A stretch of 64,000 nt of DNA from an uncultured Acidobacteriaceae bacterium (GTDB lineage Bacteria > Acidobacteriota > Terriglobia > Terriglobales > Acidobacteriaceae): contig CAWHMM010000004.1 of assembly GCA_963830555.1 (NCBI GenBank), forward strand, positions 424,064-488,063, given 5' to 3'. A program made the translations under genes and the position numbers. The notes under the pieces are model-generated. The model did not search any database and was not told where the DNA came from. It saw only the letters and a program-made list of their open reading frames with translations. The stretch's first letter is position 1. The number at the start of each line of letters is the position of its first letter. Shown here piece after piece: positions 1 through 64,000 of this stretch.

Positions 1-994
1 GAAACAGCGCTGCGCCCTGACCCTGATTGGTGTCGGGATACTGCTTCTCAAGCTGATCGGCCAGTCTGGTCACGTCATCGAGCGCGGCCGCCGGGGTCAC
101 GCCATCTTTCAGCCGCGCCACGCCGAAGAGGTTGTGGCAGATGCGCCGCTTCGAACACGAACTCGCCGGATCGATGGTGTCCCACAACTCCGCCGGCTCA
201 ACCGGTGCGAAGTGAAACTCGCGCGGCATAACCCCGATAATTGTTTCCGGCGCTCCGTCCAGCGTGATCGTGCGGCCCAGAATGTCCTGCCGGCCGCCGA
301 AGCGCTTCTGCCAGGATGCATAGCTCAAAATCACGCTATGCGACGCGCCCGGCGCGTCTTCCTCAGGACGGAAATCGCGCCCCAGCAGCGGCGCAACGCC
401 AAGCGTGCGGAAGAAGCCGGAGCTGACATGCGCACCCTGAACCAGCTCTGTTCCCTGACGCGATCGCACCATGAAGTTCCACCCGGTGTAGGCGTCCATG
501 GATGTGAAGCTTTTGTTCCATCGCTTCCAGTCCAGATAATCGAGATAGGAGATGCAGTACTTCGGCCCTGCGCTGATGGCTTCGAAGAGTCCCACCAGCC
601 GTGCCGGAGCGCGATAGGGCAGCGGCTTGATCAGTGCGGCATCCACAAAGGCGAAGATCGCGAGATTCGCACCCATGCCCAGCGCAAGGATCAGGATCGC
701 CGTCGCGGCAAAGCCGGGATTTTTCCGCAACTGCCGCAGCGCAAAGCGCAGATCCTGCAGCACGGTTTCCATACGGAAGCCCACAATTTCGTTGCTCTGT
801 TCCTGCAATCGAGTTGCATTTCCGAACTGCCGCCGCACCGTATAACGAGCCTCCTGCGCAGTCATGCCGTCGTCGAGGAGCGCCTGCTCCGCCGCCGCGC
901 GATGAAACTCCATCTCCTCGTTCAGGTCGTCGCGAAAACTATCGCGGCCAAACAGCAGCCGCAGCTTGCGAAAGAAATGGGATATTGGCGTCAT
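1..994 (-). CDS. ABC-type permease of the MacB/FtsX-like 'ADOP' (acidobacterial duplicated orphan permease) kind, N-terminal part only; gene continues past the left window edge
   Basis: Absent from the ORF track because it is open at the window edge. Hand translation of the minus strand from ATG 994-992 gives MTPISHFFRKLRLLFGRDSFRDDLNEEMEFHRAAAEQALLDDGMTAQEARYTVRRQFGNATRLQEQSNEIVGFRMETVLQDLRFALRQLRKNPGFAATAILILALGMGANLAIF... This is the conserved cytoplasmic leader, first TM helix and start of the large periplasmic loop of this family. The frame stays open to position 1. The ATG lies 9 nt after the PadR stop. Confidence 0.8.
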   Translation of the reverse strand, partial: MTPISHFFRKLRLLFGRDSFRDDLNEEMEFHRAAAEQALLDDGMTAQEARYTVRRQFGNATRLQEQSNEIVGFRMETVLQDLRFALRQLRKNPGFAATAILILALGMGANLAIFAFVDAALIKPLPYRAPARLVGLFEAISAGPKYCISYLDYLDWKRWNKSFTSMDAYTGWNFMVRSRQGTELVQGAHVSSGFFRTLGVAPLLGRDFRPEEDAPGASHSVILSYASWQKRFGGRQDILGRTITLDGAPETIIGVMPREFHFAPVEPAELWDTIDPASSCSKRRICHNLFGVARLKDGVTPAAALDDVTRLADQLEKQYPDTNQGQGAALF

Positions 995-1002
995 CGTGGG
1001 CC

Positions 1003-1332
1003 TCACGCGCGCTCGAGCACACGACCGATGGCTGCAATCATCTGGTCGAATTCAGAAAGCTCAACGCCGAGCTGCTTGCGGCCCCCGGCCGTCAGCGTAT
1101 AGAAGCGTGCCCGGCGGTTGGTCTCGGTCATCTTCCACTCCGCCTTGACCCAGCCCTGCAGCAGCAGGCGCTGCAGCGCCGGATATAACGATCCTTCCTC
1201 AACCGTGAGCACCTCATCGGAAAGCCGCTTGATGGCCTGCGCTATGCCGTAACCGTGCATGGGCGCGCGTTCCAGCGTTTTCAGGATCATCAGGTCCAGC
1301 GTCCCCGGCAGCAGGTCGTTCTTCTTCGGCAT
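1003..1332 (-). CDS. PadR family transcriptional regulator
   Basis: 109-aa ORF with a PadR winged-helix signature (GTLDLMILKTLERAPMHGYGIAQAIKRLS...EGSLYPALQRLLLQGWV). It sits directly upstream of the permease gene on the same strand, the usual PadR-permease pairing. Confidence 0.9.
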   Translation of the reverse strand: MPKKNDLLPGTLDLMILKTLERAPMHGYGIAQAIKRLSDEVLTVEEGSLYPALQRLLLQGWVKAEWKMTETNRRARFYTLTAGGRKQLGVELSEFDQMIAAIGRVLERA

Positions 1333-1454
1333 GCGCCAGCTATAGTTTATCTATGTATAGCCTGTCAAGGGAACAAGGATTCAGCCGGCTTTGATTCAGC
1401 TTCAGGATGGAATGGCTTACTGATATGTTGAGATAAGCCAGCCTGCACTTTCGC

Positions 1455-1544
1455 GGAGGGATGTGTGAGTGGTTGAAACAGGCGGTCTTGAAAACCGCTT
1501 TACCCTTACGGGTAACGGGGGTTCGAATCCCTCTCCCTCCGCCA
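1455..1544 (+). tRNA. tRNA-Ser (anticodon UGA)
   Basis: 90 nt. Acceptor stem GGAGGGA/TCCCTCC. Anticodon stem GCGGT/ACCGC with loop CTTGAAA (anticodon TGA). Long variable arm TTTACCCTTACGGGTAAC typical of class II tRNA. T-loop GGTTCGAATCC. CCA is encoded. Closely parallels the E. coli tRNA-Ser(UGA) layout. Confidence 0.93.
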
Positions 1545-1747
1545 TCTAGCGATTCAAGAACATCAGAAGAAATGTTGGTCTGTAAGGGGTTGGCCCCGGT
1601 CGATCGCCTGCTGTTCCCGCCGATATCTACGTGGTGATTCGACCTGGCTGGGAGACGCTCTGGCCGCACTGGACAATCGTCTTGGGGCTGGAGCAGGATG
1701 ATGGGTTGCAAAGGCTTGATGCCAGTCAGTCCTGGCTGAGGGGAAAC

Positions 1748-3376
1748 ATGATTATCGGCCCGCACGTGCAAGCGTCGCGCACTGCGAGGTCATCTCATCG
1801 ACCCGTTCGATTCGAGTTGGCCTCCGATGTCCCTTTCGTAGCAAAACGTCTGAGACTGCTGATAGGCGTTGCGTTCTTTCTGCTGCCGCTCAGTCAAGGA
1901 GAACTGGTTGCGCAGCAAGCGCCGCCACCCGGGCAAGGCTGGTCGCAAAGCGAGTCCTACGCGATGTATGGCCAGCAAGGTTTTCAGCAGTCTTATCCGC
2001 AACAGCCATACCAGCCACAATCGTATTCTTCCGACCAGGTCTATCAGCGGCAGCCAGGCGGACAGGCGCTGGGCGCGGAACAACTGGAGCAGTTGGTGGC
2101 GCCCGTCGCACTCTACCCTGACGTGCTCTTGGCGCAAGTTTTGACTGCATCTACTTACCCCGATCAAGTGAGGTATGTGGATCAATGGCGGCAGGCCCAG
2201 GGCAATGCGCCTCCTGAAGACATTGCAGCCGGCGCCGACCAGAAAAACTGGGATCCCAGCGTGAAGGGGCTCACTGCCTTTCCGCAGGTGCTGGCGCAAA
2301 TGGCGGGGAATCCTCAGTGGACGCAGGACCTGGGGAACGCTTACTACAATCAGCCGCAAGATGTGCTGGGTGCGGTGCAGGCGATGCGGCAGCGCGCCCA
2401 GGCAGCGGGAAACCTTCAAAGCACTCCGCAGGAAGCAGTGAGCTACGATCGGGGAAACATCGAGCTCACGCCACCGCATCCGGATGTCGTGCACGTTCCG
2501 TCGTACGACCCGTGGAATGTATATGGCCGGTCCGTATCGCCCTACCCGGGATTTTCTCTTCTTGGTGCGCTAGGTCAAGTTCTCGGCTCATCGGCGATGA
2601 GTTTCGGCTCGTCGCCGGTGAGTTATGGCCTCGGGATGTTGATGACGGTTTTCAATCACACACCGTGGGGATGGTTGAGCTGGGGGCTCAGCTGGCTGAC
2701 TCAATCAGTGCTCTTCCAAAACAACGACTACTACTCCCACAGCACGACGGTGGCAGACTGGGGCCTGCCGTATGGCGGCCCGCGTGCGTCCCGAGGCTAC
2801 TATCGAGCCGATTATGGCCGGGGTGGATACAACGGGAGTGCGGGCCGGGGATTTCGACCAGGATTACTTCGAACATCGACCCGACCGCAGGCGGGTTTCG
2901 GTCGCGGCTACCAAGCCGGCGGTGGCGCATATGGGCGGAGGCCGCTCGTCGCTCGCAACAATCTCGAGCGACCAGGATCACCGAATAGCTATAGATATGG
3001 AGCCCCTCATGGCGTGAGGGCGGGAAGTGTCTATGGCAGGCCTGCCTCGATGTATCGCCAGCCGATGAATTCGTACTCTCGATCAGGATTCACCCAGCCC
3101 ATCTATCGTGGTCCCGCGCAAGGATACCGCGCTCCGGGTGGAAACTATCGCGGTCAAGGGTTTGGGCAACGAGCTTCCTTCGCCGGCGGATACCCCGGCA
3201 AGTCAAACCGGTCTGGCGGCTTTCACCTGTTTGGCGGCGGACATTCTTCGAAGGGCTTCAGCGGAGGTTCGCACAAGGCAAACTTCGGTGGCGGACATGG
3301 CCTCTTCGGAGGGCACTCGGGGGGTCATTTCGGCGGCCATGGAGGCGGCGGCCATTCCCATGGTCGTCACCGATAA
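1748..3376 (+). CDS. DUF3300 domain-containing secreted protein with low-complexity Q/P/Y-rich and G/H/R/Y-rich regions
   Basis: ORF track 1631-3376. I prefer ATG 1748 (GAGGGG 4 nt upstream), which leaves a signal-like KRLRLLIGVAFFLLPLSQGELVAQQ. The core LEQLVAPVALYPDVLLAQVLTASTYPDQV...WDPSVKGLTAFPQVL matches my memory of DUF3300. The tail ends ...GGHSGGHFGGHGGGGHSHGRHR. Confidence 0.75.
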   Translation: MIIGPHVQASRTARSSHRPVRFELASDVPFVAKRLRLLIGVAFFLLPLSQGELVAQQAPPPGQGWSQSESYAMYGQQGFQQSYPQQPYQPQSYSSDQVYQRQPGGQALGAEQLEQLVAPVALYPDVLLAQVLTASTYPDQVRYVDQWRQAQGNAPPEDIAAGADQKNWDPSVKGLTAFPQVLAQMAGNPQWTQDLGNAYYNQPQDVLGAVQAMRQRAQAAGNLQSTPQEAVSYDRGNIELTPPHPDVVHVPSYDPWNVYGRSVSPYPGFSLLGALGQVLGSSAMSFGSSPVSYGLGMLMTVFNHTPWGWLSWGLSWLTQSVLFQNNDYYSHSTTVADWGLPYGGPRASRGYYRADYGRGGYNGSAGRGFRPGLLRTSTRPQAGFGRGYQAGGGAYGRRPLVARNNLERPGSPNSYRYGAPHGVRAGSVYGRPASMYRQPMNSYSRSGFTQPIYRGPAQGYRAPGGNYRGQGFGQRASFAGGYPGKSNRSGGFHLFGGGHSSKGFSGGSHKANFGGGHGLFGGHSGGHFGGHGGGGHSHGRHR

Positions 3377-3857
3377 AAGCAGAGAGATTTGCATTTGAGT
3401 GAAGCTAAAGGCCGCCCCCAAACGAGCCCCATTTCGTAAATACTTATTAGTGGATGAGCCGAAGTGCTGCTCTCCCGGCTTGAGATACGCAGCGAATCGG
3501 AGGGCGTTCTTTTTCCAACGCCCAGACCTCTATCTGCCGCCCACGATGCGAGCTGGCAATGCAGACGGCTCTCGCCCGGCGCGTCCAATCGCAGGACACG
3601 CGTTGCGAGCCTGATCAAGTCGTATCGGCATTTGAAGTGCGGCTCGTGCCAGGTCAATCCCCGAACCAGGCAACTGCCGCGTGCGTCTTATTGCGCCAGA
3701 GCGCCGACGCCCGGGTGGTCTCCCAACGCGAAGACGCCTCGGTGTCATCTCACCTCCGGAAAGGTATGCCGTATCCCGGAGCGGAGAAATATGCGTCTCC
3801 TGACTTCTGCTTCTCGCGGCGTTGGCATCTCTTCTTTACTTCTTATTGGCGGAGATC

Positions 3858-5759
3858 ATGAAGGAGCTCGAATGGCTACCAAAGAAACCGGCCGACTGGA
3901 ATGCTCGCGTACGTGCCCTTGAATCTAGGGGCCATAACCAGGCGCTTTGGGAAGAGTGCGAGCGGTTGAGTCTTCATCAACTTGACTTCGTCGACACATC
4001 CAAGCTCGACCGCGCCATACAGAGATTGAAATCGTGCGGCGCTCTGGCAGCGGTTAGCCCGAGGCCCATGTTTCGTCTAGCTGTCTTGGGCTCCTCGACC
4101 CTGCAACATCTCGTTCCTGGTTTACGGATAGGCTGTCTGCGGCGCGGAATCGATCTCACCGTGTACATCGGCGAGTACGGCCAATACAGGCAAGAGCTAA
4201 TGTCGCCGACCGCGTTGAACCAGTTCGGCCCCGACGCAGTCCTGCTGGCACTGGATCCTTACCACCTGGCAGAGCGCAGCGCAGGAGCGCCACTTATCGA
4301 CACGCTTCGCGCCTGCTGGCGACAAATACGCGAGATGGGCGCGGTGCCCATCCAGCAGACGGCTTTGCCGGTTCATCCGCACGTCATAGGCACCAACGAA
4401 CACGTGATGCACGATTCGCCGGCCACCATCGTCGACAGCTTCAATGCCGAAATCCGTAAGGAGCCCGGCCTGCTAGTCCTGTCTATCGACGCAGTCGCTG
4501 CGCGGCAGGGCGTCGACGAATGGCACGATCCTGTCTTATGGCACCGCGCAAAACAGGAAATAAGCCCTCGCGTATCCCATATCTATGGCGACAGCGCCGG
4601 GCGCCTCATCTCTGCATTACGCGGCCGCTCGAAAAAATGCCTCGTACTCGATCTCGACAACACGGTGTGGGGTGGGGTTGTCGGCGAAGCGGGCCTGGAA
4701 GGCCTCCAACTAGGACAAGGCACTGCACTCGGCGAGGCCTACGTTAGTTTTCAGCAATATGCGGCCAGGCTATCCCGGCGTGGAGTAATTCTCGCGGTTT
4801 GCTCAAAAAACGACGAAGACATCGCCCTGCACGCCTTCTCGAACCATCCGGAGATGGTGCTCAAAGCGAGTGACTGCGCGTGCTTCGTTGCAAACTGGAA
4901 TGACAAACCGAGCAACCTGCGCTCTATCGCCGACCGCCTGAATATTGGCACCGATTCGCTCGTCTTTGCAGACGATAATCCTTACGAACGCAATTTGGTG
5001 CGCCGGGAAATGCCCGAGGTAGCGGTTCCTGAATTGCCCGAGGACCCTGCACTTTACGCACAGGTGATAGCCGACGCGGGCTACTTCGAGACGACAGCAA
5101 TCACCGAAGATGACCGCTCGCGAGCTCAGCAGTATGGCGCGAACGCAGCCCGGGAGCGCTTGCGGCATGGCAATACTGACCTGGCGGACTACCTGCGCGA
5201 GCTTGACATGGAACTTACCGTTCGCGGATTCGATTCGCCAAGCATCCCGCGTCTCCTACAACTCGTCAATAAAACAAATCAATTCAACCTCACCACTCCT
5301 CGATACATGGAAGAAGAGCTTCGCGCCATGGCATCGGATCGCCAGGTCATCACGCTTCAGTTCCGGCTCCGGGACCGGTTTGGTGATAACGGAACGATAG
5401 CCGTAATGATAGGCAAACAGACGTCTGACGCTGTGACGATTGACTCCTGGCTGATGAGTTGCAGGGTGCTCGGCCGGACAGTAGAGCATGCGTGCCTGAG
5501 CGTAATGGCGGATTTGGCGCGATCGATGGGAGCTACCAAACTGGTGGGAATGTATAAGCCCACGAAAAGAAACGGGATCGTACGAGATTTATACGCCCAG
5601 CTCGGTTTTGCCCGCAGCTGCTCTCTCGCCGACGACACAATCACCGCGTGGGAGCTTTCTTTGCCGACCTGGCGTCCTCCTGCTCTTCTAATGCAGGTCA
5701 GACAGGAGATCGAGGCGGTACCATCCAACTCTCGCGAACCGGTACACAAGATAGGATAG
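3858..5759 (+). CDS. FkbH-like HAD-IIIC family phosphatase / carrier-protein loading enzyme
   Basis: ORF track 3822-5759. ATG 3858 has GGAG immediately upstream. HAD motifs are visible: LVLDLDNTVWGG (DxDxT), LAVCSKND, FADDNPYER. The N-terminal FkbH-type region is FRLAVLGSSTLQHL...GEYGQYRQEL. The C-terminal tail is GNAT-like (DSWLMSCRVLGRTVEHA...). Confidence 0.85.
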   Translation: MKELEWLPKKPADWNARVRALESRGHNQALWEECERLSLHQLDFVDTSKLDRAIQRLKSCGALAAVSPRPMFRLAVLGSSTLQHLVPGLRIGCLRRGIDLTVYIGEYGQYRQELMSPTALNQFGPDAVLLALDPYHLAERSAGAPLIDTLRACWRQIREMGAVPIQQTALPVHPHVIGTNEHVMHDSPATIVDSFNAEIRKEPGLLVLSIDAVAARQGVDEWHDPVLWHRAKQEISPRVSHIYGDSAGRLISALRGRSKKCLVLDLDNTVWGGVVGEAGLEGLQLGQGTALGEAYVSFQQYAARLSRRGVILAVCSKNDEDIALHAFSNHPEMVLKASDCACFVANWNDKPSNLRSIADRLNIGTDSLVFADDNPYERNLVRREMPEVAVPELPEDPALYAQVIADAGYFETTAITEDDRSRAQQYGANAARERLRHGNTDLADYLRELDMELTVRGFDSPSIPRLLQLVNKTNQFNLTTPRYMEEELRAMASDRQVITLQFRLRDRFGDNGTIAVMIGKQTSDAVTIDSWLMSCRVLGRTVEHACLSVMADLARSMGATKLVGMYKPTKRNGIVRDLYAQLGFARSCSLADDTITAWELSLPTWRPPALLMQVRQEIEAVPSNSREPVHKIG

Positions 5760-5761
5760 CC

Positions 5762-6028
5762 ATGACAGCTGCTAACATTCATGAGCAATTAACTCAGATA
5801 TTCCGCGACACCTTCGACGACGATCACATTTTGCTAAGTCCGAACACGACAGCAGCAGATATAGACGATTGGGATTCGTTTAACCACATCAGCCTGATTG
5901 TGGCCACCGAAACACAATTCAAGATCAAATTCCAGACATCCGAAGTGGAATCCTTGAAGAACGTGGGGCACTTTGAGGAGCTGATCGTCCGCAAGCTTGC
6001 GGCCCAGAACCGACTGAATGTGGCTTGA
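5762..6028 (+). CDS. acyl/peptidyl carrier protein (phosphopantetheine-binding)
   Basis: 88 aa from ATG 5762 (MTAANIHEQLTQIFRDTF...). Ser motif DIDDWDSFNHISLIVATE. Small and acidic. The start is 2 nt after the FkbH stop. The longer track ORF (5648) overlaps the FkbH gene and is unlikely. Confidence 0.85.
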   Translation: MTAANIHEQLTQIFRDTFDDDHILLSPNTTAADIDDWDSFNHISLIVATETQFKIKFQTSEVESLKNVGHFEELIVRKLAAQNRLNVA

Positions 6029-6124
6029 ATATCTCGCCGACCGGCTCTGATGCCTCTACAAAATATGCACTAACTCACATAGCTGCGCCATTTGCTGAAC
6101 ATAAGCAGCGCGAGTACGAACCTC

Positions 6125-7645
6125 ATGCTCTTTAATTCACATCTGTTTCTATTCGGATTTCTTCCTCTATGCCTCGTTGGATTCCATCTCGCCTCCCGCA
6201 TCAGTGTGCGCGCGGGTGTCACGTGGCTGGGGTTCATGTCTTGTGTCTTCTACGCCGTTTGGCGATATGAGTTCCTCACCCTCCTGCTTGGGTCAGTAAT
6301 CGTAAATTTTGTGTGCGCGCGCTTGATTTGGCGAGCAAGGGAGCGACCAGAGCACCAGAAGCGAATCCTATTTGCGGGTATCGTCTTCAACATCGGATTG
6401 CTGGTCTACTACAAGTATTGCTTTCCCTTCCTCAATGCATTGGGCCGCCTTACCACCCTCCATCATCAGTTTGCGGGTGTGCTGCTGCCCCTGGGTATAA
6501 GCTTCTTCACTTTCACTCAAATCGCTTACCTAGTGGACCTGCAACAGGGCGCGGCCGAGTGCGAAGGTTTTCGTAGCTACCTGCTATTTGTCACCTTTTT
6601 CCCGCATCTGATCGCCGGCCCAATCCTGCATCACTCGGAGATGATGCCCCAGTTCAAACGCCGCATCCGTCTCAATCAAGTTGACTTGAATGTGGGTTTC
6701 ACCTGGTTTGTCATGGGTCTGTTTAAAAAGGTGATTCTGGCGGATAGCATTGCTCCGGCTGCAGACGCGGCCTTTGCCAACCCGCACGGGCTAACGTTCC
6801 TTCCCGCCTGGATTGGAGCTATCACTTACTCTCTCCAGCTCTATTTTGATTTCTCGGGATATTCGGACATGGCAATTGGTATAGCCAGAATGTTCTCGAT
6901 CCGCTTTCCTTTAAACTTCAATTCCCCATATAAAGCGCGCAACGTCATCGACTTCTGGTTTCGCTGGCACATGACGTTGACAAGGTACATCATGATGTAC
7001 CTGTACAATCCGGTCGCGCTGGCGATCAGCCGAAAGCGGGTAGCGCAAGGTAAGCCGGTGGCACGCAGGGGCTCGAAGACAGCCTCGGGATTTGCCCAGC
7101 TTATCGCGCTGCCCACGGTATTCACGATGGCCATCGTAGGCGTTTGGCACGGTGCAGGATTTCAATTTCTGCTCTTTGGACTAGCGCATGCTGTGTATCT
7201 GACCGCAAATCACGCTTGGCGCATCTTCAAGCCGCGCTGGCTCACCGAACGTTTCCCATCGTCCAGGGCGACGGGATTGATGGCCTGCAGTCTGACCTTG
7301 TTGTGCGTTGTACTTGCGCAGGTGCTGTTTCGCGCTAACTCTACATCCGACGCATTCAGCATGCTCGCAGGTATGATTGGACTCCACGGATGGAAACCCG
7401 ACTCGCTTTCCGTTATGCGACCGGTCCTTGTACGCGTGCCTATTCGCATGGCTATCGTGTGGCTCTTGCCCAATACCCAACAGGTTCTTGCCCGATACGT
7501 GACGACGGATCCCGAAGACCTTCCCGGCGCCCGGTGGTTCACTTGGCGCCCCAGCGTCGCATGGGCGCTGACGATTACGGCAGCACTTCTAATGTCTTTC
7601 ACGTGGATCGAAGACACCACCAGATTTCTCTACTTCCAATTTTGA
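6125..7645 (+). CDS. MBOAT family O-acyltransferase (AlgI/DltB-like)
   Basis: ORF track 6092 (TTG). ATG 6125 gives the family-typical N-terminus MLFNSHLFLFGFLPL. Conserved blocks are FWFRWHMTLTRYIMMYLY and VGVWHGAGFQFLLFGLAHA (catalytic His region). Polytopic and hydrophobic throughout. Confidence 0.9.
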   Translation: MLFNSHLFLFGFLPLCLVGFHLASRISVRAGVTWLGFMSCVFYAVWRYEFLTLLLGSVIVNFVCARLIWRARERPEHQKRILFAGIVFNIGLLVYYKYCFPFLNALGRLTTLHHQFAGVLLPLGISFFTFTQIAYLVDLQQGAAECEGFRSYLLFVTFFPHLIAGPILHHSEMMPQFKRRIRLNQVDLNVGFTWFVMGLFKKVILADSIAPAADAAFANPHGLTFLPAWIGAITYSLQLYFDFSGYSDMAIGIARMFSIRFPLNFNSPYKARNVIDFWFRWHMTLTRYIMMYLYNPVALAISRKRVAQGKPVARRGSKTASGFAQLIALPTVFTMAIVGVWHGAGFQFLLFGLAHAVYLTANHAWRIFKPRWLTERFPSSRATGLMACSLTLLCVVLAQVLFRANSTSDAFSMLAGMIGLHGWKPDSLSVMRPVLVRVPIRMAIVWLLPNTQQVLARYVTTDPEDLPGARWFTWRPSVAWALTITAALLMSFTWIEDTTRFLYFQF

Positions 7646-8658
7646 GTGTTCCCACTGCCTGACGATCCTCTATCGAGGTCAGACGCTATCAGATGTGAGA
7701 CGACTGCGCTATTTCTCCGTGCTCCTGCCGAATTCAGGTGCCATGCGTCAGAGAACGCTTGCGCTGGGAACACTTCGGGCGGTGCAATGCCGATGGTATT
7801 TGCGATGCGCTCATAAGCCGCAACATTGCGGTCACAGCTGCGAACCGGACTTGCATATAGAAGAACCTTCGTGCCTTGGACGCTATAGCGACGACGAAGC
7901 TCATCGAGATAGCCGCGATCAAAGGAGGGACTGGCCGCCTGGATGGAACAGACCTTACTGGGATCCGCCCCGGTCGCCAGGGGGTAGTATCCGTTGTACT
8001 TGCTTAAGATTGCTGCGTCGTTGAGATAGCTTCTTCTGAGAGGGTCGAACAGTAGGCCGGGGTTCAGGGTGAACACCTGTTGCCACCAATGTTCCGCGAA
8101 CACGAGGCTATCCTTCGGATGCATAAGGTAGAATCTTGCGGCTTTGCCTGGTGAGAGGAGACGATCCACCAGGAGCCACCCATCGATGATCCCCCAGTCT
8201 TCGTCGTAGGTTGGGGGACGCAGATGGGCTGCGTGTTCTGCAAAAATGATGAGTTTCGGGGCTGCGCTACGGTCCAGATAGTTATCCAGAACACGATTGC
8301 CTGTGGAGGCCAGCGCCATGTATGGCAGCGAAAGAACGCAGGTCTTATATCCTGTGTGGCTTTGGACTACAAGGGGGTCTATACCCGTAGCACCAGTAGA
8401 ATCTCCAAAGACAATAACGTCGCAGTGTTCTCCCTTCATACCCAGATGAAATTCCATAATGTGCCAGAAGATGTGACCTGACATTTCATCTAGAAGTCGA
8501 CTTCGGGCAGCGACAAATGGAAGGAGCAGCCAGACCACGGCAATGCTCAGCACCAGTGGCAGATATACTCCGGGCGACGCCGTTCGCCAAGAACGTACCT
8601 TGGGCTCAGCTGTGGCCTGTATCAATGATTCGGCAACCGGCTCATCAGTCGTGATCAT
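7630..8658 (-). CDS. membrane-anchored SGNH/GDSL-like protein (DltD-like topology), function unknown
   Basis: 342-aa ORF with an N-terminal hydrophobic anchor VYLPLVLSIAVVWLLLPFVAA. Block I-like VIVFGDSTGATGID and block V-like FSDAWHLNS (DxxH). Its 3' end overlaps the MBOAT 3' end by 16 nt (convergent). Confidence 0.6.
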   Translation of the reverse strand: MITTDEPVAESLIQATAEPKVRSWRTASPGVYLPLVLSIAVVWLLLPFVAARSRLLDEMSGHIFWHIMEFHLGMKGEHCDVIVFGDSTGATGIDPLVVQSHTGYKTCVLSLPYMALASTGNRVLDNYLDRSAAPKLIIFAEHAAHLRPPTYDEDWGIIDGWLLVDRLLSPGKAARFYLMHPKDSLVFAEHWWQQVFTLNPGLLFDPLRRSYLNDAAILSKYNGYYPLATGADPSKVCSIQAASPSFDRGYLDELRRRYSVQGTKVLLYASPVRSCDRNVAAYERIANTIGIAPPEVFPAQAFSDAWHLNSAGARRNSAVVSHLIASDLDRGSSGSGNTQNWK

Positions 8659-9235
8659 CGGCCGCTCCGAGAGGATTCTTGCCTAGAAATCTCGCCATGG
8701 AAAGTTGCCACTTCAACTGCGGCTCGGCTGTTCGGGCTATGCCTTGCAGTCCTTGGCGGTTACCTGCGGTGATTTCATGTCTGCACATGGCAAGCAGTCG
8801 TTGGTCGCTCTTCACCATATTCTTTGAAAACTGCGTGTCGAACGCCTCGCCTTCCAGCACACTCAGTCGGCGCTCTTCTTCATACGACTCTGGGCTCAGC
8901 GTGGCTGGATACGCCGCCAAGCTATCCTTTTGGATTACAGCGTTCCGCACGGCAGCATCATCATCAATGATGATTTCGGCAAATCGCTCAATCCCCGGAT
9001 CTGAGCTTTTCAGTAAGGCGAGCCTGGCTTCCATCGTCTGCAACTGCTGCAACTCGCCGACAGAGAACACGAAGTTCGCGTCGGTCGCGCTCATGTGGGC
9101 ACTCTGGCGTGAAATTGCGGCAGGCACATCGGCTGGTTGCGTCACCAGAGGTAGCTCCTTCATGTCTGTGCCATCCATCTGGAGGACGAGGATCAAGGGA
9201 GCAGCAATGCGTACCAGCGAATACAAGGAAATCAT
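8645..9235 (-). CDS. hypothetical exported protein, DUF4142-like two-repeat helical protein
   Basis: 196-aa ORF with a hydrophobic N-terminus. Two repeats resemble DUF4142 (TDANFVFSVGELQQLQTMEARLA...ERFAEIIIDDDAAV and EGEAFDTQFSKNMVKSDQRLLAM). It overlaps the start of 7630-8658 by 14 nt on the same strand, suggesting an operon. The family call is tentative. Confidence 0.5.
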   Translation of the reverse strand: MISLYSLVRIAAPLILVLQMDGTDMKELPLVTQPADVPAAISRQSAHMSATDANFVFSVGELQQLQTMEARLALLKSSDPGIERFAEIIIDDDAAVRNAVIQKDSLAAYPATLSPESYEEERRLSVLEGEAFDTQFSKNMVKSDQRLLAMCRHEITAGNRQGLQGIARTAEPQLKWQLSMARFLGKNPLGAADDHD

Positions 9236-9507
9236 GTGGGTAACCGACCCTCAGAGCTCTCATGGCATCTTCAGACATGCAGAGCTCGGTCTCTCATCTA
9301 GGATGGCCGAAGTCAGGGCCAGATGGAACACGGTGTACACCAATGCATCTCACGGACTTATGACTCATCAAAAATTCTGTTGATGCTTCCAAACGCGCCG
9401 TCGCGGGTAGTGGATTATCACTGTACTGAATGGGTTTTTCAGCCGCGCATAACGTCACGCTCTGCTCCCTTCGGCCGGCGCATCTGAAGAGGCAATGGAG
9501 TTTAGAA

Positions 9508-11259
9508 ATGACGGCGTGGGCACGCTCACTTCTGGGCCGCTTCGGCTCGAGATCGAACGAGCATTCTGAGACTTCCCGAACGGAACGCGTGGGACGATCA
9601 AGCCCTTTTCTACTCGGCACACGGATCTCGTCAGATCTGGTAGCAGTTGCCGCCGGCACGCTCCTGACATACCTGATAATGGTTCGGTTTTCCCTCGGAC
9701 GTCTTCTCTGGGAGGACGAGGTTCTTGGGTGGATGCTGGTTCGTGACCCCTCATGGAAGCACATGTTTTCCAGCTGGATATCCGGAGCCGATGGTGGCGG
9801 ATGCTCGTTCTACCTGACAGGCCGACTATGGTTGATGGTTTTTGGGCAATCCGTTATGTCGTTTCGTGCCTATTCTGCTACGGGTTTCGCAATAGCATTC
9901 CTGCTGGCCTGGTGGGCTGCGCGGCGGTTCTATTCTGTACCGGTCGTCGCATTCGCTGCGTGTGTCACATGGTTTCTTTCGCCCGAATTGGTGGGCCACT
10001 TCGGCGAAGGACGATTCTACGGACTGTTTGTCGCTTCTACCGCGCTCGTGGTGTCGCTGATTATCAAATCTGCGAAGGAACCATACCCGACTAAGACCTT
10101 CGTAGTCGGCTTCTTCCTGGCGAATTCACTTCTGGTGACGTCGCATATCCTCGGCGTTTGCTATAGCGCGGTTCTCTTACTCGGACTGATTGCAATGGAC
10201 CGGGCCCAAAGGAATAGCCGCGGCCGTCTATACTTCGCCGTCTGCGCGAGCTGGTTATGGCTAATACCTAGCGCACCCGCGATTCTCGCATCGGCCGCGG
10301 TGGGAAAGCCTTATTTCTGGACGGCGCGCCCCACTCTGTCGTCATTGCTGTTCGCTTATACGGGATTCAGCCTACGAACTGCTGTAATCGGGTTGGTTCT
10401 CATTTTGCTGACTGTCGTTTTTTGGCGCCAGCGTGACCTTCGACTGGCACGTGTGGAGATGAAAGATCGCCAGGCGATTCTGTTCATCACTGGCGCGCTC
10501 TTTCTGATCCCACCCCTATTCGCCATTGAGAGCATTTTGGGCCCGTCAGTGTTCAACGGACGCTACATGCAACCAGTGGTGATCGCCACGCTGTTCGCAA
10601 TGTGCGAGGTTTTGAGGCAACTCTCTGAGGTTCATGTCACGTGGCTCAAGCAGGGTGTCTTGCGATGGATTGCTGCAATCGGGCTGGTTGGGATGGTGTT
10701 GCAATATGACTTGGCGTACCTGCCCCGTTACAGCTCAACACATATCGACTACTCCCGCTTGCTGATCTCCCATTTGCCTCGTAGGATTCCGATCCTGTGC
10801 GAGGATGCGTTCACATTCACGGAACTCATTGCGCGGCAGGCGGATCCGTCAGTGCAGTTTATGTACCTGCTGGACTGGCAATACAGCATCAGCCCATCCG
10901 CGCCGCGCCTGGAAGTGACTCAGTATCACCTTATGGAGAATTGGAAACGGGTCGGCTACTTCGCCGATCGTGTGATGTACCGTTCAGGGTTTCTGTCCGC
11001 ACACCCGTTTTTTATAGTGCTGCATACGAATGAAGATGAGCTTGCGACTTTATCCCGAAAGGCTCGACCGGGCTTTCGAGATTCTTTCATCGGCGATCCA
11101 TTGACCGCCCGGTTCGCGAGAAATCCTCTTTATCTAACGCTCCCCTTCGGAAGTCAGGCCATCGGTCCGCTGCGCGAGAGTGAGGCTCTGGTGTGCCGCC
11201 GTGACCTTGATTGCACGGCAATCCTCAAGCAGCTGAAGCAATCCGTCGTTAGTCCATGA
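9508..11259 (+). CDS. polytopic membrane protein, GT-C-fold glycosyltransferase-like (PMT_2/ArnT-like)
   Basis: ORF track 9430-11259. ATG 9508 has GGAG 7 nt upstream. There are many hydrophobic segments and an acidic first-loop motif RLLWEDEVLGW of the kind found in PMT/ArnT-type enzymes. The C-terminal third is soluble. Coding is confident but function is tentative. Confidence 0.55.
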   Translation: MTAWARSLLGRFGSRSNEHSETSRTERVGRSSPFLLGTRISSDLVAVAAGTLLTYLIMVRFSLGRLLWEDEVLGWMLVRDPSWKHMFSSWISGADGGGCSFYLTGRLWLMVFGQSVMSFRAYSATGFAIAFLLAWWAARRFYSVPVVAFAACVTWFLSPELVGHFGEGRFYGLFVASTALVVSLIIKSAKEPYPTKTFVVGFFLANSLLVTSHILGVCYSAVLLLGLIAMDRAQRNSRGRLYFAVCASWLWLIPSAPAILASAAVGKPYFWTARPTLSSLLFAYTGFSLRTAVIGLVLILLTVVFWRQRDLRLARVEMKDRQAILFITGALFLIPPLFAIESILGPSVFNGRYMQPVVIATLFAMCEVLRQLSEVHVTWLKQGVLRWIAAIGLVGMVLQYDLAYLPRYSSTHIDYSRLLISHLPRRIPILCEDAFTFTELIARQADPSVQFMYLLDWQYSISPSAPRLEVTQYHLMENWKRVGYFADRVMYRSGFLSAHPFFIVLHTNEDELATLSRKARPGFRDSFIGDPLTARFARNPLYLTLPFGSQAIGPLRESEALVCRRDLDCTAILKQLKQSVVSP

Positions 11260-11374
11260 CGATTTACTGGCGCATGTATCAGAGAGATCTGGTGACACCA
11301 CGAGAGCGTAACCGGCACTAGCGAGTTCGCTGACTGCGGCCCGATGTCGAACCGGACATGTTGACGAGCCAGAT

Positions 11375-11728
11375 TGGTGGAGGCGGCGGGAGTCGAACCC
11401 GCGTCCGAAATCGCTGTCAGCCGAGAGACTCCATGCGTAGTCGCGTTCCAAAGACTTCGCAACGGGCGCTTAGAACGGACAAGATGCGCACGCCGCTAGC
11501 CCGAAAATCTCATCTCCGCGGCCCGGACATAGCCTTGGAAACCAGCCTGCTGTGTGACGTCCTGACCTTGGCCCGCAGACAAAGCCTTGGAGGACGGCTA
11601 CTTATTTAATTAAGCAGCAAGTGCAAGATTGTTATTGGCAATCATTGTTTTTGCAAGCGATTACGGGTGCTCACACCCCGGCATGCCTCTCGATCCGCAA
11701 TCGATCCCGTCGAAACCGTGACGCCCCC
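11375..11728 (-). ncRNA. ssrA: tmRNA (transfer-messenger RNA)
   Basis: The minus strand reads 5'-GGGGGCGTCACGGTTTCGACGGGATCG... and ends ...CGCGGGTTCGACTCCCGCCGCCTCCACCA-3'. The acceptor stem GGGGGCG/CGCCTCC contains the G3:U70 alanine identity pair. A T-arm GGGTTCGACTCCC is present. The tag reading frame GCC AAT AAC AAT CTT GCA CTT GCT GCT TAA (11639-11610) encodes ANNNLALAA. Confidence 0.93.
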
Positions 11729-11856
11729 AACTCGGGTATACACGCCAGACGTGGCGATCGTAACTACTTGATAAGTATAGCATGGCGACCCACCCGTCCG
11801 GTCTTTTTCCATCACCGGATTAAACCCATTGCAAATCTCCCGGTTGCGAGAGTACA

Positions 11857-12264
11857 TTGCCGGCCCATGCCCCCACACTCGATGCAATCCAACGCAGTAT
11901 GCAAAGCACGAACGAGCTTTTTAACGCGGAGGTCTTCGGCAAACGGAACTTCGCCGCTCTCGATGACATCTACACGCGCGGCGCCCGCATTCTTCCACCC
12001 GGCGCTCCGATGATTTCCGGCCGCGAGGCAATTAAAAAATTCTGGACCGATCTGGTGCAATCGGCGAATGCAAAATCCGCCACTCTCGCTTCCGTGGACG
12101 TGATGCAGGCCGGTGATGGCGTGGTGGAGATCGGAAAGGCGACGCTTACCGTTGAGCCCTCCGGACAACCTGCCGCGCAGATGGAAGTGAAGTACGTCGT
12201 CTATTGGCAGCAGGAGGATGGCCGCTGGAAATGGCACGTCGACATTTGGAATCCGAACTCCTGA
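11857..12264 (+). CDS. SnoaL-like / DUF4440 (NTF2-fold) protein
   Basis: 135-aa ORF (TTG 11857; alternative ATG 11899). The pattern ...FNAEVFGKRNFAALDDIYTRGARILPPGAPMISGREAIKKFW...YVVYWQQEDGRWKWHVDIWN is typical of this fold family. Confidence 0.75.
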   Translation: MPAHAPTLDAIQRSMQSTNELFNAEVFGKRNFAALDDIYTRGARILPPGAPMISGREAIKKFWTDLVQSANAKSATLASVDVMQAGDGVVEIGKATLTVEPSGQPAAQMEVKYVVYWQQEDGRWKWHVDIWNPNS

Positions 12265-12285
12265 TCGAATCGTTGAGTCCGGCGG

Positions 12286-13758
12286 CTACACGAAGCGAAT
12301 CCGGCGGGAGGCCAGCACCACCATGCGGAGTAGCACCACCCCGTGCTTCCACCGCTGAATATTCGTCTCCCCGTACTTGCGTTCGCGATAGCGTATGGGC
12401 AGATCAAGGATCTTCAGGTTGTATCGTGCCGCTCCAAACAGAAGATCGAAATCGCCGAAGGGATCAATTTCGCCAAAGTACGCACGATTCTCAGCAATGA
12501 TCTGATAGTGGGTTTTGCTGAGGACCTTGGTTCCGCAAAGGCTGTCCTTCACGCTCTGGCTGAGCAGCCAGCTGAATGCCAGGCTGAAGAACTTGTTGCC
12601 GAGCAGGTTGAAGAAGCGCATCGCCTTGTCTTCCATGGGATAGACCAACCGAACGCCATTGATGAAGTCGCCTCGCCCTGTCCGCCATGCCTCATAAAAG
12701 CGCGGCAGGTCCTCCGGAGGAACCGTCAGGTCGGCATCGAGAATCATCAGCAGATCGCCCGCAGCCCGGTCAAAGCCCAGCCGCACCGCATCGCCTTTGC
12801 CGCGGCCTGTCTGCTTGTAGAGCTTCGCGGTACAGCCCGGCCGCGCTGCGATCTCCTGCTCAATGCGTTCATAGGTCTGATCACTGGAGTTGCCCTCGAC
12901 AAAAATCAGCTCCGTACCTGCTCCCATGGAAGGAACGCGATCGAGAATCGCCGGGATGTTGCCCGCTTCATTGCGTGCGGGAACGACGACGGTGACCAGA
13001 GGCTCCGGTGAGGCCGGGTACGCAGGCACCGGACGCGCCACGACGAAGTTCGTCAGTCCGAACCAGCGAAAGGGCCAGATCTTTACGAGATATCGATTGC
13101 AAAACGTGTCGAGCAGTGGGAGCCGCACAGGACACATGATCTCGGAAGAGGTTCGCACCAGTTCGAATCCGCCAAGGGTGAGCAGGTTCGCTATGTCCTC
13201 GACCGTCAGCCAGTTCTGGCTGAGCTGCGGCTTCGCCAGCCCGAGCCTCTCCGCCAGATGCCGCGGGCCTTCCCACAACCGGCTATAGCAGTTGATGAGT
13301 ATCCGCGTGCCCTGATGGCAATGCCTTGCGATCTGCTCAAAGACCGTCTGCACATCCCACAGGTCGTTCAGCAGGTCAGAGCAGAGGATGAAATCGAATT
13401 CCCCTTCGCACTGCAGCGAGCCTGCATCTCCCGTCTCGAAATGCAGCCCGGGGAATTTGCTTCGCGCTCGATCGATCAACTGCGAGGAAAGGTCGATACC
13501 GTAGCCGTACGCCGGCTCGAGCTTGGCCAGCAGTTCCCCATCGCCGCACCCGAGTTCCAGAACGCGCATGCCCGGCGGCACGGAGAGCTTATAGATCTCT
13601 GCCAGCCGCCGCTGATAGTAGTTGCGGATGCCCGCCCACCTCGACGCCGTTCGCGCGTAATCCTCCCAATAGCGCCGCCGCTCTTCCGTATATGCAGCGG
13701 ACTGCGCGGAAGGCCGCACATAAGTTGACTCAGGGGAGTGCATCTGGGAGGATGACAT
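12286..13758 (-). CDS. fusion protein: class I SAM-dependent methyltransferase + family 2 glycosyltransferase (DPM1/GtrB/ArnC-like)
   Basis: 490 aa. N-terminal SAM motif I MRVLELGCGDGELL. C-terminal half has VTVVVPARNEAGNIPAIL, ELIFVEGNSSD, MILDADLT (DxD) and LCGTKVL. No C-terminal TM helices are evident. Confidence 0.85.
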   Translation of the reverse strand: MSSSQMHSPESTYVRPSAQSAAYTEERRRYWEDYARTASRWAGIRNYYQRRLAEIYKLSVPPGMRVLELGCGDGELLAKLEPAYGYGIDLSSQLIDRARSKFPGLHFETGDAGSLQCEGEFDFILCSDLLNDLWDVQTVFEQIARHCHQGTRILINCYSRLWEGPRHLAERLGLAKPQLSQNWLTVEDIANLLTLGGFELVRTSSEIMCPVRLPLLDTFCNRYLVKIWPFRWFGLTNFVVARPVPAYPASPEPLVTVVVPARNEAGNIPAILDRVPSMGAGTELIFVEGNSSDQTYERIEQEIAARPGCTAKLYKQTGRGKGDAVRLGFDRAAGDLLMILDADLTVPPEDLPRFYEAWRTGRGDFINGVRLVYPMEDKAMRFFNLLGNKFFSLAFSWLLSQSVKDSLCGTKVLSKTHYQIIAENRAYFGEIDPFGDFDLLFGAARYNLKILDLPIRYRERKYGETNIQRWKHGVVLLRMVVLASRRIRFV

Positions 13759-13936
13759 GCAATAACGCTACCACTGCCGGCTTTCTGGTCAATACCCAGG
13801 TATCGACAAGCTGCACGCAGGTCTCCGAATTCCGGAATGGAGTGATCCCCTGAACCCACAGGAAAGTGCCGCCCCCGCAGATCACGAGGTCGAACTTCGC
13901 AGTCGACCCGAAGCGGATGTATACAGGGCTCTTCGG

Positions 13937-15229
13937 ATGTATGTAATTGCGCTGGTGGCGTTCACGGCGTTCGCCTGGTGTGTCGCCGGCGTCCGCGGAC
14001 ACATTCTGCACGAGCCGTACCCACGCAACACGGTGTTCTTCCTGCCCGAAGTCCGATTCTCGGATTTCACGGATCTAAGCGAACGCGTGTTTCATATGAG
14101 TGAGCCCCACGTTCTTTCACGGACCGATATCAAAGCCATTCACCCTTTTGTCGGTCCCTATCCTTACCCAGCACCATCCTTTTACGTTTTTGTCTTCTTC
14201 GTTCGTTTATTTCCGCTCCATTCCCTACGGGCGTATCTGATCTTCACTGTTCTGAGCTTCCTGTTCGCAACCTGCTTCTTTTCGCTGCGGGTCAGCCGCT
14301 CCACCCATAGAAAACTTCCGCAGGTCGCGATCTGGTCTACGCTTTTGCTGGGTTTTCCGCTGCAATTCTTGATAGACCGCGGAAATATCGAGGGAGTGAT
14401 CTGGCTGTTGATTTTGATGGGGCTTGTTGCCTTCACACGGAACCGGATGGTGATTTCAGCGATTGTGTGGGGCCTCGCGGCATCGATGAAGGTGTTTCCG
14501 GGCCTGCTCTTCGTGCTTATTCTCGCTCGGCGTAAGTTCGGGACATTTGCCGTCGGTATAGCCGCGACTGTTGCCTTTTCACTATTGGCTCTGGCCGGAA
14601 TCGGCCCTACCGTTCACCAAGCCGCTCGTGAAAGCTCAAGGAGCGCGGCCTTTCTAAAGAATAGTTACATCATTCCGGATGACACCGCTGGATTTGATCA
14701 TGCGCTCTTCCAGGCGGTCAAACATGTCATCTACATCGCAGAGGCATTCGACAAGCATCGCACTGCTCCGCTCATCATCAGCACCCTGCCGGCGAATCGA
14801 ATCGCATTGCGGATCTATAACATTGTGATCCCGCTGGGCGCTCTTCTGCTTTACTGGTTTCGCCTTCGCCATCTGCCGCTGTTGAACCAATTCATCGCCT
14901 ATGTCGTTCTTTGTGTCTCGTTGCCCTATGTTTCCGGTGATTACACGCTGGTTCACATGTACATAGCGTGGGCAGCGTTTCTATTGTTTCTGGTCGATGA
15001 CGTCGCGACAGGCCGGGTCAGGATTCCAGCCAAAGTTATTCACGCTCTCCTGTTGTCCTGCGTTGTACTCTTCGTGCCTCTCAGCTACCTTGAAATTGCT
15101 TACGACGCCAATCTCCATTTCCGCTTCGGGGCGCAGGTGAAGACGATCTTCCTCTTGATCATCCTTCTTACGGTGCTCCGTTTCCCCATGCCAAGTTCGC
15201 TTTTTGATGATCTACAACTTAAGCACTGA
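13937..15229 (+). CDS. polytopic membrane protein, GT87/DUF2029-like GT-C glycosyltransferase (paralog 1)
   Basis: 430 aa and highly hydrophobic. Motifs FLIDRGNIEGVIW and AASMKVFPGLLF are like DUF2029/GT87 proteins as I remember them. Clear paralog of 15259-16644. Confidence 0.6.
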   Translation: MYVIALVAFTAFAWCVAGVRGHILHEPYPRNTVFFLPEVRFSDFTDLSERVFHMSEPHVLSRTDIKAIHPFVGPYPYPAPSFYVFVFFVRLFPLHSLRAYLIFTVLSFLFATCFFSLRVSRSTHRKLPQVAIWSTLLLGFPLQFLIDRGNIEGVIWLLILMGLVAFTRNRMVISAIVWGLAASMKVFPGLLFVLILARRKFGTFAVGIAATVAFSLLALAGIGPTVHQAARESSRSAAFLKNSYIIPDDTAGFDHALFQAVKHVIYIAEAFDKHRTAPLIISTLPANRIALRIYNIVIPLGALLLYWFRLRHLPLLNQFIAYVVLCVSLPYVSGDYTLVHMYIAWAAFLLFLVDDVATGRVRIPAKVIHALLLSCVVLFVPLSYLEIAYDANLHFRFGAQVKTIFLLIILLTVLRFPMPSSLFDDLQLKH

Positions 15230-15258
15230 ACGGGAGCTACCTACTTAGTCGGAGCAAC

Positions 15259-16644
15259 ATGATCTCCTTTATGAAGCGCGACCCTTCCTTAGCTGCGTCC
15301 GTTGTGGAAAGTCCGAATTCGCAATGCGAAGCACGGATTCAGAAGTGCATACGATCTTACGTTCTCTTCCTCGTAGCACTCACCGTTCTGGCATGGTCGG
15401 TATCTCTCGTCCGTACTTACATCCTGCATGAACCTTATGAGCGGAGCACGCTGCTGGCTCCGGAAGCTCCTTTCACTGATTTCACTTTTCTCGGGCACAG
15501 ACTGGATCATCTTGGAGAAGCCGACATGCTCACGCGGCCCGATCTCGGTGAACCGTATCCCTACCCGACGCCCTCCATTTATGCCTATCTGATCTTTCTA
15601 CGCACATTTCACCACCATATATTCGCAGCGCTATTTGCCTATCTGTTATTTGCAGCTTCAGCGTTTACTCTCGCGGCATGCATTTTTTCGAAACAGCTTG
15701 GTCGTATTTCGTCGAACCGATTACCTCGGCTAGCGGTAGGAGTCACGCTGCTAACCGCGTTTCCCGTGATGATTATGATCGATCGTGGAAACATCGAAGC
15801 TGTCATGTGGGTTTTGGTGATCCTTGGACTCTTGGCATATTTGCGAAAGCGATTCCTGACCTCAGCGGTCCTGTGGGCGGTTGTCGCCGCTATGAAAATA
15901 TCCCCGGGCATACTGTTTGCGCTTTTTCTTGTCAGACGCAAGTACATGATGATTTTTGTCGCGCTGACCGTGGCAGCGGGACTTGCCGTGCTCTCCCTGA
16001 TACAAGTGGGTCCGACTCTACATCAGGCGATGGTAGATAGTTCGCGTAGTGCACCCTACCTCGTCAACACATTCATGTTGGGACGCCATTATCCCTGGTT
16101 TGATGAGTCGATCTTCGGCGCTGTGAAGGAAGTGCTCTCGGTCCATGCGTACATGACTAATGGCCACCACCAATTACCACAGGTGCTCCCCGTCACTCGA
16201 ACGGCATTGCGAATATACAATATCGTTGCACCACTGGGAGCTCTGCTCCTCTATTGGTTTTGTCTGCGGCGCTTGCCTTTGTTAAATCAATTTATCGCGT
16301 ACGTCGTTCTTTTCACGATTCTGCCTCAAGTGTCGTACGAATATAAGCTTGTGTACATATACCTAGTCTGGGGCGTATTTTTTTATTTCCTTCTTACCGA
16401 TGTCGTTTCTGGACAAGTTGCCATACCCGCACGAGTAATCAACATCATGCTGCTGTCCTGTGCGGTCATCTTCGCTCCGCTCAGTTTTCTTCGAGTAACT
16501 TATGGTGTGAGTATGCTGGCCTTTGGCGGGCAGATAAAGCTGCTGCTTTTGCTACTCATACTTCTGACAGTATGCCGCGTCCCCATGCCCAGTTCACTCT
16601 TCGGCGATCTGCAACTCCCCGCTGCAAAGGACGCCGCGGCCTAG
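15259..16644 (+). CDS. polytopic membrane protein, GT87/DUF2029-like GT-C glycosyltransferase (paralog 2)
   Basis: 461 aa. Motifs MIDRGNIEAVMW and VAAMKISPGILF. Shares long identical blocks with paralog 1 (ALRIYNIV.PLGALLLYWF.LR.LPLLNQFIAYVVL; PMPSSLF.DLQL). Confidence 0.6.
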   Translation: MISFMKRDPSLAASVVESPNSQCEARIQKCIRSYVLFLVALTVLAWSVSLVRTYILHEPYERSTLLAPEAPFTDFTFLGHRLDHLGEADMLTRPDLGEPYPYPTPSIYAYLIFLRTFHHHIFAALFAYLLFAASAFTLAACIFSKQLGRISSNRLPRLAVGVTLLTAFPVMIMIDRGNIEAVMWVLVILGLLAYLRKRFLTSAVLWAVVAAMKISPGILFALFLVRRKYMMIFVALTVAAGLAVLSLIQVGPTLHQAMVDSSRSAPYLVNTFMLGRHYPWFDESIFGAVKEVLSVHAYMTNGHHQLPQVLPVTRTALRIYNIVAPLGALLLYWFCLRRLPLLNQFIAYVVLFTILPQVSYEYKLVYIYLVWGVFFYFLLTDVVSGQVAIPARVINIMLLSCAVIFAPLSFLRVTYGVSMLAFGGQIKLLLLLLILLTVCRVPMPSSLFGDLQLPAAKDAAA

Positions 16645-17531
16645 ATGAGCGGGGCCAGGGAGAAGATCAGATCGACGTAACCCTTGGCGATGAGCTCATC
16701 GCTCAAACCGCGGCTCAACTCGCCACCCTTGCCGAGGGAATACATCTGGAATTCCCGTTCGCGGAACCAGTCCAGCAGCGAACTTGCCTGGTAGCCCAGT
16801 TCCTCAAGAGCCTGAGGCATGTACTCGACGGCCACAGCTGCCTTCGGCTCGCGTGCCACTGTGGCCGCCATTCCACGGCACACGGATAACTCGTATCCCT
16901 GCACATCGATCTTGATGAAGCGAACAGGCCGCCGGTGCTCTCTCTCCGCGAGAAAACCGTCCACACTGACGATCGGAACGCTCACGTAGCCGCTTTCACC
17001 TTTCACTTGAGTCGCCCGCAGGTTGTCGGTGGCGATCCGGTGATCGGCATGGTGATGATCATTGATCCACAGTTCGATCGTGCCGCTCTGCTCTCCCACG
17101 GCCGAGTGAACGGGCACCACTTTCTCCTGCAACTTTCGGCTACGGATGCTGTCCTCGAGCAACCGGAAGTTGAAAGGCTCCGGCTCAAAGGCGTAGACGG
17201 CGGCATCGGCATCGGCAGCCTGGGCAAACAGCGCTGCGGTGTAGCCGATGTTTGCGCCGATATCCAGAATGTCCCCGCCGCGAAAAAGCTCCGGCCGCCT
17301 CCGGGCGAGCGCAGCAAACGGATCTTCCAGGTATCGCTTGTAGAGGAAATACGAGGAGGTGAACAGCTTCCTGCCCAGACCGGTCTCGAGGAGACCCGAT
17401 CTACGCGTAAGCGAATAGAGTCCGGTGACGGCGCGCGCTTGCGAAGGGGAGATTGCCATATGTTGCAGCCAAGTGTAGCTCGCATAGGGTGAGAGTCCAC
17501 CGCTCCGCCTGCGAAAACTTATAATCACCAT
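16641..17531 (-). CDS. FkbM family methyltransferase
   Basis: 296 aa. GGDILDIGANIGYTAALFA, VYAFEPEPFNF and FIKIDVQGYEL are typical FkbM-family blocks. An alternative internal start is at 17459. Confidence 0.85.
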   Translation of the reverse strand: MVIISFRRRSGGLSPYASYTWLQHMAISPSQARAVTGLYSLTRRSGLLETGLGRKLFTSSYFLYKRYLEDPFAALARRRPELFRGGDILDIGANIGYTAALFAQAADADAAVYAFEPEPFNFRLLEDSIRSRKLQEKVVPVHSAVGEQSGTIELWINDHHHADHRIATDNLRATQVKGESGYVSVPIVSVDGFLAEREHRRPVRFIKIDVQGYELSVCRGMAATVAREPKAAVAVEYMPQALEELGYQASSLLDWFREREFQMYSLGKGGELSRGLSDELIAKGYVDLIFSLAPLI

Positions 17532-17551
17532 CGGAGGATCACCGTCCCGGC

Positions 17552-18319
17552 ATGCTTCGATCCATTCTTGCGCACCCCCTCACGCGGGGCCGGTCGATTG
17601 ATGATCCTGTCACGACGGCGCTCCGCCGCTCCATCGTCATCTCCAAACCGTTCCTTCGCGCCATTTACCGAGACTGGTATCGAGCCATTCGGGAGCGCGT
17701 GCCGGATGGCAGCGGCTCGGTGCTGGAGCTCGGCTCCGGCGCCGGCTTCTTTGAAGAGTTTCTTCCCGGCGTGATTACGTCAGAAGTTTTCGAATGCCCC
17801 GGCGTTCAACGAATCGTGGACGCGCGGCAGCTCCCCTTCGCTGCCGGCGAACTTCGCGGCATCGTGATGACCGATGTGCTGCATCACATCCCGGACGCGG
17901 CGGCGTTCTTCCGCGAGGCTGCGCGCTGTCTGCGCCCCGGCGGTGTAGTCACCATGGTGGAACCGTGGGTCTCTCCGTGGTCGCGGCTCATCTACACACA
18001 TCTGCACCACGAGCCGTTCGAACCAGGAGTCGAACGATGGGATTTTCCCGCGAAAGGCCCGCTCTCGGACGCCAATGGAGCGCTGCCCTGGATCCTTTTC
18101 GAACGCGATCGGAAACGATTCGAAGCGGAATTCCCCAGCCTGAAAATCGAAGAGATTCGCCCGATGATGCCGTTCCGCTATCTCGTCTCTGGCGGCGTTT
18201 CCATGCGCAACCTGATGCCGGGCTTCACAACTCCTCTGTGGAAGCTGGTCGAGAAGACCTGCGAGCCGCAGATGAAGCGACTGGCGATGTTTTCTTTGAT
18301 CTCACTGCGGCGGGTTTAG
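17552..18319 (+). CDS. class I SAM-dependent methyltransferase
   Basis: 255 aa. SAM motif I SVLELGSGAGFF and post-I/II blocks IVDARQLPF and LRPGGVVTMVEP. Divergent from the FkbM gene with only 20 nt between the annotated starts. Confidence 0.85.
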   Translation: MLRSILAHPLTRGRSIDDPVTTALRRSIVISKPFLRAIYRDWYRAIRERVPDGSGSVLELGSGAGFFEEFLPGVITSEVFECPGVQRIVDARQLPFAAGELRGIVMTDVLHHIPDAAAFFREAARCLRPGGVVTMVEPWVSPWSRLIYTHLHHEPFEPGVERWDFPAKGPLSDANGALPWILFERDRKRFEAEFPSLKIEEIRPMMPFRYLVSGGVSMRNLMPGFTTPLWKLVEKTCEPQMKRLAMFSLISLRRV

Positions 18320-18363
18320 TGCGGTCTCCGTCATCCGATCCGGCGAAGTTCAGAGCCGCGTGT

Positions 18364-18804
18364 TCAGTCCAGCTTGGTCACATCGATGTTCTCGTACTCA
18401 TGCGTGGCGATTGCGGCGCGGATTTGCGCCGGTGTTTTGCCGGCTTTCGTCATGCGATAGGCGTACACGCCTTCCTGCGCGCAGGTGCTGCACTCGCCAC
18501 CGTGGGTGCCGGTAAAGCAGCTCAGCAGGCTGGCGTGGCCGAGTGCGCGATCGCAGCGGCAGTTGCAGGGTAGCTGGTAGAGCACCTGCGGAATACGTCC
18601 CGCTATCGCGTATACGCGTGTCTGCCAGGGCTGCGTCAGGCCGGCGGCCTGCAGTTGCGCCGGACCGAGGACCGGGTCCAGCTTCGCTCCCGGCGCAGGT
18701 GCGGCCGTGTGATAGGCCGGCACATCATCGGTCGGAAGAGACCATTGGGCAGAGGCGCCAAGCGTCAGCAGGGCGATGGGGAGGGCGAGGAGAATGGTGC
18801 GCAT
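18364..18804 (-). CDS. secreted cysteine-rich protein with CxCxC motif (CYCXC-like family)
   Basis: 146 aa. Signal peptide MRTILLALPIALLTLGASAQ. Cys cluster LPCNCRCDRALGHASLLSCFTGTHGGECSTCAQEG. The family name is recalled from memory and was not searched. Confidence 0.6.
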   Translation of the reverse strand: MRTILLALPIALLTLGASAQWSLPTDDVPAYHTAAPAPGAKLDPVLGPAQLQAAGLTQPWQTRVYAIAGRIPQVLYQLPCNCRCDRALGHASLLSCFTGTHGGECSTCAQEGVYAYRMTKAGKTPAQIRAAIATHEYENIDVTKLD

Positions 18805-18833
18805 TGTGCTCAGGATAAGCGAAGGCTGCGCGG

Positions 18834-18876
18834 AAAAAAAAAGACGGCACGAACATTTTTGGGAATGCTCGTGCCG
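18834..18876 (-). terminator. Rho-independent terminator-like hairpin followed by a U-run (minus strand)
   Basis: The minus strand reads CGGCACGAGCAUUCCCAAAAAUGUUCGUGCCG UC UUUUUUUUU. There is an 8-bp GC-rich stem (18845-18852 / 18869-18876) plus 2 more pairs after one mismatch, then 9 U. It lies about 30 nt upstream of the 18804 start codon and about 350 nt downstream of the SDR stop. Confidence 0.6.
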
Positions 18877-19232
18877 GGAGGCCAGTGACGCAACTTGTAC
18901 TAAAACTCTCCGCGGGAGGCCTTCACCTCGACCGCTCTAACAGGATAGACGCAACAGCCGCGCGAATGTTGCTTAGATTGGCAACTTTTCTCGAAAAATC
19001 GCCGCAAACACCCCGCCGCCTGCTGTCCGCAGGCATATTCTGCTGCTCCGCTTCCAGGTAACCCGCTATTTAGCGCTTCGGCCAGGCGTGTTGTCAAGGG
19101 TTTACGACGGGATCGAAGAATATTCACTGAAGTCCACCTTGGAGCCGAGTTTCTCCGCTTCTTTGGGGCGGATGTTCAGCGTACGGCGTTGCGATGTACA
19201 AATCGGCGCGTGAAGAGCCGGCCGCAGCAACG

Positions 19233-20108
19233 TTAGAACGGAGTCCGGCCTCCGGTGGCGCCGTAGATCTCGCCTGATACATAGCTAGCATCATCGGACG
19301 CGAGGAAGACGAACACGCGCGCCAGCTCGATCGGCTGCGCCGGACGTTCGAATACTGTATTTTCGCCGAAGGTTTTCACTTTTTCGGTTCCCATGGTGGA
19401 TGGAATCAGCGGCGTCCACACGGGACCGGGCGCAACCGCGTTCACACGGACGCCCTGTTTCCCTGCGAGCTTTGCGAGGCTCTTCGTGAGGTTGGCGATG
19501 CTCGCCTTTGTTGCTGCGTACGCCAGCAGGCTTTCGCTTGGCTCGTAGGCTTGAATGGATGTGGTGTTCAGGATGACGGCGCCCGGTTTGAGCTTGGGCA
19601 TAGCCGCCCGGGTCAGGTAGAACATGCCGAAGACGTTGGTGCGAAAAGTGTTTTCAAACTCTTCCAGGGATATTTCCTCAATCGCCGCATGGGTGCGCTG
19701 AAATGCTGCGTTGTTTACGACGATATCCAGGTGGCCAAACTCTTTGAATGCCGCGGCCACCAGTGATTCTGCATATTGCGGAGATCGGAGATCGCCGGGA
19801 AGGCGAAGAATCTTACGGCCTGCCTCGGCAACGAGCGACCCTACCTCCTTTGCATCTGATTCTTCTTCGGGAAGATGGGACAGGACGATATCGGCGCCCT
19901 CACGCGCGAACGCAATAGCAGTAGCACGACCGATGCCGCTGTCGCCGCCCGTGATAATCGCAACGCGATCCATCAGTTTGTTTGTGCCTTTGTATGATTC
20001 CTCGCCGTGATCTGCCGGCGGATCCAGTTTGTGCACGGTGCCGGGCTGGCTTTGCTGTTGTTCGGGAAACGGCGGCTTGGGACCGAATTCGCGCGGGTCG
20101 GTGGGCAT
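19233..20108 (-). CDS. SDR family oxidoreductase (YghA/YhdF general-stress type)
   Basis: ORF track to 20189. ATG 20108 has GGAG 9 nt upstream. Motifs ITGGDSGIGRA, NNAA and YAATKAS (YxxxK). Collinear similarity to E. coli YghA as I recall it (PGDL..., APGPVWTPL, ...ASYV(S/T)). Confidence 0.9.
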   Translation of the reverse strand: MPTDPREFGPKPPFPEQQQSQPGTVHKLDPPADHGEESYKGTNKLMDRVAIITGGDSGIGRATAIAFAREGADIVLSHLPEEESDAKEVGSLVAEAGRKILRLPGDLRSPQYAESLVAAAFKEFGHLDIVVNNAAFQRTHAAIEEISLEEFENTFRTNVFGMFYLTRAAMPKLKPGAVILNTTSIQAYEPSESLLAYAATKASIANLTKSLAKLAGKQGVRVNAVAPGPVWTPLIPSTMGTEKVKTFGENTVFERPAQPIELARVFVFLASDDASYVSGEIYGATGGRTPF

Positions 20109-20216
20109 GACCGGTATCTCCATACATTTTGAAGTGGCGATCCCCATTGCAGGGGCGTCGAGATACACACATCTGATGCCCGAATGCATTTCGATGGATG
20201 TGCGTTTGCCGAGCGT

Positions 20217-20690
20217 TCAGCCAGTCACGTTGAGCACGCTGCAAAGCGCGTCAAGAAATGGCGCTTGTCCGCGCAATATCCGCCGCCGCGCTTCCGCAAT
20301 CGAAAACCACTCGCCTCGATCCACCTCAGGAATCTCCATCGTCCGCTGTGACCGCGGCGGCCACGCGATAGTGCAGGTGTTGCTTCGCAGGTCAGCCGGA
20401 TTGCAATCGCCCTCGAGGGCCCATGCAGAGACTGTCTTACCGCCAGGCTGCGTCAGAGAACCCAGCTCGATGAAGTGGCCCTCCGCTCTGAACCCTGTCT
20501 CTTCTTCGAACTCGCGTCTCGCGGCATCCAGAGCAGTCTCGCTCTCCGGATACGTGCCTTTTGGAATGGACCAAGCACCCAGGTCCTTCTTCGCCCAGAA
20601 AGGGCCGCCCGGGTGCACGAGAAATACCTCAGGCCGGCTCGCTCGCCAGCGGTACATCAGAAGACCGGCGCTGCGTGCTTTTGTGGCCAT
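20217..20690 (-). CDS. NUDIX hydrolase
   Basis: 157 aa. Nudix box KGTYPESETALDAARREFEEETGF. The N-terminus SAGLLMYR...VFLVHPGGPFWAKKDLGAWSIPKG is typical of the COG4119-type subgroup. Confidence 0.9.
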   Translation of the reverse strand: MATKARSAGLLMYRWRASRPEVFLVHPGGPFWAKKDLGAWSIPKGTYPESETALDAARREFEEETGFRAEGHFIELGSLTQPGGKTVSAWALEGDCNPADLRSNTCTIAWPPRSQRTMEIPEVDRGEWFSIAEARRRILRGQAPFLDALCSVLNVTG

Positions 20691-20708
20691 GAATTCTTCG
20701 GGCTGCTG

Positions 20709-21554
20709 TCAGGATTCGATTCCGTACTTCTCCGCGAGCCATCCTCTCATGGCCTTCGGCAGAGTCGAGGCGATCTCCTGCCATGTCGCCAATTGAAGCC
20801 GGGAGCGAAGCGAAGCCACTCTCACCGCGCGAGCGACGGCGAACCAGGCGTCGATCAGGTCGGGACGCCGCGCGTCGCAGATCACGCAATAGCGAGCGCT
20901 CTCCTCCGCAAACGCAGCCAGCACACCTCGAATTAGTTGATAGTGAAGATAGGCCGTATCGGTCTGCGGCAGCGCGTCGGTATCGAAGGCAGATGCGAAA
21001 TCACGATATCGCTCGACGCGGGTGCGGGGCGCACGCTGGAATTCCGTTTCGGTCAGCTTCGCTTCGATCAGCAAGTCGCCGATGCGCAGATCGATTTCCG
21101 TCCGCTCCACATGGTCGGCGATCAGCGGGATGCGCGGCATGGAGCCGAACTGCAGGCGCTCCGGCGGCTCGGTGCCAAGCAGCACGCGCAGCAGGCTGCC
21201 ATTCGCGAAGGCCTGCGGGTGGCAGAAGATATTCATCAGCAGCGCGTCAGAACTGGCGGCCGTATCGAGCTCGCTCCGCTCACAGTCATGGCTGACAAGA
21301 TTGCGGTGCGCCGAAGTGTGGGTCTTCTGAAGGCGGCGGTGCCATTCCGGTCTTCTGCAAATGCATCTATAGGAGGCGGTGTGGAAGTTGCCGTGAACTG
21401 CGTCTTCCGCCTCCCTAAAAATAACCGCGGGCAGATTCCCGATGGTGCATTCGTGCGGCAGACCATTGCTCCTGGCCCAAGCAAGTGCGCGAACGCTGAG
21501 CTCTTCCCGTAGTCTTCCGGCATAGCTGGTCATGATCTGATTCCCGGCACGCAA
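20709..21554 (-). CDS. hypothetical protein with PD-(D/E)xK nuclease-like motif
   Basis: 281-aa ORF (TTG start at 21554; ATG alternative at 21533). Candidate motif ...RTEIDLRIGDLLIEAKLTE (D-x8-ExK), preceded by SELDTAASSDALLMNIF. No other recognisable domain. Confidence 0.5.
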   Translation of the reverse strand: MRAGNQIMTSYAGRLREELSVRALAWARSNGLPHECTIGNLPAVIFREAEDAVHGNFHTASYRCICRRPEWHRRLQKTHTSAHRNLVSHDCERSELDTAASSDALLMNIFCHPQAFANGSLLRVLLGTEPPERLQFGSMPRIPLIADHVERTEIDLRIGDLLIEAKLTETEFQRAPRTRVERYRDFASAFDTDALPQTDTAYLHYQLIRGVLAAFAEESARYCVICDARRPDLIDAWFAVARAVRVASLRSRLQLATWQEIASTLPKAMRGWLAEKYGIES

Positions 21555-21762
21555 GAAGCGTCCGATCTCTGCGTGGTCATCAAGGTTAGGCGAACTCGCT
21601 GTGGAAAGGCAAAGAAAAGGCGAATACTCCGATGGCCGACAAACGGTCTAGAATGGCCAGCCTGACGAGAGTTCCGCCGATCTGGCGGCTGATTTTCCGG
21701 AGCGGCACCGCCCGCAGGCAGGCGGCCCGCGCCGTCGGATGGACATATAGAAGGAGAGACGG

Positions 21763-23898
21763 ATGAAGACCTACGCTGGAACAGAACTTCGGAACGTCGC
21801 ACTTGTGGGCCATGCGCATTGCGGAAAGACCAGCCTGATCTCCTCCATTCTGAAGACAGCAAAGATGCCTGCCGCATCCGCACGCGACAATGGCGCAGCC
21901 GTGACGGCGTATGACGAAGAAGAGATCGCCCGCGGCATGACGATGTCGAATGCAGTGGCATTTGCGGAGTGGAGCGGTACGAAGGTCAGCCTAGTCGACA
22001 CTCCGGGCTTTCACATGTTTGTGCACGAAGGCCGCGCCGCGATGCTTCCGGCCGAGACCGCGGTGATCGTGGTCAACGCGCAACATGGCATCGAGTCGGT
22101 GACAGATAGGGTGTGGAATTTCGCCGCGGAGCTCAATCTTCCGCGCGTCATCCTCATCAACCAGGTGGACCACCCCAAGGCCGACTCACGCACCGGCAGG
22201 ATGGAGATGCTCGAGACCATGCGCGAGCGCTGGGGCCGGCAGGTTGTCCCCGTGCAACTGCCGATAGTGGACCAGCATGGTTTCCATGGCGTCGTCGATC
22301 TGGTCACGATGGACGCCTACTTCTACACGCCCGATGGCGATGGGCGCGGCACCGTTGGCGCGATCCCGCACATGCTGGAAAGCGATGCGAAAGCAGCGCA
22401 CGAGGCTTTGATCGAGCTGGTGGCGGAAGGCAAGGACGAGCTGATGGAGGAGTTCTTTGCCGTCGGCACCATACCGGAGGATCATCTGATCGCCGCGCTG
22501 CATGAGGCCATTCGCGAGGACCGCATCTTCCCTGTTCTCTATGCCAGCGGCCTTCGCAATGTCGGGACGGACCATCTGCTCGACTTCCTGAAGGTCTATG
22601 CTCCCTCGCCGCAGGAGCGGCCTGCGCTGGAGGTGAGAGGAGCCGGCGGGCACGCATCGAACGGAGGCGGCGGCCACACATCCGTAGAGACGCTGCTGCG
22701 CAAAGTGGACGATTCCGAGCCGACCACTCTCTACGTGTACAAGACGATGGTCGACCCCTTCGCCGGCAGGATCTCCTTCTTCAAGGTGATCAGCGGATGC
22801 CTGAAGAATGACAGCACGGTGGAGAACTATGCGCGAGGCGAGTCGGAGCGGATGGTTCATCTCTCCGTCGTGCAGGGTCGGCAACTGATCGAGGTGAATG
22901 AGCTGCATGCGGGCGACCTCGGGGCGGTCGCCAAACTGCGCATCACGCAGACGGGCGACACGCTGGGTGCGAAAGGCCATGAGGTGTTGATCGATCCGGT
23001 GCCGGTGCCCGAGCCGGCGATGACCTACGCGATCGAACCGAAGTCGCGCGCCGATGAGGACAAGCTGGCTCCGGCGCTGCACAAGCTCATGGAGGAGGAC
23101 CTTCAGCTCCGCTTCTATCGCGATCCGCAGACGAGCGAATTTCTCGTGGCGGGCGCAGGGCAGCTTCACATCGAGACGGTTGTGTCCCGGCTGCGCCGCA
23201 GATTTCATACGGAGGTCACGCTCAAGTCGCCGAAGATTCCCTATCGCGAGACCATTCGTGCAAGTGCCGATGGTCATGGCCGGCACAAAAAACAGACCGG
23301 CGGACACGGACAGTTTGGCGACTGCAAGCTTCGCATTGAACCGCTTCCGCGAGGCAGCGGGTTTGAGTTCGTGGATGACATCTTCGGCGGTGCGATTCCG
23401 CGGCAGTTCGTTCCCGCGGTGGAGAAGGGTGTGCAGGAGTCGGCGGCACGCGGCTATCTGGCGGGTTATCCGGTAGTCGACTTCCGCGCTACCGTCCACG
23501 ACGGCAGCTATCACGATGTGGACTCGAACGAGCTGTCCTTCAAAATGGCAGGAAGGCTCGCGTTCCGTGCCTGCATGGAGCAGGCAAAGCCTGCGCTGCT
23601 GGAGCCGGTGATGCGGGTGGAGATTGAAGCGCCAGACGAGTTTGCCGGGGCTATCATGGGCGACCTGAACAGCCGGCGAGGCCGTGTGCAGGGCATGGAA
23701 ACCGCGGGCATCGGCACTGTGGTCCGCGCGCTGGTGCCGCTGGCGGAGATGCTGAGCTACGGCATGACGCTTACTTCCGTCACGCAAGGGCGCGGCAATT
23801 TCCGCATGGAGATGGACCACTACGACTTTGTACCGGCGGCCGTCGCGGAGAAGATCGTGGCCGGCGCGAAACACACGGCGCATGAGGACGAGGAGTAA
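21763..23898 (+). CDS. elongation factor G paralog (EF-G-like translational GTPase)
   Basis: 711 aa. RBS GAAGGAGAG upstream. G1 VGHAHCGKTS, G3 DTPGF, G4 NQVD. EF-G domains II-V are recognisable (LYVYKTMVDPFAGRISFFKV..., GELHIE-like GAGQLHIETVV, YHDVDSNE). No rpsL/rpsG/tuf neighbours. Confidence 0.9.
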   Translation: MKTYAGTELRNVALVGHAHCGKTSLISSILKTAKMPAASARDNGAAVTAYDEEEIARGMTMSNAVAFAEWSGTKVSLVDTPGFHMFVHEGRAAMLPAETAVIVVNAQHGIESVTDRVWNFAAELNLPRVILINQVDHPKADSRTGRMEMLETMRERWGRQVVPVQLPIVDQHGFHGVVDLVTMDAYFYTPDGDGRGTVGAIPHMLESDAKAAHEALIELVAEGKDELMEEFFAVGTIPEDHLIAALHEAIREDRIFPVLYASGLRNVGTDHLLDFLKVYAPSPQERPALEVRGAGGHASNGGGGHTSVETLLRKVDDSEPTTLYVYKTMVDPFAGRISFFKVISGCLKNDSTVENYARGESERMVHLSVVQGRQLIEVNELHAGDLGAVAKLRITQTGDTLGAKGHEVLIDPVPVPEPAMTYAIEPKSRADEDKLAPALHKLMEEDLQLRFYRDPQTSEFLVAGAGQLHIETVVSRLRRRFHTEVTLKSPKIPYRETIRASADGHGRHKKQTGGHGQFGDCKLRIEPLPRGSGFEFVDDIFGGAIPRQFVPAVEKGVQESAARGYLAGYPVVDFRATVHDGSYHDVDSNELSFKMAGRLAFRACMEQAKPALLEPVMRVEIEAPDEFAGAIMGDLNSRRGRVQGMETAGIGTVVRALVPLAEMLSYGMTLTSVTQGRGNFRMEMDHYDFVPAAVAEKIVAGAKHTAHEDEE

Positions 23899-24154
23899 CA
23901 GCGCGCCGCTCACGATTTCCGGTTATCTTATTGCGTTCCGGCAAGTGTTTCATCCATAAAGCCGGCGCGCTGATCCCAGCCGTCGAGCAGCGCTTGTCGA
24001 GCCGCCGCTGAGGAAGCGTGGTAGAATCCGCGCCAACTGGTTTGCGCAGGAATAGGAATGCCAGTCTTCCTGTTCAACCTTCGAGCATGCCCCGGACAAG
24101 TTAAAAAAAGCACTCGAACTGCAAACCTGGAACAGCGGTACTCGGAGGCGAGCC

Positions 24155-27100
24155 GTGAAACGTTTCAGCCATTGGCATTCCATCCTTGTTGTTGTCTCTC
24201 TTCTTGCAACCCCGGCACTTGTTTTGGCGCAGGCAACAACATCGCTGGGAGGCCGAGTGACAGACGCCAGCGGCGCGATTATTCCCGACGCCACCGTCAA
24301 GCTGACCTCCGTGAGCACCGGTGCATCGCGTGTGAACACGACGGCGGGCGGCGGTGAATATCAGTTCTCGCAACTCGCGCCCGGCCGTTACACGCTGAAC
24401 GTGATGGCAGCAGGCTTCGGCTCCATAGAGAAAACCAACATGGACCTGCTGGTAAGCCAGCCGGCGACCGTAAACGTGACGCTGCCGGCTGCTTCCGTCA
24501 AACAAGAGGTGACGGTCACATCCAGCGTCCAGCCGGTGCTGAACACAACCGACGCCACACTCGGCAACGCATTCGATCGCACCCAGGTCGCCTCCCTGCC
24601 GCTGGATGCTCGAAATATTCCTGACCTGTTGACGCTGCAGCCTGGAGTCACGTTCCTGGGGCGGGCCGATGACGTGCAGAGCACGCAGGGCGTAGGAAAC
24701 AATCCGACCGATTCGCGGGCCGGTTCGGTAAACGGCGGCCGCTCCGACCAGGCAAACATCACGCTTGATGGAATCGACGTAAACGACGTCAACAACGGCT
24801 ACGCCTTCACCAGCGTTCTCAGGACAACGCAGGACTCGGTGGCGGAGTTTCGGGTGACGACGAGCAATCCCAACGCGGAGGAGGGGCGGTCGTCCGGAGC
24901 GCAGGTCGCGCTGGTAACGCGCAGCGGGTCGAACAAACTGCATGGCGCGGTCTATGAATACAACCGATCGAACCTGATGGAGGCGAACGACTTCTTCAAC
25001 AAGCAGCAACAGCTCGCGTCCGGACTACCCAATCGTCCGACGAGCCTGGTGCGGAATATTTTTGGCGCTGCCATAGGTGGCCCCATAAAGAAGGACCGGC
25101 TGTTCTATTTCCTGAACTATGAGGGCCGCCGTGATTCCCAGGGCACAAGCGTGAATGCCGGAGCCGTGCCAACAGCCAATTACCGCGCGGGCAGCTTAAA
25201 GTACGAATCCCTCAATGCCAATGGCAGCGACAGCGTATATACATTGACGCCGAGCGATATGCAGCACATGGACCCGCAGGGCATTGGGAACAGCACCGCG
25301 CTGCTGCAGGTGCTGAACGCATATCCGGTGGGAAACGATCCGACGCAGGGCGATGGCCTGAACAGCATTGGCTACCGCTTTCCCTCTACCATCGCTCGCA
25401 AGTACGACACCTACATCGCACGCATCGACTGGAATGTCAGGCCGAGCGGCAAGCACACCCTGTTCTGGCGCGGGAACCTGCAGAATGATCGAGAGCCGAC
25501 GGCGCCCGCATTTCCCGGACAGCCACCGCAAACGACCGCGCTAACCAACAGCAAAGGGTTCGGGATCGGTTACACATTCCTGATCACTAACAACCTGGTG
25601 AATGACGTGCGCTACGGACTGACGCGCCAGGGCCAGAACAATGCCGGCGCTTCGAACGCGCCGATCGTTTATTTCTCATTGCTTGCACAACCGGTTTCAC
25701 CCGACCGCTCCACGTCATTCATCATTCCGGTGCAGAACCTGACTGACAACCTATCGTGGACAAAGCACAACCATAACCTCGCCTTCGGCGGAAATTTCCG
25801 CTTCATCGACGACCAGCGAGTGAGCAACGCCCAATCATTTCCGGACGGGCAGATGAACCAGGGTTGGCTGACACGCAGCTCAACCATTGCAAACAGCGGT
25901 GGCCCGTTCGATCCGCCGGTCTCCGGATACCCAGCAGTCGATTTTGCGAACTACGGGAACGAATATAACGCTGCGCTGATGAACATAGTCGGCACCATTA
26001 CCGAAGGGGACGCTGTCTACAACTACAACAAATCCGGCGCCACGCTTGCCGTCGGCGCGCCGCTGAAACGGGATTATCGCTGGAATGAGTACGAGGCATA
26101 CGCGCAGGACACCTGGAAGGTTCTGAGCAATCTAACCGTCACCTATGGAGTGCGCTACTCCTATCTGCAGGCCCCTTCTGAAACGAGCGGCACCCAGGTC
26201 GGCACCTGCCAGTTCGCGGGAAGTGTCTGCCAACCCTACTCGCTGACTCAGTACTACAACGGCAGCGCTGCTCAGGCAGCGGCAGGCGGTGCAGCCAACG
26301 ACGTGGGGGAAGTAGCCTTCAACCTGAATGGCCGCTACAATCACGCGCCGGACTTCTGGGCTCCGGACAAGAAAGACTTCGGGCCGCGGCTGGCCATTGC
26401 CTTTTCTCCAAACCCGTCGGAAGGGTTCTGGAACAAGATCTTCGGCAACCAGAAGAGCAGCATCCGCGCAGGCTACTCTCTGGTCTTCGACCACTTCGGC
26501 GCTGCATTGGTCAACGTCTTCGATACCACCGGCTCCTATGGATTGTCGTCGCACCTGTCGAACGCGCCCGGTTCCATACCTATAGAGAATGCACCGCGAT
26601 TCACGACCATCAGCGGGGTGCCGCAGTCGCTGCTGCCCGCCGCGCCTCCGGGTGGCTTTCCCGCTGTCCCGGCGTCGAGCGGAAACGGCAGCTTCGCCAT
26701 CAGTTGGGGACTGGATTCAGCTATAAAAACACCGTACTCACATCTGATCGATTTCTCAGTTGCGCGTGAGTTGCGGAATGGCTCGTCGATCGAACTGTCG
26801 TATGTCGGCCGCCTGGCGCACCGGCAACTGGCGCAGGAAGATGTGGCCATGCCTATCAATCTGCAGGTCGGCGGAACTGCTTACTTCCAGCCTGCGGCCC
26901 AGCTCGCAAAAATGGCGCGAGCCAACGTACCGGTCTCGTCCGTCGCCCAGGATCCATACTGGGAGCAGGTATTTGGCGGCCTGGACGGCCAGGACGTCGG
27001 CCTGGGCTATGGCCCATTGTCCGCAACACAGAATGTGTACGCCTTGTTTCTGAGCAATATCTACAACGAAACCTATGCGTTATATCAACTGGACACGCCG

Positions 27101-27967
27101 GGATCGTTGCCAAACAGCAATATCGGCGCCGGAGTAAATTACCCCGCGTTTCGCTACTATCACGATCAATATTCGGCGTTGTATGCGTGGCGATCGGTCG
27201 GCTACGCGAACTATAACGCGCTGCAGGCCGTCTACCGGCAGCGGTTCGGCGTAGGCTTGCAGGCCGACTTCAACTACACCTACTCGAAGTCACTGGATAT
27301 CACCTCTCAGGCGGAGCGGCTGGGAAATTCGGCAAGCACCAACTACGCGCAGATCATGAACACCTGGCAGCCCAATCAGCTCTACGGCCCATCGGACTAT
27401 GACGTGCGGCATCAGATCAACAGCAACTTCATCTGGGACTTACCGATCGGTGCGGGAAAGCAGTTCTTCTCCGGTGCGGGGCACCTTACGAATGAATTGA
27501 TCGGTGGATGGCAGACAACCGGCATTGTCCGCTGGACCAGCGGCTTCCCCTTCGAGATGAATAACGGCGCTTACTATCCGACGAACTGGGATATCCAGGG
27601 GTATGCCGAGCAGACAACGAAGATACCGTCGCGAGCCGCTGCACGCGGTCACCTGGCGCAGAGGTTTGCCGATCCAGCTACCGTGTTTGCCAGCTTCGGT
27701 CACGCCCTGCCCGGGCAATCCGGCACGCGCAATCCGCTGCGCGGCGATGGGTACTTTGGCTGGGACGAGGGCGTGAACAAAACCTTCGCTCTGGGCGATC
27801 GTGCGAGATTCATCCTGCGGTGGGACGTATTCAACGTCACCAATAGCGTGCGATTCGATCCGCAGTCGGTCAGCGCGACCCTGGACAATCCGCAATCCTT
27901 TGGACAGGCGACCGCGCTGCTCACGAATTACCGGCTGGCGCAGTTCGCCGGACGGATCGAGTTCTAG
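24155..27967 (+). CDS. TonB-dependent-receptor-like outer membrane protein with N-terminal carboxypeptidase-regulatory-like domain
   Basis: 1270 aa. GTG start with GGAGG 6 nt upstream. Signal peptide ...ATPALVLAQA. CarboxypepD_reg-like GGRVTDASGAIIPDATVKLT...GEYQFSQLAPGRYTLNV. Plug-like region (LPLDARNIPDLLTLQPGV). Terminal F. Confidence 0.9.
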   Translation: MKRFSHWHSILVVVSLLATPALVLAQATTSLGGRVTDASGAIIPDATVKLTSVSTGASRVNTTAGGGEYQFSQLAPGRYTLNVMAAGFGSIEKTNMDLLVSQPATVNVTLPAASVKQEVTVTSSVQPVLNTTDATLGNAFDRTQVASLPLDARNIPDLLTLQPGVTFLGRADDVQSTQGVGNNPTDSRAGSVNGGRSDQANITLDGIDVNDVNNGYAFTSVLRTTQDSVAEFRVTTSNPNAEEGRSSGAQVALVTRSGSNKLHGAVYEYNRSNLMEANDFFNKQQQLASGLPNRPTSLVRNIFGAAIGGPIKKDRLFYFLNYEGRRDSQGTSVNAGAVPTANYRAGSLKYESLNANGSDSVYTLTPSDMQHMDPQGIGNSTALLQVLNAYPVGNDPTQGDGLNSIGYRFPSTIARKYDTYIARIDWNVRPSGKHTLFWRGNLQNDREPTAPAFPGQPPQTTALTNSKGFGIGYTFLITNNLVNDVRYGLTRQGQNNAGASNAPIVYFSLLAQPVSPDRSTSFIIPVQNLTDNLSWTKHNHNLAFGGNFRFIDDQRVSNAQSFPDGQMNQGWLTRSSTIANSGGPFDPPVSGYPAVDFANYGNEYNAALMNIVGTITEGDAVYNYNKSGATLAVGAPLKRDYRWNEYEAYAQDTWKVLSNLTVTYGVRYSYLQAPSETSGTQVGTCQFAGSVCQPYSLTQYYNGSAAQAAAGGAANDVGEVAFNLNGRYNHAPDFWAPDKKDFGPRLAIAFSPNPSEGFWNKIFGNQKSSIRAGYSLVFDHFGAALVNVFDTTGSYGLSSHLSNAPGSIPIENAPRFTTISGVPQSLLPAAPPGGFPAVPASSGNGSFAISWGLDSAIKTPYSHLIDFSVARELRNGSSIELSYVGRLAHRQLAQEDVAMPINLQVGGTAYFQPAAQLAKMARANVPVSSVAQDPYWEQVFGGLDGQDVGLGYGPLSATQNVYALFLSNIYNETYALYQLDTPGSLPNSNIGAGVNYPAFRYYHDQYSALYAWRSVGYANYNALQAVYRQRFGVGLQADFNYTYSKSLDITSQAERLGNSASTNYAQIMNTWQPNQLYGPSDYDVRHQINSNFIWDLPIGAGKQFFSGAGHLTNELIGGWQTTGIVRWTSGFPFEMNNGAYYPTNWDIQGYAEQTTKIPSRAAARGHLAQRFADPATVFASFGHALPGQSGTRNPLRGDGYFGWDEGVNKTFALGDRARFILRWDVFNVTNSVRFDPQSVSATLDNPQSFGQATALLTNYRLAQFAGRIEF

Positions 27968-28740
27968 GGCTCGGCTGCCGCGGGCAGCGTCGGCAAATCC
28001 ATTGCTTTTGCCAGCCGCCGATACTGCTGCACCGGCATTTGCACCAGCAGAGGGTTGGCGGATGGACTCAGCCAACCCAATATGGAGATGACCTGCCGTT
28101 CGGGCATCGCCGTGCAGCCCTCCGTGCCCTGACCCGGACCACCCCAGATATGCATGAACACGCACGATCCACCCGCGGACCGCGCAGGATGAGCATTGTG
28201 CTGAATGACCAGTCCCCAACGATAGGCTTCCCCCGCATCCCGCATGTGCTCTGCGCTTGTCCAGTCTGGAGATACGGTGGAGCTATCGAGAATTTGGTTA
28301 TAGAAACGGGAGCGGGGATCATCCACGCAATCTGTAGATGACTTCAAAGAAACATACTTCATCTTCCACCCGGCAGGTTCGTTTGCCGTATATCCGAACG
28401 CGTCCCCCAGACGAAATATTCCCGCAGGCGACTTATGATCGCCTTCCCTCTTCACGGGATCGTTGGAGCTGCGCTCGGTATCCATAGACCCCGCTCCCAT
28501 TCCCCATCCGGTACCGCCCTTGCCCACCACGATTGCTATAGGAGCGCCCACAGGCGTCCAGACGCCGCCCGCAGATCCGCGCTGATACAGCTGCAAACGG
28601 CCATCCACAGCATTCCAATCCGCCGTTGTCACGACAACGAGCTGAGAAGAATTCCTGAGCACGGAAGGCTGCCCCGCGAACGCGGTCAGGGCGATGGTGA
28701 GACAGCAGGCAAAAATCGATTTTCTTAGGTATCGGGTCAT
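27964..28740 (-). CDS. L,D-transpeptidase family protein (YkuD fold)
   Basis: ORF track to 28833. ATG 28740 (MTRYLRKSIFACCLTIALTAFA) gives a signal peptide. Active-site region GGSCVFMHIWGGPGQGTEGCTAM (His ... Gly-Cys). Confidence 0.8.
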   Translation of the reverse strand: MTRYLRKSIFACCLTIALTAFAGQPSVLRNSSQLVVVTTADWNAVDGRLQLYQRGSAGGVWTPVGAPIAIVVGKGGTGWGMGAGSMDTERSSNDPVKREGDHKSPAGIFRLGDAFGYTANEPAGWKMKYVSLKSSTDCVDDPRSRFYNQILDSSTVSPDWTSAEHMRDAGEAYRWGLVIQHNAHPARSAGGSCVFMHIWGGPGQGTEGCTAMPERQVISILGWLSPSANPLLVQMPVQQYRRLAKAMDLPTLPAAAEP

Positions 28741-29016
28741 CGTATCGACACGGAAATATGTGTGACTATAGTGACAGGCCAGCCCGCCAGGACCAGCACG
28801 AAGGCCGGCGAGACGTTTACAAATGAATCGCAATGCTGGTTCGCCAGTAGTTTACGAGCCGCGAATGCTCGTGCAGCACATTTTTCCTGAGGGGCCACCA
28901 CTCTGAAGAGTACGCTATCGTTCATTCCTTCCCGCCGGCTGATCGCATATCTGCGGACGGCAAAGCCTCGTTTTTCTTCCTTTGCATGTCTTGCGTGCAT
29001 TGCGATTGCGCCTCCC

Positions 29017-32000
29017 ATGTCAAGCAAGGCGCAAAACACACCTGTCGAGTGGGGCGGCGTCATTGAGAATGCGGCTGCGAAGCCTGCAGGCGGAGAGGTC
29101 ATCGAGCTCACGGCGAACAACCAGAGCTTCCGCACGACAAGTGATCCGTCCGGCCACTTTGCCTTTCATGGCTTACCCGCCGGCAGCTATCAGATCGCTG
29201 TCATCGAGCATGGACGCCGGACCCTCTCTGCGCATCCGCTTATTCTTCCCTCAGGTGCAGATTCCGCGACGCTGTCCATGTCCACAGGTGGCGTGCTCAC
29301 CGTCAGCTCCAATGCGGCCGCCGCCGGACAGGGAGATTTGGCGAAAAGCGGCGGGGAAAAGCTCTCCAGCAACGCTGTCACCGAGATCCCGCTGAACAAA
29401 CGCGATTTCAGTCAGCTCCTGCTGCTCGCCGCAGGAACAGCAACGGATACAAATGGCGGAGCCAACTATACCGAACAGTTCGCCATCAATGGACAGCGCG
29501 GGGTGGAAGCGACATTCGCGCTGGACGGCGCCGATTCCAGCGATCCTGAGCTTGGCGGAGCGACATTTACGAACTTCAATGTCGACGCGGTGCAGGAGAT
29601 TCAGTCGAGCTCCGGCTGGATGCCCGCCGAGATTGGACGCGGCGGCGCAGGCTACACCAACATCGTTACGCGTTCCGGAACCGACAGTCTGCACGGCTCA
29701 GTCTTCGAATTTCTACGCAATTCGGCCCTCGATGCGCGCAACTATTTCGACCACTCTTCTCCCGCTAATCCGGGGCGCATTCCGCCCTTCCGGCGAAACG
29801 AGTTCGGATTTACGAATGGCGGTCCGGTCGTGCTGCCACATCTATATGACGGCCGGGGCAAGGCATACTACTTCGGCGAGTACCAGGGCTTTCGCCAGGT
29901 GCTGGGAACGACGCAGGTGTTCCCTGTGCCGACCGCAGAAGAGCGCTCCGGCATTGATACCACAGCCTATCCCGGCGATCCGCTCATCGTTCCCGTCGAC
30001 GCCGGAGTTGCCAAAGTCCTGGCGCGGTATCCGCTGCCCAACTACGATCGCGGGGCCTACGGCGTCCATACCTACGCGACTTCGTCCAAGGTAGTGACGA
30101 ATGCCGATCAGTTTTCCATCCGCATGGATTATCAGCGCGGCAAAAATCATTTCTTTGGCCGCGTATCCTTCGACAACCTGACCGGGCCGACTACCAATCC
30201 TGATCAGACGGTGCTGGACCCAAGCTTTGGCGTGTCGTACATCGACCGGCAACGGAATCTGGCGTTTGATTTCTCTCGCGCCGCAACCAAGCGACTAACG
30301 CTGGACACCATGTTCAGCATCACGCGAACCACTCCACGATTTGTTACGCCGAACCAGACTGATCCGGCCATGAAGTTCAATGACAGCCTCTTTGAGCCTT
30401 TCAACGTGGCTGGCGGCTCCGTCATCGCCGCATTCAATAATCTATTCGCATTGCGGCAGAACTTTTCCTATACAACAGGGCGTCACACATTTCGCTTCGG
30501 AGCGGAAGTTCGCCTTAACCGCGATACCACTTACTTCGGCACGAGTCCAAACGGCGAATACGATTTTGGCGGCGGCACGGCCTACTCACGGGTCGAGATG
30601 GCGTCCGCAAGTGGCGCGCACGTGATCCATGCCGGCGATCCCCTTCCTGACACGCTCTCCAGCTTTCTAAGCGGCAGCCCGTTTGCCTATACGCGTGCCA
30701 TTGCGCCGCCCTATTTCTCCAATGGCGAGCACATAGGTCCCGCGGCCATCAATCGCAACCAGGGTGCCGGATGGTTTCAGGATGCATGGAAAATCTCCGA
30801 CCGCTTCGTGTTGAACTACGGGGTGCGTTACGAGTTCTTCACGCCGATCACGGAGCGCGCGCGCCGTACCTCGAGCATACGGAACACGACCACCGGAATC
30901 GGCCAGGAGTTTGTCGTAAATCCCCAGCCCGGCTACGAATCGAGCCGATATAACTGGCAACCCAGAGTTCAACTGGATTGGCATGCGTCGCCGAAGACGA
31001 CGGTCCATGCCGGCGGCGGCGTTACATCCATCCCGCCAAACATCTGGCAGGACAACATGCTGACCGGCGGAACGCCATTTGTCATCTATCCGCGCGTCGC
31101 AGCTACCTCTGCCGCTCCGCTGAGTTACGGCTTCCAGATCACGCCATCCCAGTTGCCCCGCACGTACACCACCTCCGGTCAGGATATGTTCCCCGGAGAT
31201 AAGACCACATCGGTGGCCCCGAATACCGTGATGGACGTGGACCGCTACGAGCGGGACATCGCCACCGTTCTACCCGATCACCAGATTGTGCCCCTGAACG
31301 TCGCCGGCATCGACCGTCATTTCGGCAACGCCTATCTCGATACTTGGACGCTTGGCGTGGAACGCAACATCTTCGGGCTGACTGCGGATGCCAGCTACGT
31401 AGGCACCGCAGGAGTCCATCTGGCTCGTGCTGCATATCCGAACGGATATACCGGCGCTGACCAGACATTCGCGCGCTATACGGAATTCGACAGCTCCGGC
31501 GCAATCACGGGTGGATTCGGCACCGAGACCTTGATCGAAGCGAATTCGCACTCCACCTATCACGCCCTGCAAACCTCCCTTCAGGGGACGATCGCGCATG
31601 GCGGCCCCGGCCTGCAGGCGAGTTATACATGGTCGAAATCACTCGACGATGTCAGCTCGGTGGCGGGCGGATTTATAGCAGGCGCATCGGGACCCGTCGC
31701 TTTTGCCGCGCCGCAGAATCCTTTTGATACACACGCGGAGAAAGGGCCCTCCTCCTTTGACGTTGGCCATACCTTCACGCTGAGTGTGGCGCAGGACCTG
31801 CAATTGGAGCGCGCCGCATTCTTACAGAACATAAGTCGCGCGGCGACGAAGGGTTGGGAGTTGCTGAGCATCTCCAGTATCTCCAGCGGCGTCCCCTTTA
31901 CTGTCTACTCGGGGATTCAGCAGACGGGAGCGGGCTCCCAAGGCGTAGATAGGCCCGACCAGATCGGCACTCCCCATCTATCGACAGCACGGGCGAAGCG

Positions 32001-32355
32001 CGAAGACTACTTCGGACTGGGCGAACAGAATGCTTCGTATTTCTCCACGCCGATTCATCTGCCCGGAGGCACCGGCCCAAACTCAGGCCGATTCGGAACT
32101 CTGGCACGGAACAGCTTCCGCGGACCGGCCTTCTATGACTTCGATTTTTCGCTCATCAAAGACACGCCCGTCGGTCATCGACAAAACGGATCGGAGCTTG
32201 CGGTGCTGCAATTCCGCGCCGAATTCTTCAATGTCTTTAACATCGTAAACATGGGTCTGCCTGCGAACACAATTGCGGGTTCTGGCTTCGGCATTATCAG
32301 CAGGACAGCCGGAAATTCGCGCCAGATTCAGTTCTCCTTGAAGCTGCTCTACTGA
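29017..32355 (+). CDS. TonB-dependent-receptor-like outer membrane protein with carboxypeptidase-regulatory-like domain
   Basis: 1112 aa from ATG 29017. GGVIENAAAKPAGGEVIELT...GHFAFHGLPAGSYQIAV, plug-like IPLNKRDFSQLLLLAAG, terminal Y. The in-frame sequence upstream (28891-29016) encodes a signal-peptide-like stretch but has no ATG/GTG/TTG, so the true start is probably upstream (see findings). Confidence 0.88.
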   Translation: MSSKAQNTPVEWGGVIENAAAKPAGGEVIELTANNQSFRTTSDPSGHFAFHGLPAGSYQIAVIEHGRRTLSAHPLILPSGADSATLSMSTGGVLTVSSNAAAAGQGDLAKSGGEKLSSNAVTEIPLNKRDFSQLLLLAAGTATDTNGGANYTEQFAINGQRGVEATFALDGADSSDPELGGATFTNFNVDAVQEIQSSSGWMPAEIGRGGAGYTNIVTRSGTDSLHGSVFEFLRNSALDARNYFDHSSPANPGRIPPFRRNEFGFTNGGPVVLPHLYDGRGKAYYFGEYQGFRQVLGTTQVFPVPTAEERSGIDTTAYPGDPLIVPVDAGVAKVLARYPLPNYDRGAYGVHTYATSSKVVTNADQFSIRMDYQRGKNHFFGRVSFDNLTGPTTNPDQTVLDPSFGVSYIDRQRNLAFDFSRAATKRLTLDTMFSITRTTPRFVTPNQTDPAMKFNDSLFEPFNVAGGSVIAAFNNLFALRQNFSYTTGRHTFRFGAEVRLNRDTTYFGTSPNGEYDFGGGTAYSRVEMASASGAHVIHAGDPLPDTLSSFLSGSPFAYTRAIAPPYFSNGEHIGPAAINRNQGAGWFQDAWKISDRFVLNYGVRYEFFTPITERARRTSSIRNTTTGIGQEFVVNPQPGYESSRYNWQPRVQLDWHASPKTTVHAGGGVTSIPPNIWQDNMLTGGTPFVIYPRVAATSAAPLSYGFQITPSQLPRTYTTSGQDMFPGDKTTSVAPNTVMDVDRYERDIATVLPDHQIVPLNVAGIDRHFGNAYLDTWTLGVERNIFGLTADASYVGTAGVHLARAAYPNGYTGADQTFARYTEFDSSGAITGGFGTETLIEANSHSTYHALQTSLQGTIAHGGPGLQASYTWSKSLDDVSSVAGGFIAGASGPVAFAAPQNPFDTHAEKGPSSFDVGHTFTLSVAQDLQLERAAFLQNISRAATKGWELLSISSISSGVPFTVYSGIQQTGAGSQGVDRPDQIGTPHLSTARAKREDYFGLGEQNASYFSTPIHLPGGTGPNSGRFGTLARNSFRGPAFYDFDFSLIKDTPVGHRQNGSELAVLQFRAEFFNVFNIVNMGLPANTIAGSGFGIISRTAGNSRQIQFSLKLLY

Positions 32356-34313
32356 GCGCCCGCTTGCGAGAACCAGACTACGGAGCCGCGCTGAAGAGGC
32401 GGCAGCAGGAACTGCAAATTGCCGCCTGATGCGCTGCCGGTCACAGTAGTCTCTTCACCCATAAACGGCAGCACATGCATCTGCGTACCCCATTGAGCCG
32501 GCACTGTGACGCGTATATCCGACTGTGGCGACGGCGTGGCTATCTCGCCAGCCTTCAGGCCGGCAAAGTTCGCAAAGAAGATGTACTTGGCACCCTGGAT
32601 GGTTGCGGCGTGCGCGACAACATCCGGAGGCGCGGAAATCTGGAGCGCGTCGTGGCCTTCGATTGCATGGAGCAGGTCAGGCTGGCTGGAGGGCTGCACC
32701 GAACCAAAGCTGGCGCTGGCCTTTTCCAGGTAGTTCCGTTCAGGGCTATCCGGAAAGCGGACGGCATCTGCGATGTCTTTCAGCTTCGCATCCGGCTCCC
32801 CGGTCAGGATAAGTTTGCCCCCACGCTGCTGGAAGGTGTGCGCAGCGGAAGACTCCCGGTCGCTGAGAACGCGGACGTCCGGAAGTATCAATGTGTGGCC
32901 GGCAAATGCTTCCAGCGTGCGTGGCGTCACGATCTGAAACTGGATATGGGCCTGCAGCAGCAGCAACAGGGTCCCGCGATAGGACGCAATGTACTCCTTC
33001 GGATAATAGTCGCGCGTAGCGTCGGAGAAATAGACTCCGACATCGCCGACCGGGGTGCGCGCGCCGCTGAAGATCGCCTGGTGCGCCGCCACCCAGTGAT
33101 AGATTTCGGTGCGAGTTGCCATATCATTCGATCCGGACATGACGTGGCCCTTCGCATCCCAAAGATTCGCGCCGGCCATCAACTCCGACATCGAGAGGTT
33201 AAGCATGGCATCACGCGGCTTCACGTGCGGCGCGCCATCCCAGGAATAATTCAGAATCCACGTCGACCGATCGCCGGCGAAAGCACGGAAGCTGCGCAGG
33301 CCAATCTGATACATCATCCAGTCAAATGGCGTGCGCGATGCCGCTGTATGGTCATCGCCACCGCCAAATTCATATTCGTGAGCAATTGCGTCAACATGCG
33401 GATATATCTGGTAGACATCGGCGCCCACACGCGGCGCCTCTTCTTCAATCCCCGGGTATATCTCGGGGATGACCGATATGCCGGGACTTACCTGTGTTGC
33501 ATTGCTGCGAATCTCGATTAGAAACTCTGTGATCGTCTTGATGCGAAAGTCTACCCACTTACGGAAATTTGCGTCCTGGAAGTCGCCGAGCTTCAGATCC
33601 TTGCGCGCATCGAGCCCGGTGTCACGGCGAAACGCCGCGACGGTCGCATCGTCAAAGCTGGCCCAGGTATCCTCCCATCCCGTGAAGTGGGTCATCCAGT
33701 ACGGTATATCTACGTAGATACCGTCAATGCCGGTCGCGGCGATCTGGCGTATCCGCTGCATGTAAAGCGCACGCCACTCCGGAGCATAGGGGCTGATCCA
33801 TGCATCCTCCTCGCCCTTTCTGATCCAGAACGCAGCGTTCGCGCTAAAGATGGCAGGCTCGCCCGTGATCTTCCGCTGCAGCCAGTCCGGGTGATCTTTC
33901 GCGAGGGTATGCGGGCCGTCGGCGTTCAACGAGATACACTCCGTGCCGGCGACATAGACGAAGGCCTTGTTATGATGCCGGTGCGCCTCGGCGGCGACGC
34001 GGCGAATCGCTTCGAGCTTTTCTTTTGGGTCGTGCAGGCTTTCGTAGCGGCCCGGTATGTCGTTGTCTACCTCAATGCCGTACACACCGCTGGCCTCAGC
34101 CTGGCGCACGATCTCGTCCGCGTTGTTGATCGTCAGCGGATATGCAGCGATTCGCACCTCGGGCATCCAGCTACGCGCCGGCCCACCAAAGCTCTGCTCC
34201 GACGCAGGCTTCGATACGGTTGTTTGTGCCTGCATTGCACAGGTCGCGGCACCAAGAGCAGCAATAACGGCACACGTACGATATCGATTCACCCGAGTCT
34301 CCTTCGGTGACAA
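32349..34313 (-). CDS. secreted glycoside-hydrolase-like protein (TIM-barrel type, family unassigned)
   Basis: 654 aa with a signal-like N-terminus. Motifs AKDHPDWLQ..., ATGIDGIYVDIPYW (like the G-x-DG-x-x-x-D strand of several TIM-barrel glycosidase families) and a later GVYFSD...LLLLLQAHIQFQIV region like GH42-type middle domains. It starts 18 nt after the upstream TBDR-like gene. Function is tentative. Confidence 0.55.
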   Translation of the reverse strand: MSPKETRVNRYRTCAVIAALGAATCAMQAQTTVSKPASEQSFGGPARSWMPEVRIAAYPLTINNADEIVRQAEASGVYGIEVDNDIPGRYESLHDPKEKLEAIRRVAAEAHRHHNKAFVYVAGTECISLNADGPHTLAKDHPDWLQRKITGEPAIFSANAAFWIRKGEEDAWISPYAPEWRALYMQRIRQIAATGIDGIYVDIPYWMTHFTGWEDTWASFDDATVAAFRRDTGLDARKDLKLGDFQDANFRKWVDFRIKTITEFLIEIRSNATQVSPGISVIPEIYPGIEEEAPRVGADVYQIYPHVDAIAHEYEFGGGDDHTAASRTPFDWMMYQIGLRSFRAFAGDRSTWILNYSWDGAPHVKPRDAMLNLSMSELMAGANLWDAKGHVMSGSNDMATRTEIYHWVAAHQAIFSGARTPVGDVGVYFSDATRDYYPKEYIASYRGTLLLLLQAHIQFQIVTPRTLEAFAGHTLILPDVRVLSDRESSAAHTFQQRGGKLILTGEPDAKLKDIADAVRFPDSPERNYLEKASASFGSVQPSSQPDLLHAIEGHDALQISAPPDVVAHAATIQGAKYIFFANFAGLKAGEIATPSPQSDIRVTVPAQWGTQMHVLPFMGEETTVTGSASGGNLQFLLPPLQRGSVVWFSQAGAQ

Positions 34314-34331
34314 CTGCGAATATGCGCGACT

Positions 34332-37300
34332 TTAAAACTGATAACGCACGCCAAACTGCGTATGGCGTGGCGTGTAACCGGCTGCCGTGGAATTCACAAT
34401 GCCGAAGGCCGGATCCTCATAGGCGAACGCAGGAAATGCAAACCGCGGTGTATTGGTGAAGTTGAAGAAATCGGCATGCAATTCAAGCTGATTCTCGCGC
34501 GCGATCGTAATGTTCTTGGAAAAGGACACATCGAAGTTATGAATGCCATCGGCGCGAACATTCGAAAAGTACCGCGGAGCGTTGCCGGCCTGCTGATCGC
34601 CCGGATCGGAAAAGCATCCGGCATTCAGGTAAGGCTGGTTGGTAAATGCGGCGCGATGCACGCTGATGCCGGTCAGCACCTGCGGGCAGACAACATCCGG
34701 CCGCTGGTTGCCGTCTGCAAGCCGCGGATTTGCCATGCTGATCGGCATTGGCTGGCCGGTTTGGAACGTAAATGTAGTCGAGCCCTGCCAGCCGCCGACG
34801 ACCACATCCAGCGCGTGCCCCATATTGCTGCCGATGAGGCGTCCACGGCCGAAGGGAAGCTGCGCAACAACTGCAGTTACAAACCGATTGGTCGCATCGT
34901 TTGCGCTGACCGACCATTCTTGCCGGAGATTGTCCAGTTCCTGCGGGTTGCCGCTATTCAGGTTGCCCACGAACGCGTTGAAGCCGGTCGACGAGTTATC
35001 CTCCGCCTTCGCCCAGGTGTAGTTGCCCTCAAAGGAAAGATACTCATTCGCGCGCTTCTGGAAGCGAACCTGGAGCGAGTTATACCAGGAGGCGGCGGCA
35101 AGCAGAGGCAACCCCTGGAAGGCGCCATCAAACTGGGGATAAGGCCGCAACAGGTTGATTTGCGGCAGGACGTCATCGCCATAGCGCGATTCCGGTTCGT
35201 TGAACACAGCTCCCGGCCCATTGAACATTGGCTGAAACGGGTTCGTCACCAGATTGCTCAACTCGTCGCTCGTATATTGCCGGCGTATGGCTGAGGGAAT
35301 GAAATTGCGATTGCTGGTGCTGTTGTACCCGCCCCATGGAAGATGCGTGCTGCGGTTTGCGGAGTAGTCGAGACCCAGCACAACCTGCCATGGAAACGCC
35401 TGCTGCAAGCCGATGTTCCACTGATACACCTCGGCATTGCGCGCCTTCTCAAGGTCCAGATTGTTGCCGTTTGAAAGTCCCCACTCGGCGAGTTTTCCAT
35501 ATGCCTTGCCTTGCGGATCCTGAATGCCGGTCGGATAGGGGTTTTCCAGCGTGGCATAGCGGGTGACGTAGTTATCTTTCGTAAAGAACACTGCTGGTGT
35601 ACTGCTGAATGCCGTACCGGGATATTGATAATTGGTGGCAACGTTCATCCCGTAGTAGACGCCGGCGCCTCCGCGCACTACTGTTCGATCGTTGACTTGA
35701 TAGGCGAAGCCGACCCTCGGCGCCCAATTGTTGCGGTCCACAGGGATAGTCCGCTGCGATCCGGAGGCGAAAACCGTGGTGCCACGCACCGTTCCAACAA
35801 CGGGGAGGTTGACTCCGCTGCTCGCATTGAAGTCGCTGAATTGCTCCAGGTTGTGGCGCTCCGTATAAGGCGTGCTCCACTCATATCGCATCCCAAGATT
35901 CAACGTCAGCTTCGGAGTCACCTTCCAGTTATCCAATCCGTAGAACGCGGTTTCGCGGGACAGATCGGCGACGGCCCGGCTCACCGTAATGGTGCCTGTG
36001 TCTCCGTAGCCGATGAGCATGTTGGCAAAGGAATTCCCTTCTGTCCCGTTGTTCGTGTCATACGGCGTCGACGAGCTCACCGTCGGATCGAAGCTGAACA
36101 GCCCCGTAGGATAGTTTGGCTGGAAGAAGTTGTTGTAAAAGAGGCGCTGCTCGCCACCGAACTTGAAGCTATGTCTCCCGTGCGTCCAGGAGAAGGACGA
36201 TGAGTAATTCAGAAGCGTATGCGCGAACTTCGTGTCGACGCAGCATTGACTGAACAGCGGTGTAAATCGCGAGTAATCTCCATTGGAATTAGGCAGAATC
36301 GCCGGCATGCGCGAAATGCCGTTCTGATCGAGATAGGACGGAAAACCGAATGTGGTGGGATCGGGCGTCTTAGAAAAGCTAGGCTGCGCCACCCGGTCCA
36401 CGCCGAAGTGGCTGACCCAGAGTGTATTCGCCGTTGGAGTATAGGTGTACTCGATGCCATCGTTGTAAACGTCGGTGGTGAAGTTCAGGCCGTCGTTATA
36501 GATGTCGTCGAAGAACACCGTAGGCGTGTTGCCGTTCCCGTGGAGAAAGCTATAGCGAAGATTCAGGCGCGAGCGTTCGCTGAAGTTCTGGTCCAGCTTC
36601 ACGTCAAACTGCACACTGTTGTCGCCGGACAGGATGACGTCGCGATAGTTGTTCGTGCCTACTCCGGGGTCGCCTGCCTGGTTCGGCTTGGGGTAGTAGT
36701 TGAGCAGCTTCTGGCCGATGGGATCCACTTCCCCTTGCGGGATCTGGTTGTTGGCATATGGAATGCGGGTGCCATCAGCCTGCGTCGAAAAGGGATCGAA
36801 GATCTGGTTGAGCACCAGGTTTCCGTTCGCGTCCACGGTGTTTGTATTCGAGAAGTCGCCCGTACGCTCTGCGGCCGTGGGCACCGTGGCCACAATGTTG
36901 ACGGGCGCACGATCGCGTATGACCTCAAGGTCGGCAAAGAAGAAGGTGCGGTCCTTGCGTATAGGACCTCCGACCGAGAAGCCGTACTGGTCGCGCTGGT
37001 GATCCGGCACCGGACCGCTGTTGAAGAAATCGCGAGCATCAAAAGCAGAACGCTGGCCATACCACCAGCCGCTACCATGGAGTTGATTGGTGCCGGACTT
37101 CATCACCGTATTCACAACAGTGCCGCCATTATTGCCGTACTCGGCGGAGAAGCTGTTGTTTTCCACCTTGAATTCCTGCAGCGCTTCCACCGAGGGCTGA
37201 TAGAAAACGTTGCTGGTTCCGCCTTCGCCCTGCTCCGGCGCGCTGGTCAGGTTGCCGTCCAGGCGAATCTCGGCTGTCGCGTTCCGTTGGCCGTTTGAGA

Positions 37301-37856
37301 CAAAATTCGTGCCGGCGGGATACGAGTCCTGTACACCGGAGCCGGTGGTCTCGGTGACGCCGCCGGCCAGGAAAGTCAGTCCAAAGGGATCGCGGTTCGC
37401 CAGCGGAATCTGTATTAAATACTTGCTGCCGACATCGGTTCCCAGCGTGGCGTCGTCCGATTCAAGGAGCACCGGCACCGCGCTCACCGTGACGTCCGAG
37501 GTGACAGTGGCGGGATGAAGCGTGACGTTGAGCGTCGCCTGCTGGTTCACCGTCAGCGCGATGTTGTCCTGTTCCACGGTGCCGAAGCCCGGAGCCTTGA
37601 TCAGCATCTTGTATGTCGCCGGATGCAACGCCCGGATGCTGTACGCTCCGTTGCCGTCGCTCGCGCTATTGCGCGCCACATTGGTTGCGACATCCGTAAG
37701 CGTGATGTGAGCATTCGGAATGACTGCGCCCGATGCGTCACTGATCGTGCCGCGCAGGCCGGCCTCATTGATCGACTGCGCGCGAGCTGATGAGAGAAAC
37801 AGAACCGCGAGCACGACGAGCCAGGCCGCCGCCGCAAACCTTGATATCCGCATCAC
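34332..37856 (-). CDS. TonB-dependent-receptor-like outer membrane protein with carboxypeptidase-regulatory-like domain
   Basis: 1174 aa. Signal peptide MMRISRFAAAAWLVVLAVLFLSSARAQS. LRGTISDASGAVIPNAHITLT...GAYSIRALHPATYKMLI. Plug-like IPLANRDPFGLTFLAGGV. Terminal F. Confidence 0.9.
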   Translation of the reverse strand: MMRISRFAAAAWLVVLAVLFLSSARAQSINEAGLRGTISDASGAVIPNAHITLTDVATNVARNSASDGNGAYSIRALHPATYKMLIKAPGFGTVEQDNIALTVNQQATLNVTLHPATVTSDVTVSAVPVLLESDDATLGTDVGSKYLIQIPLANRDPFGLTFLAGGVTETTGSGVQDSYPAGTNFVSNGQRNATAEIRLDGNLTSAPEQGEGGTSNVFYQPSVEALQEFKVENNSFSAEYGNNGGTVVNTVMKSGTNQLHGSGWWYGQRSAFDARDFFNSGPVPDHQRDQYGFSVGGPIRKDRTFFFADLEVIRDRAPVNIVATVPTAAERTGDFSNTNTVDANGNLVLNQIFDPFSTQADGTRIPYANNQIPQGEVDPIGQKLLNYYPKPNQAGDPGVGTNNYRDVILSGDNSVQFDVKLDQNFSERSRLNLRYSFLHGNGNTPTVFFDDIYNDGLNFTTDVYNDGIEYTYTPTANTLWVSHFGVDRVAQPSFSKTPDPTTFGFPSYLDQNGISRMPAILPNSNGDYSRFTPLFSQCCVDTKFAHTLLNYSSSFSWTHGRHSFKFGGEQRLFYNNFFQPNYPTGLFSFDPTVSSSTPYDTNNGTEGNSFANMLIGYGDTGTITVSRAVADLSRETAFYGLDNWKVTPKLTLNLGMRYEWSTPYTERHNLEQFSDFNASSGVNLPVVGTVRGTTVFASGSQRTIPVDRNNWAPRVGFAYQVNDRTVVRGGAGVYYGMNVATNYQYPGTAFSSTPAVFFTKDNYVTRYATLENPYPTGIQDPQGKAYGKLAEWGLSNGNNLDLEKARNAEVYQWNIGLQQAFPWQVVLGLDYSANRSTHLPWGGYNSTSNRNFIPSAIRRQYTSDELSNLVTNPFQPMFNGPGAVFNEPESRYGDDVLPQINLLRPYPQFDGAFQGLPLLAAASWYNSLQVRFQKRANEYLSFEGNYTWAKAEDNSSTGFNAFVGNLNSGNPQELDNLRQEWSVSANDATNRFVTAVVAQLPFGRGRLIGSNMGHALDVVVGGWQGSTTFTFQTGQPMPISMANPRLADGNQRPDVVCPQVLTGISVHRAAFTNQPYLNAGCFSDPGDQQAGNAPRYFSNVRADGIHNFDVSFSKNITIARENQLELHADFFNFTNTPRFAFPAFAYEDPAFGIVNSTAAGYTPRHTQFGVRYQF

Positions 37857-37931
37857 AACCTCCCAAAAAGGTTTCCAGAACTCGGATTGGTTCCGATTAA
37901 CTTTCTTTTCATTGCTATTTATTTCGTATAG

Positions 37932-37952
37932 TGGCCTTTTGTATCCGTTTCA
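37932..37952. promoter_or_regulatory. possible degenerate copy of the T-rich 10-bp repeat operator (upstream of the 37856 TBDR-like gene)
   Basis: TGGCCTTTTG TATCCGTTTCA. It shares the heptamer CGTTTCA with the 43034 site and the C(T/C)TTTG ending with the 39021 site. It lies about 75-95 nt upstream of the start codon. The match is weak. Confidence 0.25.
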
Positions 37953-38114
37953 AAGGACACTGTCAAGGCGAATCGCAGATCCGGAGCGATGAGATTGGCA
38001 GCGGGAGTGCGGGGGCGCCTGAAATGAGCCCGTAGCCGATGGGCAGCGCGAGGGAGTTCCCGAGGTTACGGAGTGTTTCGCCTGCAGCGCCGACGGCTCT
38101 ACAGCAGCGAAGGA

Positions 38115-38918
38115 CTAAACCAGCGTGACCGCGATGCCCATGCCGCGCAGCGCGTCTTCGATGTCTTTGGGCAGGTCCTGGTCGGTGATGACGTGATGGA
38201 TCGCTCCGGGTGGAACAATGCGCGAGAGGCTGCGCCGGCTGAACTTTGTCGAGTCGCAGACCGCGATGACCTGCCGTGCGGCTTTCACCATTGCCCGGTT
38301 CACGCGCGACTCCAGAAAGTTCGGCGTCGTAAGCCCGACCTCCAGGTCAAATCCATCGACTCCGAGGAAGAGGATGTCAGCATGCAGCTCGTCGAGATTG
38401 TCTTCCGCAAGCGGGCCGACAAGCGAGAACGAATTCTTCCGCATCGTTCCGCCGACAAGAATGACTTCGAAATCCGTGCCGGCGAGTTCCGCGGCAATGT
38501 TCACCGCGTTCGTGATGATGGTGAGTTGCTTGAACCGCTTCAGCCCCTGCGCCACTGCAGTGGTCGTCGTGCCCGAATCCAGGATGATCGATTGGCCTTC
38601 TTCGACCAACTTCGTCGCCGCCGCGGCGATCCTTTCCTTCTCGCGAAAGTTCTGTTTCTGCTTTTCCTGGAGGGTCGGATCGACCAGCGCGCTCGATTGC
38701 ACGCGCAATGCTCCGCCATGCGAGCGCTGCACCACACCTTTCGACTGCAGATAATCTAGGTCCTTTCGGATCGTGATCTGCGAGATCTTCAGTTCGCCGG
38801 ACAGTTCGCTCACCAGCGCACGGCCCTGCTTCTGGATAAGCTCCAGAATGTGCTGCCGCCGTTCGTCGATCAGCATTTCCGGCCGTTCGGCCGCTCTTGC
38901 TTTCGTCCTTTTACCCAT
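38115..38918 (-). CDS. DeoR/GlpR family transcriptional regulator
   Basis: 267 aa. N-terminal HTH RQHILELIQKQGRALVSELSGELKISQITIRKDLDYLQSKG. C-terminal DeoR sugar-phosphate-binding-type domain (IILDSGTTTTAVA..., ILFLGVDGFD). Confidence 0.92.
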   Translation of the reverse strand: MGKRTKARAAERPEMLIDERRQHILELIQKQGRALVSELSGELKISQITIRKDLDYLQSKGVVQRSHGGALRVQSSALVDPTLQEKQKQNFREKERIAAAATKLVEEGQSIILDSGTTTTAVAQGLKRFKQLTIITNAVNIAAELAGTDFEVILVGGTMRKNSFSLVGPLAEDNLDELHADILFLGVDGFDLEVGLTTPNFLESRVNRAMVKAARQVIAVCDSTKFSRRSLSRIVPPGAIHHVITDQDLPKDIEDALRGMGIAVTLV

Positions 38919-39020
38919 GGATCACCCGATGACATCGCTGTGCGCGGCAAGAGGGATCATAACCCGGAACAGCAAGCCACTCACCTTTCGGCAGCCGTCC
39001 CAGGCCGCAAACTCTGTATA

Positions 39021-39040
39021 TTACGCTTTGTTACGTTTTG
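39021..39040. promoter_or_regulatory. two tandem 10-bp direct repeats, candidate DeoR-family operator upstream of the regulator gene
   Basis: TTACGCTTTG TTACGTTTTG (18/20 identical between the two units). Located in the 153-nt gap between the permease stop (39072) and the DeoR start (38918). Confidence 0.45.
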
Positions 39041-39071
39041 AGATCCATATGATAGCCAGCCGCGCGGCGGC

Positions 39072-40439
39072 TCACCCGTCAAACGAAGCGAGAGGATCGA
39101 CCTCGCTTCCCTGCCTTCTGCGCCGCAGCCAGTACAGCGCAAGCCCGATCAGGAGCCACACCGACCCGAGGATCTGCGCATTGTGGCCCAGATTGAGCCA
39201 GATGAAGCCGCACACCAGAAAGCCCAGCAGCGGCGCCAGCGCAGGCAGCCGCACCTTTTCCTTGCTGCGGTACTTGTAGTGGACCAGGGCCGCTGCGTTG
39301 ACGCCCATGAACGCGATAAACGCGCCAAAATTCAGCATCTCCGCGCCTTTTTCGTAGGTCAGCAGGAAGACGCCAATCAACGTGCATAAGCCTACCAGCA
39401 ACACATTGTTGCGCGGGATGGCGGTTTTCGCGCTCAGCGAACCGAAGACGCTCCGAGGCAGCGCATCGCTGCGCCCCATGCCATACAGCAGCCGCGCGGC
39501 GCCGAACTGCGCGGCCATGCCAGAACCCATATTCGCGATCAGCAGCGTGGCATTCAGCAGGTGGAACAGAAACTTGCCACCGATCCGCATCGCAACCTGA
39601 ACATATGCGGTGTCGACGATCGAGTTCGCGAACGGTACGCGATAGGGCCACGCGAGTTGCGCCACGTAGACCTCGATCGCCGAAAGAATGCCAATGAAAA
39701 GGCAGGTGAACACGGTGCCCAGCATGATGTTGCGCCGGGGATTCTCCACCTCCTCGGACATTGTCGAAATTCCGTCGAAGCCGATATAGGTCAGCACAGC
39801 AATCGACGTCCCGCGAAAGAGCCGCGACGCGGCAAAGTTGCCGGGGTCGTAGAAGGGCGTCAGCCACTCCCCTCCAATCGGGCGCGCAACAACGGCGAGA
39901 TAGCGAATGGCATAGGCCAGGAAGATCACCACCACCAGCCCCATCGCGCCGGCCAGCACCGCATTCAAGTTTCCGGAGCTCTTCACACCCAGAAGATTGA
40001 GCGCAGTGAAGAGCACGACGAATGAAACCGCCCAGGTGGCATAAGGAATGTCGGGTAGGATGTTGCGCGCAGCCGCGCTGCACCAGATGGCGCAGATGAT
40101 CGGGTTCAGTAGATAGTCCATCAGCATGGACCATCCCACGACATATCCGGCGAGCGGATGGATTTCTTTCCCCACATACGTGAACGCCGAGCCCGCGCTG
40201 GGATACACCCGGGCCATGCGACCGTAGCTCACGGCGGTAAACAGCATCGCCACCATGGCGATGAGGATGGTCGTCACCACATGGCCGCGGGCCTCGTTGC
40301 TGACCACGCCGTAGATGCCCATGGGCGCGGTCGGCTGAATGATGATGATGCCGTAGATGATGAGGTGCCAGAGCTTGAGCGTGCGCTTGAGATGAGGCGT
40401 GGTGGCCGTCGATTGCAGCGAGCTTGTATCAGCAGCCAT
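39072..40439 (-). CDS. APC superfamily permease (PuuP/PlaP-like amine/amino-acid transporter type)
   Basis: 455 aa and polytopic. N-terminal LKRTLKLWHLIIYGIIIIQPTAPMGIYGVV and AGSAFTYVGKEIHP blocks resemble the putrescine-importer subgroup as I recall it. Confidence 0.88.
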   Translation of the reverse strand: MAADTSSLQSTATTPHLKRTLKLWHLIIYGIIIIQPTAPMGIYGVVSNEARGHVVTTILIAMVAMLFTAVSYGRMARVYPSAGSAFTYVGKEIHPLAGYVVGWSMLMDYLLNPIICAIWCSAAARNILPDIPYATWAVSFVVLFTALNLLGVKSSGNLNAVLAGAMGLVVVIFLAYAIRYLAVVARPIGGEWLTPFYDPGNFAASRLFRGTSIAVLTYIGFDGISTMSEEVENPRRNIMLGTVFTCLFIGILSAIEVYVAQLAWPYRVPFANSIVDTAYVQVAMRIGGKFLFHLLNATLLIANMGSGMAAQFGAARLLYGMGRSDALPRSVFGSLSAKTAIPRNNVLLVGLCTLIGVFLLTYEKGAEMLNFGAFIAFMGVNAAALVHYKYRSKEKVRLPALAPLLGFLVCGFIWLNLGHNAQILGSVWLLIGLALYWLRRRRQGSEVDPLASFDG

Positions 40440-40504
40440 TCACTCTCCCAGGCGTTCAGCTTGCACGCCAGCTTGACGCTGATTCCGTTACCGCGTCGAT
40501 GTTG

Positions 40505-42982
40505 CTACTTCATCTCTTCACGCCGCCGCTTGGCCGCGGGAACATACTTCGTCGAGACCGCTCCGCGGATCGTGACCGTCCCGCTCTGTTCCGCAGATGA
40601 GCCGGCAATCCCCCTACTGCGCACCTTCGCCTGAAAGCTTCCCGCATGTGTGTACGCGTGACCCACGGCGGCGCCCGTGGCGGAGGTGCCGTCTCCGAAG
40701 TCCCAGACATATTCCAGCACCGGGTCCGCATCACTGGCTGGCCGTGCGACGAATTGTATCGTCTCACCGGCATTGCCCGTCGAAGGCATGGTCGCCACCA
40801 CGGCGGGCGAAGCAGCGGGAGCGTCAGTCCGGATCAGCTTCAGCACACGAACAGAATGGCTCGGCTGCGTGACGCTCACCGTCGCGCCGAGCGGCTGCGC
40901 AGCATCGCTACTCAGAACGTCGGTGTAAGTAAAACTTCCCTGCTCCGGCAATCCAAGCTCCGCGCGAGAGAGCGTACGGCTGCGCGACGCTTCCGTCCAG
41001 TTAAAGATCGTGACGATGGATTGCCGTCCATCCTCGTGCAGCAAAAAGATGCTGGGTTGCAGGTCCTCCGCCGCATAGCTCATCAGGTCCAGCGGTGTGG
41101 ACGCGCGTCCCAGGCGCGCCATGTCGAGCAGATCCTGGTTCTTTACCAGCGCGACCCGCTCCGCGTCTTCGCCCATCGTGGGCAGGTCGTCGCCAATCTC
41201 ATACATCCCGCCGGTGACGGCGCTGAGAGCGATGGACACCTTTGCTTCATCCAGCGTGAGCGGGTGCTGGCCGCCGTGCCAGCTCTGATCGTCGACCGTC
41301 TGCGCCGATACGGTGAATGCATCCGGATCGGCGATAAAGTAATTGCGATTCATGTAATAGCGCGCTGCCATCCCCGATGCCGCATCTTTACTGGATGAGA
41401 AGGTGTGCCCCGTGTCCTGAGAGATTCGTCCGGCATCCACCAGCCCCACCGGATTCAGCAACTCGCAGCCGTCCTTGTCCAGCAACACGTGCTCGCCTAC
41501 GGCCTTGCGAATGGTCTCGATCCCGATGCGCTGCGCTTCGAGTGCGGTCGTGCCGGGCACATGGTAGTACCCTTCGACGGCGCTGTCTTCCATAAAGTCC
41601 AGCTTGATGTAGCGAATCCCCCAGTCGCGCGCAAGCGTGCGATAGGTGCGCGTCAGATATTCCTGCGCGCCCGGGTTGGTTGCATCGAGCGCGTACAGCT
41701 GGTCGGTGTGCTCGGTCACGAAGCCAAGATGGATCGGCTTACCGTTCGCGTTGTGAACCAGCCACTCCGGATGATGCTCGAAGATCCACGAACGCTCCGA
41801 CACCTCAAACGGCGCCGTCCAGATGCCGGGCACCAGCCCCTTGCCGGCTGCCTGGCGCTCCAGCGCCGCCATTCCGTCCGGAAACAGCGCCGCGTCCGGC
41901 GTTGCATATTCTCCGCGCGCAAACTGATAGCCCTCGTCGATATGAAAGAAGGTATAGCCCAGCGGCTTCAGGTTCTGCGCCAGCCATTCGGCATTGGTCA
42001 GCGCCGTACCCTGATTCAAGCCGAAATAATACGCCGTCCAACTCCACCAGCCGATCGGTGTTGGCGCGGAGACTCGCGCGTGATGCAGCTCGCGAATCAG
42101 CCGGCCATAGGTATCCAACTGATGATGGTAATCGTCGCTGATACTGAATAACATCCGCTCGGAAGAAAGCTCCGCCCCTGGCGCGAGCGGAAGGCTCAGC
42201 TCCACGCGGTCCTCCGCCGGCGAACCCTCGAGCGAGTTCTCCTCCAGCAATTCCGTCGTCCCGGTCGAATCCACCTCGTAGGAGCGCGTTCGCGTGGAAT
42301 GCTCGCCATCCATGCGCAGTCGCAGCACGCTCAAAAATTTGTCCGAGGTCAACGTGCCCAGGAACCAGCTCTCATGGCTCTTCCGGTTGTAGATGAGCTG
42401 CACGCCCACCGCGCGATGCACCTGCTTCTCCGCATCGTTCAGGTCGCGAAGCTGCATCGCTGGCCGGTCCTCGCTGAAGCTGTCGGAGAGCACGCGGTCC
42501 GCCGCAGCATCGCCTCCCAGCCGCACGATCCCCGGCCCCGCCGCATCGAGCAGGCGCAGCCGCTGGACGTGCTGCGGAGTGCTCGTGGTGTTGTGCGCGG
42601 TGAGCTGAATGTCGCCGAACGGCTCGGCGGCGTAGGTCCGGATTCGAAGAATCAAATCTGGCGCACCGGCGAGTCCGGAGTATGAGACCGTCTGTTCCTC
42701 TGCACCGCTCAACTCCCCGCTCACACGGGCCGTCGCAACACGATGCTGCGGATAGTCACGGCCCGCAACCCATTTGCCGTCGACGAGTGCGGCAGGACCG
42801 GCGCTCAACACCGGACCTGTGATGCCGGCTGCTCCAATCGTGTACGCGCCGCTCTTCTGGTCAATGGATACGCGAAGCGCGCCCGACTGCGCGAAGCTGA
42901 AGAAACTGAAGGAACTGAAGAACAACATCGCGCCGGCCATCGCGATGTGTGAACAGAATTGCCGGTTCGGAAGTCTGCGCAC
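40505..42982 (-). CDS. secreted clan GH-D (GH36-type) alpha-galactosidase-like enzyme with C-terminal PKD domain
   Basis: 825 aa with a signal peptide. IGWWSWTAYYFGL, FFHIDEGYQ, nucleophile-type block GIRYIKLDFMED and acid/base-type block GRISQDTGHTF. C-terminal PKD-like YVWDFGDGTSATG...HAYTHAGSF. Confidence 0.8.
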   Translation of the reverse strand: MRRLPNRQFCSHIAMAGAMLFFSSFSFFSFAQSGALRVSIDQKSGAYTIGAAGITGPVLSAGPAALVDGKWVAGRDYPQHRVATARVSGELSGAEEQTVSYSGLAGAPDLILRIRTYAAEPFGDIQLTAHNTTSTPQHVQRLRLLDAAGPGIVRLGGDAAADRVLSDSFSEDRPAMQLRDLNDAEKQVHRAVGVQLIYNRKSHESWFLGTLTSDKFLSVLRLRMDGEHSTRTRSYEVDSTGTTELLEENSLEGSPAEDRVELSLPLAPGAELSSERMLFSISDDYHHQLDTYGRLIRELHHARVSAPTPIGWWSWTAYYFGLNQGTALTNAEWLAQNLKPLGYTFFHIDEGYQFARGEYATPDAALFPDGMAALERQAAGKGLVPGIWTAPFEVSERSWIFEHHPEWLVHNANGKPIHLGFVTEHTDQLYALDATNPGAQEYLTRTYRTLARDWGIRYIKLDFMEDSAVEGYYHVPGTTALEAQRIGIETIRKAVGEHVLLDKDGCELLNPVGLVDAGRISQDTGHTFSSSKDAASGMAARYYMNRNYFIADPDAFTVSAQTVDDQSWHGGQHPLTLDEAKVSIALSAVTGGMYEIGDDLPTMGEDAERVALVKNQDLLDMARLGRASTPLDLMSYAAEDLQPSIFLLHEDGRQSIVTIFNWTEASRSRTLSRAELGLPEQGSFTYTDVLSSDAAQPLGATVSVTQPSHSVRVLKLIRTDAPAASPAVVATMPSTGNAGETIQFVARPASDADPVLEYVWDFGDGTSATGAAVGHAYTHAGSFQAKVRSRGIAGSSAEQSGTVTIRGAVSTKYVPAAKRRREEMK

Positions 42983-43033
42983 GTCAGCCTTTCTCCTGCC
43001 AGGGGCTGCCAGGCAGGCGGAGCATAACCTTAC

Positions 43034-43063
43034 TTACGTTTCATAATGTTTGCTTAGTTTTGC
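43034..43063. promoter_or_regulatory. three tandem 10-bp T-rich direct repeats, candidate DeoR-family operator in the divergent GH36 / ROK promoter gap
   Basis: TTACGTTTCA TAATGTTTGC TTAGTTTTGC (unit consensus T-T/A-A-n-G-T-T-T-n-n). It lies 52-81 nt upstream of the GH36-type gene start (42982). The first unit is nearly identical to the units at 39021-39040. Confidence 0.45.
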
Positions 43064-43376
43064 AATCGCTCGGTAAGGTGTCAAGGAGATTCCCGCGCAG
43101 ACACCCCAAAGGCTGCGCTCAGGCTTCCGGCTGACACATCGCCGGGACTAATGGGATCGCGGATCTCAGTAAAACGCTTCGCGCTTTCGGTCATGTCTGG
43201 AAGCAATTATGGATAATGGTCAGGTGTAATTCCCGTTTCTTCGACATACGTAGCCGGCCCCCAGTCGGAATTGCTCAATCCTCCACTGCGTCCTGAACTG
43301 AGAGATCTGCATGCTCCACATCGCAATGGACCGGTCGACCGCCTGCTTTACCGGCGATGGCTGCGCAGGATAGCGC

Positions 43377-44303
43377 GTGCTCGCTTTAGCCATCGATCTA
43401 GGAGGCTCGCACGCAAGCGCAGCGCTCGTCAACGAAGCCGGCATCGTTGCGGAGCGCACGATCACGGCCACTGCCGAGAGTTTTCGCGGGATTCTTTCGC
43501 CTCTGGAAGCGATGGCTGCCGATCTACTCGAAGGCAGAATGTGCGATGGAATCGCCTTCGGCTTTCCTGGCGCAGTCGACTGCCGCACGTCCCGAGTGCT
43601 CGCCACCAACGCCAAATTTGAAGACGCACTCGAGTTCGACTTCCAGGCCTGGGCGGCCGGGCGTTTCGGGTGCCGCATTGTCCTTGACAATGACGCGCGC
43701 CTCGCGCTGATCGGCGAGCATCACGCCGGCGCAGCGCGCGGCTACCAGGATGTGGCGATGGTCCTGCTTGGCACGGGCATCGGAACGGCAGTGTTGGTCA
43801 ATGGCAAGCCACTCCGCGGTATCAGGAACCAGGCCGGCTCGCTCGCCGGCCATCTTCCTGTTGGCCTTCATGGCAGGCGCTGCACCTGCGGCGGCGCTGG
43901 ATGTGCCGAAGCGGAGGCCTCCACGTGGGCGCTCAGCACAGTGTGCCGCGAGTGGACAGGATTTTCGGAGAGCAAGCTCGCGCAATCCGGCACTCTCGAC
44001 TTCCGTGCGCTCTTCGCCGCCATCGACGCCGGTGACCGCGTGGCGAAAGAGGTCTTTGACCATTGCATGGATGTGTGGGGCACGCTCATCGTCGGCATTA
44101 CGCACGCCTACTCGCCGCAGATCATCCTCCTGGGAGGAGGCGTGCGCGCCCGCGCGAAGGACATTCTCCCCGGCCTGCAGGCCCGGCTCGATCGTGACGC
44201 GTGGACGCCGGGAGACGCGGTCACAATCAAAGCATCCGCTCTCGGCACGTCGGCAGCGCTGCACGCCGCGATCCCACTGCTTCAGGAGATCACACCCGCG
44301 TGA
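43377..44303 (+). CDS. ROK family sugar kinase
   Basis: 308 aa with a GTG start. LAIDLGGSH, DNDARLALIGE and the zinc motif CTCGGAGCAE are typical of ROK kinases. Confidence 0.88.
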   Translation: MLALAIDLGGSHASAALVNEAGIVAERTITATAESFRGILSPLEAMAADLLEGRMCDGIAFGFPGAVDCRTSRVLATNAKFEDALEFDFQAWAAGRFGCRIVLDNDARLALIGEHHAGAARGYQDVAMVLLGTGIGTAVLVNGKPLRGIRNQAGSLAGHLPVGLHGRRCTCGGAGCAEAEASTWALSTVCREWTGFSESKLAQSGTLDFRALFAAIDAGDRVAKEVFDHCMDVWGTLIVGITHAYSPQIILLGGGVRARAKDILPGLQARLDRDAWTPGDAVTIKASALGTSAALHAAIPLLQEITPA

Positions 44304-46033
44304 AGTCTCGCTCCACCTACGACCGTTTCCCAACCGTGCGCATCTCCGATTCGGACGAAGGCTGCCATGTCGGCTGGCAGCAGATCGCCGAAGCGCTGCA
44401 GCCTCTTCCGCCCGTTACCGTGGTCGAGGTCTATCCCGGCTGCGACACTGCCTCGATCGAACACGCACTCGCGTCCGCGCTCAAACCCGAGCTCATCATT
44501 CGCTCAGACGACGCATTTCTCCCGGCGGAGCAGGTCGGAAGCACCATCTATGCAACGCTCGGCACCGATCGCGTCTTCGCCTTCATGCGGCCGTGGAAGC
44601 TCGATGACTTCTTCTGCCCGGAAAAGCTTGCCGCCCTCCGCAGTCAGATCCGCGCTGCATCCGGCCCGGTGCTGGTCATCGGCACCGGCGCTGCCCTGAT
44701 CCCGGAGAAGGCCCCGCGCATCGTCTACGCTGACCTCTCCCGCTGGGAGATACAGGCGCGCCAGCGTGCACACCGTTGCGGAAACCTCGGCATCGACAAT
44801 CGCAACGCCTCGCCCGCCGAGCTATATCGCCGCGCCTTCTTTATTGAATGGCGCGCCGCTGACCTACTGAAACAATCTCTGTTACAGACAATCGACTTCC
44901 TGCTTGACACCCATCTTCCCGATGAGCCGAAGATGTTGCGAGGCGACCTATTTCGCGCCGCGCTCGCGAGCACTGCCCGCCGGCCCTTCCGCGTCGTTCC
45001 CTTCTTCGATCCCGGCCCGTGGGGCGGCCGATGGATGAAGGAGAAGTTCGATCTGCCCGATGGGCCGCCCAACTACGCATGGTGTTTTGACTGCGTGCCC
45101 GAGGAGAACAGCCTCCGCCTGGCCTTCGGTTCCTGCACCCTTGAAGTGCCGGCCCTCGATCTCGTCTTCTTCAAGCCGCAGGAGCTTCTCGGCGCGAACG
45201 TCTACGAATCCTTCGGAGCGGAATTCCCCATCCGCTTCGATTATCTCGACACGATGGGCGGCGGCAATCTGTCGCTGCAGGTCCACCCGCGCACCCAGTA
45301 CATCCGCGACGCCTTCGGAATGGCGTATACGCAGGACGAAAGCTACTACATGCTCGACGCGGGCACGGATGGCACGGTCTTCCTCGGACTCAGGGACAAT
45401 GCCGACCCCGCGGAGATGGAGGCGGACCTGCGGCTCGCGCAGCAAGATGCAACAAAGCGCTTCCCCGCGGAAGATTACGTGAACCAGTGGCCTGCCCGGA
45501 AGCACGACCACTTCCTCATCCCCGCAGGCACCGTTCACTGCTCCGGCCGCAACGGAGTCGTGCTGGAGATCAGCGCCATGCCCTACATCTTTACTTTCAA
45601 GCTTTGGGATTGGGGACGCATGGGTCTCGACGGCAGACCGCGGCCCATCCATCTCGACCACGGCCTCAAAAACATCGACTGGTCGCGCCGTGCGGAGTGG
45701 GTCAAGCAAAACCTGATCAATCAATTTGAAGAGCTTGCCTCCGGTCCCGGATGGCGCGAAGAGCGCACCGGCCTGCATCCGCTGGAGTTCATCGAGGCCC
45801 GCCGGCACTGGTTCACAGCACCCGTTCCTCACGACACAAACGGCACCGTGAATGTGCTCAATTTAGTCGAAGGCGGTCACGCCATCGTGGAAAGCCCCTC
45901 GGGCGCCTTCCCGCCGCTGGAGATTCATTACGGTGAAACCTTCATCGTGCCGGCCGCCGTTGGACCCTATACCGTCCGGCCGGCTCATGCAGTTACACAG
46001 CCAATGGCCACGATCAAAGCTAGCGTGCGGTAA
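44300..46033 (+). CDS. class I mannose-6-phosphate-isomerase-like cupin protein with long N-terminal extension
   Basis: The track ORF starts at 44201 inside the ROK gene. GTG 44300 overlaps the ROK stop (GTGA), suggesting translational coupling. PMI-type metal and substrate blocks are LSLQVHP, QDESYYML and IPAGTVHC. Confidence 0.75.
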   Translation: MKSRSTYDRFPTVRISDSDEGCHVGWQQIAEALQPLPPVTVVEVYPGCDTASIEHALASALKPELIIRSDDAFLPAEQVGSTIYATLGTDRVFAFMRPWKLDDFFCPEKLAALRSQIRAASGPVLVIGTGAALIPEKAPRIVYADLSRWEIQARQRAHRCGNLGIDNRNASPAELYRRAFFIEWRAADLLKQSLLQTIDFLLDTHLPDEPKMLRGDLFRAALASTARRPFRVVPFFDPGPWGGRWMKEKFDLPDGPPNYAWCFDCVPEENSLRLAFGSCTLEVPALDLVFFKPQELLGANVYESFGAEFPIRFDYLDTMGGGNLSLQVHPRTQYIRDAFGMAYTQDESYYMLDAGTDGTVFLGLRDNADPAEMEADLRLAQQDATKRFPAEDYVNQWPARKHDHFLIPAGTVHCSGRNGVVLEISAMPYIFTFKLWDWGRMGLDGRPRPIHLDHGLKNIDWSRRAEWVKQNLINQFEELASGPGWREERTGLHPLEFIEARRHWFTAPVPHDTNGTVNVLNLVEGGHAIVESPSGAFPPLEIHYGETFIVPAAVGPYTVRPAHAVTQPMATIKASVR

Positions 46034-46067
46034 ACGAACCAAGACCGCGGCATCCTCCAGGCCGTCT

Positions 46068-49000
46068 TTATTCGAGAAGGCGAACGGGCCCGAGAAGACC
46101 GGATTCCAGAAGCGGCGAATCAGGCCGGAAGGCGTGGAAATCCGTGAACGTGTACCGCTTCGTCACGCCCGGCTGCAGATCGCCAATCATCCGGTTCGGC
46201 CACAGATTCGTCACCTTGACCTCGACGTGATTGCTCCCGGGATGAAGCATTGGGGCGATGTCTACCCGGAAGGGTGGCTTCCACAACACGCCGCCCACAG
46301 GCTTGCCGTTCACCGTGACCTCCGCCATCGCCTCGACTACCCCCAGATCAAGCAGCACCGGCGCACCTGCATGCAGCCACGCCGGCTGGACATCCACGTC
46401 TTTCGAATACACGGCCGATCCTGAAAAATACTTCACACCGGCATCGTCACTCTTCGTCCAGGACTGCAATTCCGGGAACGTCGCCTCAGCAGGAGCGCCC
46501 CGATTGGGCGCGAAGGCGACACGCCACGGGCCAGTGAAGGTCGCCAGCTCACGAGCAGGCGCCGCCGGCTGGGGCGGCCGCGGAGCAGACCGCTTCTCCC
46601 GAAAGACGACAAAGACTGAGCCCTCCGGATCCATGTGCAGCCGCACCGTCGTGATGCCATCCTTCACCGTATAGGCCGCCGGCTCTGTCTTCCCGGTATC
46701 CGGATGCCACAACTCCGGTTCCTTGCCGATGACGCGGAAGCTCGCATCCACATCGAACGCGTGCGGCTTCTGTGTCGCGACGAAATAAATCTCCTCCGCC
46801 GCAAGATGGCGATGGATGTAGACGAGGTCCTCCGGCGAGAAGCCCTTCGGAAGCGCGTACGGCACATCCTCGCCGACGTTCTCGAGCGCGCCGGAACTGA
46901 AGTCGGAACGCATGCCTTCCGCCTGCAGCACATCCTCGATGGTGCCCGAGCCGTACACCTTGCCTTTGCCGACGGGGTGGCCCTGCGCGCTGTCGCCGCT
47001 TCCCCAGATCTGGTCGGCGGTCGCCTTCAGCTCGTTCTCTGCCCCCGGCCCGTCGCTCAGGCTGGGCGAATACTCCGGCTTCGGCGCGATCAGCACGACG
47101 CCGCGTTCGACGAGCTCGTGCAGCTTACGCAACAGCGGCAGCGTCAGCGCATGAGTGTCCTGCTGGATAGCGATGACTTTATAGCTCATCCCACTGTCTA
47201 GCGTCAGCCTGCCGTCGCGGACGCTTGCGTGGTGAAGCAGCACATCCGCGTTGATGAAGTCCGTGCCGTAATGTGTCGGCAGCGCGGGCGAGAGCGGCTT
47301 CCAGAAAGGCACAGTAGCGGGCGCGCCTTCGCCATAGAAGTAGGCCACGTCGGCCACGTACCGCCCCTGCTGCAGCAGATAAGAGCACCGCGCCAGATAC
47401 GTATTCCACGCCTTCGCCTGCTCCGCCCATGTGATGTTGCGCGTGTAGTCCTGGCCGAAGGGTCCCAGCGTCATGCCCGGCTTGTGCGCGTCATCGGTAA
47501 ACGGCTGCTGGTCCGAGGTGTGAAAGACAATCCGATTCACCCCGCGGGCAAAGTTCTCGTCCGCCAGCGGCTTCAGATAAAACGGGGACTGCCCCCACGG
47601 AGTCACAATCGGCATGGTGGTAAACGATTCGGTCGCCGTCAGCGGCTTGCCATAGATGTGCGAAGCCGATGCCGCTTCACGAACATCGGCATTATGCTGC
47701 GGGCTGTCCGGCTGGCCAGGCAGCGGTGTCCAGAACTCGCCCATCGGGATCGAAACCTGGCCCTTGTTCAGCAGGCCATCGCCGGTCGTCGGAAGGTCAG
47801 TCCCCATCGCCTCCGCATACAGCCCGATGCCGTGCTGCTTGAAGTAGGCTGCAGCCACGGCATAGTGATTCTCCGCCAGCATGTCGGCGATCGTCCTGCG
47901 GAAATCCCACAGGAAGGCGTCGCTGACAGCGGCGCTTCCCACCACGCGGCCCGTCAGCACCGGCAGGTAGGGCGTCATATCGTACCCGCGGCGCTTACGA
48001 AACTCCACCATCATCTGCTCGGTCCAGTTTTCCTGCCCAGCCTCCCAGCTATCCATCAGGAAGTACTGAAAGCTCTTGCCGAAGTATGGGCCCGCCACGT
48101 CGGAGATCATCTTCGTGTACTGCTCGACGTAGGACTCGACATCCTTCCGGCTGAGCTTGTCCACTTCCGGGCCCGTCGCAGCCGGCGTCGCGGGATGGTT
48201 CACTTCGCCGGTAAGCGAATAGCCGAGCCGCAGAATCGTCCACTTGCCCGGCGGCACCTGCCAATCCAGGGTTCCATCCGGCCGCATCTTCGAGGTCAGA
48301 TCGAGCACGTCGCTGGTCTTGATCGCGCCCGCTGCCGGAGCGTTGGGCGTTGCGTCCGTGACAGATTCTGCCGATAGCCCGAAGCTGGCCTTGTCCTCCC
48401 AATACGCGACTCGCGGCGCGGACGCAAACTCAATCTCGCTGAAACGAATCGTCCGCGGCGGCGGTGCAATGCCGAAGCTGGCAAGCATGGGATTGGCTTT
48501 TACCGGCTCGGCAACTACGCGAAAATACTTCGCCGTCGTCTCCGGGAACGTGAAAGTGCGAATGGGAAACGCCACCGACGCTGTCTCTGCCGGCCCGGGC
48601 AGCGTGACCAGCGTCTTCCACGAGCTGCCGTCATCGCTTGCCTGCACCTCGCCCTTCAGCAACCCGCCACCGGTGAACTGCACCGGTGGTGGGAAGCCGA
48701 TCGTCACCGCTCGCGCATGGAAAGGCTGTTGAAACGTAAACTCCACCCATCCACTTTGGTCGTTCGCAGCCACCGGCACCGACACCGCCGTCGAGTACTT
48801 CCCGTCTGTCAACTTATCGCCGTCAATCTCGCCCGCGCTGGACGTAACGGTCGGGTGCAGATCGGCAACCCGCTGCTCGTCTTCCGGCGTGCGGTACGCG
48901 ACGACCGCAACGTCCGCGTAGTAGGGATCTACCGGCGGCCTTGGCGGTTGCGGAGGCTGCGACTTCGCTCCCGCCAGATCAGTCGCGGCTGGGAAATGCA

Positions 49001-49538
49001 GCGGCGGGGGCGCAGTCATGTCCTGAAACTTGCCGAGATTTCTGGGCGGCGCCGGCAGAGCGGCGGCGAATGCCTTCGGTCCATCCACCTCCGTCTCGCT
49101 CCAGACGTACTTCTTCATCCCCTGCGCAGGCTTCACCCACGGGCCGGCCGTTTCGCTCCATCCGCCGGAGGCCGCCATCGACATTTCCAGGTGCAGCCGG
49201 TCCGCCTCCGCGGCAGCATGATGCCACGCCGACTTCCAGTCCGGCTGCATCCAGATGAGCGGCTTGTCGACAAACAGCGGCGACCCCAGATCGCCATCAA
49301 ACATCTGGAAACCGGCGATGTTGACGCGCTTCATCCATTCGAGATCGGCCGTGATGCCCGGTTCCGTCACGTTGCCGCTCAGCCAGTGCCACCATGCGCG
49401 CGGCTTGGCCGAGTCCGGCGGATTCTCAAAGGCACCCGGGGTCGGCCCGGCGCTCGGCTGGCTCTGTGCGTCAGCGGGAGAAAATGGCAGCGGAGAAAGA
49501 GCAAACAGGGCGAGCAGAGCGGCTGCCGTTCTCTTCAC
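46068..49538 (-). CDS. secreted GH106-like glycoside hydrolase (alpha-L-rhamnosidase-type)
   Basis: 1156 aa with a signal peptide. The N-terminal block FENPPDSAKPRAWWHWLSGNVTEPGITADLEWMKRVNIAGFQMFD is characteristic of GH106-type proteins as I recall them. The C-terminus is galactose-binding-like. Confidence 0.75.
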   Translation of the reverse strand: MKRTAAALLALFALSPLPFSPADAQSQPSAGPTPGAFENPPDSAKPRAWWHWLSGNVTEPGITADLEWMKRVNIAGFQMFDGDLGSPLFVDKPLIWMQPDWKSAWHHAAAEADRLHLEMSMAASGGWSETAGPWVKPAQGMKKYVWSETEVDGPKAFAAALPAPPRNLGKFQDMTAPPPLHFPAATDLAGAKSQPPQPPRPPVDPYYADVAVVAYRTPEDEQRVADLHPTVTSSAGEIDGDKLTDGKYSTAVSVPVAANDQSGWVEFTFQQPFHARAVTIGFPPPVQFTGGGLLKGEVQASDDGSSWKTLVTLPGPAETASVAFPIRTFTFPETTAKYFRVVAEPVKANPMLASFGIAPPPRTIRFSEIEFASAPRVAYWEDKASFGLSAESVTDATPNAPAAGAIKTSDVLDLTSKMRPDGTLDWQVPPGKWTILRLGYSLTGEVNHPATPAATGPEVDKLSRKDVESYVEQYTKMISDVAGPYFGKSFQYFLMDSWEAGQENWTEQMMVEFRKRRGYDMTPYLPVLTGRVVGSAAVSDAFLWDFRRTIADMLAENHYAVAAAYFKQHGIGLYAEAMGTDLPTTGDGLLNKGQVSIPMGEFWTPLPGQPDSPQHNADVREAASASHIYGKPLTATESFTTMPIVTPWGQSPFYLKPLADENFARGVNRIVFHTSDQQPFTDDAHKPGMTLGPFGQDYTRNITWAEQAKAWNTYLARCSYLLQQGRYVADVAYFYGEGAPATVPFWKPLSPALPTHYGTDFINADVLLHHASVRDGRLTLDSGMSYKVIAIQQDTHALTLPLLRKLHELVERGVVLIAPKPEYSPSLSDGPGAENELKATADQIWGSGDSAQGHPVGKGKVYGSGTIEDVLQAEGMRSDFSSGALENVGEDVPYALPKGFSPEDLVYIHRHLAAEEIYFVATQKPHAFDVDASFRVIGKEPELWHPDTGKTEPAAYTVKDGITTVRLHMDPEGSVFVVFREKRSAPRPPQPAAPARELATFTGPWRVAFAPNRGAPAEATFPELQSWTKSDDAGVKYFSGSAVYSKDVDVQPAWLHAGAPVLLDLGVVEAMAEVTVNGKPVGGVLWKPPFRVDIAPMLHPGSNHVEVKVTNLWPNRMIGDLQPGVTKRYTFTDFHAFRPDSPLLESGLLGPVRLLE

Positions 49539-49704
49539 AGGAGGGTCCTCCAGGTGCGATGATGCATTCGGCCATCTTTCAATAGAGATGAAGTCTTGCT
49601 ATTGAATGCGCCCTAACCTATACCGGGAAGCTGCGACCCTTGTAAAGGCAAAGTTGTAAAGGACGACGAATCGCCTCGAACATCCTTATATAAAGGACCG
49701 GCCA

Positions 49705-52497
49705 ATGATCCCGCGTTCCCGCCGCAAACTGTGCCCTCACCTGCTGGCGCTGCTTTTGCTTTCGCTCTCGGGTGCTCGCGCGCAATCCTCGCCCGATGCG
49801 TTGCGGCAGGCTTTCGCCAACCCTCCGGACAATGCGCGAATCATGATGCGCTGGTGGTGGTTCGGCCCGGCGGTGACCAAACCCGAATTGCAGCGCGAAC
49901 TCGAGCAGATGAAGGCTGCAGGGATTGGAGGCGTGGAGGTCGCCACGCTCTATCCGCAGGCGCTCGACGACCCAGCAACCGGCTTCCAAAATGAGCGCTA
50001 TCTCTCCGACGAATACATCGACGACCTCCGGTTCGCTGCGCAGCAAGCAGCCCGTCTCGGCCTGCGCATAGACATCACGCTCGCTAGCGGATGGCCGTTC
50101 GGGGGTCCCGCGATTCCGGTCGCGCAGGCCGCGGGCGAACTGTGCGTGGAGCGCGTGCCGGTCGATCCCGGCGTGCGATCTGTCATCGCTCCCGCTACCG
50201 AGTCCGGCGAAAAGCTCCTTGCTGCCTTTCTCGTGCCCGGCCAAAGCGATATGAATCTGCGCGATGCGAAGCCTGCGCACGAAGTGCGAGATGGACGACT
50301 CGATCTAGATCCCCAGCAGCAGCCCCGCACTGCGCTCTTTTTCTTTTCCAGCCGTACTGGAATGACCGTCAAGCGTCCGGCCATCGGCGCGGAAGGATTC
50401 GTGCTCGACCACTACTCACAGCAGGCCATCGACACCCATCTGCACGCTGTCGGCGACCGTCTGCTGCAGGCCTTCAACGAATATCCTCCGTATGCCGTCT
50501 TCTGCGACAGCCTGGAGGATTACGGCTCCGACTGGACGCCGGACCTGCTCCAAGAATTTCGCACTCGACGCGGTTACGACATCACGCCCTACCTGCCGGC
50601 GCTGGTCGGAGACGCCGGCCCGGACACCGCGGCCGTCCGCCACGACTGGGGCCGGACGCTGACCGAGCTCGCGAACGAGCGATTTCTTGAGCCGATGCAC
50701 GCCTGGGCCCGCGAGCACGGCACGCTGCTGCGCGCGCAGGTCTATGGCTATCCGCCGGTTACGCTTTCCAGCAACCGCTACGCGGACCTGCCCGAAGGCG
50801 AAGGCAAAGCTACCATCAACATGTGGCGCGAATTCTCTGACACGCGCTGGGCCTCCTCTGCCGGACACCTCTTCGGCAGCAACGTCACCTCCTCTGAGAC
50901 CTGGACGTGGCTGCACTCGCCCGCATTTCGCGCGACGCCGCTTGACATGAAAGCCGAAGCGGACCTCCACTTCCTGCAAGGCATCAACCAGCTCGTAGGT
51001 CACGGATGGCCGTATTCACCAGAAGTAGCCGGCGATCCAGGGTGGCGCATGTACGCTGCCGCCGCGCTCAACGCGCACAATCCGTGGTTTTTCGCGATGC
51101 CCGATCTCACGAAGTACCTCCAACGCGTCAGCTTCGCGCTGCGTCAGGGCAAGCCCGCCAATGATGTCGCGTTGCTGCTGCCGAATGACGATGTGTGGGC
51201 CGGATTCCAGGCGCGCTATCAGAAGCACCGGTCGCCCACCTCTGCCGGCGGCTTCGATGAGAGCGGCAGCAACGTCACCATCGACGAATCCATGAAGCAG
51301 TTCCTCGGTAGCACCGTCATCCCGCAGGTGCTCGACGCCGGCTTCAATCTGGACTTCATCGATGCGGATGCGATCGACAGCGTTGGCATTCCTTATAAGG
51401 TATTGATCCTGCCCAATGTCGATCGGCTCCCCGTGAAGACCTACGAGAAGATTGAAGCCTTCGCCCAGCGCGGCGGCACCGTCGTCGCTACCCGGCGCAT
51501 GCCCGCAACCGCTCCCGGCTATCTCGATCACGTTGACGAAACACATCGCATTCAGGAGATATCTCGAACCCTCTTTCAAGGTGGCATGGCCAGCGCGCAT
51601 TTCATTGAGGACGAGAGCCGACTAGGCGCCTCGCTCAGCCAGTATCTGGAGCCCGATTTCACCACCACGCCGAGGATCCCTTCCATCGGCTTCCTCCACC
51701 GCGAGCTGGAGAACGCCGACCTCTACTTCCTGGCCAACACCAGCAACCAGCCGCAGCACTTCACCGCGCACTTCCGCTCCGTGCGAAGGCATGCCGAGCT
51801 ATGGGACGCCTCCTCCGGCGAGTTGCACGCGTTGCCACACGCACAGGACATCGCATTCGACCTCGCGCCCTATGAATCGCGCCTAATCTTCTTCTCCGAG
51901 ACGGGAGTTGCCGCCGAGCCCGTGCCGCCATCCGTCCAGATCGAGACCATAAATCTCAACACCGGCTGGGAGATAGCCTTCGAAGACGCGCCGGGAAAGA
52001 TCATCCCGATGCAATCCCTGGCATCGTGGGAGACGATGCCACAGCGGCAGTTCTATTCCGGCAGAGCGACCTATCGAAAGCAGCTCACGTTATCGGCTTC
52101 CGACCTCCGCGGGGGCTCGCTCACGCTGGACTTCGGCAAGGGCACGCCCATCCCGCTGCCCGATCCGCTGCGCGCCCCCAACATGCGCGCCTATCTTGAA
52201 AGCCCGATTCGCGACGCCGCACAGGTCTTTGTCAATGGCAAGGCCGCCGGATACGTCTGGCACCCGCCGTATCAGGTCAACATCACGTCTTTCGTTCACC
52301 CTGGTCCAAACGAAATCAAGGTTCTGGTCGGTAACACAGCCATCAACACGCTCGCCGGTCACCCGCTTCCTGACTACCGGCTGCTCAACGCGCGTTACGG
52401 AATCCGCTTCGTACCTCAGGGTATGGAGAACCTGCAGCCGCTACCCTCGGGCATGCTGGGACCCGTGAGGTTGATCGAGAATCGTCCCACACACTAG
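49705..52497 (+). CDS. secreted GH106-like glycoside hydrolase (second paralog)
   Basis: 930 aa with a signal peptide. FANPPDNARIMMRWWWFGPAVTKPELQRELEQMKAAGIGGVEV. The C-terminal end (VFVNGKAAGYVWHPPYQVNIT...GMLGPVRL) parallels that of 46068-49538. Confidence 0.75.
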   Translation: MIPRSRRKLCPHLLALLLLSLSGARAQSSPDALRQAFANPPDNARIMMRWWWFGPAVTKPELQRELEQMKAAGIGGVEVATLYPQALDDPATGFQNERYLSDEYIDDLRFAAQQAARLGLRIDITLASGWPFGGPAIPVAQAAGELCVERVPVDPGVRSVIAPATESGEKLLAAFLVPGQSDMNLRDAKPAHEVRDGRLDLDPQQQPRTALFFFSSRTGMTVKRPAIGAEGFVLDHYSQQAIDTHLHAVGDRLLQAFNEYPPYAVFCDSLEDYGSDWTPDLLQEFRTRRGYDITPYLPALVGDAGPDTAAVRHDWGRTLTELANERFLEPMHAWAREHGTLLRAQVYGYPPVTLSSNRYADLPEGEGKATINMWREFSDTRWASSAGHLFGSNVTSSETWTWLHSPAFRATPLDMKAEADLHFLQGINQLVGHGWPYSPEVAGDPGWRMYAAAALNAHNPWFFAMPDLTKYLQRVSFALRQGKPANDVALLLPNDDVWAGFQARYQKHRSPTSAGGFDESGSNVTIDESMKQFLGSTVIPQVLDAGFNLDFIDADAIDSVGIPYKVLILPNVDRLPVKTYEKIEAFAQRGGTVVATRRMPATAPGYLDHVDETHRIQEISRTLFQGGMASAHFIEDESRLGASLSQYLEPDFTTTPRIPSIGFLHRELENADLYFLANTSNQPQHFTAHFRSVRRHAELWDASSGELHALPHAQDIAFDLAPYESRLIFFSETGVAAEPVPPSVQIETINLNTGWEIAFEDAPGKIIPMQSLASWETMPQRQFYSGRATYRKQLTLSASDLRGGSLTLDFGKGTPIPLPDPLRAPNMRAYLESPIRDAAQVFVNGKAAGYVWHPPYQVNITSFVHPGPNEIKVLVGNTAINTLAGHPLPDYRLLNARYGIRFVPQGMENLQPLPSGMLGPVRLIENRPTH

Positions 52498-52514
52498 TTC
52501 GTAAGGAGACATGC

Positions 52515-52835
52515 ATGCAGCGAGTCGCATTCCTGTTGCGATTGAGGCCGGGGGCGGAGGCGGCGTATGAGGAAGCGCACCGACACGTCTGGCCGGAGAT
52601 GCTCGCGCTGCTCACACGCGCCGGCATATCGGATTACTCCATCTTCCGGCGCGGCGAGCTGCTTGTCCTCGCGATGACAATCGCGCGCGACTTCGAGACC
52701 ACCTGGCGCGAGATCGAGCGCGACCCCGTCAACACACGATGGCAACAGGCAATGGGCGAGTATTTCGCGCCTATGGATCCCACACTCCCCGGCGAGCGTT
52801 TCCCCATGATGCAGGAGGTCTTCTACCTGCCCTAG
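52515..52835 (+). CDS. rhaM: L-rhamnose mutarotase
   Basis: 106 aa. MQRVAFLLRLRPGAEAAYEEAHRHVWPEMLALLTRAGISDYSIFRRGELLV... matches the RhaM family pattern and size. Confidence 0.9.
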   Translation: MQRVAFLLRLRPGAEAAYEEAHRHVWPEMLALLTRAGISDYSIFRRGELLVLAMTIARDFETTWREIERDPVNTRWQQAMGEYFAPMDPTLPGERFPMMQEVFYLP

Positions 52836-52855
52836 CGCGCGGTGCGCTCGATATC

Positions 52856-55800
52856 CTAGTGAACTACAAAGGAGTACGCGCCTGCGTCGAGTTCATATAC
52901 CGTCTCGCCATTCGTGCCCGTGTTCGAATGTATGCGTGCGCTCGCGGCAAGCGGCTTTCCGTCGAGCGACCAGTTTGCGGCATTGCTCAGCGGCAGTTCC
53001 GCTCGCGCGTTCGCCGGGACCGTCACATCCCAGCGCGTCTCGCCGCCGTTCATCTTCCAGGCCGAGCGTATCTCGCCGTACGGCGACGCATACAAGAACG
53101 ACAACGAGCCCAACCGCGCATCGAAATTCGGATGCAGATAGATGGTATGGAAGCCTGCATCCGTCGCGCGCGCATCCACGCCCGCCCCATAGCGATAGAT
53201 CCAGTCCGCCACTGCGCCATACGCGTAGTGGTTGTAGGAATTCATGCTCGGGTCGCCGCGCATCTGGTCGCCGTTCCAGCGCTCCCACATCGTCGTCGCG
53301 CCGTGGTCCACCAGGTAGCCCCACGATGGATACTCCTTGCTCAACAGCAGCCGGTACGCGACATCTTCATGCCCGGTGTCGGTAAGCACAGCCAGCAGAT
53401 ACGGCGTCCCAAGGAACCCCGTTCCCAGCCGCCAGTTGTTCGCCTTAATCTTCTCCACCAGCCGGTCCGCAGCCTTCGCGCGCAGCGCATCCGGCACCAG
53501 ATGCATGTAGAGCGCCAGCACATATCCCGTCTGTGTGTCGGGACTTGGCGACTTGCTCGGATCGAAGATTCGTCCAAACTGCGAGGGCCCGTTTTCCGCT
53601 CCCGGAACCAATCCGTCCGGCTGCACAAACTGCTTCGCAAACGCCGTTTGTATCTTCGCAAACAGTTCCGCGTACTTCTGCTCCTCCGCTGTCTTCCCCC
53701 GCGCGTGCGCCATCTGCCGCATCAGCGTCACGTCGTACGCCCAGTACGCAGTCTGCACCAGCAGCGACTTGGTCTGCGCCTCAGGCGAAAGCCAGTCGCC
53801 ATAAGGGATGCCCGCATCCCTCCAGAGATAATCAGGATTGCTCTGCTCGATGGCTGCCAGGTATTTCGTCATCGCATCCCAGTTCTGCTCCAGGATGCGC
53901 GTGTCGCCCGACTGCAGCCACGATGTCCACGGCACGATCACGCCCGCATCGCTCCATCCCGCGGCGTGGCCGCCGTTCGATGCCGATGTGCCCGGCGCAT
54001 AGATACCGTACATTGCCGTGCCAACTTGCGTCCCCCGCAGGTCCGCCGCGAACTTCTTCGAAAACTGCGTCAGGTCCATGTTGTACGACGCCGCGCGCCA
54101 GAAGACCTCCGCATCGCCCGTCCATCCAAGCCGCTCATCGCGCTGCGGGCAATCCGTGGGCACGCCCACAAAGTTCGATCGCTGCCCCCACAGGATGTTG
54201 TCCCAAAGCTGGTTCAGCATCGCGCTGCCCGTCTCCAGCTTCGCCGTCATCGGCGCGGCCGTATGGATCACACGCGCGGTTACGATATCTGGCGATGGCT
54301 TCGATGCCAGACCAGTGATCTCCACATAGCGGAATCCATGAAACGTAAATTCCGGCTCAAACTCCTCCACGCCTTTGCCGGACAGTGTGTACTCATCGGT
54401 CGCAAGCGCCGTGCGCAGGTTCTCCGTGTAGATCGTGCCGTCCGGATTCAGCACCTCGGCAAAGCGCAGCTGTATCTTCGTTCCCGCGCGTCCCTGCACC
54501 CGCAGCGCGGGAATTGCCGCCGAGTTCTGGCTAAAGTCCAGCACATACACGCCTGGCTTTGGCTCCGTCACAGATTTCGCATGTAACTCCATCTCCACGC
54601 GGATCGGCGGATAATCCTCGGCAACAATCTCCAGTTCCTTCGGATGGATCCCCTGCGCCGGCTTCCACGCCGCATCGCTGAACCGCGCGGTGCTCCAGCC
54701 CGGCTGTTCGCGGCGCGCATCGTAGCTCTCCCCGTCGTAAATCTCCGCTTTCGCGATCGGCGATACATCTGCCTTCCAGCTCTCGTCTGTGTTCACCCAC
54801 GCAACGGAGCCATCCTTGTACTCGATGCGCAACTGCGCCTTGAGCGCTGGCGGCGTGTTGCCGTAGTTGTAGGGCTCCTGAGTCCATTGCAGCGGAGTCG
54901 TGTACCATCCCGGAGCAAGATATGCGCCGATCGCATTCTTCCCTTCTGTAACCAGTTCGGTGACGTCATAGACCTGATAGGCGACCCGCTCGCGATAGTC
55001 CGTCCAACCCGGCGCCAGTATCTGATTGCCGACCTGTTTCCCGTTGATCCAGAAGCGATACGCGCCAAGCGCGGTCGCATACAGCCGTGCCGATCGAACG
55101 CCGCCCCTGGCCGAGAAATCATGCCGCAGCATCTTCACCGATCCGGTTGGCCATGGCCTCCCCTCCGCGTCCGACGGAACTGCCGCCGGCCACGACGCAT
55201 CCGCAAACTGCAGGCTCTGCCAATCGCCGGTGGCGTTCAGCGCCGCCTTCCATCCCTCGCCGCCGCTCTTCAACACCTCGACCGAGCCGTCGCGCTTCTC
55301 GATGTACAGGCACGCGCTCATCGGCGTCTGGCTGTGGTTCTCGTGCGATTCGTCCACGTCATAGAGCGTCACATCCACGGCCAGCACATTGCGGCCCGGC
55401 TGCACCGTTCCGGTCACGTCTTGCTCAACATATTTCTTCCACGGCGTCTGCTTGTACGGCGGCAGTGGCTCCGCAGTCAGCACCTGTTTTCCATTCATCC
55501 ACGCTGCCGCCGTGTCCTTGCCCGTCACATACAGGTGCGCCGCCTTCACCGGCTGGTCCAGTACAAAGCTCAACCGAAAGTCGTGATGCGTGTCGCCAGG
55601 TGTGTTGAAGTTCTCCTGCTTTGCATTGGTGATCCACGCAGCGCCCGATTCGCGGATCGCGCGATGCTCCGGCAGCTCGTAGCCAATCCACTTCGCCTGC
55701 CAGCTGTCGTGCATCAGGCCCGTCTCCCACCACGCCGTCGCGCTCGCCGGATACGCAACGCCGTCCTTGTCCCACACCATCACGCGCCAGTAATAACGGT

Positions 55801-56125
55801 GCTCCGGCTTCAACTCCGGCCCGCTGTACGGCACGGCAACCGACTGCCCGGAGCGCACACGTCCGCTGTTCCACACATCCGCGTGTCCGGACGCCATCAG
55901 CTCCGGACGGCTCGCGACTTGAATCTGATAGGCCGTCTGCTTTGCACCCTGGCGGCTATCCTCCAGCTGCCATGACAAGCGCGGCGCAGGCGCGTCCAGC
56001 CCCAGTGGCGTCTCCAGCGATTCGCAGCGCAAATGCGACGGCGGCTGGAGCTGCTCCGCCATCATCGGAGCTGGCGCAAGAGTGAAGGTGGACATGAGAA
56101 GGAGAGCAATAAGAGAGAGACGCAT
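52856..56125 (-). CDS. alpha-L-rhamnosidase, glycoside hydrolase family 78
   Basis: 1089 aa with a signal peptide. N-terminal LRCESLETPLGLDAPAPRLSWQL...KQTAYQIQVAS and the catalytic (alpha/alpha)6 region with GVPTDCPQRDERLGWTGD are hallmark GH78 blocks. Confidence 0.9.
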   Translation of the reverse strand: MRLSLIALLLMSTFTLAPAPMMAEQLQPPSHLRCESLETPLGLDAPAPRLSWQLEDSRQGAKQTAYQIQVASRPELMASGHADVWNSGRVRSGQSVAVPYSGPELKPEHRYYWRVMVWDKDGVAYPASATAWWETGLMHDSWQAKWIGYELPEHRAIRESGAAWITNAKQENFNTPGDTHHDFRLSFVLDQPVKAAHLYVTGKDTAAAWMNGKQVLTAEPLPPYKQTPWKKYVEQDVTGTVQPGRNVLAVDVTLYDVDESHENHSQTPMSACLYIEKRDGSVEVLKSGGEGWKAALNATGDWQSLQFADASWPAAVPSDAEGRPWPTGSVKMLRHDFSARGGVRSARLYATALGAYRFWINGKQVGNQILAPGWTDYRERVAYQVYDVTELVTEGKNAIGAYLAPGWYTTPLQWTQEPYNYGNTPPALKAQLRIEYKDGSVAWVNTDESWKADVSPIAKAEIYDGESYDARREQPGWSTARFSDAAWKPAQGIHPKELEIVAEDYPPIRVEMELHAKSVTEPKPGVYVLDFSQNSAAIPALRVQGRAGTKIQLRFAEVLNPDGTIYTENLRTALATDEYTLSGKGVEEFEPEFTFHGFRYVEITGLASKPSPDIVTARVIHTAAPMTAKLETGSAMLNQLWDNILWGQRSNFVGVPTDCPQRDERLGWTGDAEVFWRAASYNMDLTQFSKKFAADLRGTQVGTAMYGIYAPGTSASNGGHAAGWSDAGVIVPWTSWLQSGDTRILEQNWDAMTKYLAAIEQSNPDYLWRDAGIPYGDWLSPEAQTKSLLVQTAYWAYDVTLMRQMAHARGKTAEEQKYAELFAKIQTAFAKQFVQPDGLVPGAENGPSQFGRIFDPSKSPSPDTQTGYVLALYMHLVPDALRAKAADRLVEKIKANNWRLGTGFLGTPYLLAVLTDTGHEDVAYRLLLSKEYPSWGYLVDHGATTMWERWNGDQMRGDPSMNSYNHYAYGAVADWIYRYGAGVDARATDAGFHTIYLHPNFDARLGSLSFLYASPYGEIRSAWKMNGGETRWDVTVPANARAELPLSNAANWSLDGKPLAASARIHSNTGTNGETVYELDAGAYSFVVH

Positions 56126-56318
56126 GCCCGGCTAACTATCTTTGGTAGACGCATTTATGTCAATAGGAAAGTTGTATGCCAGATGGAATCCGGATGAGAT
56201 TTAGGCTAAGATTCCTGCCATCCCGATCTGCAGTTCCCTGTCACGCCGCTATCGTTGATTCGCAGGGGAGGCCGCAGTTCGCGAATATAGTTTCTTTCTG
56301 TTCAGGAAAAGGACAAGC

Positions 56319-57836
56319 ATGCAGCTTTCCCGTCGATCATTTCTTCCTTTAGTGGCGGGCGCTCTGCTCGCACTCGCCGCCTCCGCGCAACCCGGAGATG
56401 CCAAGCCGAACGTCGTCACCATCGACTGGAACAAGACACTCATCGTTTCCAAATCCACGCCCACCCTCCAGATCGTCGTCAATCCAATGACTCGCCCCGG
56501 TTCGCCGATTCACGACCAGACCTTCGCCGCCCTGAAGAGCCTGGGCGCGGACTACGTCCGCTACGTGCCCTGGGAGCCCTATCCGAGACTCGCGGTCGCC
56601 GAGCTCGATCCCCCCACCAGCAGTTCCACGTCATGGGATTTCTCGCTCATCGATCCCATGACGAAGGACTTCCTCAACGCGACCGGAGGCCATCCGACGG
56701 TGATGAACTTCAGCACCATTCCGGCATGGATGTTCAAGACCGACAAGCCCGTCGCATACCCCGCCGATCCTAACCAGGTCGTCTGGAACTACACCCAAGG
56801 AACGGAGCTGCGCGATCCATCCGCACAGCAGGTGGGGGACTATTACGCGCGCCTCGTCAGCTGGTACACACAGGGCGGCTTCACCGACGAGAACGGCAAG
56901 CGCCACGACTCCGGCTACCACTATCACTTCCCCGTGTGGGAGGTGCTGAACGAGGTCGACTTCGAGCACGAGACCACGCCGGAGTTGTACGCGCAGCGCT
57001 ACGACGCGATCGTCGCCGCCATCCACAAGGTCAGCCCGGAAACCAAATTCATGGGTCTCGCGCTCGCCGCACCGCAGAACGATCCGGGCTGGTTTACCTA
57101 CTTCCTCGACCACGCGCACCACGCTCCGGGCACGCCCATCGACTACATCTCCTATCACTTCTACGCGACCCCGCTGATCAGCGAAAACATCGACAACTGG
57201 CAGTACACCTTCTTCGATCAGGCCGACCGCTTCCTTACGAACGTTCGTTACGTGGAAGCGATCCGCAAACGCCTCTCGCCCGAAACGAAGACCGATCTGG
57301 ACGAGCTGGGCGTCATCCTGCCCACCGACGAACTCGAAAACAGCGCCGGCAAAGCTGGTCCCGATCGCATCCCTGCGCTCTACTGGAATGCTGCCGGCTC
57401 GCTCTACGCGTATCTCTTCATGAATCTCTCGCAGCAAGGCATCGATATCATCGGCGAATCGCAGCTGGTCGGTTATCCGTCGCAGTTTCCCAGCGTCTCG
57501 ATGATGGACTGGAAGAACGGCAAGCCAAACGCGCGCTACTGGGTGCTGAAGCTGATCAAGGACAACTTCCATTCCGGCGATACACTCGTCAAAACCGAAT
57601 TCAGCCACTGGAGCGACATCGACGGCCAGGCATTTGAGACTCCCGAAGGACACAAGCTCCTGCTGCTGAATCGGCATGACCGCGCGGCCGATGTCACGCT
57701 GCCTCCGGGCATCACCAGCTACACGCTTTCAACCGTAGACGGCGACACCGGCGACAACCCGCCACGCGTCGCGCAGGGAAGCGGTTCCACCCTCACCCTC
57801 GCGCCCTTCGCTGTCGCAGTCTTGAGCTGGAAATAG
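56319..57836 (+). CDS. exported clan GH-A glycoside hydrolase (GH39-like)
   Basis: 505 aa. Tat-like signal MQLSRRSFLPLVAGALLALAASA. Acid/base-type block FPVWEVLNEVD. The layout is like GH39 enzymes. The exact family is not verified. Confidence 0.65.
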   Translation: MQLSRRSFLPLVAGALLALAASAQPGDAKPNVVTIDWNKTLIVSKSTPTLQIVVNPMTRPGSPIHDQTFAALKSLGADYVRYVPWEPYPRLAVAELDPPTSSSTSWDFSLIDPMTKDFLNATGGHPTVMNFSTIPAWMFKTDKPVAYPADPNQVVWNYTQGTELRDPSAQQVGDYYARLVSWYTQGGFTDENGKRHDSGYHYHFPVWEVLNEVDFEHETTPELYAQRYDAIVAAIHKVSPETKFMGLALAAPQNDPGWFTYFLDHAHHAPGTPIDYISYHFYATPLISENIDNWQYTFFDQADRFLTNVRYVEAIRKRLSPETKTDLDELGVILPTDELENSAGKAGPDRIPALYWNAAGSLYAYLFMNLSQQGIDIIGESQLVGYPSQFPSVSMMDWKNGKPNARYWVLKLIKDNFHSGDTLVKTEFSHWSDIDGQAFETPEGHKLLLLNRHDRAADVTLPPGITSYTLSTVDGDTGDNPPRVAQGSGSTLTLAPFAVAVLSWK

Positions 57837-57862
57837 ATCGCAGCCGCATCTGCTCCGAGAAT

Positions 57863-59293
57863 ATGCCTACAGAACCTCATCTCCGCGTAGCCATCTGCGG
57901 CATCGGGCTTGAAGCCTACTGGGCCCAGTTCGACGGCCTGCGCGCGGAACTCGAAGGCTATCTCGCCCGCGTAGCGGACCAGCTTCAGTCATCGAAGGTA
58001 GAACTCGTGCCGCTCGGCCTGGTCGATTCCGCTGCCCGCGCGCGCGAAGCCGGACGCCAATGCCGCGCCACCAACGCCGATCTCCTCGTCCTCTACGTCA
58101 CCACCTACGCGCTTTCGAGCACCGTTCTGCTCCTCGCTCAGCAGGCCGGAGTTCCGATTCTGGTTCTCAACCTGCAGCCCCGCGCCGCAATCGACTACGC
58201 CGAGTTCAACCGCCTGGCGGACCGCACCCGCATGACCGGCTACTGGCTCGCCTACTGCTCCGCCTGTCCGGTTCCAGAGATCGCGAACGTCTTCACCCGC
58301 GCCGGCATTCCCTTCCATCAGGTCACCGGCTATCTCGACGATCCCGCGACATGGACCGAGATCCGCCAATGGCTCGCAGCCGCCAAGGTCCGCTCCATCC
58401 TGCGCGACAGCAACCTTGGCCTCTTCGGCCACTACTACAGCGGTATGCTCGACGTCTCCACCGACATCACGCAGATCGCCATCACCTTCGGCTGCCACAT
58501 CGAGATGCTCGAAGTCGACGAGCTCAGCGCCTTGCGCGAGAGCGTGACTGGAGAAGGAATAGACCAGCGAGTCCGCGACTTAAACGAGCAGTTTGACATC
58601 CAGCAGGACTGCTCGTCCGCGGAACTGGAGCGCGCCGCCCGCACCTCCATCGCACTCGACAGCTTCGTCGCGCAGCACGATCTCGCCGCACTCGCCTATT
58701 ACTACAAGGGCAGCGGCAACGCCGCCAACGAAGACACGATGAGCTCCATCATTCTGGGCACGTCACTCCTCACGGCTCGCCACATCCCCGTAGCCGGCGA
58801 ATACGAAGTGAAGAACGCCATCGCGATGAAGATCCTCGACGCTCTCGACGCCGGAGGCTCCTACACCGAGTACTACGCGGTCGACTACCACGATGATGTT
58901 GTCCTGATGGGCCACGACGGCCCCGGCCACATCGCCATCGCCGAAGGCAAAACGCGCGTTCGCCCGCTCGATGTCTTCCACGGCAAAGTCGGCCGCGGCC
59001 TCTCGGTCGAGATGTCCGTTCGCCACGGCCCGGTCACGCTGCTCTCCGTGGCCGAAGATAAGCAGCACGGCTTCAAGTTCCTGGTAGCGCACGCAGCCTG
59101 CGAGCCCGGCCCCACGCTCGCCATCGGCAACACCAACAGCCGCCTCCGCTTCCCCATCGGTGCGCGGCAATTCGTCGAACGATGGAACGAACAGGCCCCC
59201 GCGCATCACTGCGCCATTGGCATCGGGCATCTCGGTCCCACGCTGGACAAGCTCGCGCGTCTGTTACAAATACCCGTCCAGCAAGTTTGTTAA
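57863..59293 (+). CDS. L-arabinose / L-fucose isomerase family protein
   Basis: 476 aa. Overall pattern LRVAICGIGLEAYW..., PVAGEYEVKNAIAMKIL, VLMGHDGPGH and HHCAIGIGH resembles AraA/FucI-family sugar isomerases. Substrate unknown. Confidence 0.8.
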   Translation: MPTEPHLRVAICGIGLEAYWAQFDGLRAELEGYLARVADQLQSSKVELVPLGLVDSAARAREAGRQCRATNADLLVLYVTTYALSSTVLLLAQQAGVPILVLNLQPRAAIDYAEFNRLADRTRMTGYWLAYCSACPVPEIANVFTRAGIPFHQVTGYLDDPATWTEIRQWLAAAKVRSILRDSNLGLFGHYYSGMLDVSTDITQIAITFGCHIEMLEVDELSALRESVTGEGIDQRVRDLNEQFDIQQDCSSAELERAARTSIALDSFVAQHDLAALAYYYKGSGNAANEDTMSSIILGTSLLTARHIPVAGEYEVKNAIAMKILDALDAGGSYTEYYAVDYHDDVVLMGHDGPGHIAIAEGKTRVRPLDVFHGKVGRGLSVEMSVRHGPVTLLSVAEDKQHGFKFLVAHAACEPGPTLAIGNTNSRLRFPIGARQFVERWNEQAPAHHCAIGIGHLGPTLDKLARLLQIPVQQVC

Positions 59294-59305
59294 AGTTGCG
59301 GGCTG

Positions 59306-60487
59306 CTACTGAGGAGCCTCCGCCGCATCCAGCCGCTGCGGTGTGACCTCCGCATTCGACTGCGCCGCGCCGCCCTCGCTGCGCAGATGCGCAAACTCCG
59401 CCAGCGCTTTCCGCTGCTCGTCGCCCTTGCCCAGCTTGCGATCCACCTGCGCCAGCCTGTACCACGCGACGGAATCTTCCGGGTTCAACGCCACCGCCTT
59501 CTCCAGATGCTCCTCGGCCAGGGCGGGCTCGCCCTGCGTGACTAACGTCGCCGCCAGTCCTACGTGCGCTTCTTCAAAGGACGGATAACTCGCCACCGCC
59601 TGTTCGAAATACTTGCGGGCTTCCGCGGCATCGCCCTGCTTACGGCATATCTCGCCAAGCTCATATGCGGCATTCGCGTTCGCGGGGTCGATCCCGAGCT
59701 CCGCGTGGAACTCCTCTGCCGCCCGCTTCACATCCGCGTCATCGGACTTCCCTTCCGCCTTTGCCAGCAAAGTCCGGCCGATCCGGAAGTGCACGTTCGG
59801 GCGCGCGGGATCCTTCGCCAGCACTCCTTCGTAATCGTGGACAGCGGCCTCCGCGTCGCCCTGGCTCTCGTGAGCCTCGCCGGCTGCCATCAGCCCCCAC
59901 ACTGACTGGGGCGCCACCTGGAAGAGCTTCTGCGCCGTCAGAAATGCAGAGTTCCCAAACACTTTGCTTGAGTAGTACAGCACCTCTGGATCGTCCGGAT
60001 ATGCCTGCCTCAGATCGAGCGCCGTCTGAACGGCCTTTGTATCACTGTGCAGTGACGTATAGGCGCGCTCCAGCCGCAGGCCGCACATGCGCCGCAGCTC
60101 CTTGTCCGCGGTCTGATGAAATCCCTTCTCCAGCCCCGGCAGTGCCTCGCGGTACTCGCCTCGCTCGCTCAGCGCCATCGCCAGCAGCGAATCGACGCGC
60201 GGCAACCGTGAATTCAGTTCCAGCGCCCTGCGTAGCTCCTTGGTGGAGCTATCGAACTTGCCTTCTTTGAAATAGACCATCCCGAGCGTCACGTGCATCT
60301 CTGCAACGTCCGGTTCCTGCCGCACCAGTGCTGCATACGCCTGTTCGGCGTCGGCATACTTCCCGGCTTCCAGCGCAGCGCGACCGCGTTGCGCAAGCTC
60401 TTCCGGCGCTTGGCCGCGCACCGCAACAGCACACAGAGACAACAGGACGAGCCCGCCTGCTCCGCAAGCCCTGAAACAGCCATTCAT
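59306..60487 (-). CDS. tetratricopeptide repeat protein, exported
   Basis: 393 aa with a signal peptide. Repeated 34-residue A/Y/G-pattern units (GKYADAEQAYAALVRQEPD..., GDAAEARKYFEQAVASYPS...). Located 70 nt downstream of the TBDR-like gene on the same strand. Confidence 0.85.
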   Translation of the reverse strand: MNGCFRACGAGGLVLLSLCAVAVRGQAPEELAQRGRAALEAGKYADAEQAYAALVRQEPDVAEMHVTLGMVYFKEGKFDSSTKELRRALELNSRLPRVDSLLAMALSERGEYREALPGLEKGFHQTADKELRRMCGLRLERAYTSLHSDTKAVQTALDLRQAYPDDPEVLYYSSKVFGNSAFLTAQKLFQVAPQSVWGLMAAGEAHESQGDAEAAVHDYEGVLAKDPARPNVHFRIGRTLLAKAEGKSDDADVKRAAEEFHAELGIDPANANAAYELGEICRKQGDAAEARKYFEQAVASYPSFEEAHVGLAATLVTQGEPALAEEHLEKAVALNPEDSVAWYRLAQVDRKLGKGDEQRKALAEFAHLRSEGGAAQSNAEVTPQRLDAAEAPQ

Positions 60488-60557
60488 GCCGATAAGTCTA
60501 TCCCCCTAAAAGTTGGGCCTGCCATGCGTACAGCACGGCAGACCCGGTGGAGAGCTT

Positions 60558-63500
60558 TTAGAACGTGATCTTGCCACCCAGTTGCAAAATGCGTCCTGGT
60601 CGTGCAGACGTTATGTGGCCGAACAACACATTCGTCGCGGGCGGTTGATCGTTCACGTTCCGATCGACAGCCCCGGTACCCGGCCCGCCGGCGGCCGCCG
60701 AAGGCGATCCCGGATCTACGCCCCACTGCGTGTGATTGAAGACGTTGAAGCCCTCCACGCGGAACTGGAAGCTTGCCCGGTCACCCAGCGCAAAGCTCTT
60801 GCCCACTCCCATGTCCCAGTTGTTGATGCCCGGCTCGCGCAGAATGTTTCTGCCGCTGTTACCAAACGAGCCTGCTAGCGGCTGGGCAAAGGCGGCCGTA
60901 TTAAACCACTGGTTGATGCTCTTGTGGAAGTTCGCGTGCGGATTACCGACCAGCGTGGCGCGCTGGTTCCGAGCCTCCAGCAGACCAAAGTTATCGTTTC
61001 CCTGCACGGAGAACGGGAACCCCTGCTGGAAGGTCGCGATCCCCGTCCACTGCCAGCCGCCCACAGCCGCGTCCGTCAACCGATTCATCTGGCCGCCAAA
61101 CTTTTTTCCTCGCCCTACTGGAAGCTGGTAAACATAGCTCAAAACAAACCGCTGTCCTACGTCAAAGTCCGATCGCGCGTAGTCCAGGTTGGGATTGTGA
61201 TCGTCCATATGGCCCGCGAAGCCGTTCGTCGCGCCGATGCCGGCTGCGGCTGACTTGTCATCCATGCTTTTCGACCAGGTATAGACAGCCAGCAGCGCCA
61301 GATCCGTTGATCGCCGCTCCAGCCGCACATTCGCTGCGTTGTAGTTGGAATAGCCAGTCCAGTGGCTGTCCAGTGTCCCCGTTCCATTGGTGAAGTTCGG
61401 ATACGGTGTTCGGGCACTCACCGGGCAATCGCCCAGCAAGGGATTTGCCTGGCAGAATGCCGGGTTCGCCACCGTGAACGGCTGATTGATATTGATGCGG
61501 TCGAGCAGGTGTGTTCCCTTGTTGCCGACGTAGTTCAGCTCCAGCGTGGTGTTTCGTGCCACCTCGCGCTGCACGGAGGCCGACCACTGCTGCACGTATG
61601 GGTTTTGCGGCTTCTCCGAAATGATGACCGCGATGAACTGTCCCCCGGCCGGGAAGGTTGTGCCGCCATTCGAACCCACCGCCACCGGCTGCAGTGTACT
61701 CGCCGGCACAAACAGGTTGTCAGTGTTCTTCGGCAGCGTTGGATCCGCGGTGGGCGTGTTTGAGGCCCGTATCACGAACGGATACAAATCCCCGGAGTCG
61801 TCAATCTCGCGCGTCTCCGAAGAATCGAAGAAGATTCCGTAGCCGCCGCGAACCACCGTTTTGTCGGTGAGCCGGTACGCCAGGCCGAACCGCGGCGCGA
61901 ACGGATAGTAGGATGGATCCCGCGGATTATTGCGCCCGCAATACCGGTAGAACCCATTTCCGGCCGGAGCAATCCCATCTGTCAGCAGCTTCTGATTGGC
62001 GAAACACATTCCTCCCAGGGGGTTGGCCGTATCGACCCAGAACATCTTGTTATTGCTTTGCTCATACGGGATCGTCCGGAAATCCCAACGGATGCCCAGG
62101 TTCAGCGTCAGCTTCGAAGTAGCCTTCCAGTCATCCTGGAAATACGGTCCGATGTACTTGAATACGAATTGATTCAGGTTGCCCGGCGAGTTGCTGTTTG
62201 CCACGCTGAAGGGACCCGGCTGAAATGTCGATGCAACACCGTAATAGCCAAGCAGATAATCCGCCACTGCATTGCCTGTTCCGCAGTATGGCGTGGCGCA
62301 GCCCGCGCCGTTGTTGCTGATGGTCGTATTGTTAAAGGTATAGCTACCAAGGAAATTCGTGGATAGATCGCGCTTTTGAACCCAGGTGCGGTAATCGAAC
62401 CCCATGCTGAAGGTGTGCTTGCCCTTCACGGTGGAAAGAGAATCGGCAAACTCCCACATCGGAATATTGCTGGTCGTCGGATTATTCCCTGGGCTGCCCG
62501 CCCCTCCACTCAGATTTTGAAGACCGATACCGGGATATCCACGTGCATAGTCGGGCAGGTTCGTGAACACGCCCGTCAGTCCCAGGGCAGCGACGTCGGC
62601 GGTCGGTGCCGGGCTGTCGCCCTGCACGACCTGCGCGCCGAGATATCCGAAGCGAAAGTTGTTTACGAAGCCATGGGGCAGCGAAATGGTGTGCGAGATC
62701 TCCCAGCTCGTCGAATTTTCCGTGAAGATATTCAAGCCTGCGGGAATCGAGGTCGAACTCGCCGTATCCAGCAGATAGTTGGCCTTGGTGTAGCGAAAGA
62801 AGATGGAGCCGAACTTGCCGATGTTCTGATCCAGCCGGTATGTCTGCTGGTCGGTATTGTTGGGCAGCGTTGTGGCCAGATGGAAGTTGCCCAGGCATCC
62901 GCCGCCAAAGCAGTTCGGGCTGGGGAAGAGCTTCGTCGTCACGCTGGCCAGCCGCGAAAAGCGCGTCGACGGAACAACGTTGCCCGGAAACGGTGCGCCT
63001 GTAGCCGGATCGATCGGCATGCAGGGGTTGCTGCCGGCAAGCGCCGCGGTGCAGCCCGCAGTGCCATATGCCGGCAGCCCGCTCGTCGAAAAATTGCCGC
63101 CCAGCTCTGCCTGGCTGGGAATGTTGGAGTACGAACTGGTGCCGTTGCGAATGCGCCATCCCTCGTAGTTGGCCAACCAGAAGGTTTTGTCTCTGCCGTC
63201 GTACAGCTTGGGAATGACGACCGGGCCGCCCAGTACAAATCCGAACTGGTTCTGCCGCAGCTCCGGCTTCACCGGCTGAAAGTGCGTGCTGGCATCGAAC
63301 GCATCGTTGCGCGCAAATTCGAAAACTGAGCCGTGCAGCTTGTTTGTCCCGCTCTTGCTCACGATGTTGATCTGGTTGGCGCTGAAGCCGTACTCCGCGG
63401 AGTACGTTTCGCTCTGCACTCTGAATTCCTGGATGGCATCCTGCGACAGGATCACGGCCGGCGTATTGAGCGCCGTGTCGGTATTCACCATACCGTCCAG

Positions 63501-64000
63501 CGTGTAGTTGTTCGACTCCGGCCGCCCGCCGTTGATGCTGATCGCGTTGCCCTGCCCCTGCCGCATCTGTCCCTGCTCGCCCACCGTCTGCACGGCGCCT
63601 GCGCCGATGAACAGCAGGTTCAGGAAATTGCGCCCGTTCAGCGGAAGCTGGTCCACCTGCTTCTGGGTCACCAGTTGTGTCACCGCGGCCGTGTCGGTAT
63701 CGAGCGCGACAGCCGACGCATTGACCTGGATCGTCTCGGTTTCGGCTCCAGTCTTGAGTGACCCGTTCACGCGCGCCTGCTGCGCCACGCCCAACGTCAC
63801 GCCGCCGACCGTCTCTTTCGAAAATCCGGACGACTCAATCGTCACCGAATAGGGTCCCGGGTTGAGGTCCGGCACCGAGTAGTCGCCGGAGGAACTGGTC
63901 GTCGCCCGGTGAGACACACCGGTGCCCGTATTCGTGATGGTTACGGTTGCATTTGGCACCACCGCGCCTGAGCTGTCGGTGACCGTGCCCAGAATGGTTC
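60558..64000 (-). CDS. TonB-dependent-receptor-like outer membrane protein with carboxypeptidase-regulatory-like domain; 5' end beyond the right window edge
   Basis: The track ORF starts at an internal Met (63962), but the frame stays open to 64000 (..GTILGTVTDSSGAVVPNATVTITN..). Plug-like LPLNGRNFLNLLFIGAGAV. Terminal F. Confidence 0.9.
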   Translation of the reverse strand, partial: TILGTVTDSSGAVVPNATVTITNTGTGVSHRATTSSSGDYSVPDLNPGPYSVTIESSGFSKETVGGVTLGVAQQARVNGSLKTGAETETIQVNASAVALDTDTAAVTQLVTQKQVDQLPLNGRNFLNLLFIGAGAVQTVGEQGQMRQGQGNAISINGGRPESNNYTLDGMVNTDTALNTPAVILSQDAIQEFRVQSETYSAEYGFSANQINIVSKSGTNKLHGSVFEFARNDAFDASTHFQPVKPELRQNQFGFVLGGPVVIPKLYDGRDKTFWLANYEGWRIRNGTSSYSNIPSQAELGGNFSTSGLPAYGTAGCTAALAGSNPCMPIDPATGAPFPGNVVPSTRFSRLASVTTKLFPSPNCFGGGCLGNFHLATTLPNNTDQQTYRLDQNIGKFGSIFFRYTKANYLLDTASSTSIPAGLNIFTENSTSWEISHTISLPHGFVNNFRFGYLGAQVVQGDSPAPTADVAALGLTGVFTNLPDYARGYPGIGLQNLSGGAGSPGNNPTTSNIPMWEFADSLSTVKGKHTFSMGFDYRTWVQKRDLSTNFLGSYTFNNTTISNNGAGCATPYCGTGNAVADYLLGYYGVASTFQPGPFSVANSNSPGNLNQFVFKYIGPYFQDDWKATSKLTLNLGIRWDFRTIPYEQSNNKMFWVDTANPLGGMCFANQKLLTDGIAPAGNGFYRYCGRNNPRDPSYYPFAPRFGLAYRLTDKTVVRGGYGIFFDSSETREIDDSGDLYPFVIRASNTPTADPTLPKNTDNLFVPASTLQPVAVGSNGGTTFPAGGQFIAVIISEKPQNPYVQQWSASVQREVARNTTLELNYVGNKGTHLLDRININQPFTVANPAFCQANPLLGDCPVSARTPYPNFTNGTGTLDSHWTGYSNYNAANVRLERRSTDLALLAVYTWSKSMDDKSAAAGIGATNGFAGHMDDHNPNLDYARSDFDVGQRFVLSYVYQLPVGRGKKFGGQMNRLTDAAVGGWQWTGIATFQQGFPFSVQGNDNFGLLEARNQRATLVGNPHANFHKSINQWFNTAAFAQPLAGSFGNSGRNILREPGINNWDMGVGKSFALGDRASFQFRVEGFNVFNHTQWGVDPGSPSAAAGGPGTGAVDRNVNDQPPATNVLFGHITSARPGRILQLGGKITF

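Follow-up and report, generated by a model that had tools for sequence, protein, structure and literature searches.

The DNA analysed here is a 64-kb stretch (64,000 nt, hereafter the window) from an uncultured soil bacterium of the Acidobacteriaceae, for which the original prediction had proposed four adjacent genes encoding an FkbH-like protein, a carrier protein, an MBOAT and a membrane-anchored SGNH-like protein (the fourth protein, P4). All four open reading frames are present and translate without stops (Table 1). The MBOAT and P4 genes are convergent, with a 16-nt overlap.

Table 1. Genes and motifs of the locus and its surroundings (window coordinates).
Feature	Coordinates	Strand	Size and basis of assignment
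100-aa ORF	3559..3861	+	Stop overlaps FkbH start
FkbH-type loader	3858..5759	+	633 aa; TIGR01686, PDB 3slr, invariant residues
Acyl carrier protein	5762..6028	+	88 aa, net acidic; ortholog profile, WDS motif
MBOAT membrane acyltransferase	6125..7645	+	506 aa; Pfam MBOAT, DltB structures
FLYFQF hexapeptide, MBOAT C-terminus (residues 501-506, Y503)	7625..7642	+	FxYxxF "acyl shuttle" motif
P4, N-anchored SGNH-like putative acyltransferase	7630..8658	-	342 aa; motifs, topology, weak fold match
DUF4142 protein, N-terminal hydrophobic segment	8645..9235	-	Pfam DUF4142, E = 4e-18
Putative GT-C-type membrane glycosyltransferase ("d609")	9430..11259	+	Homolog Pfam matches, TM profile, invariant residues
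Methyltransferase + GT2 fusion, like polyprenyl-phosphate-sugar synthases	12286..13758	-	Pfam, NCBIfam
GT87 GT-C enzyme, first of two paralogs	13937..15229	+	Pfam, NCBIfam
GT87 GT-C enzyme, second paralog	15259..16644	+	Pfam, NCBIfam

The first protein exceeds the cut-off of the NCBIfam model TIGR01686 "FkbH domain" (E = 3.8e-91, 305.6 bits, cut-off 146.65) and that of TIGR01681 HAD-IIIC (E = 1e-14, 55.4 bits, cut-off 35.75), which establishes its family. It has three parts: FkbH_N, a HAD-IIIC phosphatase domain, and a C-terminal domain with S534-C535-R536; its HAD motifs are DLDNT (D265/D267), CSKN (315-318) and DDNP (372-375). The closest solved relative of the N-terminal and HAD domains is BF1531 of Bacteroides fragilis (PDB 3slr; FkbH residues 69-418, E = 3.7e-64), a structural-genomics entry without assigned function whose crystallized chain ends before the C-terminal Cys-containing domain. 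Among 12 FkbH homologs, tetronate/PKS-linked ones included, no variation occurs at D265/D267/T269, S316-K317-N318, K350, D372-D373 or S534-C535-R536; the DxDxT, SKN, K, DD and S-C-R cysteine are common to the window protein, the FkbH of a canonical tetronate cassette in Methylosinus, and a PKS-linked FkbH of Burkholderia. From the OzmB work, C535 is predicted to be the Cys that carries the glyceryl group. The predicted reaction of the enzyme converts 1,3-bisphosphoglycerate into glyceryl-S-carrier.

The carrier ATG lies 2 nt past the FkbH stop. Searched alone, the encoded protein has no Pfam match and only sub-threshold matches to NCBIfam ACP models (best E = 2.6e-5); a profile of nine orthologs matches solved ACPs (2lml, E = 6e-28), including many FAS ACPs (1e-11 to 1e-7). 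W37-D38-S39 is invariant in these nine orthologs, and S39, at the start of helix II, is the predicted phosphopantetheine-attachment serine. Carrier orthologs adjoin FkbH in 61 of 80 metagenomic loci, and those of L111 and L112 give weak Pfam PP-binding matches. By all these signs, the 88-aa protein appears to be a genuine, dedicated acyl carrier protein. The two opening claims of the original prediction, an FkbH-like protein with intact HAD motifs and a small carrier directly behind it, were thus confirmed.

The third protein matches Pfam MBOAT (PF03062, E = 1.8e-18, 67.4 bits against a cut-off of 27), and its solved relatives by sequence are DltB structures only (6bug, E = 2.4e-26). It was expected to carry the AlgI/DltB histidine blocks, and it does: of the two catalytic histidines, H282 (RWHM) aligns with DltB H289, and H342 (VWHG) with H336. 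The likeness to DltB ends at the architecture, which is the longer PatA/AlgI form with a DltX-type FxYxxF motif fused at the C-terminus; the score against the DltB equivalog TIGR04091 (164.8 bits) falls below the cut-off of 375. A terminal FxYxxF was found in 16/16 related MBOATs examined. The corresponding motif is FIYNEF in B. cereus DltX and FLYFGF in the published DltX (PMC11035591), and tblastn returned no DltX match in the window. FxYxxF acts as an acyl-Tyr shuttle, as shown for DltX and PatA, and MBOATs with a fused motif use acyl-CoA without a carrier protein (PMC12148441). The PatA/PatB-AlgI-WssH class uses acetyl-CoA. This rule contrasts with the window, where the MBOAT-P4 pair is conserved together with a carrier and the enzyme that loads it; a non-acetyl, hydroxy-acid acyl group would therefore be implied.

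P4 had been described as a membrane-anchored SGNH/DltD-like protein. The anchor (a single N-terminal TM segment, residues 33-51) and the motifs (GDS of block I at 85-87 with S87, and DAWH of block V at 304-307 with D304-x-x-H307) were found as described; the family label fared less well. Since P4 has no Pfam or NCBIfam match, and no match to an SGNH HMM, the label "SGNH" rests on the motifs and a weak fold match: in a Foldseek search with the AF2 model (pLDDT 95), DltD ranked first (6o93, E = 7.5e-3, probability 0.69) and SGNH esterases followed, with E from 7.5e-3 to 0.05 and never below 1e-3. No sequence homology to DltD was detectable: aligned by hhalign with DltD of B. cereus, a 96-sequence P4 profile gave a probability of 0.5%, and the profile had no match to DltD chains in the PDB.

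The P4 family comprises 675 representatives. G85, S87, P134 and H307 are invariant in the family, and G85, D86, S87 and H307 show no variation or almost none across 138 members, but D304, three residues before the His, occurs in the window protein and in only 66 of the 138. The window protein has V108 and S131 where the family has an Asn conserved at ~90%; these two positions are candidate counterparts of the SGNH oxyanion residues, the Gly of block II and the Asn of block III. Cys79 and Cys107 co-vary perfectly (106 of the 138 members have both, 32 neither, and 0 a single one), and Cys237/Cys275 is a near-invariant pair; both pairs look disulfide-type. A positive-inside count of 71 vs 27 and these Cys pairs place the catalytic domain, by prediction, in the periplasm and not in the cytoplasm. 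We regard P4 as a putative transferase rather than an esterase. A natural P4-MBOAT fusion protein exists (P0092).

A further membrane protein belongs with these four. The putative GT-C-type glycosyltransferase d609 has ~8-11 TM segments, a C-terminal soluble domain and an invariant acidic motif, W94-E-D-E97, in its first loop. The window protein has no direct Pfam match; 5 of 42 homologs carry PF13231 PMT_2 or PF11028, and the sole match with a reported strength (P0175) is weak. At least 12 distinct loci have its gene in linkage with MBOAT-P4, and it counts as a fifth conserved component beside the other four. It probably installs or extends the sugar that is acylated. The idea of a Dlt-like four-gene module primed by FkbH is supported by the recurrence of such loci, with the correction that the unit has a fifth gene.

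Other neighbors are less closely tied to the set. The stop of the DUF4142 gene overlaps the P4 start, so that the two appear to be co-transcribed here; the protein has no homolog in the related loci compared and is therefore probably not a core component. The 100-aa ORF upstream has no Pfam/NCBIfam match and, apart from the identical contig L001, no tblastn match in related loci; it probably does not represent a genuine gene. Downstream, the methyltransferase-GT2 fusion and the two GT87 enzymes (48% identity to each other) possibly act in one glycan pathway with the set. In L003, too, the MBOAT-P4-GT-C trio has a GT87 gene in its vicinity.

The five-gene set (FkbH, carrier, MBOAT, P4, GT-C) is found in the window, L024, L032, L111 and L112, with four different gene orders among these five loci, and L110 holds a remnant beside an IS element. 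In L024 the five genes form an operon with housekeeping genes on either side and without a tailoring enzyme. Plasmids of Alphaproteobacteria (S. meliloti, Tistrella and a Rhodobacteraceae strain) carry analogous modules of four genes, in other gene orders and with very divergent partner proteins. Among the 24 metagenomic FkbH loci assessable by having enough flanking DNA, 23 have the carrier and 15 have an MBOAT ≤2.7 kb from FkbH; partner proteins in some metagenomic FkbH loci match ALGX or GDSL Pfam models. The gene set is widespread among the loci compared, and its members adjoin one another in many unrelated loci, far more than chance would allow. Conservation of the neighborhood and the topology of P4 were the two points of possible refutation examined in silico, and on both the outcome agreed with the original prediction: the genes recur together, and prediction places the P4 domain in the periplasm.

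The coupling can also be missing: there are closely related MBOAT-P4-GT-C loci that no FkbH-carrier pair adjoins. Nine loci (eight distinct) have the closest MBOAT (~60% identity), P4 and GT-C, with FkbH and carrier absent from the available sequence; Type A loci consist of GT-C, P4 and MBOAT with neither FkbH nor carrier nearby, and neither gene accompanies the closest plasmid MBOATs (Ralstonia, Skermanella). MBOATs of this clade may therefore use acyl-CoA. Related FkbH-carrier pairs elsewhere serve other acceptors (WcbI, MaoC-SDR and KSIII enzymes) and would thus constitute a general donor module that is not MBOAT-specific. These loci, like the acyl-CoA rule for fused-motif MBOATs, would fit two independent systems lying side by side, an acetyl-CoA-dependent MBOAT-P4(-GT-C) of PatA/PatB or AlgI/AlgJ type and an FkbH-carrier pair serving an unlinked enzyme. 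We consider this unlikely, given that the genes are adjacent in at least four gene orders, in two phyla and at identities down to ~35%, and given the frequency of MBOATs in the assessable FkbH loci. Moreover, FkbH-carrier-P4' cassettes exist in which the periplasmic transferase directly follows the carrier, placing it beside the cytoplasmic donor pair, and an FkbH-carrier-P4' locus is likewise present in at least two of the MAGs that have a Type A locus. By tblastn, the window contains no other enzyme able to accept acyl-ACP (KS, KSIII, E2-like acyltransferase or WcbI). Comparative genomics thus supports a relay in which the carrier, rather than acyl-CoA, would be the donor to the window MBOAT.

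The same relay might carry something other than plain glycerate, such as a lactyl, pyruvyl or O-methyl-glyceryl group, if this FkbH used another acyl-phosphate or if unlinked enzymes modified the glyceryl-carrier before export. In related loci the FkbH-carrier pair is often accompanied by a MaoC+SDR fusion (13 loci), by SAM methyltransferases or by VOC-family proteins, and the window itself has FkbM-type and other methyltransferases 5-7 kb downstream. We nevertheless judge such a group quite improbable: neither MaoC-SDR, VOC nor Tistrella-type methyltransferase homologs were found in the window, the L024 operon is free of tailoring enzymes, and every residue common to the tetronate-type FkbHs is kept. 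Glycerate is accordingly the group we favor, at the level of a prediction.

Classical FkbH-ACP pairs are PKS- or tetronate-linked, and the literature joins FkbH and MBOAT only in aeruginosin/suomilide clusters, so one could also place the FkbH-carrier pair in a polyketide or tetronate secondary-metabolite pathway, with the MBOAT acylating a small molecule. This is very hard to reconcile with the locus. No KS, KSIII, E2-like acyltransferase or PKS was found in the 64-kb window; the proteins conserved alongside are an SGNH-like one, predicted to be periplasmic, and a GT-C-type glycosyltransferase, and the neighbors are glycan-synthesis genes. The earlier statement that adenylase, ketosynthase and FkbG/I/J/K-type genes are missing from the window holds for the tblastn queries tested, among which DltA (threshold E ≤ 0.01), KS, KSIII, E2-like acyltransferase, WcbI, MaoC-SDR and VOC gave no match. 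The genes at 3858-11259 are best read as one envelope-acylation relay unit in which an FkbH-loaded glyceryl-carrier is predicted to feed the MBOAT and then P4, a reading to which we assign a probability of roughly 0.6. We found no published description of the FkbH-carrier-MBOAT-P4-GT-C set in the literature.

Among the closest known systems is the Dlt pathway (DltA, DltC, DltB, DltX, DltD), which D-alanylates Gram-positive teichoic acids. Both have a small dedicated carrier gene adjoining an MBOAT, an N-anchored, outward-facing Ser/His transferase (predicted here) and an FxYxxF tyrosine shuttle, and the solved sequence relatives of the MBOAT and the top, weak structural match of P4 are Dlt proteins. 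The loader, however, is of FkbH/HAD type and would act on an acyl-phosphate, whereas Dlt employs an ATP-dependent adenylase, DltA, of which the window has no homolog. In addition, the MBOAT has the shuttle peptide at its own C-terminus, where Dlt has a separate DltX microprotein, the carrier is closer to FAS-type ACPs than to DltC, P4 has no detectable sequence homology to DltD, the host is diderm, and a GT-C-type glycosyltransferase belongs to the set. With PatA/PatB, AlgI/AlgJ/AlgX and WssH/WssI the locus shares an MBOAT of ~500 aa with extra C-terminal helices and an FxYxxF end, a separate adjoining partner (here predicted to be periplasmic and SGNH-like) and a diderm host, and some sister loci have an AlgX-like partner, as in the Alg system. 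With the glyceryl-S-ACP synthases FkbH, OzmB, Tmn16 and Agg2 it shares a three-domain enzyme, the invariant residues and an immediately adjoining ACP gene; those systems (methoxymalonyl-ACP, tetronate) feed a ketosynthase, the FkbK/I/G set or a tetronate cassette, whereas the proposed downstream user here is a membrane acyltransferase relay toward the cell envelope.

The carrier appears to be loaded with the three-carbon hydroxy-acid glycerate, which is handed, via a membrane enzyme, to an outward-facing transferase. In the cytoplasm, the HAD domain of FkbH would strip the 3-phosphate from 1,3-bisphosphoglycerate, Cys535 would hold the glyceryl group, and the enzyme would transfer it to the carrier, forming a thioester with the phosphopantetheine arm on Ser39. 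The glyceryl-carrier would dock at the cytoplasmic face of the MBOAT, where the acyl group would cross the membrane at the His342/His282 site to reach Tyr503 of the protein's own FLYFQF shuttle. Membrane-anchored, periplasm-facing P4 would then take it onto Ser87 and esterify a hydroxyl of an envelope glycan, the likeliest acceptor being the sugar on which the co-conserved GT-C would act, from a polyprenyl-phosphate-sugar donor.

To our knowledge, a carrier-fed route of surface decoration was previously known solely from the Gram-positive D-alanine (Dlt) system. If the reading proposed here is true, Dlt-type carrier-fed surface acylation would also exist outside Gram-positives, with a hydroxy-acid group, glycerate, as the decoration.

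The four open reading frames that the original prediction had read as a Dlt-like acylation module primed by FkbH instead of an adenylating enzyme were all found at the coordinates listed below, and a linked GT-C gene follows them. The FkbH-type protein scored 305.6 bits against TIGR01686 (cut-off 146.65) and also matched the HAD-IIIC model (NCBIfam); its N-terminal and HAD domains matched BF1531 (3slr, E = 3.7e-64), a solved structure without functional assignment. DxDxT, SKN, K350, DD and S534-C535-R536 are common to 12 FkbH homologs, among them enzymes from a Burkholderia PKS cluster and from a Methylosinus tetronate cassette (KSIII-FkbH-ACP-E2-like-...-PKS). Formation of glyceryl-S-ACP from 1,3-bisphosphoglycerate is a mechanism known from work on OzmB, FkbH and Tmn16, and since the window enzyme has everything that the characterised type has, its residues support the same reaction here. 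The 88-aa carrier starts 2 nt past the FkbH stop. As a single sequence it gave only subthreshold ACP matches; a profile of nine orthologs, in which W-D-S39 is invariant, matched solved ACPs strongly (2lml, E = 6e-28). Homologs of KS, KSIII, E2-like, WcbI, MaoC-SDR, VOC and DltA proteins were not found in the 64-kb window, in agreement with the predicted lack of an adenylase or ketosynthase, and we regard a polyketide role as very unlikely. Upstream, orf100 was rejected as a component because it is without a homolog anywhere else.

Features of the window in and around the unit
Feature	Position	Strand	Remark
tRNA-Ser(TGA)	1455-1544	+	~2.3 kb upstream of FkbH
orf100	3559-3861		rejected as component
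FkbH	3858-5759	+	loader
Carrier	5762-6028	+	
MBOAT	6125-7645	+	
P4	7630-8658	-	convergent with MBOAT
DUF4142 protein	8645-9235	-	N-terminal hydrophobic segment; stop overlaps P4 start, translationally coupled
GT-C	9430-11259	+	
tmRNA gene	11375-11728	-	tag ANNNLALAA; 116 nt after GT-C
Methyltransferase + GT2 fusion	12286-13758	-	resembles polyprenyl-phosphate hexose synthases
GT87-family GT-C, first	13937-15229	+	tandem pair, 48% mutually identical
GT87-family GT-C, second	15259-16644	+	
CarboxypepD_reg + OMP beta-barrel protein	24155-27967		large
CarboxypepD_reg + OMP beta-barrel protein	29017-32355		large
CarboxypepD_reg + OMP beta-barrel protein	34332-37856		large

The MBOAT lies above the Pfam threshold, and its solved sequence relatives are DltB structures only (E = 2.4e-26), with both active-site histidines aligned. 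It ends in F-L-Y503-F-Q-F, and FxYxxF is terminal in all 16 related MBOATs collected. This hexapeptide is the "acyl shuttle", borne in Dlt by the microprotein DltX; PatA and other MBOATs that modify polymers carry it as a C-terminal fusion, on two additional helices. Its Tyr is auto-acylated and the acyl group is then given to the SGNH partner (PMC12148441). The AlgI/DltB-type assignment of the original prediction can thus be narrowed: the histidines align to DltB, and the type is that of PatA/AlgI with a fused shuttle. In the most recent mechanistic paper Dlt is treated as the sole carrier-dependent MBOAT/SGNH pathway, all other pairs using acyl-CoA (PMC12148441), whereas the window unit combines the fused-shuttle architecture, as in PatA, with a carrier protein.

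P4, the convergent partner of the MBOAT, has one N-terminal TM segment, a GDS motif (S87) and a DAWH motif (H307). An exhaustive profile search placed it in a family of 675 representatives at the 50% clustering level, typically ~320 aa long. The 138 full-length members show no variation at G85, S87, P134 or H307 and very little at D86; the window protein departs from the family at V108 and S131, two positions that are Asn in ~90% of members. The N-terminal TM segment is present in 131/138, and a Lys+Arg excess lies on its N-terminal side in 71 members vs. the C-terminal side in 27. For Cys79 and Cys107, 106 members have the two together, 32 have neither and none has just one; the pair Cys237/Cys275 is complete in 134. 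Paired, co-varying cysteines are a disulfide signature, by which the catalytic domain is predicted to be periplasmic, and anchor, charge bias and cysteines together agree with the outward-facing protein originally proposed.

The SGNH identity proposed for P4 fared less clearly, the GDS/DxxH motifs and SGNH-led fold matches, although weak, speaking for it and the family models against it: Pfam and NCBIfam assigned no family to P4 or to 96 family members, and gave only scattered subthreshold DUF1574, ALGX and SGNH matches. Full-length P4 in a first model had no Foldseek match below E = 0.01. With a deeper alignment, residues 56-335 gave an AlphaFold model with pLDDT 95 and pTM 0.93, whose best PDB match was E. 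faecalis DltD (E = 7.5e-3, probability 0.69), followed by CE2 esterase, PAF acetylhydrolase, TesA and sialate O-acetylesterases, all SGNH folds and none statistically strong. At the profile level hhalign found nothing between P4 and DltD, and PDB sequences gave only matches of E ~1 (the PatB block-V region and a DUF459 protein). We conclude that P4 founds an undescribed family of putative MBOAT partners, periplasmic Ser/His enzymes whose fold is SGNH-like; a natural P4-MBOAT fusion protein (P0092) exists.

The GT-C protein is polytopic, with an invariant WEDE in the first loop and a C-terminal soluble domain. Its profile found nothing in the PDB, and PMT_2 or PF11028 matches occurred in 5 of 42 homologs. 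The contexts of these homologs yielded complete five-gene sets: FkbH-carrier-MBOAT-P4-GT-C, collinear and flanked by housekeeping genes (L024); P4-MBOAT-carrier-FkbH divergent from GT-C (L111, L112); and GT-C divergent from FkbH-carrier-P4-MBOAT (L032). Counting the window, there are five sets in four gene orders, so that the predicted co-conservation of FkbH, carrier, MBOAT and P4 is borne out and extends to GT-C. In a further locus (L110), carrier-P4-MBOAT-GT-C comes after an IS element that stands where FkbH should be; this is apparently what is left of a set whose FkbH was lost.

Scanning the P4 alignment against one genome per species returned two locus types. Type A is GT-C(-) P4(+) MBOAT(-) without FkbH or carrier (nine fetched, eight distinct), and Type B is an FkbH-carrier-P4' cassette whose P4 paralog is 36-39% identical to P4, in one case (L013) flanked by the his operon and unrelated genes. 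Both types are present in two MAGs. L012-L014 and L004 are such cassettes, and their MAGs are also the source of L010 and L005. In some genomes the system is divided between two loci, each with its own P4 paralog: one has FkbH-carrier-P4', the other GT-C-P4-MBOAT. This arrangement resembles alginate, where two SGNH-like partners (AlgJ, AlgX) serve one MBOAT. The main rival explanation takes MBOAT and P4 as an ordinary acetyl-CoA system to which FkbH and the carrier are unrelated, as would be suggested by the lack of a nearby FkbH-carrier pair in Type A loci and around the MBOATs of Skermanella and Ralstonia; yet the same genes are repeatedly re-assorted in different orders and phyla, and FkbH-carrier-P4' cassettes exist.

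Plasmids carry analogous modules, in each of which the MBOAT has FxYxxF at its end and the N-anchored GxS...DxxH partner is very divergent: S. meliloti pSymB (L016, CP140934.1, 1032913-1037948; MBOAT, an N-anchored 409-aa partner, ACP and FkbH-like protein, adjoining rkp capsule genes), Tistrella pTM1, and Rhodobacteraceae SC52 (ACP-FkbH-MBOAT-partner-VOC). The pSymB operon, which lies beside rkpR/ABC capsule-export genes, is found on this plasmid in about 40 strains, and the annotation of its 409-aa protein as "TonB-dependent receptor" looks like a misannotation. P4 had no tblastn match in plasmids; its profile matched the SC52 partner modestly (hhalign, E = 1.8e-5, probability 78%) and two other alphaproteobacterial partners non-significantly. 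A scan of metagenomes with the FkbH alignment returned 80 loci, with a carrier in 66 and an MBOAT in 35; where at least 5 kb was available on both sides (n = 24), a carrier was present in 23 and an MBOAT within 2.7 kb in 15. MBOAT genes are rare, with a handful in any one bacterial genome, so this enrichment is orders of magnitude above chance. Of the 35 loci with an MBOAT, at least 21 have an adjacent N-anchored Ser/His partner, one partner lying above the ALGX Pfam threshold and another matching Lipase_GDSL_2. We regard the module as widespread in soil metagenomes; S. meliloti has it as well. On B. thuringiensis pCH_133-e (L026), an MBOAT 35% identical to that of the window, a 357-aa hypothetical protein, IS231F and a 147-aa "HAD-IIIC phosphatase" fragment follow one another; this looks like a module of this kind interrupted by an IS element, here in a Gram-positive host.

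Other genes recur beside FkbH-ACP: a VOC/glyoxalase-family gene on three alphaproteobacterial plasmids (L016, L018, L022), class I SAM methyltransferases (L017, L018), and a MaoC-dehydratase + SDR fusion in 13/80 loci (e.g., L099, 4601-6082) and additionally in Niveispirillum, there together with a WcbI-type acetyltransferase. Their recurrence suggests that glyceryl-ACP may be tailored in sister systems, for example to lactyl or O-methyl-glyceryl. The same additions would favor an acyl group other than glyceryl, but none of them is in the window or in L024. In the Paroceanicella plasmid locus L018, ACP-FkbH-methyltransferase-VOC is followed by a 439-aa protein (11473-12792), similar in its C-terminal half to VexE from the Vi capsule system (E = 4e-7), and then by MprF and AcvB/VirJ genes; here the FkbH-ACP donor possibly has a different outlet.

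In the window, the DUF4142 gene is absent from all related loci. Together, the GT2 fusion and GT87 pair suggest that glycan assembly in the periplasm of this diderm follows a pathway of the mycobacterial mannosyltransferase type; FkbM-type and other methyltransferases also lie downstream of the unit. GC is mildly lower between tRNA-Ser and tmRNA (0.54-0.57 vs. about 0.59-0.60 either side). Since tRNA and tmRNA genes are classic sites at which islands integrate, the unit may be a horizontally acquired genomic island between the two. A promoter/terminator scan gave signals not above shuffled background. Farther downstream, GH106 and GH78 alpha-L-rhamnosidases and a melibiase/PKD protein lie beside the three beta-barrel proteins, and the region 24155-56125 looks like a polysaccharide-utilisation region for rhamnose-rich glycans.

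We propose that FkbH would put glyceryl onto the carrier, that the MBOAT would move it to Tyr503 on the periplasmic face, and that Ser87 of P4, acting as a transferase rather than an esterase, would take it from Tyr503 and esterify a hydroxyl of a glycan probably built by the linked GT-C from polyprenyl-phosphate sugars; the GT2 fusion, the GT87 enzymes and the downstream methyltransferases would fit such a glycan pathway. The analysis shows the gene linkage, the families, their residues and the topology; the identity of the acyl group, its passage from carrier to MBOAT, the transferase activity and the acceptor are inferred. The unit would then be a second, and widespread, carrier-dependent MBOAT-SGNH pathway, the first outside Dlt, in which FkbH diverts a glycolytic intermediate onto an ACP, a fused-shuttle MBOAT exports the hydroxy-acyl group, and P4, from a new family of Ser/His transferases in the periplasm, esterifies a glycan made by a co-evolving GT-C. 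We give this reading as a whole a probability of about one-half. Its parts are all of known kinds, and the combination is not known: a full-text literature search found no paper linking FkbH/HAD-IIIC with MBOATs in an envelope context, and searches on FkbH/HAD-IIIC with MBOAT, polysaccharide, rhizobia or ACP found only polyketide and aeruginosin papers.

Bacteria acylate polymers outside the cytoplasm mainly through MBOAT-SGNH pairs, and these modifications govern resistance to lysozyme and antimicrobial peptides, the properties of the biofilm matrix and recognition by the host. A conserved FkbH-ACP-MBOAT-SGNH(-GT-C) unit would break the Dlt-only carrier rule (PMC12148441), extend envelope ester chemistry past acetyl and D-alanyl, and assign function to thousands of genes labelled only "HAD-IIIC family phosphatase", "acyl carrier protein", "MBOAT" or "hypothetical protein". 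S. meliloti, which is genetically tractable, allows the idea to be tested directly, since its pSymB has an analogous module next to capsule (rkp-3) genes. If true, the idea would give FkbH chemistry its first role in building the cell envelope, as opposed to secondary metabolism, and would predict glycerate esters as an unrecognised class of envelope decoration in Acidobacteriota and Alphaproteobacteria, including Sinorhizobium meliloti (pSymB), with lactate-type or methyl-glycerate esters in sister loci.
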